Assembly: GCA_038851755.1 (NCBI GenBank)
Contig: JAWCKR010000020.1
Coordinates: forward strand, 1-23,036
Reading direction: 5' to 3'
Length of the DNA stretch: 23,036 nucleotides
From: Candidatus Hadarchaeales archaeon
Lineage (GTDB): Archaea > Hadarchaeota > Hadarchaeia > Hadarchaeales > WYZ-LMO6
Shown: positions 1 through 23,036 of the stretch, piece after piece
How positions within the stretch are numbered: the first letter of the stretch is position 1
Layout: the number at the start of each line of letters is the position of its first letter
Translations under genes and position numbers: made by a program
Notes under the pieces: model-generated
Database searches by the model: none
Seen by the model: only the letters and a program-made list of their open reading frames with translations
Told to the model about the DNA's origin: nothing

Positions 1-882
1 AACGAGCCGGGGGGCTTCCCCGACGGCTACATCTGCGACTTCATGCAGGCGGAGAGGGACCTCCCCGCCCGCAGGTTCCTGGAGGTGGCCCAGGAGGACG
101 AGGAGGAGGCCCTGAAGTACTCCCGCGCCATGCAGGAGGGAATAGGGGGAATAGCGGCCGTGATAGACAACGTGCTGTGGCTGGGCTTCTACATGAGCGG
201 GGGAATAGGCTTCTCCAACACCGTGGCCTCGGCCGCTTACTCCGAGGTGATGAACGAGATCTCCATGGAGCTCATAGAGCTCTCCCACCGCTACATGCAG
301 GGGGTCAGGAAGGTACCCATCCGCTGGGACACCGTGAGGACGATGGTGAACTCAATCGTGCAGTACGCCATGGAGAGCTACGAGAAGTTCCCCACCCTCA
401 CGGAGTTCCACTGGGGAGGGGCCCACAGGGTCTCCGTGATAGGCTCCATAGCCGCTTCATCGGCTGCCATGCTCACGGGGAGCTCCACCATGGGATTGAT
501 GGCAGCCCACTACGCCGTGGCCTTCGCCATGAAAGAGGGCTGGCTCAGGACGGGATGGGCGGGGCAGGAGGTCCAGGACCACATAGGCCTTCCCTACCTG
601 TGCAGCTTCAGACCTGAGGAGGGAAACCTGACGGAGCTGAGGGGGCTGAACTACCCCATGCAGTCCTACACCGCTGCCCACGGGGCCATCAGGGGTGCCG
701 CTAACTACGCGGCCATGATAGGGAGGGGAAGTTCCTGGTGTCTCAGCCCCATCGTGAAGGTGGCCTTCGCCGATCCCCACCTGGTGTTCGACTTCAAGCA
801 ACCGAAGCTCTGCATCGCCAAGGCGGGGATAAGGCAGTTCATGCCGGCCGGGGAGAGGGACCCGGTGCTTCCGCCCCACTGA
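1..882 (+). CDS. mcrA: Methyl/alkyl-coenzyme M reductase alpha subunit, divergent Acr-type (5'-truncated by window edge)
   Basis: Frame 1 is open from base 1: NEPGGFPDG, WLGFYMSGGIGF, HWGGAHR, RTGWAGQEVQDHIG, LRGLNYP, VKVAFADPHLVFDF, FMPAGERD. These align in order with McrA motifs NEPGG, WLGSYMSGGVGF, HFGGSQR, RLGFFGYDLQDQCG, RGPNYP, KVAFAD, F-PAGER. Confidence 0.96.
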   Translation, partial: NEPGGFPDGYICDFMQAERDLPARRFLEVAQEDEEEALKYSRAMQEGIGGIAAVIDNVLWLGFYMSGGIGFSNTVASAAYSEVMNEISMELIELSHRYMQGVRKVPIRWDTVRTMVNSIVQYAMESYEKFPTLTEFHWGGAHRVSVIGSIAASSAAMLTGSSTMGLMAAHYAVAFAMKEGWLRTGWAGQEVQDHIGLPYLCSFRPEEGNLTELRGLNYPMQSYTAAHGAIRGAANYAAMIGRGSSWCLSPIVKVAFADPHLVFDFKQPKLCIAKAGIRQFMPAGERDPVLPPH

Positions 883-891
883 GGTGCGAGC

Positions 892-1479
892 ATGGGCAAG
901 AGCCTGCCACCCCTTAAGGAGATGTATCCCAAGTTCGCGGAGGAGTTCGAGAGGACCAAACCTCCGCCAGTCCTGGAGAAAGTCACCCCGGAAGCCCTTC
1001 CTCCCCCGAGCATGTGTCTCCCTCGCCCTGACGGTTGGTGGAGGCAGCCTCCTTACTCCAAGTGGATTCAGGACAGGGGGAGGGAACCAACGGCTTACGA
1101 GCTCTTCATGGATTTCATCATAGGAAGGGCGATTTCCAGTCCGAAAGCCATGGAGCTGGCGAGTTCTGCGCCCACCCGCCTAATCGTGTATGAGATCGAG
1201 CATCCCCAGAGGGGCACCGAGTTCGTGAGGATGTTCCTGAACCCTACTCAGGTGGTGGAGGGACCTCCTGAGGAGGAGCCCGACCTGTGGATCAAGATGG
1301 GGTACTACGACTTCGTTCCTGTTCTGGGGGGGGAGATAAGTGTCTTCAACGCGGTGTACGAGGGTAGGGCCAACATCATAGGCAACACCACGGCGGGACT
1401 CGACCAGTACGACGTGATGACGGCCATCTTGGGGTTCGAGATTCCTCGCCCGCGGTGCTGGCCCCGGGGACATCCCTGA
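892..1479 (+). CDS. SCP2 (sterol carrier protein-2)-like domain protein with Pro/Trp-rich N-terminal extension
   Basis: RBS GAGGTG (881-886) overlaps the mcrA stop. C-terminal PDLWIKMGYYDFVPVLGGEISVFNAVYEGRANIIGN matches the SCP2 pattern (A/P)D-x-x-I...F..L.G.......A...G...I.G. Confidence 0.7.
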   Translation: MGKSLPPLKEMYPKFAEEFERTKPPPVLEKVTPEALPPPSMCLPRPDGWWRQPPYSKWIQDRGREPTAYELFMDFIIGRAISSPKAMELASSAPTRLIVYEIEHPQRGTEFVRMFLNPTQVVEGPPEEEPDLWIKMGYYDFVPVLGGEISVFNAVYEGRANIIGNTTAGLDQYDVMTAILGFEIPRPRCWPRGHP

Positions 1480-1480
1480 T

Positions 1481-2929
1481 TCAGGTCCCCCCGGTCTTCA
1501 GCCTTTCCCTCATCTTCTTGTACTCTATGAGTTTGGAGTAGGCCATTCCTGCATCCTCGGGGGTGAAGTAGACGGGTATACGGTGCTTCCTGAGGAGTTT
1601 GACGGGCCTGGATTTGTCAAGGGGTTTGAGGGCCACGGCGAAGACCGTCTTCCCCCTCCGGTTAAGGGCTATCAACCTTTTGATGAGGGGCAGCTGGACC
1701 TCTCTAACATAAACCTTCCTCAGCTCCCTGTCGAGGAACCTGGTGGCGTAGGCATCCAGCCCCCCGAGGACAATCAGCCCACCAGCCTCCCACTTTTCTA
1801 TCACCTTGAGGATTTTGAACTCCAAGGAGGGATCCAGCTCGGCCACCGTGTCTATCGGATTCCCCTTGCTCCAGTAGGGGGGCATAAAGGAGTTCATCTC
1901 CTCTAGGAGGTGGGGAGGGGGCGGGGCGACCTCCACCAGGTCTTCCCGACAGGCGTCGGTGGCGGCCACCCCCCAGCCTCCTCCCCTCGTGAGGATGATC
2001 ACTTGGTTGTTCTTGGGGAGGGGCTGTTCGAGGGCCATGGCCACCTTCAGCAGCTCCTCCGTGCTCTCTACCTCCACCACTCCGGCTTGCCTGAAGACCC
2101 CGCTGTACACCTGCCTGGACCCGGAGAGGGAGCCCGTGTGGGATTTGGCAGCCCTGCTCCCAGCCTGGGTCTTTCCCACCTTGAGGGCCACGATAGGCTT
2201 CGTCGGGCTCGTCTTCCTCGCCACCTCAAAGAACTTCCTCCCGTTTTTTACCCCCTCTATGTAGGTGAGGATGACCCTGGTGGACTCTCTCTCCCTCAGG
2301 AGCTCTATCAGATCCTCGCACCTGAGGAAGGCCTCGTTTCCCGTGCTCACGAAGACGTCGAAACCAATGTGGTAGTAGGTTCCGCGATCCAGGAGCTGGG
2401 TCCCCAGGTTCCCGCTCTGGGAGAGGAAAGAGACATTTCCCTTCAGGGGCTTCACGGAGGCCATGAGGGCGGAGAGGCTGGAGGTGGCCGAGAATACTCC
2501 CATGCAGTTCGGTCCCACGAAGGGCAGGCCCTCCTCCTCTGCGGTTCTCACCAGTTCTTCCTCCATTTCCTCACCCTCTCTTCCCGTTTCTCTGAAGCCC
2601 GCAGAGATTATCACCGCTGACTTCACCCCCCTCTCCGCGCACTCCCTGAAGAGGGAGGGAACGGTTTTGGCCGGGGTGACGATGAGGGCTAGGTCGGTCT
2701 CCTCCGGAACCTTCGGGTAAGCCTTGAGCCCCATGAGGGTTTCCTCGTTTGGGTTCACGGGGTAGACCTCACCCTTGAAGCCCCCCTCCACCACGTGCTT
2801 CAGGATGATGCTTCCCCACTTGATGGGGGAGCGGGAGGCTCCAATCACTGCCACCGACTTCGGGTCTAAGAGATAGCGCAGGTTTTCGAGAGTTCTTTTG
2901 GAGAGCTCTCCCGACCTCCTTGAGGTCAT
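1481..2929 (-). CDS. acdA: Acyl-CoA synthetase (ADP/NDP-forming), alpha subunit
   Basis: PKSVAVIGAS, YPVNP, GPNCMG, SQSG, STGNEA, KVGKT..G.RAAKSHTGSL (phospho-His) and NPID motifs; no ATP-grasp beta domain; GGGTGA RBS upstream. Confidence 0.93.
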   Translation of the reverse strand: MTSRRSGELSKRTLENLRYLLDPKSVAVIGASRSPIKWGSIILKHVVEGGFKGEVYPVNPNEETLMGLKAYPKVPEETDLALIVTPAKTVPSLFRECAERGVKSAVIISAGFRETGREGEEMEEELVRTAEEEGLPFVGPNCMGVFSATSSLSALMASVKPLKGNVSFLSQSGNLGTQLLDRGTYYHIGFDVFVSTGNEAFLRCEDLIELLRERESTRVILTYIEGVKNGRKFFEVARKTSPTKPIVALKVGKTQAGSRAAKSHTGSLSGSRQVYSGVFRQAGVVEVESTEELLKVAMALEQPLPKNNQVIILTRGGGWGVAATDACREDLVEVAPPPPHLLEEMNSFMPPYWSKGNPIDTVAELDPSLEFKILKVIEKWEAGGLIVLGGLDAYATRFLDRELRKVYVREVQLPLIKRLIALNRRGKTVFAVALKPLDKSRPVKLLRKHRIPVYFTPEDAGMAYSKLIEYKKMRERLKTGGT

Positions 2930-2952
2930 CTTTTCACCCTTTCCCCGACCTC

Positions 2953-2993
2953 TTTATAAATCCTCCGAGCCACGTGAAACTCAATCTTTTTAA
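2953..2993. promoter_or_regulatory. Divergent TATA boxes for acdA (-) and the SCP2/unknown gene pair (+)
   Basis: TTTATAAA at 2953-2960 and TTTTTAA at 2987-2993, each about 21-23 nt from its start codon in an AT-rich gap. Confidence 0.6.
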
Positions 2994-3014
2994 GACCTTC
3001 TACCATATTTTTTT

Positions 3015-3485
3015 GTGCCCCTGGTACTGACGAGGGAATGGTTCGAGAGCATCAAGGAAGCTTGGAACTCCGACCCCTCGAACATAAAGAGCCTGGAAGG
3101 GGCGAGCGAAAGGATCCTCTGGACGGTGGAAGAGCTCCCGCTCTCCAAGCTTTCCCCGGAGATGGAGAAATCCATCTTGGAGGGCGGGATGATCGACGAG
3201 GCTCTCTTCAAGAAGGCCAAGGAGACGGACAGGGTGAATCTCCTGCTGGGGTGGGAGGGGGGAAAGCTGGTGGACTTCAGGCCCGCGAGGGAAGGAGAGG
3301 CCCATACGGCGATGATGAAAGGGAAGTATTCCGTCTTCGAAAAGATAAAGACGGGCGAGGACTTCCTGTGGGCCACGATGGACAGGGAGATAGAGTTCAG
3401 GGGGAGGATGTTCGAGTTCACGAGGAGATTGGACGGATACACCAAGTTCACGCTCATCATGGTATCAAAAACGGATCTGGTGTGA
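3015..3485 (+). CDS. SCP2-like domain protein
   Basis: EWFESIKEAWNSD N-terminus and AHTAMMKGKYSVFEKIKTGEDFLWATMDREIEFRGRM resemble archaeal SCP2 proteins; GTG start placed for a leaderless transcript. Confidence 0.62.
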   Translation: MPLVLTREWFESIKEAWNSDPSNIKSLEGASERILWTVEELPLSKLSPEMEKSILEGGMIDEALFKKAKETDRVNLLLGWEGGKLVDFRPAREGEAHTAMMKGKYSVFEKIKTGEDFLWATMDREIEFRGRMFEFTRRLDGYTKFTLIMVSKTDLV

Positions 3486-3495
3486 GGTGAGAAGG

Positions 3496-4968
3496 ATGGA
3501 AACGATGGAGGAAAGGAGCGCCAAGCAGAAGGCGGAGTGGGAGGAATGGATCAGGCACATGGGACTGGACAAGATTTGGCAGTATCTCAGCTCCATCAAC
3601 CCCTTCCCTGGTCAGACTCCCCTCAGCCTCGAGATTTTCTCCACCATGCCCGTTTGGAGGCACACCTTCAAGCATCTGGGCATGACCCCTGAGAGATGGC
3701 AGAGGCTTAAGTACGAGAACTTCGTGGAATGGTCCTACCGCATAGACCAGGCGGTGGAGACCTCGAACAGGCTGTTGAAGAACCCACCTTCTAGGGAGGA
3801 GCTCTACCACATGGACAACCTGTGCTACCTGAGCCACCCCCCGGCCTACCTCTGCAGGTCTGACGTGGGAAGGACCACCTGTCAGATGCTTTACGGTAAG
3901 TACGCCACCGTGGAGTACGTGCATGTGGATGACTTTACCCGTGAAGCTTACTGGATCCTGGGATACCACAACGAGGACGGCTTGCCCGTTCACCGGTGGC
4001 TCTTGGGTGCCTCCAAGGACATCTCCCAGTACTTCGACGAGGAGGACGAGAAGTGCTTCCTCACCACCACGGACAAATGGACAGGGGCCCCCAACAAGGA
4101 GGAGCTGGACGACAGGCTGAACCGCAGGCACCTCAGGACGGGGGTGAAGGTGAGGGACGTGCCCAGGTACTACTGGGACCCCTACGACTGGGGGATGGGG
4201 GTGAGGGACGTGATCATGGACATGCGCACCGAGCTCTTCTCCAAGTGGCTCCACGCCACCCTTTACATCTCCGGAGTCTCGGCTTACATCAGCACCATCG
4301 CCCAGAACGCCCTGATGAGCAGCGAGTTCTTCCTCTACGTCTACTACGGTCTGAACACGGCCGCGCTGGGGGTCAGGTACAACCTCTTCTCCTATGTGCC
4401 CCTGCCGCCCATCCTCAGGACCCTGCTGGGCCTCACCCAGGAGACCTTCGTGAAGAGGATGAGCGAGCTCTTCCTCGGCGGTTACAACACCATCCATAAG
4501 TACGCCTGCAGCGAGAAGAAGATCCCCAACCTCTTCAAGATCAGGAAGTTCCACTGGGAGCACGGCCAATTTTATCCCCATGTGAGAGGAATCCTTCCGC
4601 CCTTCGTCCTGGCGAGGGCCATTCCGCCCTCGCTGGAGCCCATCAACCTCAGGCAGTACCTGGAAACTCCCCCGAGCAAGGAGTTCCTCGAGGTGCTGGA
4701 GAGTGAGGGAGGCCTGAACAAGGAGACGGGTCAGTTGCCCTCCATAGAGGAAACGGGAAGGTTCCACTTCCTTTTCGATCCATCCGTGGAGCCCCTGCAG
4801 GCCAAGGACTTCCCGCCCTTCGACCCCAACAAGGGCCAGATCTGGCCCTTCGACATCACTAGGGAGAAGGTGGAGATCATGGTGGAGGAGGGCTACGACG
4901 GCTCTGGGAAGAACCTCGAGTATTACAGCAAGCTGGCGGACAAGAAGATGGGGAAGAAGGTGGACTGA
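3496..4968 (+). CDS. Hypothetical soluble protein, ~490 aa, Trp/Tyr/His-rich
   Basis: Long ORF with strong C/G third-position bias. RBS GAGGTGA (3484-3490) overlaps the upstream stop, favouring ATG 3496 over GTG 3487. No family recognised and no evident TM segment. Confidence 0.88.
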   Translation: METMEERSAKQKAEWEEWIRHMGLDKIWQYLSSINPFPGQTPLSLEIFSTMPVWRHTFKHLGMTPERWQRLKYENFVEWSYRIDQAVETSNRLLKNPPSREELYHMDNLCYLSHPPAYLCRSDVGRTTCQMLYGKYATVEYVHVDDFTREAYWILGYHNEDGLPVHRWLLGASKDISQYFDEEDEKCFLTTTDKWTGAPNKEELDDRLNRRHLRTGVKVRDVPRYYWDPYDWGMGVRDVIMDMRTELFSKWLHATLYISGVSAYISTIAQNALMSSEFFLYVYYGLNTAALGVRYNLFSYVPLPPILRTLLGLTQETFVKRMSELFLGGYNTIHKYACSEKKIPNLFKIRKFHWEHGQFYPHVRGILPPFVLARAIPPSLEPINLRQYLETPPSKEFLEVLESEGGLNKETGQLPSIEETGRFHFLFDPSVEPLQAKDFPPFDPNKGQIWPFDITREKVEIMVEEGYDGSGKNLEYYSKLADKKMGKKVD

Positions 4969-4983
4969 GTCCCTCAGGCTCGC

Positions 4984-5550
4984 CTAGTCTTTTAGGAGCT
5001 GGGAGACCTCCATCATGGCCGAGGAAACTCTCATGGCCAAGGGGATGCTCCCATCGGTCCTTATCAGCTGCTTGAAGAAGGCTTCGGTGGGGTCTCTCTC
5101 CCCCAGGAACACCTCTATCATGGCCTGGGTATAGCCTTTCACGGTGAGGTCGGGCTTCTCCAGCAGTCCTGATCCTCCGGACAGTCTTCCATCCTTTATC
5201 TGGAAGTGGCCCCTCATAGGGCTGTCTATGGCTTCCATGTTCACCGCGACGTTCCCCGCCCTCTGGAGGGCTTCCTTCACGTCAGGGTTCCTCTCCGCCA
5301 GTATGCTTATCCCCTCCCAGAGGATGTCCATGAACCTAGCGGAGGCTTCCGGATCTTCCTTTACGAACTGAGTGACGTTCACCTCCTTCAATCTCTTCGC
5401 CAGCCTGGGCACGAGGTCGGGAACCAGCTCCAGGAGTTTGGAAACCCCGAACTCCTTTATCCCGTCTAGGAGAGGAAGGAGATTCCCCTTCAGCTGGTCA
5501 AGGGGGAGTTGGAAGGCTTCTTCAATGGTTTTCCTCAGATCCTCTCCCAC
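4984..5550 (-). CDS. SCP2-like domain protein with N-terminal helical domain (~188 aa)
   Basis: C-terminal HFQIKDGRLSGGSGLLEKPDLTVKG...VFLGERDPTEAFFKQLIRTDGSIPLAM is SCP2-like. Start revised to GTG 5550, about 22 nt after TTATAAA (5579-5573); the ORF-track extension to 5991 overlaps aor. Confidence 0.78.
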   Translation of the reverse strand: MGEDLRKTIEEAFQLPLDQLKGNLLPLLDGIKEFGVSKLLELVPDLVPRLAKRLKEVNVTQFVKEDPEASARFMDILWEGISILAERNPDVKEALQRAGNVAVNMEAIDSPMRGHFQIKDGRLSGGSGLLEKPDLTVKGYTQAMIEVFLGERDPTEAFFKQLIRTDGSIPLAMRVSSAMMEVSQLLKD

Positions 5551-5572
5551 GCCTTCTCTTTTGGGATGGAGA

Positions 5573-5637
5573 TTTATAACCTTTTTGGGAGCCGCGCGAA
5601 AAAAAAGAGACAAGTTTTTAGCGCGGGGAGAGGGTGA
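5573..5637. promoter_or_regulatory. Divergent promoter region (SCP2 / aor) with inverted repeat
   Basis: TTATAAA (-, 5579-5573), TTTTTA (+, 5615-5620), RBS GGGTGA (5632-5637); dyad CGCGCGAAAAA (5593-5603) / TTTTTAGCGCG (5615-5625). Confidence 0.55.
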
Positions 5638-5643
5638 TGGATA

Positions 5644-7587
5644 GTGAACTGGTTCGGTTACGCGGGTTCGATTCTGAGAGTAGACCTGAGCAGGGGAGAG
5701 GTGGAGAAGGAGGAACTCACAGAGGACCTTGTGAAGAGGTTCTTGGGGGGACTGGGGATAAACCTGAAGCTTTACAGGAGGGAGGCCTCCCCCCTTTCCG
5801 ATCCCCTTTCTCCCTCCAACCCCCTGGTGCTCGGAGTGGGCCCGCTGGTGGGAACGGAAGTGCCTGGAGCCACCAAGATGGTGGCCACCACGAAGTCTCC
5901 CCTCTTTTCTAGGGGTGGAAAGCACTTCGTGGACGGTGCCGTGTGCGGTGGCAGGCTGGGGGCGCAGCTGAAGAGGGCGGGGTACGACCATGTGGTGATC
6001 GTGGGAAGATCGGAGAGGCCGGTCTATTTGAGCCTGGAGAGGGGCCGTGCGGAGCTCCTGGAAGCCTCACACCTCTGGGGAAAGGACACCTACGAGACCA
6101 CGGACCTGTTGCTCAGGGAGCATCCTGGAGCAGGGGTTGCGGTGATCGGAAGGGCGGGTGAGAAGGGAGTGGTGCATGCCATGGCCATAGTGGACAAGGT
6201 GGCCACCTTGGGCAGATTCGGGGTTGGTGCGGTGATGGGTTCCAAGAACCTGAAGGCGATAGTGGCGAAGGGTGAAGGGAAGGTAGCCGTGGCTAGAGGG
6301 GAGGAGCTCTCCGAGCTGGTGGGGAAGTGGAGGGAGGACATAGAGAGGAACCCCCTCCTGCCCCAGTGGAGGGTGCTGGGCATCATGGCGGGCTGGCCCG
6401 CCCATTCCCCTCTGGTCAGGGAGGGTGTGTGGGAATACTCAAAGTGGAACGAGCTCTACGGCCCGGAGAGATGGGTGGAGTTCCGGGGGGGGAAGAACTC
6501 CTCCTGCTGGGGTTGCCCCATGGGCTGCAGGGTGGACTTTCACATAAAAGAAGGGAGGCACGCGGGGCTCTCCACCTTCACGGGGTCCTACATGCTTCCG
6601 GCGAGGGTGGGGCAAAGGCTGGAGCTGGAGGACCCCAGGGATGCCGTGGCCCTCCTTGACCTGTGCAACAGGGAGGGGATGTGCTACTTCACCACCAGCC
6701 AGCTGGTGAACTGGGTCACCAGGCTCTCCAAAGAGGGAAAGCTGAAGGAGAGGCTGGGGAGGGACTTTGAGACTTATCTCAGGCTCTTCGGGGAGATCGC
6801 GGGAAGGGAGGGCTTCGGAGGGATTCTCTCGGACGGGTGGTACCCGGCTTCGGAGAAGCTTGGCGCGGATCCGGATGAGTTCGAGGAGGGCACGGGCCTT
6901 TTCAGGGGGGCCGACGCCATCCAGGATGCCAGGTTCACGAGGCTCCATCCCCAGGCCTTCTCCCACCTCACCTCGCCCAGGCCTCACCACGGTGGGACCC
7001 AGTCCCTTTACACCGTTCCGATGGTGGAGCCACAGGTGCTGAGGGAGGTGGACGCCAGGGACATGGGTCTTTCGGAGGAGGAGCTGAACAGGGTGTTCGG
7101 GGGGCCCATGAAGTTCAACCCGGCGAGGTACGCCAGGTACGCGGAGGACAGGATGGCGGTCTACAACAGCCTGGGCACCTGCATCGTGCACGCCCTGTGG
7201 GGCTTCCTGGGAGTGAGGTACCTCAACCTGAAGCTGGCGGCGGAGCTGTATTCCCTGGCCACCGGGAGGGAGCTGGGGGTGGCGGAACTCCGAAGGACGG
7301 GAGAAAGGATCTTCACCTTCTGGAAGATGGTGAACGCGGAGGAGGGACTGGGGAAGGAGGACTACAGATGCTCCAAGATCTGGCTGAAGCCCAGGAGGAC
7401 ACCCGAGGGGGAGGTGGTTCTGAGGGACTACTATGGGGAGGTGGTTCTGTCCGGGGAGGACATGGAAAACCTCCTGAGGGATTACTACCACGAGAGAGGC
7501 TGGGATGAGTCCACGGGCCTTCCCACCCCTGAGAAGCTGAGGGAACTCGGGCTGGGGGAGGAAGGCTTCAGGCTTCCCTCCCCCTGA
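5644..7587 (+). CDS. aor: Tungsten-type aldehyde:ferredoxin oxidoreductase family protein (divergent)
   Basis: GYAGSILRVDLS, FLGGLG, KSP, LKRAGYD, GRFGVGAVMGSKNLKAI, CWGCPMGC plus NSLGTC ([4Fe-4S] ligands), YYHERGWDESTGLPT..KLRELGL. Confidence 0.93.
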   Translation: MNWFGYAGSILRVDLSRGEVEKEELTEDLVKRFLGGLGINLKLYRREASPLSDPLSPSNPLVLGVGPLVGTEVPGATKMVATTKSPLFSRGGKHFVDGAVCGGRLGAQLKRAGYDHVVIVGRSERPVYLSLERGRAELLEASHLWGKDTYETTDLLLREHPGAGVAVIGRAGEKGVVHAMAIVDKVATLGRFGVGAVMGSKNLKAIVAKGEGKVAVARGEELSELVGKWREDIERNPLLPQWRVLGIMAGWPAHSPLVREGVWEYSKWNELYGPERWVEFRGGKNSSCWGCPMGCRVDFHIKEGRHAGLSTFTGSYMLPARVGQRLELEDPRDAVALLDLCNREGMCYFTTSQLVNWVTRLSKEGKLKERLGRDFETYLRLFGEIAGREGFGGILSDGWYPASEKLGADPDEFEEGTGLFRGADAIQDARFTRLHPQAFSHLTSPRPHHGGTQSLYTVPMVEPQVLREVDARDMGLSEEELNRVFGGPMKFNPARYARYAEDRMAVYNSLGTCIVHALWGFLGVRYLNLKLAAELYSLATGRELGVAELRRTGERIFTFWKMVNAEEGLGKEDYRCSKIWLKPRRTPEGEVVLRDYYGEVVLSGEDMENLLRDYYHERGWDESTGLPTPEKLRELGLGEEGFRLPSP

Positions 7588-7598
7588 GGGTCCGCCAT

Positions 7599-8045
7599 TC
7601 AGGAAGGCTCTATGAGCTTGAAGACATCCATGGGCACGGTGGAGCGCATGATGGCGTTGGCGATGAGGGAGATGATCTCGAAGTCCATCTTCTCTGCCCC
7701 CTCCACCACTTGTATCTTTCCCTCCACCACCGCGTTGGAGAGTTCCTCCTGTCCGGAAATCACCCTCTTCCAGGTTTCCCACTCCCCCTCCAGCACCACA
7801 TCCGCTTTCAGGGGAGTGTTGGCCACTTCGGTTTCGGTCTTACCCTCCGCGATGTGGATGCGCATGTAGGCATCCTCCATTCCCTTCTCCTTGAAGGAGG
7901 GGGGAAGCCTTATCACGTTTAAGAGCGAAAAGTCCTTCCCCTTGGTCTTCTCTTGGAACTGTGGGTCCGCTTCTATGTTGCTGAGCAAGACGTTGAGAAA
8001 GCTCTTCATTCCCGCTAGAAAGAGTTCGGCCTCCAATCCAGGCAT
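7599..8045 (-). CDS. SCP2-like domain protein
   Basis: IHIAEGK...ADVVLEGEWETWKRVISGQEELSNAVVEGKIQV is a typical SCP2 C-terminal pattern; TTAAATAT (8073-8066) about 20 nt upstream. Confidence 0.8.
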   Translation of the reverse strand: MPGLEAELFLAGMKSFLNVLLSNIEADPQFQEKTKGKDFSLLNVIRLPPSFKEKGMEDAYMRIHIAEGKTETEVANTPLKADVVLEGEWETWKRVISGQEELSNAVVEGKIQVVEGAEKMDFEIISLIANAIMRSTVPMDVFKLIEPS

Positions 8046-8110
8046 CCTTTATTACGGAAGAGACAATATTTAACCCTACCGTTGAGGGTGTAGAACTGGA
8101 TGAGGTGAGT

Positions 8111-8683
8111 TCAGCCCTTTTTCTTGGAGGGCTGGGTCTCTTCTACAATCTTCCTTGCCGCGTTCTTTGCGGCTTCCAGCAGGGGCTGGTTGCAGAGGGA
8201 CACCGGACAGGAGGAGATGGGAATCCTCACGATTTTTTGCAGGATGGTTGCTACCACGGGGCCGCACACTATGGCCTTGGCCCCCTCCTGCTCGGCGTTG
8301 AGGGCAGCGACGATGGCGTCCTCGATGCTGGAGGCCCCGTATCCCTTGATCTTGATTTTTAGGTTGCCGGCGCTCACGTGGGAGGTGGTGAGGGCGTCGA
8401 GGGAAGAGCGTGAGGCGATGAGGGCGATGAAGGGTTCACCCCCCTGGGAACTTTCCAGGCTCTTCAGGGTCCTCAGGATGTCCCTGAGGGTGGAGAGCCT
8501 GGGATTGGGCCTGTGCCCGGAGATGATCTTGTAGAGGGAGCTTTCGGAGACGCCGGAGAGCTTGCTGAACTCCTTCATGTCCAGATGGAACTCCTTCAGC
8601 ACCCTCTTCAGGGTCTCCCTGAACTTCTCGTCGGACTCCAGGGCGGAGTTCAGGACCTCCTCCCACTTCTGGAAACCCACCAT
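8111..8683 (-). CDS. XRE/Cro-family HTH transcriptional regulator with C-terminal alpha/beta ligand-binding-like domain
   Basis: MKEFSKLSGVSESSLYKIISGHRPNPRLSTLRDI is an HTH_3 pattern; C-terminal EDAIVAALNAEQEGAKAIVCGPVV resembles an archaeal regulator family. Confidence 0.88.
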   Translation of the reverse strand: MVGFQKWEEVLNSALESDEKFRETLKRVLKEFHLDMKEFSKLSGVSESSLYKIISGHRPNPRLSTLRDILRTLKSLESSQGGEPFIALIASRSSLDALTTSHVSAGNLKIKIKGYGASSIEDAIVAALNAEQEGAKAIVCGPVVATILQKIVRIPISSCPVSLCNQPLLEAAKNAARKIVEETQPSKKKG

Positions 8684-8691
8684 CGGCTAAC

Positions 8692-8726
8692 TTTCCTCTT
8701 TGTCCATAAAAAGCACACTATTTTAG
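8692..8726 (+). promoter_or_regulatory. Putative operator plus TATA upstream of the symporter, overlapping the regulator's own promoter
   Basis: TTTCCTCTTTGTCCATAAAAAGCACAC (8692-8718) matches the reverse complement of 12678-12704 at 22/27 positions; it is followed by TATTTTAG. Confidence 0.6.
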
Positions 8727-8759
8727 AGGGGAGGGTGGAGAGAGCCGGGAGGGAGAACC

Positions 8760-10109
8760 TTGGAGATAGGCTGGTCGCCGGTCTTTGACTTCGTCCTCCT
8801 CAGCCTTCTCCTCCTTGTCGCCACCATCCTTCGCCTGAGGCTGAGGGTTCTCCAGAGGCTGCTCATGCCAAACGCTCTGGTGGCAGGTTTCCTGGGGTTT
8901 CTCTTGGCCCAGGTCTTCCGGGTGGTTTCCTTCCACCACCTGGAGGACATGATCTATCACCTCCTCAACCTGACCTTCGCCGCGCTGGCGCTGGGGATGG
9001 TCACGAGGGGGAGGAGCTACGGGCAGGCGGCCAGCACGGGCATCCTCATGTCCTTCGTCTTCTCCCTCCAGTTGCTGGTGGGCTTTCTCCTGACCTTTTT
9101 CCTGATGGCCACCTTCTGCCCGGATCTCTTCCCCACCTTCGGCTCCCTCATGGCCGTGGGTTACGCCTCCGGCCCTGGTCAGGCCTTCTCCTTCGGCTCT
9201 TCCTGGGAAGGAAGGGGGTTCGCCCACGGGGGAGAGGTGGGTTTGATCTTCGGGGCGGTGGGCTTCCTCTGGGCCTACGGGGTGGGGACGGTCTGGCTCA
9301 ACTGGGGGGTCAGGAGGGGAAGGGCAGTCCTTCTGAGGGACCTCCGGGCGGTGCCGGAGGAGGTCTGGACGGGCATCCTCCCCAGGCGCAGGAGGAAAGC
9401 TTTCGGGGAGACCGTTTCCTCCTCGGAGGCGGTGGACACCCTCAGCCTCCAGGTGGCCCTCTGCGGTTTGGTCTACGCCTTTGCTTACTTGGTGGTGAGG
9501 CTCCTTTCCCTGAGCTCCGAAACCGCCTGGGGGGCCACCTTCGTGGTCACGGTGATGGTGGGGATGGCGGTCAGGAAGGTCATGGAGAGGACGAGGGTCG
9601 ACCACCTGATCTCCCCGGGGGTTCAGAGGCATGTAGCGGGGGTATGCGTGGATTACGCCGTGGCGGCCTCCGTCGCCGCCATCTCCCTGCCCGCCCTCAG
9701 GATGTACGCCCTCCCCCTCATCCTGATTGCCCTGGCAGGCGGGTTGGTCACGGTGCTGGCCTTCCTCTGGCTGCCCCACAGGGTGTGGAGGGACTACAGG
9801 TTCGAGAGGACGCTCGTCACCTACGGCACCCTCACGGGGACGATGGACTCCGGCATAGCCCTCTGCAGGGTGGTTGACCCGGAGCTCCGCACCCCAGCGG
9901 TGGAGGACTACGTGAGGGGCATGCCTCTGATGTTCCTTCTCATCCTCCCCCTCTATGGTCTTCTCTTCCTTCCCCTCAGCGGTTATGGTTCGGAGAGGGC
10001 CTTCCCCTTCTACTCCCTTACCCTCGTGGGTCTCCTCCTCTCCCTCCCCCTCTTCCTCCTGATGTGGAGGAGGATGGGCCTCTGGGTGCCAAGGCGCTCT
10101 CAGAGGTAG
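8760..10109 (+). CDS. Sodium/glutamate symporter (GltS/ESS) family transporter
   Basis: About 12 hydrophobic segments; LQRLLMPNALVAGFLG, GYASGPGQA..FG, YGTLTGTMDSGIAL.RVVDP re-entrant-loop motifs; TTG start after GGAGGGAG. Confidence 0.85.
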   Translation: MEIGWSPVFDFVLLSLLLLVATILRLRLRVLQRLLMPNALVAGFLGFLLAQVFRVVSFHHLEDMIYHLLNLTFAALALGMVTRGRSYGQAASTGILMSFVFSLQLLVGFLLTFFLMATFCPDLFPTFGSLMAVGYASGPGQAFSFGSSWEGRGFAHGGEVGLIFGAVGFLWAYGVGTVWLNWGVRRGRAVLLRDLRAVPEEVWTGILPRRRRKAFGETVSSSEAVDTLSLQVALCGLVYAFAYLVVRLLSLSSETAWGATFVVTVMVGMAVRKVMERTRVDHLISPGVQRHVAGVCVDYAVAASVAAISLPALRMYALPLILIALAGGLVTVLAFLWLPHRVWRDYRFERTLVTYGTLTGTMDSGIALCRVVDPELRTPAVEDYVRGMPLMFLLILPLYGLLFLPLSGYGSERAFPFYSLTLVGLLLSLPLFLLMWRRMGLWVPRRSQR

Positions 10110-10858
10110 GGCACTTCCTCCCTGAGGAGGTCCACCACTTCTTTCCTGAGCCTTACCAGCTCCCTACTCAGCTTGTCTCGCGGGCGGGGGAGTTCCACCC
10201 GGAGCACCTCCTTCACCCTGGCGGGGCGGGAAGTGAGCACAATCACCCTGTCGGAGAGGTACACCGCCTCCTCAACGTTGTGGGTCACGAAGAGGATGGT
10301 CTTTTTCACCTCCCACCAGATCTTGGTGAGGTCCTGGTGGAGAATCCAGCGGGTCTGCGCGTCCAGGTTGGCGAAGGGTTCATCCATCAAGAGCAGCTCC
10401 GGGTCCACGGCGAGGGCTCTGGCTATGGCCACCCTCTGCTTCATCCCTCCCGAGAGCTGATGGGGGTAGCAGTGTTCGAAACCCGCCAGACCCACCATTT
10501 CCACCAGTTCCTTCACCCTTTCCCCACCCTCCATGCCCCTCACCTCTCTCCCGAACTCCACGTTCTCCCTGACCGTCCTCCAGGGAAAGAGAGAGTCTTC
10601 CTGGAAAACGAAGCCCAGGCGGTGTCTGGAAGGGTCGGGGGGTCTCCCGTCTATGGTGACCTTACCCGAGGAAGGTCTCTCCAGACCCCCGACCAGCTTG
10701 AGGAGGGTGGTCTTCCCGCACCCCGAGGGACCCACCACGGAGACGAACTCTCCCTCCCTCACCCCAAAGGAGACTCCTCTGAGGACCTCCAGTCTTCCTT
10801 CCCCCGTGGTGAAGCTCTTGTGCAGGTCCTCCACCTTCACCTTGGTCTTCACGGGCAC
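10100..10858 (-). CDS. ABC transporter ATP-binding protein, NitT/TauT/Ssu family
   Basis: GPSGCGKT, VFQE..LFPWRTV, YPHQLSGGMKQR, LLLMDEPF, FVTH, V.LPRPRD. Confidence 0.95.
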   Translation of the reverse strand: MPVKTKVKVEDLHKSFTTGEGRLEVLRGVSFGVREGEFVSVVGPSGCGKTTLLKLVGGLERPSSGKVTIDGRPPDPSRHRLGFVFQEDSLFPWRTVRENVEFGREVRGMEGGERVKELVEMVGLAGFEHCYPHQLSGGMKQRVAIARALAVDPELLLMDEPFANLDAQTRWILHQDLTKIWWEVKKTILFVTHNVEEAVYLSDRVIVLTSRPARVKEVLRVELPRPRDKLSRELVRLRKEVVDLLREEVPYL

Positions 10859-10867
10859 GGTTCCACC

Positions 10868-11656
10868 TCACAGGGAGACCTCTTTCCTCCACACGAAGAG
10901 ACGCCTTTCCGTCTGGAGGAGGATTTCGTTCATGAGGAGTCCTACGATGCCTATGGCGATCATCCCTGCCACGATCATGTCCACCCTCAGGAGCTCGGAG
11001 TACTTCAGGATGAGCCTGCCCAGACCCACATTCTCGCCACCTATCATTTCCGCCGCCACGATGCACATCCAGCCGACTCCCAGCCCCACCCTCATTCCGG
11101 AGGTGATTTCGGGCAGGGCGCTGGGTATCACCACTTTCTTCACCGTGGTCCTGTTTTTGGCCCCGAAGCTCTTGGAGACCTCCACCAGCGTGGGGTTGGT
11201 TCTCTTGATGCCGCTCATGGTGTTGATGAGGATGGGGAAGAAAGCACCCAGCCATATCACGAAGAGGTAGCGCCAGTATCCGGAGAGGAGGAGGATGACC
11301 AGAGGTATCCAGGCGAGGGGAGGGATGAAGCGAAGGGGCTCCAGCACGGGCTTGGAGGAACGGTATACTCCCTCCCTCAGCCCCATCAGGATGCCCAAGG
11401 GTATGGCGGTGAGGCAGGCCAGGGCGAACCCCCCCAGTACCCTGAGGAGGCTGTGGAGGGCGTGTTCGTGTAGCCTGATTCCTTCCACGTCCCCCCTGGT
11501 CAGGAGGGTGGAAAAGGAGCGGAGCACCTCCACAGGACCTGGGAAGAAGGAGGAGCGGGTGATTCTGGAAGAGAGCTCCCAGAGGAGGAGGACGGCTGCC
11601 AGCAGGAGGGAGGCATACAGCACCTCCCTGGAGCGCAGGGTCTTCCAGACTTTCAT
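10868..11656 (-). CDS. ABC transporter permease, NitT/TauT/Ssu family
   Basis: SLLRVLGGF, IPPLAWIP, FFPILINT..G, KSFGA...VVIPSALP.I..GMR, W..IVAAEM. Confidence 0.94.
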   Translation of the reverse strand: MKVWKTLRSREVLYASLLLAAVLLLWELSSRITRSSFFPGPVEVLRSFSTLLTRGDVEGIRLHEHALHSLLRVLGGFALACLTAIPLGILMGLREGVYRSSKPVLEPLRFIPPLAWIPLVILLLSGYWRYLFVIWLGAFFPILINTMSGIKRTNPTLVEVSKSFGAKNRTTVKKVVIPSALPEITSGMRVGLGVGWMCIVAAEMIGGENVGLGRLILKYSELLRVDMIVAGMIAIGIVGLLMNEILLQTERRLFVWRKEVSL

Positions 11657-11663
11657 TCAAACC

Positions 11664-12647
11664 CTACTTCAGGGCTTCCTCTAAAAGGGTGAGGTCGAGA
11701 GCGCCCTCCACGAAGGCATCCACGTTTTCCACTCCCGTGATGGTCCCGGTCTCTATGAGAAGCCTGGCGAAGGCTTTGATGCTCTCCACGTCGGGGTTGA
11801 CGTTCCAGACCATCCTCTTCCAGGACTCCTGAACCACGGCCGCGGGTTTGCCCGTGCGGGAGGAGAAAATCCCCATGGCCCGGTTTTCGTTCTCCTGCAC
11901 CAGCTGCATGGCCTTCACATGGGCCTTGACGATGGAGAGGGCGAGCTTCCTGTCCTCCCTGAGGAGCTTCCCTGAGACGTAGAGGACGCAGCACTGGTGG
12001 TTGGGGAGGATGTCGTGGGAGGTGTAGACCACCTTTCCCGTGCCGTTCACCACCGCCTCGGCGCAGAAGGGCTCCCAGGCTATGTACCCGTCTATCTCCC
12101 CCTTCTCCAGGGCGAGGGGGAGGGTGGAGGGACCGGAGTAGTGCTTGCGGTTGAAGGTGATCCCCAGCTGGTTCTCCACCATGGAGAGCATGGCGTTCTG
12201 GATGGTGCCAAGGCCGGGGGTCCCCACCGTCTTACCGTTCAGGCCCTCCACGTTTTCGATCTCTGGACGGGCCACCAGCGCCGAACCCTCCAGGTTGGCC
12301 GAAGCCACGATCTTGAAGTCGGCCCCCTGCGAGAGGGCCCTGAGGGCAGGAACCGCTCCCACGTATCCGGCATCCAAGCCGCCGGAAACGAACTCGGTCA
12401 TCTGCGCCGGACCGTTGACGTATTCGAGGTACCTGAACCTGAACCCCGGTCCAGCCTCCTCCTCAAAGAGTTCCAGCTCCCTTCCCACGAAACACCCTAT
12501 CTGGTGGATATCACCCACCAGGTAGCCCATCCTGACGGTGGTGACGGCCTCTCTGCCGGCCTGGTACCCCAGACGGTAGCTGGCGTAGGAGGCCAGGGAG
12601 AGAACGACCAGGAAGGAGAGGAGGATACCCAGCATCTTGCCCGTCAT
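11664..12647 (-). CDS. ABC transporter substrate-binding protein, sulfonate/nitrate/taurine-like
   Basis: N-terminal membrane anchor; VRMGYL, GLDAGYVG..P, L.GKTVGTPG.GTIQ, GEIDGYIAWEP, HQCCVL. Confidence 0.9.
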   Translation of the reverse strand: MTGKMLGILLSFLVVLSLASYASYRLGYQAGREAVTTVRMGYLVGDIHQIGCFVGRELELFEEEAGPGFRFRYLEYVNGPAQMTEFVSGGLDAGYVGAVPALRALSQGADFKIVASANLEGSALVARPEIENVEGLNGKTVGTPGLGTIQNAMLSMVENQLGITFNRKHYSGPSTLPLALEKGEIDGYIAWEPFCAEAVVNGTGKVVYTSHDILPNHQCCVLYVSGKLLREDRKLALSIVKAHVKAMQLVQENENRAMGIFSSRTGKPAAVVQESWKRMVWNVNPDVESIKAFARLLIETGTITGVENVDAFVEGALDLTLLEEALK

Positions 12648-12668
12648 CTTCCACCCTCCTCCCCCCCG

Positions 12669-12747
12669 TATTTAAATGTGTTGTTTTTTTGGACAAAAGG
12701 GAAAAAAGAGCGGATTTGGCGAGGCTTCTTTGGAAAGAAGGGAAAAA
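12669..12747 (-). promoter_or_regulatory. TATA box and two copies of a putative operator upstream of the ABC operon
   Basis: ATTTAAATA (12677-12669); motif 12678-12704; 12688-12706 is repeated at 12729-12747 (17/19 identical, 41 bp apart). Confidence 0.6.
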
Positions 12748-12780
12748 GCCGGGGTGCAAATTGGTACCGACTTAAAGCTG

Positions 12781-12808
12781 GAAATACTTAAATACACAAA
12801 AGTAATAC
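12781..12808 (+). promoter_or_regulatory. Putative NikR-type operator overlapping the TATA box of the cbiM/nikM operon
   Basis: GAAATAC-N14-GTAATAC, a 28-bp imperfect dyad enclosing TTAAATA (12788-12794); same geometry as NikR operators (GTATGA-N16-TCATAC). Confidence 0.5.
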
Positions 12809-12815
12809 TGCACCG

Positions 12816-13451
12816 ATGCACATACCGGATGGCTTTTTGACCCTCGAGGTGTGGGCCCCCCTCTGGGCCCTGGCCGCGGGCGCCCTGGCCTTTTCCACCT
12901 GGCGCGTGAACAGGAGGCTGGAGGACAGGCACGTGCCCCTGCTGGGGGTGCTCGCGGCCTTCGTCTTCGCCGTTCAGATGCTCAACGTGCCCGTGGCGGG
13001 GGGCACCAGCGGGCATGTGGTGGGAGGGGTGCTCATCGCCCTCTTCGTGGGCCCCCTGGCGGGCTCCCTGGTGATGGGCTCCATCCTGGCCGTGCAGGCC
13101 CTCTTCTTCCAGGACGGGGGCATAACAGCTCTGGGGGCCAACGTGGTGAACATGGGGCTGATAGGAACCATCCTGGGATACTGGCTCTACCGGCTGGTAT
13201 CGGGGGCCGTTGGAGGAAGAGAAGGGAGGCTGGCGGGGGCAGGAGTGGCGGGGTGGGTGACGATCGTGCTGGCGTCCGTCGCCTGCTCCCTGGAGCTGGC
13301 GGCCTCGGGCACCTCCCCGCTCGGGGTGGTCCTCCCCGCCATGGTGGGGTATCACGTGGTGATAGGGGTGGTGGAGGCCGTGGCCACGATGGCGGTGGTC
13401 GGCTTCGTCTCCCGGGTGAGGCCCGACCTCCTCGAACTGCCCAAGCTGTAG
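12816..13451 (+). CDS. cbiM: ECF-type Ni/Co transporter substrate component NikM/CbiM
   Basis: N-terminal MHIPDG, GTSGH..GG, QALFFQDGGITALGAN, H..IG..EA. Confidence 0.95.
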   Translation: MHIPDGFLTLEVWAPLWALAAGALAFSTWRVNRRLEDRHVPLLGVLAAFVFAVQMLNVPVAGGTSGHVVGGVLIALFVGPLAGSLVMGSILAVQALFFQDGGITALGANVVNMGLIGTILGYWLYRLVSGAVGGREGRLAGAGVAGWVTIVLASVACSLELAASGTSPLGVVLPAMVGYHVVIGVVEAVATMAVVGFVSRVRPDLLELPKL

Positions 13452-13459
13452 GTGAGGGG

Positions 13460-13738
13460 ATGAGGCTCAGGTGGTGGATGGTGGGGCTGGTGGTCTGCCT
13501 CTTCATGGCGGGAGTCCTCTCCCTCTTCGCCTCCTCCTCTCCCGATGGCCTGGAGAGGGTGGCGGAGGATCACGGCTTCGCGGAAAAGGCGAAGGAGTTT
13601 CTTTCCTCTCCCTTCCCGGATTACTCCGTTCCGGCTTTGGGAGGGGCCCTCTCCACTTCCCTGGCGGGACTCCTGGGTGTCGTCCTGATCCTCCTCCTCA
13701 CCTTTTTCTGGGCCAAGGCCCTCAGGAAGAAGAAATGA
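13460..13738 (+). CDS. PDGLE-domain Ni/Co transport component (NikN-like)
   Basis: MRLRWWMVGL...ASSSPDGLERVAE...PFPDY, two TM helices; GGTGA RBS before ATG 13460 (3' part of the 12851..13738 ORF). Confidence 0.9.
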   Translation: MRLRWWMVGLVVCLFMAGVLSLFASSSPDGLERVAEDHGFAEKAKEFLSSPFPDYSVPALGGALSTSLAGLLGVVLILLLTFFWAKALRKKK

Positions 13739-14490
13739 AGCACCACTTCCTGGACCAGTACAGCGATCGCGCGAGTCCCCTCCACTCCCTAGACCCCAGG
13801 GTCAAGATCCTGACCTTTCTCTCCTTCGTGGTGGTGGTAGTCCTCACCCCCCTGACCCCCCCCTCCCGCTTCCTCTTTTACGCCCTCCTCCTCTTCTCCC
13901 TCGTCCTCCTCTCCAGAGTCCCCCCCGGCTTCCTCCTGAAGAGATCCGCGGTGGTCCTCCCCTTCGTGGGCCTGGTGGCGGTGGGCCTGCCCTTCCTGGG
14001 CGGCAGCGGTGGCTCCTACAACCTGGGACCTTTCCACGTGACCCACTCCGCCCTCCTCATCTTCGCCAACGTTCTCCTCAAGTCCTGGTTCTCCGTGATG
14101 GTGATGGGTCTTCTCGTGTCCACCACCCCCTTCACCCGCCTCCTGCGGGGCTTCCAGTCCCTCGGTCTTCCAGCCCTCTTCACCACCATCCTCTCCTTCA
14201 TGTACCGGTACCTCTACCTCCTCACGGACGAGTTTGAGAGGATGACCAGGGCCAGGGACTCGAGGGCCTGGAGGATGGGCAGGCTGGAGAGGATGAGGGT
14301 CACCGGGAACATGGTGGGCGCGGCCTTCCTGAGGAGCTACGAGAGGGGTGAGCGGGTGTACCTGGCCATGCGGGCGAGGGGCTTCGACGGGGGGATCAGG
14401 GTGATGCGCGAGCCGAGGATGGGGGGGCCGGACTTCCTCTTCCTCTCCCTCTTCTTCCCCCTCCTCCTCCTTCCTGCGGTGATGGTATGA
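13735..14490 (+). CDS. cbiQ: ECF transporter T component NikQ/CbiQ
   Basis: SPLHSLDPRVK, TT.F..L, FMYRY...L.DE..RM..A..SR, FLRSYERGERVY.AM.ARG; ATGA overlap with the upstream gene. Confidence 0.94.
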   Translation: MKHHFLDQYSDRASPLHSLDPRVKILTFLSFVVVVVLTPLTPPSRFLFYALLLFSLVLLSRVPPGFLLKRSAVVLPFVGLVAVGLPFLGGSGGSYNLGPFHVTHSALLIFANVLLKSWFSVMVMGLLVSTTPFTRLLRGFQSLGLPALFTTILSFMYRYLYLLTDEFERMTRARDSRAWRMGRLERMRVTGNMVGAAFLRSYERGERVYLAMRARGFDGGIRVMREPRMGGPDFLFLSLFFPLLLLPAVMV

Positions 14491-15194
14491 AGGCGGTGGA
14501 GATAAGGAACCTGCGTTACACCTACCCCGACGGAACCAGGGCCCTGAGGGGTGTGAACCTGGAGGTGGAGGAAGGAGAAAGCGTCTTCCTGATGGGTCCC
14601 AACGGATCGGGCAAGTCCACCCTGCTCCTCCACCTCAACGGGCTCCTTCTCCCCCAGAGCGGGGAGGTGAAGATTTTCGGGCTGGACCCCAGGAACGGAG
14701 TGGGGGAGATAAGGAGGAGGGTGGGATTGGTCTTCCAGGACCCAGATGACCAGCTCTTCATGCCGACCGTCTTTGAGGACGTGGCCTTCGGCCCTCTGCA
14801 CCTGGGACTGGGAGAGAGGGAGGTCAGGAGGAGGGTGAAGAAGGCGCTGGAGGAGGTGGGGATGAGGGGGTTCGAAAGGAGGAGCCCCCAGCACCTCAGC
14901 TACGGGGAGAGAAAGAGGGTGGCCATAGCCACCGTTCTCTCCATGGACCCGGAACTTCTCGCCCTCGACGAGCCCACGCTGGGCCTGGACCCCTGGATGA
15001 GGAGAAAGCTGCTCTCCCTCCTCCGCAGGCTGAGGAGGGGGAGGACCCTTCTGATGGCGGGGCACGACGGGGAGCTGATGGAGCTGTGCGACCGTGCGTA
15101 CCTGCTTAGGGGGGGCAGGGTGGAGAAGGAAATGGATCCCTGCAGGTGGAGGGAGGAAATAGAAATAGGCGGGGGGAAAAGGGAGTATCGGTAG
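14487..15194 (+). CDS. cbiO: ECF transporter ATPase NikO/CbiO
   Basis: GPNGSGKST, VFQDPDDQLF, LSYGERKR, LDEPT; ATGA overlap with cbiQ. Confidence 0.94.
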   Translation: MKAVEIRNLRYTYPDGTRALRGVNLEVEEGESVFLMGPNGSGKSTLLLHLNGLLLPQSGEVKIFGLDPRNGVGEIRRRVGLVFQDPDDQLFMPTVFEDVAFGPLHLGLGEREVRRRVKKALEEVGMRGFERRSPQHLSYGERKRVAIATVLSMDPELLALDEPTLGLDPWMRRKLLSLLRRLRRGRTLLMAGHDGELMELCDRAYLLRGGRVEKEMDPCRWREEIEIGGGKREYR

Positions 15195-15285
15195 CCCCGT
15201 GGTGTAGATCCGCAAGGAGCACAACGGTCAAGCATGGCGGCCTTTGGAGCCGCTGACCCCGGTTCGAATCCGGGCGGGGCTACCA
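15193..15285 (+). tRNA. tRNA-Gln(UUG) with 17-nt intron (15208-15224) at position 15/16
   Basis: Acceptor stem AGCCCCG/CGGGGCT+ACCA, anticodon arm GCGGC-CTTTGGA-GCCGC, T arm CCCGG-TTCGAAT-CCGGG. Removing 15208-15224 restores the D arm GTGTAG|CGGTCAAGCAT. Confidence 0.93.
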
Positions 15286-15323
15286 GTTAGGTTTTTGGGA
15301 GGAGGAGGTGGAGAATAGGTGGT

Positions 15324-15418
15324 AGCCCCGTGGGGTAGACCCTGTGGCGGGGCCCAACGGTCAATCCTGCGAGGCTCTGGACCTCGCGACCCCGGTTCGA
15401 ATCCGGGCGGGGCTACCA
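15324..15418 (+). tRNA. tRNA-Gln(CUG) with 19-nt intron (15339-15357) at position 15/16
   Basis: Same acceptor and T arms, anticodon arm CGAGG-CTCTGGA-CCTCG, encoded CCA. Removing 15339-15357 restores GGGTAG|CGGTCAATCCT. Confidence 0.93.
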
Positions 15419-15434
15419 TCCGAGGAGGTGAAGG

Positions 15435-16151
15435 ATGGAGGAATGGAGGTCCCTGGGAAGGGAGCTGGAGGAGAGGCTGAGGCCAGCCACTTACCCCCTT
15501 GCCGTGGCTTTCCTGAAGGGTGGTGAAGTGCCTGAGGGCGTCAGGAAACCGGAGGAGAAGCTCTCCTTCTGCCAGCTCCTCACCCTCTCTAGGACACACG
15601 GCTGGACCATGGGGCTGGGACCGGAGGAGAGCGGCTGTCCGGCCTTCAGCCTCGTGCTGGGTTGGCCAGCGGAGAGGGAGGTGATGCTGGAGTTCTTCCA
15701 GGCCGCTGGCTACGTGAGGGAAAGGGGGGCGGCGGAGGGCCTTTTGGAGGAGATGGAGGGGCTCAGACCTGAGGGAGTAGAGAGGGTGATCGTCTCTCCC
15801 CTCACCCGCACCAAGGTGGTCCCCGATGTGGTGGTGGTTTACGGCAACTCCGCCCAGATGATGAGGCTGATCCAGGGCGCGGTGTGCGAGCAGGGGAGGA
15901 GGATGGAGGTGAGGCTGGCCGGTTTGATGGGTTCCTGCGGGAGCGTGCTGAGGTCCTACAGGCAGGGGAAGTACGACCTGGCCATACCCGGAACGGGGGA
16001 CAGGGTCTTCGCGGCCACCCAGGAGAACGAAATAGTCTTCACCCTCCCTGCCCCCAAGCTTCGTTCACTGCTGGAGGGAATGAAGGAGCAGAGGCTGGTG
16101 AAGTATCCCCTCCCTCCCAGGCTCTTCCCCCCCTCCTTCCCAGGTGGTTAG
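15435..16151 (+). CDS. DUF169 family protein
   Basis: LR..TYPLAV, FCQ....R..G, C....LG, PDVVVVYGNSAQMMRL, G.GDR.FA...E motifs; RBS GAGGTGA upstream. Confidence 0.82.
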   Translation: MEEWRSLGRELEERLRPATYPLAVAFLKGGEVPEGVRKPEEKLSFCQLLTLSRTHGWTMGLGPEESGCPAFSLVLGWPAEREVMLEFFQAAGYVRERGAAEGLLEEMEGLRPEGVERVIVSPLTRTKVVPDVVVVYGNSAQMMRLIQGAVCEQGRRMEVRLAGLMGSCGSVLRSYRQGKYDLAIPGTGDRVFAATQENEIVFTLPAPKLRSLLEGMKEQRLVKYPLPPRLFPPSFPGG

Positions 16152-16152
16152 G

Positions 16153-16998
16153 ATGGAGCACTTCTTCGTGGAGACGAACGGGGTGAAACTGCACTGCGTG
16201 GGTGAGGGGAGGGGCAAGCTGGTCCTTCTCCTTCACGGGTTCCCCGAGTTCTGGTACTCCTGGAGGCACCAGCTCCCGGTGCTGGGCAGGCACTTCAGGG
16301 CAGTGGCTCCGGACCTGAGAGGGTACAACGAGAGCGACAGGCCGGAGGGGGAGGAGAACTACAGGCTGGAGGTGCTGGTGGAGGATGTGGCCGGACTGGT
16401 GAGGGAGCTGGGGGGAGGGAAGGGGGTGGTGGTGGGCCACGACTGGGGAGGGGTGATCGCCTGGGCCTTCGCCGCCCTGCATCCCGAGCTCACGGAGAAG
16501 CTGGTGGTGATGAACGCGCCCCACCCCTCCGTCATGGCGAGGAAGATCTCCACCCCGGAGCAGTCAAGGAAGAGCTGGTACATTTCCTTCTTCAGGAAGG
16601 AAGAGGCGCCGGAGGAGTTCCTGAGGGCGGATGGCTACGCGGTGCTGAAGGAGGTGCTGAGGAGCACGTCGGTCAAACCCGCCTTCACCGAGGAGGATCT
16701 GGAGAGGTTCGTGGAAGCCTGGTCCAAGCCGGGGGCCCTGAGGGCAGGGATCAACTACTACCGGGCCAACGGTCCGGAGAGCCGGGGAAGGGTGCTTCCT
16801 AAGGTGAGGGTACCCACCCTGGTGATATGGGGGAAGGAGGACGCCTTCCTGACCCTGGCGGTGAGCAGGGCGGACGAATACGTGGAGGGCCCCTACGAGG
16901 TGGTCTACCTGGAGGGCTGCGGCCACTGGGTTCAGAACGAGGAGCCTGAGCTGGTCAACCGCCTCCTGCTGGACTTTCTGATGGGGGGGAAAGGTTAG
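16153..16998 (+). CDS. Alpha/beta hydrolase, epoxide hydrolase-like
   Basis: LLHGFPEFWYSWRHQ, APDLRGYN.S, GHDWGG (Asp nucleophile), NYYRA, PTLVIWG..D, GHWVQ.E.P; alternative GTG start at 16144. Confidence 0.92.
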   Translation: MEHFFVETNGVKLHCVGEGRGKLVLLLHGFPEFWYSWRHQLPVLGRHFRAVAPDLRGYNESDRPEGEENYRLEVLVEDVAGLVRELGGGKGVVVGHDWGGVIAWAFAALHPELTEKLVVMNAPHPSVMARKISTPEQSRKSWYISFFRKEEAPEEFLRADGYAVLKEVLRSTSVKPAFTEEDLERFVEAWSKPGALRAGINYYRANGPESRGRVLPKVRVPTLVIWGKEDAFLTLAVSRADEYVEGPYEVVYLEGCGHWVQNEEPELVNRLLLDFLMGGKG

Positions 16999-17228
16999 AG
17001 CTCCACCACGATGGCCGTGTTGGTGTCCACCACTCCCTTCAGCCCGTGGATTCCCTTTATCACGGTGTTGCTCAGGGAGGCCAGGTCTTTGGTCTCCACG
17101 AAGGCGATGATGTCGTAGGGTCCTGTCACCACGTGTGCCGACTTGACGCCCGGCACCTTCTTCAGCTCCTTCATCACCGTCTGGACCTTCCCTATGGCCG
17201 CCGTGATGAGGACGTAGGCCAGCATCAT
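16995..17228 (-). CDS. Stand-alone Lrp/AsnC ligand-binding (RAM) domain protein
   Basis: AYVLI, V.SAHVVTGPYDIIA, I..L.GV..T.T; 77 aa, no HTH. Confidence 0.9.
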   Translation of the reverse strand: MMLAYVLITAAIGKVQTVMKELKKVPGVKSAHVVTGPYDIIAFVETKDLASLSNTVIKGIHGLKGVVDTNTAIVVEL

Positions 17229-17896
17229 CTTTTCTGGGTTTTCCCCCTTAAAGCCTTCACCCTGTAGAGCAGAAGCAGGTCCCTCCCCACCCTGGAGACC
17301 TTCCTGAGTTCAAGCTCTATCCCCTCCCTCACCCTCCCAAAGCCCTCCCCCCCCACGAGCGTCTTGGCTTCCGTCCCACCCACGATCCTGGGGGACACGG
17401 CCACCCTCACCTCGTCGACCAGACCCAGGGAGAGCATGTGCCAGTTGAGGGTGGATCCCCCTTCCAGCAGGACCTTCCTCACCCCCCTCCTGCCCAGCTC
17501 CTCCAGCAGGCCCGGGAGGTCCACCTCCTCCTCCCCCCCTTCCATCACTTCAGCCCCCCTCCTCCTGAGTTCTTCCACCCTGCGCTTCGGGGCCCTCCTG
17601 GAGACCACCACGAGCGTTTCAGAGGAGTCGTCCAGAACCCTCGCGGTGGGAGGAGTCCTGGCCCTCCCGTCTATCACCACCCTCAGGGGGTTCTTTCCCC
17701 TGGCCCTCCTCACGGTCAGGGAGGGATCGTCGGAAAGAACGGTGCCCGCTCCCACCATGATGGCATCCACCTCCGCCCTGAGCCTGTGCAGCCTGTCCAG
17801 GTCCTCTGGGCAGGAGATCCTGCTGTCCCCCTCCCTGGTGGCGATTTTCCCATCCAGGGTCATGGCTGCGTTCATGATGACGTAGGGGCGGCGCAT
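17225..17896 (-). CDS. arfC: 2,5-diamino-6-ribosylamino-4(3H)-pyrimidinone 5'-phosphate reductase (RibD C-terminal type)
   Basis: RPYVIMNAAMTLDGKIA, HRLRA..DAIMVG..TV..DDP.LTVR, LLEGG..L, LVDE; alternative start 17917. Confidence 0.92.
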   Translation of the reverse strand: MRRPYVIMNAAMTLDGKIATREGDSRISCPEDLDRLHRLRAEVDAIMVGAGTVLSDDPSLTVRRARGKNPLRVVIDGRARTPPTARVLDDSSETLVVVSRRAPKRRVEELRRRGAEVMEGGEEEVDLPGLLEELGRRGVRKVLLEGGSTLNWHMLSLGLVDEVRVAVSPRIVGGTEAKTLVGGEGFGRVREGIELELRKVSRVGRDLLLLYRVKALRGKTQKR

Positions 17897-17978
17897 CCAA
17901 ATCCCCCTTCTCTCCACGTTCTCTTAACTTCATCGAAAGCGTTCCCGTCAGGTTTATATCAGAGGTAGCCTCAGGGCA

Positions 17979-18230
17979 ATGATGCTGAGGCTCTCCAAGC
18001 TTCAGGGTCTCCGTATATACAACGACAAGGCGAAGTACGTGGGATCGGTCTGGGATGTCCTGCTCAACGACGAGGAGGGGAAGGTGGTGGGCCTGGCCCT
18101 GGGCAAGAAGGGCAACACCATCCTCTCCCTGCCTTTTTCTCAGGTTCTGGCCATAGGGGACATCGTGCTGGCGAGGAGTGGTTCCTCAGTCAAGGAGACC
18201 CCGAAGTCTCCCGAGTCCCCCGCCCCCTGA
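17979..18230 (+). CDS. Small PRC-barrel domain protein
   Basis: LSKL.G..IY.....YVG.V.DV......GKV..L...LPFS.V.AIGDIVL; TTTATAT box at 17953-17959. Confidence 0.87.
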   Translation: MMLRLSKLQGLRIYNDKAKYVGSVWDVLLNDEEGKVVGLALGKKGNTILSLPFSQVLAIGDIVLARSGSSVKETPKSPESPAP

Positions 18231-19287
18231 GGGGCAGGGGGATGACGGTCACCTCCACCCCGTCGAAGGTGGGGTAGCTTTCCACCCAGGAGAAGCTCAG
18301 GTCTTCCTCCAGCTCTGAAAGCTTCTCGGCTATTTCCGTGCTGGTCTCCAGCCTGCCCCTGCGGCGGTTTACGGACAGGAGTTCAGGGGGTATTCCGTAC
18401 TTCCTCATCAGCCTCCTCCTCTCCCCTTCCAGCTCGTTCGGGGACAAGCCCTCGATCACCCCCTTCACCAGCAGCCCGTCGGGGGTAAGGGCCTCGTAGG
18501 GCCTGGCCACCTTCCTGGCCCTCCTCCTCAGGCGGTTCCTGAGCTGCACCCCGTCCTTCAGTCGGCTGGGGCAGTAATGCAGGTTCAGGTCCGTGTTCTC
18601 CGAGGCCCACTCCAGCACCTTCAGGGCGAGTTCCTCGCTCCCCTTCACGGCCACCGAGTCAAGGGATTTCAACCTGAATCCCCTCTTTCTGAGCTCGAGG
18701 GAGTTGGTTTCCGAGAACTCCAGCTCGTTCAGGTTGACGAAGGAGCACCCCACCTTTTCCAGTTCTCCCAGCAACCTGCTGAGGACCCGAAAGCTTCCCG
18801 GGAGGGAGGGCAGCTCCACCCCGCAGTTCAGCCCCTCCTCCACCGCCTTTCGCACGGGTTCCGGGCTCCAGGTGTGAAGCCTTAGCTCGTCCAGGCCCTC
18901 CTCCCTCAACCTCCTGAGCCTCTCCCTGGACAGCTCCATGCAGTACAGGTGGACGTGGTGCTCAGGGCCCAGCCCCCGCTTCAGCGCCCTCAGGTACCGG
19001 AGGAGCCTCCTGAACCTCAGGGAGGGATCGCCCCCCGTGATGCCCGTGCCCAGTGCGTCCATGAGCTCAGCCTCCTCGAGGAGCTGGCGGGTGGACCGTA
19101 TGGGGCGCTCGTTGGCGTACACCACATCCTTCCCCCTCCTCTTGGAGGAGAGGGGGCAGTAGAAGCAGGAGCGCTGGCAGAGCCCCGTCAGGAAGAGCAC
19201 CAGCTTGGCTCCCCTGACACAGAGCCTGCACCCCTCCGGCATCTCCCCCACCACGAAGGAGCCGAACCGGTTCTTCTTCGGACCCAC
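18190..19287 (-). CDS. Conserved archaeal radical SAM protein
   Basis: GC.LC..GAKLVLF.TGLCQRSCFYCP (CxxxCxxC), ITGGDP, GLDELR.H, FVNLNELEFSETN, HYC...KD..QL. GTG 19287 is preferred over TTG 19314. Confidence 0.9.
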   Translation of the reverse strand: MGPKKNRFGSFVVGEMPEGCRLCVRGAKLVLFLTGLCQRSCFYCPLSSKRRGKDVVYANERPIRSTRQLLEEAELMDALGTGITGGDPSLRFRRLLRYLRALKRGLGPEHHVHLYCMELSRERLRRLREEGLDELRLHTWSPEPVRKAVEEGLNCGVELPSLPGSFRVLSRLLGELEKVGCSFVNLNELEFSETNSLELRKRGFRLKSLDSVAVKGSEELALKVLEWASENTDLNLHYCPSRLKDGVQLRNRLRRRARKVARPYEALTPDGLLVKGVIEGLSPNELEGERRRLMRKYGIPPELLSVNRRRGRLETSTEIAEKLSELEEDLSFSWVESYPTFDGVEVTVIPLPLRGRGTRETSGSP

Positions 19288-19330
19288 CTTCCCCCACCTT
19301 TTAAATCCCCGCAACTTTAGAAGGATTTGG

Positions 19331-19870
19331 ATGCCGGTCTCAGGGGTGGATATAGAGATTCAGAACATCGTCCTCTCCGTGGCTTACGAGGGGGTGACCT
19401 TTAACCTGGAGAGGCTGGCGAAGGTCCTGGACAACGCCAGGTACGACCCGGAGGTCTTTCCGGGGATAGCCTACAAGTCAGAGGATCCCCCCGCCTCCTT
19501 CCTGATCTTCTCCTCCGGGAAAATGAACTGCGTGGGTGCCAGGAGCATGAGGGATGCCAAGCTGGCCATCAGGAAGCTCACCCAGAAGCTGAAGAAGGCC
19601 GGGGCCAAGATAAAGTCCGAGCCCAAGGTCCAGGTGCAGAACATCGTGGCCTCCTTCGACTTCAAGAGGGAGTTCGACCTGGAGAGGATCTCCAGGACTT
19701 ACGAGAACACCGAGTACGAGCCCGAGGTCTTCCCTGGACTGGTCTTCCGACTGGAGAAGCCCAAGGCCGTGGTCCTCCTCTTCGTGTCGGGGAAGGGTGT
19801 CTGCGCGGGGGCCAAGACCATGAAGGACATAGAGGCCGCGGCCAGGACCATCACCAAAATCCTCAAGTAG
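19331..19870 (+). CDS. tbp: TATA-box-binding protein
   Basis: Two direct repeats: IQNIV...YDPEVFPG..Y...LIFSSGK..C.GA and VQNIVAS...YEPEVFPGLVFR...LLFVSGK.VC.GAK; TTTTAAA at 19299-19305. Confidence 0.97.
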   Translation: MPVSGVDIEIQNIVLSVAYEGVTFNLERLAKVLDNARYDPEVFPGIAYKSEDPPASFLIFSSGKMNCVGARSMRDAKLAIRKLTQKLKKAGAKIKSEPKVQVQNIVASFDFKREFDLERISRTYENTEYEPEVFPGLVFRLEKPKAVVLLFVSGKGVCAGAKTMKDIEAAARTITKILK

Positions 19871-19899
19871 AAGTTCCTCCCTCCCCCTAGCCAGAGAGG

Positions 19900-21153
19900 A
19901 TGGAGATCCACGTCAAGGGAGGAGGCGGCCTCTCGGGGGAGGCCAGGCTGCAGCCCTCGAAGCTCTACACCCAGTTCCTCTCCGTCCTCGCCTTCCTCTC
20001 GGAGGGCAAGGGCGTGGTGAGGAGGCCCCTGGTGGTGAGGGACACCCTCCCCCTCCTCAGGGAGCTGGAGAAGCTGGGGGCCACCCTCCAGAAGGGGGCC
20101 AGGGAGTGGACCATCTGGGGGGTGGGAGGGGAAATCCAGCCCAAGGGGAGCGTGCTGGAGGCCGGGAACTCCGGGACGCTCTTCGGTATGCTGGTCTCCC
20201 TCGCCGCCCTCTCCTCCAGAACCCTGGTGGTAACGGGGGACTCCCAGCTGCGCCAGCGCTCGATGGGGCCTCTTCTGAGGCTGATGAGGGATTTAGGGGG
20301 GGAGGTGAGCCCTTCAGGACCCAGGGGAACCCCTCCCTTCATCGTCTTCGGGAGAGGTCTGCGGGGAGGAAGGATGGGCAGGGTGGATCCGCCCGAGCTC
20401 TTCCCCCTCCTCCTCCTTGCCCCCTACACCGAGCAGGGGGTGGAGGTGGAGGTGTCCGGGGAGGGGGGGAGGATGGTGGAAATCCTGAGGAAGGCCGGGG
20501 CGAGGATCTCCGGGAGGGGGGAGAGGATCAGGATCTTGCCGGGGAAGCTCCGTTCCTCCCAGGTTTTCGCCGTCCCGCACAGCCTCCATTCCGCGACTCC
20601 TCTGCTGGTGGCCTCCCTCCTGACGGAATCCAAGCTCAGGCTGAGGGGGGAGGGTGAAGGGGAGGGGGAAGCCTCCCTCCAGCTCCTGCGCGAGATGGGG
20701 GCCAGGCTGAGGAAGGTCAGCGGGGGATGGGAGGTGAAGGGACCACAGAACCTCAGGGGGACCAAGCTGGATCTCTCCGGAAAGGCCGAGCTCTTCCCTT
20801 ATGCCGCCGTTTTGGCCTCCCTAGCGGAGGGCAGAACGGTTTTCAGCGGGCTCTCAAGGGCCAGGGAGATGAAGTCGGACAGGCTATCCCTCACGTTGGA
20901 GAACCTCCGGAGGATGGGGGCGAAGCTGAGGAGGGAGGGTGATGGAGTGCTGGTGGAGGGGGTGAGGAAGCTGAGGGGTGCGAGGGTGGGGGGAGGGAAC
21001 GATTACGCGGTGGTGGGGGCCTTTCTGGTGGCGGGGCTGGCCGCGGAGGGTGAGACCGTGGTGGTAGACGGCCCAAAGGCCCTGCGCACTTCTTACCCAG
21101 GTTTTCTCTCGGGGCTGAGGAGGCTTGGGGCGGAGGTGGAGGTCAGGGCTTAG
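19900..21153 (+). CDS. aroA: EPSP synthase (AroA)-fold protein, degenerate active site
   Basis: PSK, GNSGT, TGD.QLR.R.M.PL, A.LAEG.T, SDR, SYP.F motifs are present, but several catalytic residues appear replaced (see findings). Confidence 0.78.
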   Translation: MEIHVKGGGGLSGEARLQPSKLYTQFLSVLAFLSEGKGVVRRPLVVRDTLPLLRELEKLGATLQKGAREWTIWGVGGEIQPKGSVLEAGNSGTLFGMLVSLAALSSRTLVVTGDSQLRQRSMGPLLRLMRDLGGEVSPSGPRGTPPFIVFGRGLRGGRMGRVDPPELFPLLLLAPYTEQGVEVEVSGEGGRMVEILRKAGARISGRGERIRILPGKLRSSQVFAVPHSLHSATPLLVASLLTESKLRLRGEGEGEGEASLQLLREMGARLRKVSGGWEVKGPQNLRGTKLDLSGKAELFPYAAVLASLAEGRTVFSGLSRAREMKSDRLSLTLENLRRMGAKLRREGDGVLVEGVRKLRGARVGGGNDYAVVGAFLVAGLAAEGETVVVDGPKALRTSYPGFLSGLRRLGAEVEVRA

Positions 21154-21920
21154 AGTCCCGCCAGCGAGTGAATCAGGGCCCAATACAGATCTCCGTAGAG
21201 CAAGGCCGAAAGGAGCCCCGCTGCCAGTGAGGGGGCGAAGGGCATCCCCTTCTTCACCTTCAGATGGTTCCCCAGCCTCCCTTCCTCCACCAGCTTCCTG
21301 AGCCTCGCTATCTGGTGCCTGGTGAGGCCCGAAGCCCTTCTGGGATGGGTGAAGAACCTGTCCGCCCGGGGAGAGGGTTTTATGCCCAGCAGGGCTTCCT
21401 CTCTCAGGATTTTTCCTCCCCTCTCGTAGACGTACTCGGCGGGGATCATCCCCTCCTGCAGCTTTGTGATCCTGATCCTCTCGTAGAAAATGCTCCTACC
21501 CGTGAGGGAGCAGTAGAGGGCGTAGACCGCCAGCAGGGGTAGGGTGAGGAGCACGGTGTTGAAGAGGATGGTGAAGGGGAAGAGGGGCAGGTCGGAGGAG
21601 TAGGGTGGGCTGGCACGGGGGGGTGAGTAGGAGGGCAGAAGGGCCCCGAAGGCCGTGAGGAGCTTCACGTCCCCCCCAGCCCATCCCCCCAGGTACCACA
21701 GGAGGTAGGAAAGGGAGAAGGCCACGGTCGCACCCAGAGCCCCAGAGAGGGCGAGGTAGAGGTCACCCTCCCACGCCCCTGCGAGGAGGTGAAAGGAAAC
21801 CCCCACCAGCACCATGGGGAGGGTGAGGGCGTCGGGGATGATCCTGTTCTTGAACACATCGGTGTATACCGCCACCACCGCCGTGAGGACGGCCAGACCC
21901 GCGGGAAGGAACTCCAGCAC
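21150..21920 (-). CDS. Class III signal (prepilin/prearchaellin) peptidase, family A24
   Basis: YTD....IIPD and GGDVKL aspartate motifs, multiple TM helices, archaeal insert I.KL.EGMIP, C-terminal GMPFAP. Confidence 0.92.
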   Translation of the reverse strand: MLEFLPAGLAVLTAVVAVYTDVFKNRIIPDALTLPMVLVGVSFHLLAGAWEGDLYLALSGALGATVAFSLSYLLWYLGGWAGGDVKLLTAFGALLPSYSPPRASPPYSSDLPLFPFTILFNTVLLTLPLLAVYALYCSLTGRSIFYERIRITKLQEGMIPAEYVYERGGKILREEALLGIKPSPRADRFFTHPRRASGLTRHQIARLRKLVEEGRLGNHLKVKKGMPFAPSLAAGLLSALLYGDLYWALIHSLAGL

Positions 21921-22016
21921 TCCTTCTCTTCTTCACCACTTCATTTAACGGTTGCAGGACCCTCGGCCCCTGGCTCCCGGCGGTAGGATTAAAAGCCGCC
22001 CCTCTAAGGAGTAGGA

Positions 22017-23036
22017 ATGGTCACCCGCCGGAAGGTCAAGGTCAGGGACTGGAGACCCGTACTGGGCGCGGCGGTGGTTTTCTCCCTCATCGCCCTTGCG
22101 GCTTTTTCCGTGTACCTCTTTTTCTGGGCCAGACCGGCAGCGGAGGACCTCAGGGAAGCCAAGAGTTCCGCCCTGCAGCAGGTGGCCTCCGGTCTTGCGA
22201 AGGTCCCCACCGACCAGGCCAGGACCTCGGCCCAGGAGTTCTCCTCGAGGATCAGGAGGGCGCGCTCGGTGGGGGAGGTCGGGTCCATCCTGGTGGAGGT
22301 GAACGCGGCGCTCGTGAGGGAGAGGACCAGGGAGAACCTCCTGAAGCTGGTCCAGCTGGCCACGAACGGGACTTACCACTCCGCCTCCGATGTCTCCCTC
22401 CTCTCCTCCCTCGCCTCCGAGCTGAGGAGCCTGGTGAACTCCAAGACCACCCTCTCTGAGCTCCAGGCTGCAGAGGCGGAAATCGCCCAGAGGGCCACCT
22501 CGACCTGGAGGGAGTACCTGACGGGCCTCCTCTCCTCCATAGAGAACGAGAGGGTGATCATGAAGCACAATTCCCCCACCTCCTGGACCTACCTGCCCAA
22601 GGAGAACGCCAGGGAGCTGGTGCTCTCCCGGGACTGGACCTTCCTGCGGGAGCTCCACTTCGAGGGCACGGAGGAGCTGGAGGTACCCGTGCTGTCCACC
22701 CTTAAGGTTTCCCCCTCCGTGCTTCCGGGTTCGAGGGTGAACCTGTACGTCTGTGACCTCCAGACGGACAACCTTACCCTGCTGGTCGGAAACGCCACGG
22801 TGACTAGGGTGATGAGTTCGGATACAGACCTCAGGACCATCAACTGGAGCAGGACCGTGGGCACGGTCTCTTACTCCTACACCATGGATGTCTGGGAGAC
22901 CCTGAAGGCAGCTGCGGGAGGGTCCACCGATGCCGCGGCCCTGGACCTGGCAGGTTATGTTTCCAAGGTCCTCAGCTCCCTGCAGGGGGCCGGGGCGGGG
23001 GACTTGAGCCTGGAGATGGTGTACTTGGTGAGGGTC
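22017..23036 (+). CDS. DUF515-like membrane-anchored protein, probably type IV pilus-associated (3'-truncated)
   Basis: Absent from the ORF track because it has no stop in the window. Reads MVTRRKVKVRDWRPVLGAAVVFSLIALAAFSVYLFF (TM)...LREAK...PGSRVNLY...YSYTMDVWETLKAAAG, open for 340 codons and divergent from the A24 peptidase. Confidence 0.7.
   Translation, partial: MVTRRKVKVRDWRPVLGAAVVFSLIALAAFSVYLFFWARPAAEDLREAKSSALQQVASGLAKVPTDQARTSAQEFSSRIRRARSVGEVGSILVEVNAALVRERTRENLLKLVQLATNGTYHSASDVSLLSSLASELRSLVNSKTTLSELQAAEAEIAQRATSTWREYLTGLLSSIENERVIMKHNSPTSWTYLPKENARELVLSRDWTFLRELHFEGTEELEVPVLSTLKVSPSVLPGSRVNLYVCDLQTDNLTLLVGNATVTRVMSSDTDLRTINWSRTVGTVSYSYTMDVWETLKAAAGGSTDAAALDLAGYVSKVLSSLQGAGAGDLSLEMVYLVRV

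Follow-up and report, generated by a model that had tools for sequence, protein, structure and literature searches.

A gene fragment for the alpha subunit of an alkyl-coenzyme M reductase and its conserved neighbours on a Hadarchaeota contig

The first 882 nt of the window, the whole 23,036-nt stretch of DNA analysed here, encode the back half of the catalytic alpha subunit of an alkyl-coenzyme M reductase (Acr) from a heat-loving Hadarchaeota archaeon. The identity, clade, motif distribution and synteny of this acrA gene were established directly. We put a probability of about 0.85 on its product being the F430-binding, long-chain-alkane Acr of Hadarchaeota, in which altered chamber residues admit a bulky chain. 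As a finding, this acrA is already known in kind and the window adds one more member: Acr-bearing Hadarchaeota had been described from metagenomes, and two cultures reported in 2024, both yielding hexadecyl-CoM, linked them to hexadecane activation (PMC10811742, PMC11297162). More interesting than acrA itself is its neighbourhood, where two conserved and unannotated gene families, here called X and Y, lie within or adjoin the acr genes and are candidates for the step after alkyl-CoM formation and for alkane delivery. The features discussed are listed in Table 1.

Table 1. Features of the window, with coordinates, strand and main characteristics
Feature	Position	Residues	Strand	Remarks
acrA, 3' part	1..882		+	Codes for the final 293 residues of the AcrA alpha subunit
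Insert region including EDEEE run	58..132	20-44	+	16-17 residues more than canonical McrA
GFSNTVASAAY	208..240	70-80	+	Canonical GFTQY-ATA(A/S)Y; one extra residue; Phe330 kept, Tyr333 to Thr or Val
HWGGAHR	409..429	137-143	+	Canonical HFGGSQR; Phe396 to Trp, Gln400 (methyl-Gln site) to His (His142)
RTGWAGQEVQDHIG	547..588	183-196	+	Canonical RLGF(F/Y)GYDLQDQCG; Phe443 to Trp, Phe444 to Ala, Tyr446 to Gln, Cys452 to Ile; Gly445 and Asp450 kept
MQSYTAAH	658..681	220-227	+	Canonical NYAMNVGH; Met480 to Tyr, Asn481 to Thr, Val482 to Ala; His484 kept
Gene Y, 195 aa	892..1479		+	Starts 9 nt past the acrA stop, preceded by GGTG; predicted SCP2-fold domain
ADP-forming acetate/acyl-CoA ligase alpha subunit	1481..2929		-	Convergent with Y; TIGR02717 431.7 bits, below the cut-off of 567
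156-aa protein, no known family	3015..3485		+	Directly upstream of X; conserved in L002 and L003
Gene X (X2 type), 493 aa, orphan family	3487..4968		+	Paralogue X1 (~44% identity) between acrG and acrA in L001
SCP2-domain protein	4984..5991		-	SCP2 E 8.2e-08; listed ORF overlaps the AOR gene
Tungsten-type aldehyde:ferredoxin oxidoreductase (AOR)	5644..7587		+	AFOR_N 2.3e-65, AFOR_C 4.1e-52
148-aa protein, possibly SCP2-like	7599..8045		-	SCP2 E 0.02; conserved in L002

Identity, phylogeny and host of the acrA fragment

Frame 1 stays open to its stop at 880-882, which makes 293 residues; the contig start truncates the gene, and some 310 residues of the N-terminus fall outside the contig. In Pfam, the fragment matched the C-terminal domain of MCR_alpha (E 4.9e-23; score 82.5 bits, cut-off 25). 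Among solved structures, it matched 18 distinct alpha chains of MCR/ECR, the best being 5n28_A (HMMER, E 4.7e-47). It scored 173.4 bits against the NCBIfam McrA equivalog TIGR03256, whose cut-off is 767.75 bits, and the full-length orthologue of Hadesarchaea archaeon WYZ-LMO6 (locus L001, QNVD01000218.1) scored 510.3; the McrB equivalog cut-off was likewise missed in the orthologous locus. The N-terminal features were read in this orthologue, which carries MCR_alpha_N (E 1.4e-97) and retains the axial Gln, His257 and Arg271. Its locus has the order acrB-acrG-X-acrA (acrB and acrG with Pfam E 2e-97 and 4e-88), with a second acrA copy also upstream. The WYZ-LMO6 gene differs from ours at species level: the proteins are 94% identical across all 293 residues, and the DNA is 85.6% identical along 2.9 kb. 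It is followed by the same genes, Y and then the convergent acyl-CoA ligase, and its four motifs are alike save for V/I, I/L, Y/F and T/S swaps.

Identity was also 94% to the relatives P0002/P0003 and 87% to Hadesarchaea S4B3_HD70 (L002), and over the last 110 residues it was 98% and 95% to L003 and L004, two contigs of one uncultured-archaeon MAG. More distant were Bathyarchaeota BA2 (74%), BA1 (67%) and methanogens (34%-39%). In a 68-row tree, the fragment joined S4B3_HD70 and the two WYZ-LMO6 copies in a seven-row clade (SH-aLRT 96), nested with BA1/BA2, which belong to a different phylum and carry the same motif signature, in a 16-row clade (100) and then in a 48-row Acr clade (100) opposed to 20 canonical or divergent rows. 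A 57-row tree from which most long branches were left out gave the same placement. In these two trees, both quick searches over 294 C-terminal columns, the branch separating the Acr clade from canonical McrAs had an SH-aLRT of 100 and a length of 0.64-0.70. The phylogeny that the sequence-only reading had proposed as a check thus placed the fragment inside the Acr clade and outside the canonical methane McrAs.

The neighbourhood and the nearest relatives (87%-98% AcrA identity) are those of Acr-bearing Hadarchaeota, and the host is a thermophilic member of this phylum in GTDB family WYZ-LMO6 (Ca. Cerberiarchaeaceae), to which Ca. Cerberiarchaeum oleivorans and Ca. Melinoarchaeum fermentans also belong. 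Ten genes are collinear with S4B3_HD70, and DNA identity to L003 was 89% over 3.7 kb. The GC content of the window is 61.7% compared with 49.2% in S4B3_HD70; therefore, the window comes from another genus, probably the one that includes Ca. Melinoarchaeum. We infer, in part from the published statement that Acr occurs in a single MAG, that S4B3_HD70 is the MAG of Ca. C. oleivorans.

Altered residues and their distribution

Motifs were called from a HMMER alignment to 5n28_A and from MAFFT. For Phe330, Tyr333, Gly445, Asp450 and Cys452, we used the position numbers that we take to be theirs, which are consistent with a two-residue offset. This offset (5n28_A equals M. marburgensis + 2 here) was set from three residues whose numbers a 2022 review gives: Trp429 of M. 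formicicus and, in M. marburgensis, Gln400 and Met480.

All motif changes listed in the sequence-only reading were present in these alignments. In the first motif, the loss of Tyr333 and the additional residue were borne out, the partner of Tyr333 being Thr74 in HMMER and Val75 in MAFFT, with no Tyr in either. An insert before these motifs, put at roughly 15-17 residues, measured 16-17: residues 17-57 comprise 41 residues between anchors against 25 in 77 of 78 canonical sequences (+16), and HMMER placed gaps of 9 + 7 + 1 = 17. The same interval spans 40-42 residues in 44/44 Acr-clade sequences. Its description as acidic held in part, with seven D/E in 25 residues and one EDEEE run making it moderately acidic. 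The claimed loss of bulky aromatics was likewise mixed; Tyr333, Phe444 and Tyr446 are lost, whereas Phe396 and Phe443 are replaced by Trp and Met480 by Tyr.

Compared with canonical McrA (M. formicicus 5n28; M. marburgensis 3pot/5a0y), the fragment shares the fold, the C-terminal domain, Phe330, Gly445, Asp450, His484 and the C-terminal PAGERD motif, and differs at positions 333, 396, 399, 400, 441, 443, 444, 446-448, 451, 452 and 477-483. Tyr333, Gln400, Phe443, Tyr446, Cys452, Asn481 and Val482, each found in 75-78 of 78 McrAs, are all seven changed. The variant residues recur among 31 relatives of Bathyarchaeota, Hadarchaeota and Helarchaeota type (P0002-P0032): Trp396, Trp443, Gln446, Ser479 and Ala482 in 31/31, and His400 and Ala444 in 30/31. 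None occurs in the 78 canonical McrAs, which are invariant at these seven positions save 444 (62 Phe, 16 Tyr) and 446 (75 Tyr, three Phe). A one-residue deletion in loop 239-246, a region off the contig here, is present in the WYZ-LMO6 orthologue and 44/44 Acr sequences and in 0/78 canonical ones; the 2022 review proposed that it opens a cleft. Thus the remodelling of the active site reported from the sequence is real, but by sequence comparison the signature belongs to the whole Acr clade, with nothing in it special to this fragment. The 2022 review had already dealt with substitutions around the coenzymes and at position 400, where other MCR homologues carry Ile, His or Glu.

An ethane-type enzyme was considered and rejected on the basis of His142 at position 400. 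The ethyl-CoM reductase of Ca. Ethanoperedens thermophilum (7b1s) is an Acr-type homologue (E 3.6e-42), and both enzymes would act on non-methane alkanes; according to the 2022 review, it has (methyl-)Gln400, Met as the axial ligand and a 33 A gas tunnel formed by insertions found only in ethanotrophs, whereas the WYZ-LMO6 orthologue retains the axial Gln.

Substrate and alternative readings

Both cultured members of the family formed hexadecyl-CoM. According to PMC10811742, the product of the Ca. C. oleivorans culture on hexadecane matched an authentic standard, and the sole Acr operon of the metagenome sits in the MAG of this organism. PMC11297162 reports hexadecyl-CoM and 1,2-13C-hexadecyl-CoM in Ca. 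M. fermentans cultures, where all acr genes were expressed (FPKM 179-852), and three acrA copies in Ca. Melinoarchaeum, the third a lone one. The gene order in the supplement of that paper (acrA, gap, acrB, acrG, gap, acrA) matches the WYZ-LMO6 locus, and at the orthologous position the acrA copy (gene 6 on its contig) had FPKM values of 668.6 and 277.5 in two MAGs; our tie to Ca. M. fermentans consists of GTDB family name and gene order rather than sequence alignment. The metabolite in these cultures is tied to the organism and not to a single acrA copy, and the copies (three in Ca. Melinoarchaeum, two in the WYZ-LMO6 locus) may differ in role.

A long-chain substrate, as the sequence-only reading had suggested, is supported because of this orthology to cultured organisms; the argument from lost aromatics is only partly valid. 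Chain length cannot be read off the motifs, which also occur in Bathyarchaeota, Helarchaeota and Hodarchaeota types that lack assigned substrates. The Alkanophaga paper also reports that Acr relatedness does not sort chain length cleanly, and that its C5-C15 enzyme closely resembles the C4-expressed Syntrophoarchaeum Acr. We infer that this acrA copy would carry out hexadecyl-CoM formation with a contribution from the altered residues. AcrA would join AcrB and AcrG, the latter two encoded upstream in the orthologous locus, in an (alpha-beta-gamma)2 enzyme that would reverse the MCR reaction on long n-alkanes (alkane + CoM-S-S-CoB to alkyl-S-CoM + HS-CoB). The changed residues 333, 396, 400, 443-446, 452 and 477-483 are predicted to line the CoM/CoB/F430 chamber, and together with the loop 239-246 deletion they are thought to open it to a bulky alkyl chain; the pocket as a whole is formed jointly by alpha, alpha', beta and gamma chains.

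Among other readings, a genuine Acr that in nature acts on alkanes of short or medium length (C2-C12), or on a very broad range, is unlikely, although the motif set is common to BA1/BA2, Helarchaeota and Hodarchaeota sequences that lack assigned substrates. One Alkanophaga Acr covers C5-C15, with flexibility growing with chain length (Alkanophaga paper), and according to the available text of the culture papers Ca. Melinoarchaeum was fed tetradecane and hexadecane only, and Ca. Cerberiarchaeum hexadecane only, at 70 C (PMC10811742). Nevertheless, the sole experimental links of the sub-clade in these papers are to C16 (PMC10811742, PMC11297162). The absence of Gln400, which ethane-type enzymes keep according to the 2022 review, and the three or four putative SCP2-type lipid-carrier genes in the cluster, which would suit a water-insoluble substrate, also argue for the long-chain reading.

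The fragment might instead be a spare or inactive alpha-subunit paralogue outside the working enzyme, as two acrA copies per single acrB-acrG pair in both WYZ-LMO6 and the Melinoarchaeum supplement, and the lone third copy (PMC11297162), could suggest. This is very unlikely given the intact frame through 293 residues, the retention of Gly445, Asp450, His484 and Phe330 here and of the axial Gln, His257 and Arg271 in the orthologue, the expression of the copy at the orthologous position and 87% conservation across two genera; a pseudogene was rejected for the same reasons of frame, residues and expression. That the product is an unusually drifted canonical MCR forming or oxidising methane is exceedingly improbable, even though the fold family is shared and the top PDB sequence matches are methanogen enzymes. 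Such an enzyme would not be expected on the far side of the long, fully supported branch, with the canonical residue missing at at least 12 chamber positions in comparison with 78 McrAs and the orthologue below the equivalog cut-offs for both McrA and McrB. Yu et al. report that neither MTR nor a canonical MCR is present in Ca. Melinoarchaeum. The long-chain Acr therefore remains our preferred reading.

Conserved neighbours and possible hydrocarbon handling

Gene Y lies downstream of every acrA copy in the four related loci (L001-L004) and consists of a conserved Trp/Pro-rich N-terminal stretch followed by a putative SCP2-fold domain at about residues 60-180. Its moderately confident model (pLDDT 67.6, core blocks 70-89) has a predicted five-stranded sheet with helices and superposes on solved SCP2 proteins. 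Of 40 Foldseek matches in the PDB (E <= 0.001), the top 20 were all SCP2-type, with target-normalised TM scores of 0.54-0.71. At sequence level, Y matched no Pfam family and stayed below the SCP2 gathering score, three of nine relatives matched SCP2 weakly (best E 0.015), and its profile against PDB sequences gave eight SCP2-type proteins among 11 matches (best E 0.02). Comparisons with hhalign were not significant (probability 0.2% against the 156-aa protein and 1.3% against the Pfam-SCP2 protein). The latter probably starts near 5560, corresponding to the 191 aa in S4B3_HD70. The 148-aa protein is possibly SCP2-like on weak sequence evidence, its only two PDB matches both being SCP2 proteins at E about 0.4. 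The 156-aa protein was considered in the same light and rejected, having no match in Pfam or NCBIfam, one chance-level PDB match (E 0.2) and no support from hhalign.

Gene X lies in the same conserved cluster as the AOR and a further SCP2 gene. Its relatives numbered 36 among 5.8 billion proteins; five carried taxon labels, from Bathyarchaeota BA2 (P0178, 67%), Hadarchaeales and Methanoliparum. The BA2 homologue sits on a contig equal in length to the one that bears the McrA of BA2. Searches of Pfam and NCBIfam as permissive as E 10 yielded no family for X, its profile gave one chance-level match among PDB sequences (E 0.46), and its confident model had no Foldseek match at E <= 0.001 among solved structures. 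Atlas matches were below 0.9 and belonged to unrelated eukaryotic F-box clusters, and were discounted.

These genes could bear on two gaps in the description of long-chain alkane use. Both culture papers (PMC10811742, PMC11297162) describe what follows alkyl-CoM as unknown or unconfirmed, and how a C16 alkane reaches the buried nickel site was an open riddle in the 2022 review, where a 'hydrocarbon-carrier protein' was raised as speculation only. Among the open-access papers searched, none was found that combines SCP2 with alkyl-coenzyme M reductase, none that combines sterol carrier protein with Acr, alkane, archaea and coenzyme M, and none on the BA2 locus tag of X. The terms 'SCP2' and 'sterol' were absent from the eight supplementary files of PMC11297162. 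Tentatively, and with the odds against it, the acr locus might bear an unrecognised module for handling long-chain hydrocarbons, comprising X and Y, with Y as a carrier of SCP2 fold whose translation is coupled to that of each acrA copy. Y may pass the alkane, which is insoluble, on to the reductase or remove hexadecyl-CoM, and X may help to turn alkyl-CoM into a fatty acid or acyl-CoA, or to assemble this Acr type. The X copies occupy two settings, one between acrG and acrA and the second beside the further SCP2 genes and the AOR.

The acrA fragment and its relatives

The contig opens inside a gene for the alpha subunit of alkyl-CoM reductase (acrA; Acr), and its frame 1 runs uninterrupted from base 1 to the TGA stop at 880-882, encoding 293 residues. 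The product matched the Pfam MCR alpha C-terminal domain (E = 4.9e-23) and 18 distinct solved alpha chains of MCR or ethyl-CoM reductase, from 5n28_A (4.7e-47) to 3sqg_A (4.5e-26). The alignment starts only at approximately residue 276-279 of McrA, a protein of roughly 550 residues, so that the contig start has cut off about 310 residues at the N-terminus.

A longer-protein search with the window AcrA yielded 406 relatives from 2611 candidates. Among the best 120 of the 406, two proteins shared 94% identity with it, followed by the McrA-like proteins of Bathyarchaeota BA2 (74%) and BA1 (67%), sequences from Hodarchaeota and Helarchaeota (51%-57%), a Syntropharchaeales protein (48%) and the relatives P0042-P0121 (33%-39%), of which 78 (P0044-P0121) carry canonical McrA motifs. 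An exhaustive search of representative proteins gave 49 matches at E <= 0.001, with a top identity of 49%. Scanning species-representative genomes identified four loci: L001 (Hadesarchaea WYZ-LMO6, 94%), L002 (Hadesarchaea S4B3_HD70, 87%), and a pair of contigs from a single uncultured-archaeon MAG, L003 and L004, which align over the final 110 residues only (98% and 95%). The GC content of the window (61.7%) was close to that of L001 (62.6%), unlike that of L002 (49.2%).

Trees were inferred by quick searches from 294 C-terminal columns; L003 and L004 were too short to be included. The 68-row tree (window, three locus translations, P0002-P0043, P0122-P0123, 13 canonical sequences out of the 78 and seven divergent representatives) grouped the window AcrA with S4B3_HD70 and the two WYZ-LMO6 copies in a clade of 7 rows (SH-aLRT 96). 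This clade was nested in a 16-row clade with BA1/BA2 (SH-aLRT 100), itself within an Acr clade of 48 rows (100, branch 0.70) that stood apart from the 20 rows of canonical or divergent sequences. Removing most long branches (57 rows) left the placement unchanged; neither tree showed a grouping inside canonical McrA clades, the outcome that would have refuted the sequence-only reading. Against the NCBI McrA equivalog model, the 94%-identical full-length orthologue scored 510 bits, below the 767.75-bit cut-off; the orthologue AcrB also fell below its equivalog cut-off (408 vs 516), and AcrG passed.

Active-site motifs and the Acr clade

The motif changes reported by the sequence-only reading were all confirmed in the window AcrA at the positions it gave, with features agreeing between a HMMER alignment to 5n28_A and a MAFFT alignment of 135 sequences. 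GFTQYATAAY is replaced by GFSNTVASAAY, with one extra residue, HFGGSQR by HWGGAHR, RLGFFGYDLQDQCG by RTGWAGQEVQDHIG, and NYAMNVGH by MQSYTAAH. The counterpart of Tyr333 is Thr (HMMER) or Val (MAFFT). The insert before the WLG motif, comprising 16-17 extra residues, is likewise present, although its description as acidic needs qualification (7 of 25 residues are acidic). The proposed depletion of pocket aromatics is not a simple loss, given the replacements Phe396 to Trp, Phe443 to Trp and Met480 to Tyr. In the compared stretch, M. marburgensis numbering equals 5n28 numbering minus 2; residue numbers other than Trp429, Gln400 and Met480 are consistent with this offset. The offset fits Trp429 (M. 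formicicus), Gln400 and Met480 as placed in a review (Lemaire and Wagner, PMC9118554), which gives Ile, His or Glu at position 400 in such homologues.

Residues at 26 chamber positions were counted in canonical McrAs (n = 78, P0044-P0121), a Bathyarchaeota/Hadarchaeota/Helarchaeota/Hodarchaeota-type group (n = 31, P0002-P0032) and other Acr-type sequences (n = 13, P0033-P0043, P0122 and P0123), leaving out seven very divergent representatives. Canonical McrAs were invariant or nearly so at all 26 positions, and the window residues at the positions counted were the majority or universal state in the 31-sequence group (W396, W443, Q446, H451, S479 and A482, each 31/31; A399, H400, T441 and A444, each 30/31). 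Thus, the remodelling is real but represents a clade-wide signature rather than a peculiarity of the window gene; within the motifs, the window differed from S4B3_HD70 only at 448 (V/I), 480 (Y/F) and 481 (T/S). The insert occurred in all 44 Acr sequences, with 40-42 residues between anchors vs 24-25 in canonical McrAs, whereas the extra residue after position 332 (31/31, but 2/13 of the other Acr-type sequences) marks a sub-clade. A one-residue deletion in loop 239-246, present in the L001 orthologue, was found in 44/44 Acr and 0/78 canonical sequences. The L001 orthologue retained the axial Gln, His257 and Arg271. In the alignment column of the methyl-His site, His257 was replaced by Ser in 18 of 31 Bathyarchaeota/Helarchaeota-type Acrs and was retained in those sequences from Hadarchaeota and BA1/BA2 that were inspected (L001, P0003, P0004, P0006 and P0008).

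Substrate of the enzyme

The sequence-only reading had proposed a long-chain substrate, and orthology to cultured members of the GTDB family WYZ-LMO6, which holds all Acr-bearing Hadarchaeota (PMC10811742), supports this well. Ca. Cerberiarchaeum oleivorans was enriched on hexadecane at 70 C, and hexadecyl-CoM was identified in the enrichment against an authentic standard (Benito Merino et al. 2024, PMC10811742). A further member of this family, Ca. Melinoarchaeum fermentans, was enriched first on tetradecane and later on hexadecane at 60 C. Hexadecyl-CoM and its 13C-labelled form were detected, each MAG held three acrA copies, and the acr genes were expressed at FPKM 179-852 (Yu et al. 2024, PMC11297162). 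According to the supplement of that study, acrA, acrB, acrG and acrA are genes 1, 3, 4 and 6 on one contig, the same order as in L001. The window acrA corresponds to gene 6 (FPKM 668.6 and 277.5); as in L001, gene Y comes next, and then an acyl-CoA ligase gene in convergent orientation.

For the window copy, we infer from orthology that the AcrA complex most likely (probability about 85%) activates C14-C16 and probably longer n-alkanes. AcrA, AcrB and AcrG with F430 would convert the alkane and the CoM-S-S-CoB heterodisulfide to alkyl-CoM, and the clade-wide changes around CoM/CoB, together with the loop deletion, would make room for the alkyl chain. On the basis of AlphaFold models, this deletion has been proposed to open a cleft of 15-17 A that would accommodate alkanes of medium to long chain length (PMC9118554). 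The Alkanophaga paper (PMC10322722) cautions that chain length does not map cleanly onto the relatedness of Acrs. The interpretation as a long-chain Acr is supported and such an enzyme is already known; the conserved unannotated genes adjoining acrA deserve more attention than the acrA finding itself.

Genes adjoining acrA

Features of the window and their counterparts
Feature	Window	Strand	Counterparts
acrA, 3' part	1-882	+	L001 5288-7099
Y, 195 aa	892-1479	+	L001 874-1485, 7101-7694; L002 about 985-1572
ADP-forming acyl-CoA ligase alpha subunit	1481-2929	-	
156-aa protein, no family	3015-3485	+	
X, 493 aa	3487-4968	+	L002 3825-5300; paralogue, L001 3676-5250
SCP2-domain protein	4984 to about 5560	-	
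Aldehyde:ferredoxin oxidoreductase (AOR)	5644-7587	+	
148-aa protein, weak SCP2 signal	7599-8045	-	
Cluster, 156-aa to 148-aa protein	3015-8045		L002 3345-8601
HTH regulator	8111-8683	-	
ORFs of 449 and 469 aa (+), 353 and 332 aa (-)	8718-11660	both	
NMT1-like binding protein	11664-12647	-	
ECF-type metal transporter	12816-15194	+	
CbiM	12816-13451	+	
PDGLE-domain protein	about 13451-13738	+	
CbiQ		+	
CbiO ATPase		+	
Radical-SAM protein	18190-19314	-	

Y starts 9 bases past the acrA stop, preceded by GGTG, and lies behind every acrA copy in L001-L004. It matched nothing in Pfam or NCBIfam. Its AlphaFold model was of moderate confidence (pLDDT 67.6; core blocks 70-89) and gave 40 Foldseek matches to solved structures at E <= 0.001. 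The first 20 of these were all SCP2-type and included a mosquito SCP-2 with a bound C16 fatty acid; weak sequence signals agree with this fold. The modelled fold is that of SCP2 lipid carriers, and Y is a possible carrier of alkane or alkyl-CoM.

X belongs to an orphan family of about 500 aa that matched no known family. Its model was very confident (pLDDT 92, pTM 0.92), and Foldseek found no solved structure at E <= 0.001 (best query-normalised TM 0.15). Among 5.8 billion proteins, 36 relatives were found, five with a taxon name: one from Bathyarchaeota BA2, two from Hadarchaeales and two Ca. Methanoliparum source names for one protein (P0192). The family comprises two paralogous types, one within the acr operon; in L001 and L004, a paralogue of about 44% identity is flanked there by acrG and acrA. 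Homologues of X and McrA occur on contigs of equal size in BA2 (154546) and in one uncultured contig (5470), which suggests that they may be linked.

All 10 genes tested were in the same order in L002 (59%-87% identity), and the first five were also present in L003. From the 156-aa to the 148-aa protein, the cluster keeps its order in both genera. A role for AOR in converting alkyl-CoM to acyl-CoA has been proposed in the literature; the text available made no mention of linkage of the AOR cluster to acrA. The available text of the two culture papers (PMC10811742, PMC11297162) did not mention Y or X, and searches of open-access literature on these genes found nothing. Taken jointly, carriage of alkane or alkyl-CoM by Y and a downstream step involving X, the SCP2 genes and AOR are tentative leads, more doubtful than probable.

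The long ORFs in the approximately 3 kb beyond the HTH regulator matched no family. Of these, the 449-aa ORF on the + strand has a counterpart in L002 at 62% identity, which makes + the probable coding strand. Family matches of the radical-SAM protein were weak and non-specific and did not identify it as a known McrA-modifying enzyme. The ECF-type transporter, with the NMT1-like gene upstream on the opposite strand, could supply nickel for F430, or cobalt. All five contigs (window and L001-L004) begin at position 1 inside an acrA gene; the assemblies probably break on paralogous copies. Both L001 and the MAG of L003/L004 have a single acrB-acrG pair for two acrA copies (about 84% identity), and these might represent exchangeable alpha subunits.

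Follow-up and report, generated by a model that had tools for sequence, protein, structure and literature searches.

Divergent SCP2-like genes at a conserved Acr-linked locus of a hadarchaeal genome: possible carriers of long hydrocarbons

The window analysed here is the whole 23,036-nucleotide stretch of DNA from a Candidatus Hadarchaeales archaeon with a small genome (1.25 Mb, 62% GC), whose relatives include Hadarchaeota MAGs. It opens with the C-terminal part of acrA2 (positions 1..882, forward strand; 293 residues; PF02249, E=4.9e-23), truncated by the contig end, and continues with S1 (892..1479, forward), an SCP2-like protein of 195 residues from a distinct Acr-linked subfamily. ACDalpha (1481..2929, reverse) resembles the alpha subunit of NDP-forming acyl-/acetyl-CoA synthetases, with Succ_CoA_lig and CoA_binding_2 domains, a TIGR02717 match under the cut-off (E=2.7e-129) and conserved synteny. 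S2 (3015..3485, forward), an SCP2-fold protein of 156 residues, has its stop one base ahead of the start of U493 (3487..4968, forward), a soluble 493-residue protein of an uncharacterised family. S3 (4984..5550, reverse; 188 residues) joins an N-terminal helical part to an SCP2 domain and begins with GTG; a longer frame (4984-5991) would overlap Aor, the tungsten-type aldehyde:ferredoxin oxidoreductase next to it (5644..7587, forward). Both AFOR domains are present in Aor (AFOR_N, 2.3e-65; AFOR_C, 4.1e-52), and paralogues on C4 and C2 bring the number of Aor genes in the genome to three. SCP2-like S4 (7599..8045, reverse; 148 residues) is followed by an HTH_3 regulator with a PrpR_N-like part (8111..8683, reverse), which marks the end of the cluster and keeps that position in two further genomes, G063 and G061. 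The coordinates of S1-S4 in the initial annotation were all verified, and codon-usage scores are positive for S1, S2 and S4.

The window is the continuation of contig C12, which ends in acrG, U523 and an N-terminal fragment of acrA2; full-length acrA1, also on C12, is 84% identical to acrA2. The joined order reads acrA1-S1'-acrB-acrG-U523-acrA2-S1-ACDalpha-S2-U493-S3-Aor-S4-HTH. The complete order occurs within a single contig in one genome (G062:C133), synteny is kept in all six genomes of the family, and S1-S4 are present in every one of them. On balance we take bases 1-8700 to be the distal half of an alkane-activation locus of about 14.5 kb.

The four small proteins reveal their SCP2 membership by different routes. 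Against Pfam SCP2 (PF02036; gathering cut-off 21.3 bits), S3 passes on its own sequence (34.7 bits, E=2.4e-8), while S4 stays below the cut-off (15.7 bits, E=0.02); SCP2 is listed for all six S4 orthologues and exceeds the cut-off in two, the best PDB matches of the S4 profile are the Thermus SCP2 entries 2cx7 and 1wfr (E~0.01, 0.009), and hhalign gives E=9e-5. S1 itself has no Pfam match. Of its family, 9 of the 15 members scanned list SCP2, with the cut-off passed only by the member from BA2; two Methanoliparia homologues also exceed it, which makes three cross-phylum homologues. All ten PDB matches of the S1 family profile are SCP2-type chains (best E=6.9e-6); with a wider alignment the match to local SCP2 profiles is weak (E=0.056 and 2.7e-4), and with a shallow one hhalign found none among local SCP2 proteins. 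For S2, no family member reaches the Pfam cut-off (0/12) and a profile search of the PDB gave nothing meaningful, but its stored ESM Atlas model (pLDDT 0.88, pTM 0.86) fits an SCP2 cluster with TM 0.77/0.73 over 148 residues, 26 of 30 Atlas feature matches are SCP2, and hhalign against local SCP2 proteins returns 91% at E=1e-6. The Pfam comparison that the initial annotation proposed for all four thus speaks for S3 directly and for S4 and S1 through relatives, leaving the S2 family out, and the structural comparison it proposed yields the SCP2 fold for S2 only. Its central observation, that four mutually divergent SCP2-type frames lie within 7.2 kb, stands, with profile, PDB or model support for each and a BLASTP E of at least 0.07 for every pair. 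S1-S4 appear to belong to the SCP2 superfamily as lineages that separated long ago. High-GC DNA contains many spurious frames and three of the four fall below the Pfam cut-off on their own sequence, as would be expected of small ORFs that mimic the SCP2 C-terminal motif by chance; such an artefact is already contradicted by conservation as proteins across genera (59-97% identity), by the independent profile, PDB and model evidence and by the cross-phylum homologues that pass Pfam, and we regard it as hardly credible.

The clustering was likewise borne out as lying far above the genome-wide density: the genome has 11 SCP2-like ORFs in its 1.25 Mb, and four in 7.2 kb corresponds to a crude Poisson P of ~6e-7. 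Across the archaeon's own phylum, six Acr-family genomes have 5-8 SCP2 matches each and G011 has one, with matches in only 3 of the remaining 59 genomes. The superfamily as a whole is not Acr-specific. Seven SCP2-like genes lie outside the window, among them a pair on C8 that adjoins TFB/Sir2, next to transcription and tRNA genes, and has no Acr link, and a trio on C4 beside an AMP-forming acyl-CoA synthetase and an MFS transporter. This pair and this trio, together with the CoA-ligase-like gene inside the window's own cluster, favour an alternative in which the SCP2-like proteins are general fatty-acid and acyl-CoA carriers of beta-oxidation with no specific role towards Acr or alkyl-CoM, and classical SCP2 domains do bind acyl-CoAs and fatty acids. 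Beta-oxidation is also encoded by Acr-bearing Hadarchaeota, according to the literature. No acyl-CoA dehydrogenase, hydratase, HADH or thiolase gene was found in window positions 1-8700, however, and the fixed partners of S1 and S2 weigh further against such a general role.

The S1 gene is linked to a particular group of Acr. acrA2 belongs to a 'long' AcrA clade with its own N-terminal extension and a clade-specific insertion at ~67-111. acrA1 scores 514.6 bits against TIGR03256 (canonical McrA), under the equivalog cut-off of 767.75, and groups with divergent copies from BA2 and Methanoliparia, apart from the canonical McrA of Methanoliparia; for these two reasons we file it, on sequence, as putatively Acr-type. 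When 36 McrA-like proteins were placed in a tree by a quick IQ-TREE run, a branch with SH-aLRT 100 had 18 long AcrA proteins (593-643 aa) on one side. Counting related genomes, which are not independent observations, an S1 gene lies within 3 kb of long-clade AcrA in 14 of 18 cases, adjoining acrA or acrBG, a U gene does so in 14 of 18, and one or both in 17 of 18, whereas neither occurs within 3 kb of any of the 18 other McrA-like genes, the canonical Mcr of the same Methanoliparia genomes included. The S1 family accompanies long AcrA in Hadarchaeota, Bathyarchaeota BA2, Methanoliparia and eight further genomes, and the association persists despite differing gene orders among lineages (acrBG-U-acrA-S1; U-acrA-S1; acrBGA-S1; or split as acrBG-S1 and U-acrA). 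In the phylum of Methanoliparia, 401 genomes were sampled, of which 235 have McrA-like genes and 11 have S1, and five multi-McrA genomes without S1 also have no long-clade AcrA; in the archaeon's own phylum, 7 of 66 genomes have S1, and the genomes with U are these seven. The expected linkage to acr loci is therefore kept in related and distant genomes and absent from other mcr-like loci, with one case counting against it, an S1-like gene situated away from acrA in Methanoliparum thermophilum. The eight further S1-bearing genomes carry several McrA-like genes each, and their alkanes may be of short or middle chain length, which would weaken the argument from substrate insolubility.

A position this close to Acr could also mean that S1 (perhaps along with the U family) serves this Acr clade in assembly or maturation or as a structural part, comparable to McrD/McrC or the Mmp proteins, with the SCP2 fold serving as a protein-protein or cofactor-binding scaffold and not as a substrate carrier. 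S1 sits inside or after the acrABG operon (the C12 copy, S1', overlaps acrB by 22 nt), the linked AcrA clade has the extension and insertion described above, and these acr operons contain neither mcrC nor mcrD. Outside its SCP2 core, S1 has a strongly conserved Pro/Trp-rich N-terminal extension with a WW/EP motif and an equally conserved C-terminal RPxxWPxGHP tail, both of which resemble docking elements. On the other hand, BA2, Methanoliparum and the present genome have McrC, McrD and Mmp3 homologues at other loci, S1 has no match to MCR_C or MCR_D (PF04609, PF02505) even at E<=10, three more SCP2-like genes stand beside downstream enzymes, and, to our knowledge, the SCP2 fold has no established role in which a hydrophobic ligand is not involved. 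We consider an assembly role rather improbable. The likeness to McrC and McrD is that of a small gene in or after a reductase operon, restricted to genomes with the enzyme; S1 has no sequence relation to them and belongs to another fold family.

Each SCP2-like frame had been described as adjoining an enzyme-sized gene, and this is correct, except that the neighbour to which S2 is fixed is U493 and not the Acd-like gene. An S2-like gene immediately precedes a U gene on C5, in G061, in BA2 and elsewhere, with spacings of 1-16 nt on C20, C5 and BA2. U493 has no sequence match in Pfam, NCBIfam or the PDB, no transmembrane segment and no conserved Cys; its ESM Atlas feature matches, all below 0.9 and to unrelated clusters, were uninformative. 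The genome holds six paralogues by BLASTP and seven matches by the family profile. The family comprises 36 relatives in 5.8 billion clusters and 25 loci, all of the latter in Acr-bearing lineages, and all named sources are Acr-bearing archaea. Proteins of 388-395 residues beside U in Methanoliparia were considered as U relatives and ruled out. S3 and S4 flank Aor, S3 in divergent and S4 in convergent orientation; S3 family members occur in BA2 and Methanoliparia, and Methanolliviera and Methanoliparum have U, SCP2 and Aor genes as neighbours. S1 accordingly has its fixed partner in the Acr genes, S2 in the U493 family, and S3/S4 in Aor. The coupling of S2 to a family confined to lineages with Acr, and that of S1 to acrA or acrBG over three phyla despite rearrangements, speaks against general beta-oxidation carriers, a reading we find unlikely.

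Comparison with known systems places the four proteins more precisely. They resemble the SCP2/nsLTP domain (PF02036; 1c44, 1qnd, 2c0l, 4uei, 2cx7/1wfr) in sequence profile over the C-terminal half of the domain, with a core of ~120 residues, a soluble character without transmembrane segments and, for S2, a model of the same fold. They differ in forming four separate subfamilies with additional parts, such as the terminal motifs of S1 and an 85-residue N-terminal part in S3, and in being free-standing, unfused to thiolase or MFE-2, with Acr, U493 and Aor as partners. With UbiJ/UbiT they share the concept that soluble enzymes can handle a very hydrophobic substrate with the help of a small SCP2 protein; S3 matches NCBIfam UbiT at E=4.8e-4 and 20.5 bits, far below the 46.9-bit cut-off, pathway and partners differ, and there are no ubi genes in the window. 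The C-terminal domain of alkyl sulfatases (Alkyl_sulf_C, PF14864) gave weak matches under the cut-off for S3 (E=0.046), its BA2 relative (4.7e-4) and S4 orthologues. That domain, fused to a hydrolase where the S proteins stand alone, has a proposed role in recruiting long-chain alkyl sulfate; alkyl sulfate is an anionic surfactant whose chemistry resembles that of long-chain alkyl-CoM.

The known lipid binding of the fold and the gene neighbourhood together lead us to favour, by a modest degree, S1-S4 as carriers of long hydrocarbons between the soluble enzymes of the alkane locus. This takes up the shuttle interpretation of the initial annotation, which finds partial support in the superfamily membership, the clustering and the linkage. 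Each protein would shelter a long hydrocarbon chain within the hydrophobic cavity that characterises the fold, delivering the chain to its soluble partner or collecting it from there. S1 could bring alkane into Acr, take up its detergent-like product alkyl-CoM, or both; S2 would present alkyl-CoM to U493, the best candidate for the alkyl-CoM-converting step; S3 and S4 would act at the aldehyde/fatty-acid step of Aor, after which NDP- or AMP-forming synthetases would yield acyl-CoA. A more ambitious version, which we offer only tentatively, is that the long Acr clade represents a system larger than AcrABG. S1 might then be a dedicated substrate-delivery or product-removal subunit docking on the reductase by way of the conserved motifs at its two ends, the U family together with S2 might be the missing enzyme that removes the alkyl chain from coenzyme M, and Aor with S3/S4 and the CoA ligases might complete the route from alkyl-CoM to acyl-CoA as a carrier-linked relay. 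Sequencing runs gave no reliable sign of expression: X1 and X2, labelled as RNA, show even depth over every bin and are probably DNA, the RNA-seq run X3 gave just six contigs, short and of low depth, which lie on acrA, ACDalpha, U493, S3 and S4, and X4 had no true match.

The locus is real, conserved and experimentally tractable, and it is probably novel. The initial annotation knew of no described module of this kind and our literature search likewise found no published description, with the proviso that the supplementary tables of gene annotations and expression values for Hadarchaeota, Alkanophaga and Methanoliparum may mention these genes. Two questions give it significance. In published passages, the enzymes leading from alkyl-CoM to acyl-CoA are called unknown, with Aor named as a candidate, and how long alkanes, which are practically insoluble, reach Acr and are recognised by it is called an open question. 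The locus offers small, soluble and expressible candidates for both, namely the Acr-clade-specific S1, the U493 family with S2, and Aor flanked by S3 and S4. The S1 family may be an undescribed helper for water-insoluble substrates and, if the S and U proteins are needed, heterologous expression or reconstitution of Acr for converting hydrocarbons could be unsuccessful when they are left out. Metagenome surveys for the long Acr clade could use the S1 and U families as additional markers. As for the archaeon itself, it probably uses the enzymes of this locus to consume oil alkanes anaerobically.

The gene cluster at the start of the window belongs to a genome of 1.25 Mb (62% GC, 93% complete), in which the window is the entire contig C20. 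It opens with a C-terminal fragment (293 residues) of an McrA-like protein (acrA2; PF02249, E=4.9e-23), followed by the SCP2-like gene S1 (892-1479, +), an alpha-like subunit of NDP-forming acyl-CoA synthetase (ACDalpha; 1481-2929, -), the SCP2-like S2 (3015-3485, +), a 493-aa protein without a Pfam match (U493; 3487-4968, +), the SCP2-like S3 (4984-5550, -), an aldehyde:ferredoxin oxidoreductase (Aor; 5644-7587, +) and a further SCP2-like gene, S4 (7599-8045, -). At its end lies a candidate regulator of the locus (8111-8683, -), with HTH_3 and a sub-threshold PrpR_N-like domain, which is kept in two other genomes (G063 and G061) whose order acrA-S1-ACDalpha-S2-U493-S3-Aor-S4-HTH matches that of the window. 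The locus extends beyond the window, onto contig C12, the end of which carries acrA1 (a full-length paralogue), S1' (55% identical to S1), acrB, acrG, U523 (of the same family as U493) and an N-terminal stretch (89 residues) of another acrA; in genome G062 the entire order acrA1-S1'-acrB-acrG-U523-acrA2-S1-ACDalpha stands on a single contig. The assembly break falls inside the duplicated acrA, with about 225 acrA2 residues missing between C12:41260 and C20:1. On the NCBIfam canonical McrA model acrA1 scores 514.6 bits, under the cut-off of 767.75, which fits a divergent enzyme of the alkyl-CoM reductase (Acr) type.

All four small proteins are SCP2-like, as the initial annotation had held, with support that is uneven in strength among them. 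S3 passes the Pfam SCP2 model outright (E=2.4e-8, 34.7 bits). S4 remains sub-threshold at 15.7 bits, with SCP2 listed for 6/6 orthologues and the cut-off passed by 2/6; the top matches of its family profile in the PDB are Thermus SCP2 entries (E~0.01), and hhalign against local Pfam-positive SCP2 proteins gave E=9e-5, the positive control, S3 against the identical set, giving 2.8e-5. S1 itself has no match in a Pfam search; SCP2 is listed in nine of 15 scanned members of its family, one of which (from the Bathyarchaeota genome BA2) passes the cut-off, as do homologues from Methanolliviera (24.5 bits) and Methanoliparum (28.6 bits). A profile of 19 S1 family sequences matched ten PDB chains at E<=1 (best 4uei, 6.9e-6, and 1c44, 1.5e-5), five of them named as sterol-carrier or non-specific lipid-transfer proteins and the other five, of 120-128 residues, as peroxisomal multifunctional enzyme type 2, enoyl-CoA hydratase 2 or estradiol 17-beta-dehydrogenase 4; we take these last five to be the SCP2-like domain of that multifunctional enzyme. 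One S1 family member is named 'SCP2 sterol-binding domain-containing protein' by NCBI. None of 12 S2 family members passes Pfam SCP2, and the assignment of S2 comes from a confident predicted structure in the ESM Atlas (pTM 0.86), which comes closest in structure to an SCP2 cluster (148 residues, TM 0.77/0.73) and for which SCP2 makes up 26/30 feature matches, together with hhalign (91%, E=1e-6, 127 columns) and HMM matches to two Pfam-positive SCP2 proteins of the genome (2e-7 and 6e-8). The mutual divergence claimed for the four was borne out too: pairwise BLASTP found no similarity among them at E<0.07, so they are not recent duplicates.

Their clustering also stands out against the genome-wide density. 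Genome-wide, family HMMs recover 11 SCP2-like ORFs: the four of the window, S1' on C12, S2' (the paralogue of S2) on C5, a further three on C4 and a pair on C8. The crude Poisson probability of four within 7.2 kb is ~6e-7. As a side observation, a TFIIB gene with an intein and a LAGLIDADG domain (L007:2997-5450) directly adjoins the two canonical SCP2 genes of C8. Across the 66 genomes of the phylum, each of the six members of this archaeon's family has 5-8 Pfam SCP2 matches, G011 (from another family) has one, and 3/59 of the remainder have any match at all; McrA-like genes were detected in 6/66 genomes and S1 in 7/66, although the bearers are closely related and thus amount to about two independent lineages. 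The two methanogens among 14 control genomes yielded no SCP2 at E<=1.

The linkage of S1 reaches further, and S1 accompanies one Acr clade across phyla. For instance, G011 has acrB-acrG-acrA-S1, Methanolliviera has acrB-acrG-acrA followed by an S1-like gene, and the BA2 locus holds an S2-like gene, U490 (another relative of U493), a divergent S1-like gene, acrA and an S3-like gene. In the phylum of the Methanoliparia, 11 of 401 sampled genomes are positive in an S1 profile search and 235 carry McrA-like genes; the eight S1 carriers outside Methanoliparia have 2-9 McrA-like genes each. For these eight carriers, flanks of ~6-7 kb were taken at both ends of each McrA-like gene, and 36 McrA-like proteins were placed in a tree (quick IQ-TREE search). 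A fully supported branch separates 18 "long" AcrA (593-643 aa) from 18 other McrA-like proteins (554-579 aa), the latter including the canonical Mcr of the Methanoliparia genomes surveyed. Within 3 kb, S1 was found at 14/18 long AcrA, a U-family gene at 14/18, and one or both at 17/18, whereas none of the other 18 genes has S1, U or other SCP2-like neighbours in the flanks inspected; related genomes in these surveys are non-independent observations. In this synteny comparison, of the kind that the initial annotation had proposed, linkage to acr loci is supported, as is its absence from other mcr-like loci. The sole exception in the long clade is Methanoliparum thermophilum, where an S1-like gene lies on a different contig from acrA, in an island with mcrC/mcrD, two more SCP2 genes and genes for a GlcD-like flavoprotein and a CCG protein. 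Three genomes have acrB-acrG-S1 apart from U-acrA, as separate loci, and long-clade AcrA is missing from five multi-McrA genomes that lack S1. Long-clade AcrA share an N-terminal extension of ~35 residues (acrA1, L001:6729-8576) and an insertion of ~13-15 residues (window ~67-111), neither of which occurs in the 18 other McrA-like proteins compared. S1 proteins in turn have invariant residues outside the SCP2 core, with a WW/EP region N-terminal to it and a C-terminal RPxxWPxGHP tail that most members share; the region and the tail look like docking elements. S1 may alternatively be an assembly or structural part.

S3 and S4 are linked to Aor. SCP2-like genes neighbour two of the three Aor genes in the genome, namely the window copy and that on C4, whose neighbourhood has three SCP2 genes besides an MFS transporter and an acyl-CoA synthetase. 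Adjoining genes in Methanoliparia are U, one S3-like SCP2 gene, Aor and a synthetase of the AMP-forming type. S1-S4 may, on another reading, be generic acyl-CoA carriers. Between Aor and U or SCP2, Methanoliparia have a family of 388-395 aa without a Pfam match (L058:3412-4575, L056:2384-3568, L062:1434-2618); considered as U relatives, these proteins proved to have no relation to U.

The stop codon of S2 is one base ahead of the U493 start, and an S2-like gene stands immediately upstream of U on C5 and also in G061, BA2 and other Hadarchaeota; one Hadarchaeote has the opposite order, U and then directly a Pfam-positive SCP2 gene. The adjacency of each SCP2 gene to an enzyme-sized gene is conserved, with the partner of S2, initially left between an unknown protein and the acyl-CoA synthetase, narrowed to U493 as its steady neighbour. 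The U493 family has no sequence match in Pfam, NCBIfam or the PDB, and it has neither a transmembrane segment nor a conserved cysteine. BLASTP finds six paralogues in the genome (among them C5:4540-6012, C12:39387-40958, C25:978-2543, C16:30849-32395 and C14:2020-3408), and the family profile matches seven times there and 5-8 times in each genome of this archaeon's family. Among 5.8 billion protein clusters there are 36 relatives, the organism names being Bathyarchaeota BA2, Methanoliparum and Hadarchaeales only, all Acr-bearing archaea, and scanning 185,579 species genomes gave 25 loci, each of them in a lineage of this kind. An all-against-library HMM search yielded 75 representatives, including distant relatives of ~390 aa, one of them from a Helarchaeote; these are the U genes that adjoin long-clade acrA in the eight S1 carriers outside Methanoliparia. 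U genes often adjoin acrA, acrG, acyl-CoA synthetases or SCP2-like genes, and the family is a candidate for the missing alkyl-CoM-converting step. The genome has six ACDalpha-like genes, one of them in the window, and an ATP-grasp_5 (ACD beta-like) gene near another U paralogue (L005, C14:188-3408).

GlcD-like FAD_binding_4 and CCG (HdrD/GlcF-like) proteins repeatedly adjoin SCP2-like and U genes, in the orders FAD-SCP2-CCG-SCP2 (L071, M. thermophilum), FAD-CCG-S2-U490 (L046, BA2) and, on C2 (L116, C2:33606-37139), CCG, a 228-aa ORF weakly similar to U (E=2.7e-4) and FAD; they may be extra parts of the pathway. A second island (C2:30000-67000; L116/L117) holds the third Aor, two A2-like ABC ATPases, a B12-radical-SAM protein, an Mmp3 homologue, DUF2102, BcrAD, DUF2099, DUF2117, two ACDalpha-like genes, a thiolase and ETF. 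In the window, an aliphatic-sulfonate/taurine-type ABC transporter (10100-12647, -; SsuA-family binding protein, permease, ATPase) could import coenzyme M, since this is an aliphatic sulfonate; the ATPase gene after S1 in G011 is weakly similar to that of this transporter. An ECF-type cobalt/nickel uptake system (12816-15194, +; CbiM, PDGLE/CbiN-like protein, CbiQ, ABC ATPase) plausibly supplies nickel for F430, the cofactor of Acr.

S1-S4 are thus clustered members of the SCP2 superfamily with conserved, partner-specific linkage. SCP2 domains have an established lipid-binding role, which fits a reading of S1-S4 as carriers that would bring the hydrocarbon chain (as alkane, surfactant-like alkyl-CoM, aldehyde or fatty acid) to soluble enzymes and pass it from one to another, with U493 acting at the alkyl-CoM-converting step. 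In line with the initial annotation, which knew of no such module, a full-text literature search found no description linking SCP2 or sterol carriers to Acr, Methanoliparum or Syntrophoarchaeum, supplementary gene tables, which may list these genes, aside. 'SCP' and 'sterol' are absent from the main texts of PMC11297162, PMC10811742, PMC10322722, PMC11057702 and PMC11376074, 'SCP2' has zero occurrences in PMC9081873 and PMC9118554, and the one paper listed for SCP2, alkane, archaea and Acr together concerns an Asgard lipid-transfer protein and draws no such link in its title and the opening of its abstract. In the consulted parts of papers on Acr archaea, how alkyl-CoM becomes acyl-CoA is described as unknown, with Aor a candidate, and how Acr recognises long alkanes as unclear. 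Carriage of the chain by S1-S4, with U493 at the converting step, would fit both of these gaps.

What the first reader, a model, noticed from the sequence alone, without database searches (positions are those of the whole stretch)
1481..7587. Gene set fitting the unresolved alkyl-CoM to acyl-CoA step
Established: how alkyl-CoM is converted to acyl-CoA for beta-oxidation in Acr-bearing archaea is unresolved; routes via aldehyde and fatty acid have been proposed. Seen: an Aor-family enzyme (aldehyde to acid), an ADP-forming acyl-CoA synthetase alpha (acid to/from acyl-CoA) and one large unknown protein lie just downstream of acr. Inference: they form the downstream pathway. Caveats: the genes are in separate transcription units, the Acd beta subunit is not in the window, and both families are often multi-copy in thermophilic archaea.
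Basis: inference. Interest (0 to 1): 0.7.

Follow-up and report, generated by a model that had tools for sequence, protein, structure and literature searches.

The report
Lipid-carrier and oxidoreductase genes beside alkane reductase
Next to the alkane-activating enzyme genes of a hot-spring archaeon lies a conserved set of fatty-chain carrier proteins, an undescribed protein family and an unusual tungsten-type oxidoreductase that occur almost only in archaea of this lifestyle, giving concrete candidates for a missing step of anaerobic oil degradation.

Summary
Window 1-8683 encodes acrA (3' half), an SCP2-domain protein (u195), Acd alpha, an SCP2-fold protein (scpA156), the 493-aa unknown (u493), a Pfam SCP2 protein (scpB), an Aor, a probable SCP2 protein (scpC148) and an HTH regulator.

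How tightly each gene follows acr, strongest first:
- **u195 and u493:** found in exactly the 7 of 66 Hadarchaeota genomes that hold acrB. They sit inside acr operons in Hadarchaeota and in Helarchaeota-like metagenome contigs, and beside acr genes in Bathyarchaeota BA2 and Methanolliviera. u493 has no Pfam family and no clear fold match.
- **Aor:** belongs to a well-supported clade in which the canonical AOR 'EYE' motif is replaced. Its named members come only from lineages where Acr is known. It was not found in one acr-bearing Hadarchaeon or in two of three Methanolliviera genomes.
- **Acd alpha:** not acr-specific. Relatives at about 50% identity occur in acr-lacking Hadarchaeota.

A second locus (canonical Aor, three SCP2 genes, FadD-like ligase) competes for the aldehyde-to-acyl-CoA route.

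Verdict: partly supported. This is a real, conserved long-chain-alkane module, but which step it serves is unproven. This scan had already noted the u493 family on other DNA (e1-2072343).

The parts
1..882 (+). 3' half of acrA2, the second alkyl-CoM reductase alpha gene (293 aa; the contig starts inside the gene)
   Evidence: PF02249 82.5 bits and TIGR03256 positions 274-547. 84% identical to the other acrA on C12. L028 shows it follows acrA1-u203-acrB-acrG-u523 in a relative.
892..1479 (+). u195: Acr-linked SCP2-domain protein, 9 bases after acrA2
   Evidence: Family profile A2 matches SCP2 chains (4uei_A E 2.4e-6; 9 SCP2-type chains at E 0.0035 or lower). Present in the same 7 of 66 genomes as acrB, two copies wherever two acrA genes were counted. 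Next to acrA or acrB in BA2, Methanolliviera and Helarchaeota-like contigs.
1481..2929 (-). Acd alpha: ADP-forming acyl-CoA synthetase alpha subunit, convergent with acrA2-u195
   Evidence: Pfam and NCBIfam hits. Best solved relatives are 2csu_A and 4xyl_A. Orthologs at 71% or more occur only in the own family; relatives at about 50% occur in acr-lacking genomes.
3015..3485 (+). scpA156: SCP2-fold protein, directly upstream of u493
   Evidence: No sequence hit. Model pLDDT 88.1. Foldseek gave 22 PDB matches at E 0.001 or lower, every listed one SCP2-type. The pairing with the u493 family is also seen in BA2 and in L022.
3487..4968 (+). u493: member of an undescribed family restricted to archaea with Acr (start at 3487 GTG or 3496 ATG)
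   Evidence: 36 clusters among 5.8 billion proteins. 75 profile hits among 1.84 billion representatives. No Pfam hit. Model pLDDT 91.5 without a clear PDB match. Six full or near-full copies plus one fragment in the own genome.
4984..5550 (-). scpB: SCP2 protein, convergent with u493 and divergent from aor (GTG start at 5550 is inferred)
   Evidence: PF02036 34.9 bits. Follows u493-family genes in Hadarchaeota and in three Methanolliviera loci, and lies about 0.5 kb beyond acrA in the BA2 locus. Start read.
5644..7587 (+). Aor of a divergent clade ('LPAR' type) of the tungsten AOR family
   Evidence: AFOR_N and AFOR_C. Cys motif aligned to 1aor. 'GPEYE' replaced by 'GSYML...LPARV'. Clade of 29 rows with support 100.
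7599..8045 (-). scpC148: probable SCP2-like protein, convergent with aor
   Evidence: SCP2 is the top but sub-threshold hit (Pfam E 0.02; PDB profile E 0.012). Syntenic in L015, L017 and L034.
8111..8683 (-). reg190: HTH_3 regulator with a PrpR_N-like sensor domain, same strand as scpC148
   Evidence: PF01381 33 bits; PF06506 27.9 bits, just below its cut-off. Syntenic in L015, L017 and L034.

Best explanation
This is one arm of a conserved gene module that travels with the long-chain type of alkyl-CoM reductase. It handles very hydrophobic C1-functionalised chains. Four small SCP2-fold proteins and the large u493 protein most likely bind the alkyl chain. They would pass it between Acr and the enzymes that follow, in the way UbiJ/UbiT or the SCP2 domain of alkylsulfatases present hydrophobic substrates. 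The divergent tungsten oxidoreductase is the best candidate in this locus for an oxidation step on the Acr product: either long-chain aldehyde, or the thioether carbon of alkyl-CoM itself. Acd alpha is at most an optional acid/acyl-CoA link. It would need the single stand-alone beta subunit encoded elsewhere, beside other u493 paralogs. Shown: gene identities, SCP2 folds, conserved synteny, and co-occurrence with acr. Inferred: ligand binding, the order of steps, and every catalytic assignment.
For: 1. u493 and u195 each occur in 7 of 66 Hadarchaeota genomes, the same 7 that hold acrB. One of these (G011) lies in a different family whose other 45 genomes lack all three. 2. Paralogs sit inside the operon acrA1-u203-acrB-acrG-u523, which runs straight into acrA2-u195 in a relative (L028). 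3. The same two families sit in acrA - short u493 form - double-ABC ATPase - u195-like - acrB - acrG operons on low-GC metagenome contigs: 4 of 80 loci complete or nearly so, plus one partial. They also lie next to acrA or acrB in BA2 and Methanolliviera. 4. A u493-family gene is followed by scpB in Hadarchaeota and in three Methanolliviera loci; in BA2, scpB lies about 0.5 kb beyond acrA in the same locus. An Aor-family gene follows in Hadarchaeota and in 2 Methanolliviera loci. 5. Other u493 paralogs lie beside a FadD-like ligase plus enoyl-CoA hydratase, beside acyl-CoA dehydrogenases, and beside the only stand-alone Acd beta. 6. Pfam SCP2 genes number 5-8 per genome in the acr-bearing family. 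Only 3 of 59 acr-lacking genomes hold any. 7. The Aor clade is distinct: support 100, with named members only from Hadarchaeales, BA2, Methanolliviera, a Halobacteriota MAG, a Promethearchaeota/Lokiarchaeota MAG and Helarchaeota. In BA2's order it is found in 1 of 81 sampled genomes, the one with acrB. 8. Print: the step is called unknown (passages of PMC11297162, PMC10322722 and PMC10811742). 'Hydrocarbon-carrier proteins' for long-chain Acr were proposed without candidates (passage of PMC9118554).
Against: There are no expression, binding or activity data. The two runs that hold the locus have flat depth and look like DNA. The published expression table of a cultured relative lists no aor, acd or hypothetical genes. 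The clade Aor was not found in acr-bearing G011 (79% complete) or in 2 of 3 Methanolliviera genomes, so it is not universal among Acr organisms. Only 2 of 80 short-form u493 loci have any Aor nearby, and neither is of the clade. Acd alpha has relatives of about 50% identity in acr-lacking genomes. The whole alkane gene set is reported to move by horizontal transfer between these lineages (passage of PMC10811742). Shared distribution therefore shows membership of the package, not the step. The SCP2 resemblance of the u493 core is weak (Z 4.3 or lower) and has no profile support. A second locus with a canonical Aor, three SCP2 genes and a FadD-like ligase could carry the aldehyde-to-acyl-CoA route instead. 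The published model of the relative lists adhE and two highly expressed acsl genes.
Confidence: 0.5

Rival explanations
1. One reading: an unknown step releases a long-chain aldehyde from alkyl-CoM, this Aor oxidises it to the fatty acid, and Acd (alpha here, beta elsewhere) makes acyl-CoA at the cost of ATP. The unknown protein catalyses the first step.
For: The adjacency of acr, acd, u493 and aor is conserved across the family. Aor has been proposed for this step in print (passages of PMC10811742 and PMC10322722). The only stand-alone Acd beta lies between two u493 paralogs.
Against: Acd alpha is not acr-specific. In this Aor the position aligned to Glu313 of the P. furiosus enzyme is Met, within a clade-wide motif change. 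The genome has a canonical Aor with three SCP2 genes and a FadD-like ligase elsewhere. u493 has no cofactor motif and no invariant Cys.
Confidence: 0.2
2. u195, u493 and the SCP2 proteins serve Acr itself. They would act as hydrocarbon carriers or extra subunits that bring insoluble alkanes to the enzyme or stabilise it. Aor and Acd would be neighbours only through family-level synteny.
For: u195-type genes lie between acrA and acrB, and u493-type genes lie directly after acrG or acrA, in two phyla. One u195-type gene accompanies each acrA. Carriers for long-chain Acr were postulated in print (PMC9118554).
Against: Most u493 paralogs are not next to acr: 75 of 80 short-form loci, and 4 of the 6 full or near-full own copies. 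Instead they lie next to beta-oxidation-type genes and acyl-CoA ligases. The u493-scpB-Aor order recurs in Methanolliviera.
Confidence: 0.2
3. There is no functional coupling. The genes were co-inherited on a horizontally transferred island, and Aor and Acd work in peptide or aldehyde fermentation as in Thermococcales.
For: Both families are multi-copy. The genes form separate transcription units. Horizontal transfer of the alkane gene set is reported.
Against: The Aor paralog has no counterpart above 39% identity in 59 acr-lacking Hadarchaeota, whereas the canonical paralog has 43-50% relatives in 36 of them. Four SCP2-fold genes are interleaved with the enzymes.
Confidence: 0.1

Closest known systems
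Pyrococcus furiosus aldehyde:ferredoxin oxidoreductase (PDB 1aor) and related tungsten AORs (9mqx, 9g7j)
   Same: Same two Pfam domains. The N-terminal and central parts align (E 5.7e-54 to 1aor). The C-x2-C-x3-C motif and the fourth Cys that hold the 4Fe-4S cluster are present.
   Different: AFOR_C scores only 178 bits, against 480 and 458 for the two canonical paralogs of the same genome. 'GPEYE' is replaced by 'GSYML' followed by a clade-wide 'LPARVGQRLE'. 'NRGGCH' is replaced by 'PRPHHGG'. Residues 408-496 do not align to solved AORs. That Glu313 is catalytic is recalled, not from a call.
ADP-forming acyl-CoA synthetase (Candidatus Korarchaeum cryptofilum ACD, PDB 4xyl; Pyrococcus horikoshii 2csu)
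   Same: Full-length alpha-subunit match (E 6.4e-89 and 6.9e-94) with the same domain order.
   Different: Below the equivalog cut-off for acetate-CoA ligase alpha (431.7 against 567 bits). The beta subunit is unlinked. Substrate range is unknown.
SCP2 / non-specific lipid-transfer proteins (Thermus thermophilus 2cx7, mosquito SCP-2 with bound palmitate 1pz4) and SCP2 helper domains (UbiJ 6h6p, alkylsulfatase SdsA1 2cfu)
   Same: scpA156 has this fold. scpB and u195 match by sequence. UbiJ and the alkylsulfatase domain are precedents for an SCP2 module that presents a hydrophobic substrate to an enzyme.
   Different: These are stand-alone proteins in at least four divergent versions within one 8-kb locus. 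One version (u195) has a 60-residue N-terminal extension and a fixed place in acr operons. No ligand is known.
Aor route proposed for Candidatus Ethanoperedens and Candidatus Cerberiarchaeum
   Same: An Aor-family enzyme is invoked for alkyl-CoM to acyl-CoA conversion (passages of PMC10811742 and PMC10322722).
   Different: Those proposals rest on expression or on gene counts. They do not single out a clade or note its altered motif, the u493 family or the SCP2 genes. No paper held both 'sterol carrier' and 'alkyl-coenzyme M'. In the 15 rows listed, no paper on these archaea contained 'SCP2' or 'sterol carrier'; the one paper holding both an SCP2 term and one of the lineage names (an Asgard lipid-transfer preprint, PMC12139934) does not concern Acr.

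Membership tests
Tungsten AOR family (Pfam AFOR_N + AFOR_C) | Both Pfam domains above the gathering score | tested here: met
   220.5 bits (cut-off 29.8) and 178 bits (cut-off 27).
Tungsten AOR family | Four Cys ligands of the 4Fe-4S cluster | tested here: met
   CWGCPMGC aligns to CYACPIGC of 1aor, and NSLGTC aligns to DSAGLC.
Canonical aldehyde-oxidising AOR (NCBIfam NF007354 equivalog) | Equivalog score, and the conserved Glu of the 'EYE' motif (Glu313 in 1aor numbering) | tested here: not met
   206.5 bits against a cut-off of 868. The aligned residue is Met; both canonical paralogs of the same genome keep GPEYE.
ADP-forming acyl-CoA synthetase, alpha subunit | CoA-binding, flavodoxin-like ligase and Ligase_CoA_2 domains over the full length | tested here: met
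   Full-length alignment to 2csu_A and 4xyl_A.
Acetate-CoA ligase (ADP-forming) alpha, TIGR02717 equivalog | Score above the curated cut-off | tested here: not met
   431.7 bits against 567.15.
ADP-forming acyl-CoA synthetase holoenzyme | A partner beta (ATP-grasp_5) subunit | tested here: inconclusive
   None in the window. One stand-alone beta at C14:197-862 and one fused form at C6. Pairing not testable.
SCP2 (PF02036) | Pfam domain above the gathering score | tested here: met
   scpB 34.9 bits against 21.3.
SCP2 fold (scpA156) | Fold match to solved SCP2 proteins | tested here: met
   Foldseek E 7.7e-8, probability 1.00, TM 0.66/0.77 to 2cx7_B. There is no sequence match.
SCP2 (u195 family) | Sequence-profile match to SCP2 domains | tested here: met
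   Profile A2 against PDB: 4uei_A E 2.4e-6 over positions 126-181. Pfam alone finds nothing for u195, and 13.3 bits for its paralog u203.
SCP2 (scpC148) | Sequence or fold match | tested here: inconclusive
   Pfam E 0.02 at 15.7 bits, below the cut-off. PDB profile E 0.012.
SCP2 fold (core of u493) | Fold match | tested here: inconclusive
   The top 7 VIA-align rows are SCP2 proteins, but Z is only 3.3-4.3. Foldseek found nothing. hhalign probability 0.2%.
Alkyl/methyl-CoM reductase alpha | MCR_alpha C-terminal domain | tested here: met
   82.5 bits. That it is an alkane-type Acr rests on 74-76% identity to the BA2 gene and on print. No tree was made here.

The most novel reading that the evidence does not exclude
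The 'LPAR'-type tungsten enzyme is not an aldehyde oxidoreductase. It would be the missing alkyl-CoM-oxidising enzyme. It would hydroxylate the thioether alpha-carbon, so that a hemithioacetal falls apart into CoM-SH and a fatty aldehyde or acid. u195 and u493 would take long-chain alkyl-CoM from Acr and hand it over through their hydrophobic cavities.
Probability: 0.15. Interest if true: 0.92.

Novelty: categorically new. Interest (0 to 1): 0.72.

Why it matters
How archaea turn alkyl-CoM into acyl-CoA is the main gap in the Acr pathway of anaerobic oil and alkane degradation. This work narrows an open list to a few testable genes:
- two protein families (u493 and u195) that follow acr across four lineages and are unannotated in the published models;
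- one Aor clade with a changed active site.

It also gives the first concrete candidates for the 'hydrocarbon-carrier proteins' postulated for long-chain Acr.

The label 'categorically new' applies to the u493 family and to the acr-linked carrier set. Aor, Acd and SCP2 are themselves variants of known families.

Tried and rejected
**Expression**
- Of the four runs found, X1 and X2 cover window 1-20000 at flat depth (about 800-2500) and look like DNA of a close strain.
- X3, an RNA library, gave only 8 listed pieces of 50-253 bases at depth 2.5-14. These included pieces on acdA, u493 and scpB.
- None of this shows transcription.

**Binding of scpA156 to u493**

**Other searches that gave nothing**
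- The protein atlas gave nothing usable for u493 (best score 0.88).
- Foldseek against PDB gave nothing for u493.
- hhalign of u493 against the u195 and scpA families, and of scpA against u195 and scpC, gave nothing.
- A shared operator in the divergent intergenic regions was looked for by eye only. Only TATA-like boxes were seen.
- The 'internal TAA' flagged in the BA2 and Methanolliviera Aor orthologs is the normal stop codon.

**Slips and re-runs**
- My first scpB query was translated one base out of frame. Its hits reflected DNA conservation. It was redone in frame.

**Literature**
- Searches for prior description were.
- I read passages only, not whole papers.
- Not read: the PDF supplements of PMC11297162, and supplementary tables S5 of PMC10811742 and 7 of PMC10322722 (Aor copies and expression). 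They may bear on expression.

Full report
**What is in the window.**
The window is contig C20 of a 1.25-Mb genome in 26 contigs, 93% complete. Relatives are titled Hadarchaeota or Hadesarchaea in public records.

Third-position G+C (0.75-0.87 in real frames; 0.67 over the over-long scpB frame) together with family hits gives this map of the first 8.7 kb:

| Gene | Coordinates | Strand |
|---|---|---|
| acrA, 3' half | 1-882 | + |
| u195 | 892-1479 | + |
| Acd alpha | 1481-2929 | - |
| scpA156 | 3015-3485 | + |
| u493 | 3487-4968 | + |
| scpB | 4984-5550 | - |
| Aor | 5644-7587 | + |
| scpC148 | 7599-8045 | - |
| HTH/PrpR_N-like regulator | 8111-8683 | - |

**The small proteins are lipid-carrier folds.**
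- scpB matches Pfam SCP2 (34.9 bits).
- The u195 family profile matches solved SCP2 domains (E 2.4e-6).
- scpA156 has no sequence match. It folds with pLDDT 88 into an SCP2 fold: Foldseek E 7.7e-8, with 22 matches at E 0.001 or lower, every listed one SCP2-type.
- scpC148 is only suggestive.

The genome holds six Pfam-detectable SCP2 domains besides these divergent ones. In the phylum, the six genomes of the acr-bearing family have 5-8 each. Only 3 of 59 acr-lacking genomes have any.

**The window continues an acr operon.**
The genome has two acrA genes but one acrB. On contig C12 the order is acrA1 - u203 (a u195 paralog, 55% identical) - acrB - acrG - u523 (a u493 paralog, 45%), all on one strand. 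In a related genome the same five genes run directly into acrA2 - u195 and then a convergent acd (L028). C12 and the window are therefore almost certainly neighbours, split by the assembler at the acrA repeat.

The supplement of the paper on the cultured relative Ca. Melinoarchaeum numbers acrA, acrB, acrG and acrA as genes 1, 3, 4 and 6 of one contig and lists FPKM of 294-669 for them. Genes 2 and 5, at the positions of u203 and u523, are not listed.

**The unknown protein family.**
- u493 has 36 clusters of relatives among 5.8 billion proteins. The named ones come from Bathyarchaeota BA2, Hadarchaeales and Methanoliparum.
- A pattern scan of one genome for each of 185,579 species found it only in Hadarchaeota/Hadesarchaea, BA2, Methanolliviera and one 'uncultured archaeon' MAG (24 loci).
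- A profile search of 1.84 billion representatives found 75 proteins. About 50 of these are a shorter form of 380-430 aa that shares the core motifs. Its named members are Helarchaeota.
- None of the 10 family members scanned has a Pfam domain; one further low-ranking row (P0219) is a phosphopantetheine-binding repeat protein and looks spurious.
- The model is confident (pLDDT 91.5, pTM 0.91) but has no Foldseek match in PDB. The exhaustive aligner puts seven SCP2 proteins on top, but only at Z 3.3-4.3. Profile comparison does not support the link. The SCP2-like core is therefore a lead, not a result.
- There is no invariant Cys. Conserved His, Arg and acidic residues are shared by the long and short forms.

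**Profiles against acr.**
In 66 Hadarchaeota genomes, acrB is in 7: all six of the window's family, plus G011 in another family. u493 relatives are in the same 7. u195 relatives are also in the same 7, with two copies wherever two acrA genes were counted and one in G011, right after its acrA.

Outside the phylum:
- BA2 has scpA-like, u493-like, a divergent u195-like gene, acrA and scpB within 5.5 kb.
- Methanolliviera has acrA followed by u195-like, and u195-like next to acrB. It has u493-like followed by scpB in three loci.
- Of 80 metagenome loci of the short form (G+C 26-48%), four have the order acrA - short form - double-ABC ATPase - u195-like - acrB - acrG, complete or cut by a contig end. 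A fifth shows a fragment of it.

These two families are the tightest companions of acr in the window.

**The Aor.**
The genome has three full-length Aor genes. The window's copy has orthologs of 69-93% identity in all five other genomes of its family. It has nothing above 39% in the 59 acr-lacking genomes or in G011. By contrast, the canonical paralog on C4 has 43-50% relatives in 36 acr-lacking genomes.

In the large protein collection the window's Aor heads a group of about 30 clusters at 47-86% identity. The next hit drops to 42%. A FastTree of 81 of the 119 full-length hits was built from the first 62 rows plus every third of the rest. It gives a clade of 29 rows with support 100. Named members are Hadarchaeales, BA2, Methanolliviera, a Halobacteriota MAG, a Promethearchaeota/Lokiarchaeota MAG and two Helarchaeota. 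In a sample of 81 genomes of BA2's order, only BA2 has a clade-level hit and only BA2 has acrB.

The clade keeps the iron-sulfur Cys ligands. It replaces 'GPEYE' with 'G-S/A/F/H-Y/H-x-LPARV', and 'NRGGCH' with 'PRPHHGG'. The residue aligned to Glu313 of the P. furiosus enzyme is Met. The catalytic role of that Glu is my recollection.

Against a universal role: no clade member was found in G011 or in two of three Methanolliviera genomes. These are incomplete MAGs. Short-form u493 loci almost never have an Aor nearby (2 of 80, neither of the clade).

**Acd.**
The alpha subunit is a bona fide ADP-forming acyl-CoA synthetase alpha. It is one of six such loci plus one weak hit. Orthologs at 71% or more are confined to the family. 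Relatives at 49-50% occur in three acr-lacking Hadarchaeota, and at 51% on a different contig of BA2. Methanolliviera has nothing above 45%. The one point in its favour is that the only stand-alone beta subunit lies between two u493 paralogs on C14.

**Context of the other paralogs and a rival locus.**
Other u493 copies lie beside acyl-CoA dehydrogenases and a FixC-like flavoprotein (C5). One lies directly after a FadD-like ligase, with an enoyl-CoA hydratase and a MacB-type ABC system nearby (C16). Short-form loci recur with a FAD oxidoreductase (9 loci), enoyl-CoA hydratase (6), a BcrAD/BadFG-type ATPase (6), thiolase (5) and alpha/beta hydrolase (5).

On C4 a canonical Aor lies with three SCP2 genes, a FadD-like ligase and a dienoyl-CoA-reductase-like flavoprotein. 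That locus fits 'aldehyde to acid to acyl-CoA' at least as well as the window does. The published expression table of the relative lists adhE and two acsl genes at FPKM 180-2183, and no aor or acd rows.

**Reading.**
The evidence shows a conserved, horizontally mobile gene set for handling long hydrophobic chains, and this window is one arm of it. The most economical mechanism has three parts. SCP2-type proteins and u493 bind the chain and shuttle it between Acr, a special tungsten oxidoreductase and acyl-CoA-forming enzymes. The oxidoreductase acts on the Acr product. Acd is peripheral.

The literature calls the step unknown. It has proposed Aor only generically, and 'hydrocarbon-carrier proteins' only as an idea. 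No paper held both 'sterol carrier' and 'alkyl-coenzyme M'. In the rows listed, the only paper combining an SCP2 term with one of these lineages is an Asgard lipid-transfer preprint that does not concern Acr. An earlier follow-up of this scan reached the same view of the u493 family on other DNA.

No expression, binding or activity evidence could be obtained here. The step assignment therefore stays inference.

Noticed in passing
G000 C12:34728-40958 joined to window 1-1479: Two acrA genes (84% identical over the shared half) but a single acrB and acrG. The contig break falls in the acrA repeat. Two alpha subunits may share one beta/gamma pair.
   Followed up: partly
G000 C4:60031-68658 (L130): Rival locus: a dienoyl-CoA-reductase-like flavoprotein, a canonical Aor, an MFS transporter, three tandem SCP2 genes and a FadD-like AMP-forming ligase.
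   Followed up: partly
G000 C2:35664-43258 (L131): The third Aor has its own polyferredoxin. Next to it are a double-ABC ATPase resembling MCR activation component A2, two CoA-transferase genes and a FAD-linked oxidase.
   Followed up: no
L097, L107, L110, L111 (metagenome contigs): Low-GC acr operons with the order acrA - short u493 form - double-ABC ATPase (563 aa) - u195-like (169 aa) - acrB - acrG.
   Followed up: partly
window 11664-15194: An NMT1-like binding protein, two further minus-strand ORFs of unknown family (10100-10858 and 10868-11656), and a CbiM(PDGLE)/CbiQ/ABC-ATPase metal-uptake set lie about 10 kb from acr. The latter set is a possible nickel or cobalt supply for F430 or corrinoids.
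   Followed up: no
window 8760-10109 (+): A 449-aa ORF with coding-type G+C pattern and no family hit.
   Followed up: no
window 8111-8683 (-): A regulator with a Cro/C1 HTH and a PrpR_N-like sensor domain, conserved beside the Aor/scpC genes in three relatives. It is a possible small-molecule-responsive regulator of the locus.
   Followed up: partly
G051 (acr-lacking Hadarchaeon) C61:2061-3446 and C61:8295-8588: The closest acr-lacking relative of Acd alpha (49%) shares a contig with an SCP2 gene. The same genome has the best non-family Aor hit (37%). This may be a fatty-acid-handling set that does not depend on acr.
   Followed up: no
runs X1 and X2 on window 1-20000: The libraries are labelled metatranscriptomic but give flat depth across genes and intergenic DNA, so they behave as DNA.
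   Followed up: yes

Follow-up and report, generated by a model that had tools for sequence, protein, structure and literature searches.

Two tandem tRNA-Gln genes of an uncultured hot-spring archaeon, Candidatus Hadarchaeales archaeon, each carry a short insert immediately 3' of G15, and sequence comparison indicates that these inserts are very probably introns spliced out at tRNA position 15/16. The genes lie at 15193-15418 on the plus strand of a 23,036-nt stretch of DNA (GCA_038851755.1 JAWCKR010000020.1), which is referred to here as the window; the genome it belongs to is referred to as G000. Taken as a whole, the evidence is best explained by a tandem pair of tRNA-Gln genes with relaxed HBh' introns that would be cut by an alpha4-type EndA splicing endonuclease, an explanation that we hold with good confidence.

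The tRNA-Gln gene pair and its annotation

The first gene (tRNA1) encodes tRNA-Gln(UUG) and is 93 nt long (15193-15285), and the second (tRNA2) encodes tRNA-Gln(CUG) and is 95 nt long (15324-15418). Both have CCA in the gene, an acceptor stem with A1-U72 and a standard T-arm. The extra nucleotides that begin directly after G15 number 17 in tRNA1 (15208-15224) and 19 in tRNA2 (15339-15357). No further tRNA-Gln gene was found in G000, which is 93% complete, by ARAGORN with intron search and by sequence comparison; because the genome has no other tRNA-Gln, tRNA1 and tRNA2 must be functional. The features of the region are as follows.

15155..15169, plus strand: A/T-rich box GGAAATAGAAATAGG, about 31 nt upstream of tRNA1 (read from the sequence)
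15193..15207, plus strand: tRNA-Gln(UUG) exon 1, tRNA positions 1-15 (100% match to bases 1-15 of an intronless ortholog)
15208..15224, plus strand: candidate tRNA-Gln(UUG) HBh' intron, 17 nt, position 15/16 (BHB candidates, ortholog gap and minimum-energy fold)
15225..15285, plus strand: tRNA-Gln(UUG) exon 2, positions 16-76 (CCA at 15283-15285)
15290..15299, plus strand: spacer GGTTTTTGGG, with a T-run at 15292-15296 (read from the sequence)
15324..15338, plus strand: tRNA-Gln(CUG) exon 1, positions 1-15 (ARAGORN after in-silico splicing)
15339..15357, plus strand: candidate tRNA-Gln(CUG) HBh' intron, 19 nt, position 15/16 (sole BHB candidate that gives a 76-nt tRNA; exon 2 match from 15358)
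15358..15418, plus strand: tRNA-Gln(CUG) exon 2, positions 16-76 (CCA at 15416-15418)

The core of the upstream box, GAAATAGAAATA, also stands upstream of the gene in L004 and L007, the two same-genus loci with upstream sequence inspected, and the box is likely an archaeal TATA-type promoter of tRNA1. A T-run is found at the equivalent place of the spacer in four same-genus loci (L004-L007), and the spacer possibly acts as a terminator of tRNA1, as an A/T box about 31 nt upstream of tRNA2, or as both. Each of the two genes probably has an A/T-box promoter of its own.

ARAGORN at default settings reported 0 tRNA genes in the window, and Rfam reported 0 at the gathering score, with partial tRNA matches of 25.6 and 23.6 bits set against a cut-off of 29. 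When ARAGORN was run with the -i option, tRNA1 was called as tRNA-Pro(tgg) and tRNA2 was given the wrong intron. An earlier sequence-only reading of this DNA had anticipated that standard annotation would miss both genes, and these wrong or missing calls bear it out. Both tRNA-Gln genes are invisible or mislabelled to common tRNA finders here and in most of the Hadarchaeales genomes searched, such that automatic annotation would report a lineage without tRNA-Gln, or one with a spurious tRNA-Pro.

Splicing motif, junction and covariation

In both genes, two 3-nt bulges on opposite strands are separated by a 4-bp helix (carets mark the predicted cuts). The helix of tRNA1 pairs GTGT (15202-15205) with GCAC (15219-15222) and is bordered by the 5' bulge AG^A (15206-15208) and the 3' bulge AA^C (15223-15225), with the intron hairpin TCC(GCAA)GGA at 15209-15218. 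The corresponding parts of tRNA2 are GGGT (15333-15336) paired with GCCC (15352-15355), the bulges AG^A (15337-15339) and AA^C (15356-15358), and the hairpin CCC(TGTGGC)GGG at 15340-15351. Neither gene has the strict hBHBh' form, as the inner helix h' is 3 bp and the outer helix h is 0. The outer exon-exon helix cannot form because G9 faces G17, and its absence therefore makes the motif one of the relaxed HBh' subtype, the same assignment that the sequence-only reading had made. The geometry is otherwise like that of a canonical anticodon-loop intron, in that exon 1 and the intron's 3' end together make the 4-bp helix.

The minimum-energy fold of the tRNA1 precursor is the motif itself. That of tRNA2 differs from the motif, which counts against the preferred explanation; the fold constrained to the motif lies 3.5 kcal/mol higher at 37 °C and 0.44 kcal/mol higher at 70 °C. 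Folding z-scores for the whole genes were -1.70 and -1.18, and neither the whole genes nor the local motifs were significant. Thermodynamics allows the motif without proving it, and folding energy was set aside as evidence in favor of comparison across homologs.

In the processing that we propose, each primary transcript would carry a short intron between G15 and N16, and the 5' strand of the D-stem (positions 10-13) would pair not with positions 22-25 but with the four intron nucleotides that precede the last two, giving the central 4-bp helix. The 5' bulge would then consist of A14, G15 and the first intron base and the 3' bulge of the last two intron bases and N16, and the 3-bp intron hairpin would serve as the inner helix h', with no outer helix. 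EndA would cut after the second base of each bulge and RtcB would ligate G15 to N16, upon which the released D-stem strand would re-pair with positions 22-25 and yield a normal 76-nt tRNA. We infer this cutting and joining from the sequence, together with the role of a 178-aa EndA that would act as an alpha4-type homotetramer tolerating the missing outer helix.

Excision of 15208-15224 and 15339-15357 leaves two 76-nt sequences with ordinary D-loops, called by ARAGORN as tRNA-Gln(ttg) and tRNA-Gln(ctg), and this agrees with the earlier expectation that removal of 17 and 19 nt would restore normal tRNA-Gln D-loops. ARAGORN acceptance was nevertheless dropped as proof of the junction because it is too permissive: arbitrary deletions of 10-40 nt were also called as tRNA-Gln of 74-78 nt in 108 of 2077 cases for tRNA1 and 129 of 2139 for tRNA2. 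A BHB-like candidate was required to have 3-nt bulges, a 4-bp helix and one or more flanking helices, and the scan for such candidates was redone on gene-sized stretches, the genome-wide version being noisy for tRNA2 (13 solutions, some of them across both genes). Only one of the 16 candidates in tRNA1 gives any ARAGORN call that spans the junction; for tRNA2, 6 of 21 give a call, and a single one of these is a 76-nt tRNA. If each strand is cut behind its second bulge base, a normal tRNA results, with the junction that is found in intronless orthologs. One such ortholog, L009:1486-1561, matches 15193-15207 at 100% over its bases 1-15, while its bases 16-74 match 15225-15283 (88%) and 15358-15416 (81%), and neither the 17-nt nor the 19-nt insert has a counterpart in it. 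The BHB geometry and the intronless ortholog are two independent results, and they pin the junction at 15/16, where the sequence-only reading had placed an intron in both tRNA-Gln genes.

In order to compare homologs, tRNA-Gln genes were collected from 41 genomes of the order by a rule (exon 1 plus the first NGG(T/C)CA downstream) that is blind to the 3' helix strand of the intron. This yielded 62 tRNA-Gln 5' parts (61 unique, one intronless gene being counted twice), of which 41 carry an insert at 15/16 and 21 (20 unique) are insert-free and read GTAG^NGG(T/C)CA, the predicted spliced junction. The 41 inserts, 15-31 nt in length, represent 36 different sequences. A 4-bp helix is present in register in 41 of 41, compared with 0, 0, 0, 0 and 2 of 41 at register shifts from -3 to +2. 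The helix strands are GGGT/GCCC in 28 homologs, GTGT/GCAC in 11, GGGT/GCCT in one and GTGT/GCAT in one, and no mismatched combination of strands occurs among the 41 intron-bearing homologs. The exchange of GTGT for GGGT together with GCAC for GCCC, which the earlier reading had noticed between the two genes of the window, thus recurs across the 41 homologs. It is not simply linked to the anticodon, because GTGT/GCAC is also found in a CUG gene (L011) and GGGT/GCCC in a UUG gene (L010).

The 5' bulge is AG^A in 37 homologs and AG^G in four, and the 3' bulge is AA^T in 20, AA^C in 14, AT^C in six and AA^A in one. The inner helix ranges from 2 to 9 bp with many pair types, and its mean length is 4.69 bp versus 0.71 in shuffles. 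A hairpin that varies freely, combined with a helix and bulges that are kept in 41 of 41, points to selection for a splicing motif. Across the phylum, the motif pattern matches 39 of 66 genomes in four of six families, and a reversed-pattern control matches 0 of 66; as this pattern fixes the helix strands, it gauges distribution and not pairing.

Sequencing runs gave no verdict on splicing. Among the runs listed as containing the stretch, none is recorded as RNA; a raw RNA run yielded 0 reads, as did one RNA contig set, and the two contig sets that are probably DNA contained the unspliced gene only, with no joint at the predicted sites.

Two other fates of the inserts were weighed against splicing at 15/16. 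Excision at a neighbouring junction (14/15 or 16/17), which would leave a mature D-loop that differs by a base, is compatible with the many nearby deletions that pass ARAGORN. It is very unlikely, however, as the rule of the second bulge base leaves one solution, that solution is the GTAG^CGGTCAA of the intronless orthologs, and a cut at 15/16 keeps a G15 able to form the G15-C48 pair of tRNA. The chance that the inserts are instead retained as an enlarged D-loop, or that the genes are pseudogenes, is slighter still: these are the only tRNA-Gln genes of G000, the helix and bulge geometry is kept in every intron-bearing homolog while the hairpin is free to vary, and an insert that sequesters the D-stem strand is incompatible with a folded tRNA. 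Retention does have a precedent of sorts in Asgard D-arm insertions, some of which lack a canonical motif and are maybe not introns, according to a 2026 preprint.

The splicing endonuclease

G000 has one EndA gene (contig C4, about 40045-40581), which lies between aEF-2 and TrpRS-like ORFs and encodes 178 aa within an open frame of 184 aa; PF02778 and PF01974 both fall in this single ORF. No EndA paralog was found among the 12312 six-frame ORFs of the genome, the next best match having E=0.14. One strong EndA match each was detected in 39 of the 41 genomes of the order, with no match in one of the other two (82% complete) and a weak match (E=0.51) in the last (88% complete), and no second match better than E=0.027 was found across the 41. 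The search for close EndA homologs spanned proteins of 97-312 aa, and the source names of these homologs place G000 in Candidatus Hadarchaeales / Hadesarchaea. As a positive control, the Pfam search detects the second subunit in an Asgard genome (G067) at 65.7 bits, and the EndA query scores 70 bits against the beta unit of M. kandleri. Because the Asgard second subunit and the M. kandleri beta were both detected, a typical beta subunit would be seen.

The EndA is colinear with the alpha4 enzyme of M. jannaschii (1a79), with two 1-residue gaps over residues 32-178, and has no insertion relative to this narrow-specificity enzyme. [quoted passage not shown] At 178 aa it is not the three-unit polypeptide of about 395 aa of the epsilon2 form. 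Residues Y114, H124 and K155 do not vary across 50 sequences. In heterotetramers, the catalytic alpha subunit has as a rule lost an acidic L10-like loop, a loss that the alignment made here shows only for A. pernix. In the EndA, an acidic loop, VDDEGD (162-167), aligns to VDADGD of 1a79. A role for the L10 loop in tetramer contacts is described in a review (Hirata 2019).

The loop that links the catalytic Tyr to the His reads YGRGEKPGEAH; M. jannaschii has a loop of equal length, the alpha subunits of A. pernix, M. kandleri and the Asgard genome have one that is 2 residues shorter, and that of ARMAN-2 is 5 residues longer. The RGxKPG motif of the loop is common to this EndA and to the single-copy EndAs of four DPANN genomes with the same intron. 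R116, G117, P120 and G121 are 98-100% conserved; position 119 is Lys in only 61 of 113 sequences. From this comparison, the RGxKPG loop may be the source of the tolerance for a missing outer helix. Of the other proteins expected around this reaction, an RtcB gene is present in G000 (G000:C1:98130-99437, 593.8 bits), as is a gene of the TGT family, to which the enzyme that modifies G15 in archaea belongs.

The sequence-only reading had supposed that this lineage has an (alpha-beta)2 or epsilon2 endonuclease and had called for the EndA of the genome to be classified. The classification came out differently from that supposition: with a single gene holding both domains, colinearity with 1a79, and neither an L1 loop, an ARMAN-2 insert nor a detectable beta, the enzyme is alpha4-like. 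A heteromeric (alpha-beta)2-type enzyme, whose beta would have diverged beyond detection or be encoded in the 7% of the genome that is missing from the assembly, was weighed against the homotetramer, and we consider it unlikely. In its favor are the published association (Kaneta 2018) of (alpha-beta)2 and epsilon2 enzymes with motifs that are relaxed and lie at non-canonical sites, the M. kandleri beta-alpha fusion 5x89 as the nearest solved structure to this EndA, and the 93% completeness of G000. The last of these also stands against our overall explanation, as a beta subunit of extreme divergence, or a helper factor, may be present; so do the fold of tRNA2, the absence of any insertion relative to the narrow-specificity M. 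jannaschii enzyme and the poor in-vitro cutting of D-loop introns by enzymes that have no specificity loop. On the other side, the lack of a second match holds throughout the order and not only in the six-frame ORFs of G000, beta subunits of the M. kandleri and Asgard kinds are within reach of the searches, and the EndA resembles a self-sufficient alpha4 subunit in keeping its catalytic triad along with the acidic L10-like loop. It is fairly likely, judging by the protein and genome comparisons, that the single EndA would cut as a homotetramer without a partner.

A more far-reaching proposal, which we regard as tentative and give somewhat less than even weight, is that the Hadarchaeales EndA may be a functionally new class, namely a single-subunit alpha4-type enzyme, colinear with that of M. 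jannaschii and without a crenarchaeal or ARMAN-type insert, that would routinely cut relaxed HBh' motifs at 15/16, 21/22, 34/35 and other positions. If this is true, the tRNA-Gln D-stem strand G(U/G)GU-A14-G15 would act as a site on which introns can land repeatedly, and this would account for the interruption of the same position in Hadarchaeota, DPANN and Asgard.

Known systems and occurrence beyond Hadarchaeota

The closest report concerns Hadesarchaea archaeon YNP_N21, of the same lineage (Kaneta 2018, PMC5829648). The text of that paper describes Hadesarchaea with an alpha4-type EndA and many disrupted tRNA genes, and assigns the YNP_N21 EndA an "L3" loop, an extra, Lys-containing loop of the C-terminal domain between the catalytic Tyr and His. 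In the main text, as distinct from the supplement, no tRNA, position or motif is named for YNP_N21 (PMC5829648), whereas here a tRNA-Gln 15/16 HBh' intron is defined and dated across 66 genomes, with the D-stem strand involved. According to the same paper, efficient cutting of non-canonical introns is limited to (alpha-beta)2 and epsilon2 enzymes that have specific loops (PMC5829648), and the A. fulgidus alpha'2 and M. kandleri enzymes, without a specificity loop, are reported to cut D-loop HBh'/BHB introns poorly or not at all in vitro (Kaneta 2018, PMC5829648; Hirata 2011, PMC3241643).

The tRNA-Glu of M. kandleri also has a relaxed HBh' D-loop intron, in a euryarchaeal-type lineage whose EndA lacks the crenarchaeal loop (Kaneta 2018, PMC5829648). 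In that organism, RNA-seq detected the mature tRNA. [quoted passage not shown] The tRNA-Thr of A. pernix likewise has a D-loop intron, for whose removal EndA suffices and neither guide RNA nor modification is needed (Hirata 2011, PMC3241643), although that intron is described as a canonical BHB and its enzyme has a 9-residue loop with K44, absent from the EndA here. Short BHB-type introns at many positions, with multiple introns per gene, are also described in tRNAs of Thermoproteales, DPANN and Asgard, and these sources note that introns of the D-arm are often overlooked by annotators (PMC4090602, PMC8450103, bioRxiv 10.64898/2026.10.13.758758).

In the literature outside the older intron-position catalogues and the supplement of Kaneta 2018, no paper was found that names a tRNA-Gln 15/16 intron, and in the same scope Hadarchaeota tRNA introns were found only in Kaneta 2018. 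The lineage-level phenomenon and the kind of intron are thus already in print, whereas neither this particular tRNA-Gln 15/16 intron nor its distribution or covariation was encountered in that literature. D-loop sites near 15/16 are presumably included in the Thermoproteales intron catalogues. The positions given in the text of Yoshihisa 2014 (PMC4090602) are 20/21, 22/23, 25/26, 29/30, 30/31, 45/46, 53/54, 56/57, 59/60 "etc." and 3/4, and 15/16 is not named among them.

The case bears on the long-standing rule that a relaxed motif lying elsewhere than in the anticodon loop requires a heteromeric or three-unit endonuclease equipped with special loops, and on how an alpha4-like enzyme would cut relaxed motifs. 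The tRNA-Gln 15/16 intron offers a clean, essential and deeply conserved substrate, with 36 natural intron variants built on one fixed geometry. As the sole candidate enzyme is a small alpha4-like protein, an in-vitro assay could confirm or overturn the rule.

Further non-canonical introns were observed elsewhere in G000, in tRNA-Asp at 21/22, close to the 20b/21 site of M. kandleri, and in tRNA-Glu(CUC) at 34/35; candidate tRNAs with multiple introns lie at G000:C7 and C2.

Beyond Hadarchaeota, in DPANN and Asgard, the 15/16 motif is either sporadic or under-detected by a fixed pattern. In a sample of 401 genomes of the DPANN phylum, the pattern was found only in the two seed genomes, a count that the fixed D-arm sequence may keep too low. 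A pattern scan of all species returned at least 125 loci, mostly chance matches in bacteria, and a T-arm motif lies downstream in 18 of 128 among the matches listed. The same architecture was found, among the matches listed, in genomes labelled Woesearchaeota, Nanoarchaeota, Promethearchaeota and "uncultured archaeon". When the insert was removed from the seven such non-Hadarchaeota archaeal loci among the matches listed, five gave a tRNA-Gln; one of the seven is also interrupted by an intron in the anticodon loop, and one contains several introns.

Gln tRNA genes within the order

Among relatives of the same order, two genomes (L011 and L010) also carry tRNA-Gln genes for both anticodons, UUG and CUG.

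L011:1504-1605 and L011:2093-2194, tRNA-Gln gene pair (UUG + CUG)
L010:1259-1375 and L010:1503-1604, tRNA-Gln gene pair (UUG + CUG)

In both genomes the 15/16 introns and the 5' halves of the UUG and CUG genes are identical or nearly so, which suggests that the tandem copies have undergone gene conversion or duplicated recently. In contrast, the 15/16 introns of the UUG and CUG genes in the window differ from each other. Many related tRNA-Gln genes contain a second or third insert (L010, L013, L017, L021, L027, L029, L036, L040 and L041), located in the D-loop close to 20/21, within the anticodon stem or, for L041, within the T-arm, and some of these relatives' genes have the extra insert or inserts and no 15/16 intron.

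Other interrupted tRNA genes of the source genome

Outside the window, the source genome (G000) encodes further interrupted tRNAs, two of them with an intron in the relaxed HBh' form.

G000:C4:54640-54770, + strand, tRNA-Asp(GTC) with a 28-nt HBh' intron at ~21/22
G000:C6:6865-6990, - strand, read as tRNA-Glu(CUC), HBh' intron of 28 nt inside the anticodon (34/35)
G000:C7:20380-20540, - strand, tRNA gene with at least two inserts
G000:C2:6740-6925, + strand, tRNA gene with at least two inserts

ARAGORN -i called the C6 locus as Met(cat), for which tRNA-Glu(CUC) with the 34/35 intron is the better reading. As the Asp and Glu(CUC) introns are equal in length, each form an 8-bp inner helix and have a common GGCGAGGAGT core, their likeness suggests that a single intron was copied across different tRNAs and positions. 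A two-intron scan of the multi-insert genes on C7 and C2 returned implausible tRNA identities; one of the two may be Lys(CUU), its HBh'-like insert falling at ~9/10, and the other may be Asn(GTT).

The 15/16 site and EndA outside the phylum

Matches listed from a wider pattern scan of species genomes include tRNA-Gln genes with an insert at 15/16 in L086, L105, L129, L145, L172 and L173, from genomes labeled Nanoarchaeota, Woesearchaeota, Promethearchaeota or "uncultured archaeon". All six display the same GTGT...GCA(C/T) helix with AG|A and AA|N bulges. Four DPANN-type genomes with this insert have a single EndA (tRNA splicing endonuclease) with an RGxKPG-type loop, and an Asgard genome with the insert carries a pair of EndA genes, of which one encodes a crenarchaeal-type loop.

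Flanking genes and G15 modification

The genes adjoining the window's tRNA-Gln pair bear no relation to tRNA processing, and the stop codon of the upstream ABC ATPase abuts tRNA1.

window 13471-15194, CbiQ-type transporter component and ABC ATPase, upstream of tRNA1
window 15435-16151, DUF169 protein, downstream of tRNA2
G000:C10:16763-17725, TGT-family gene, outside the window

Archaeal tRNA-guanine transglycosylase (TGT) replaces the base G15. As the window's tRNA-Gln introns lie directly 3' of this base, there could be a constraint on whether splicing or G15 modification comes first.
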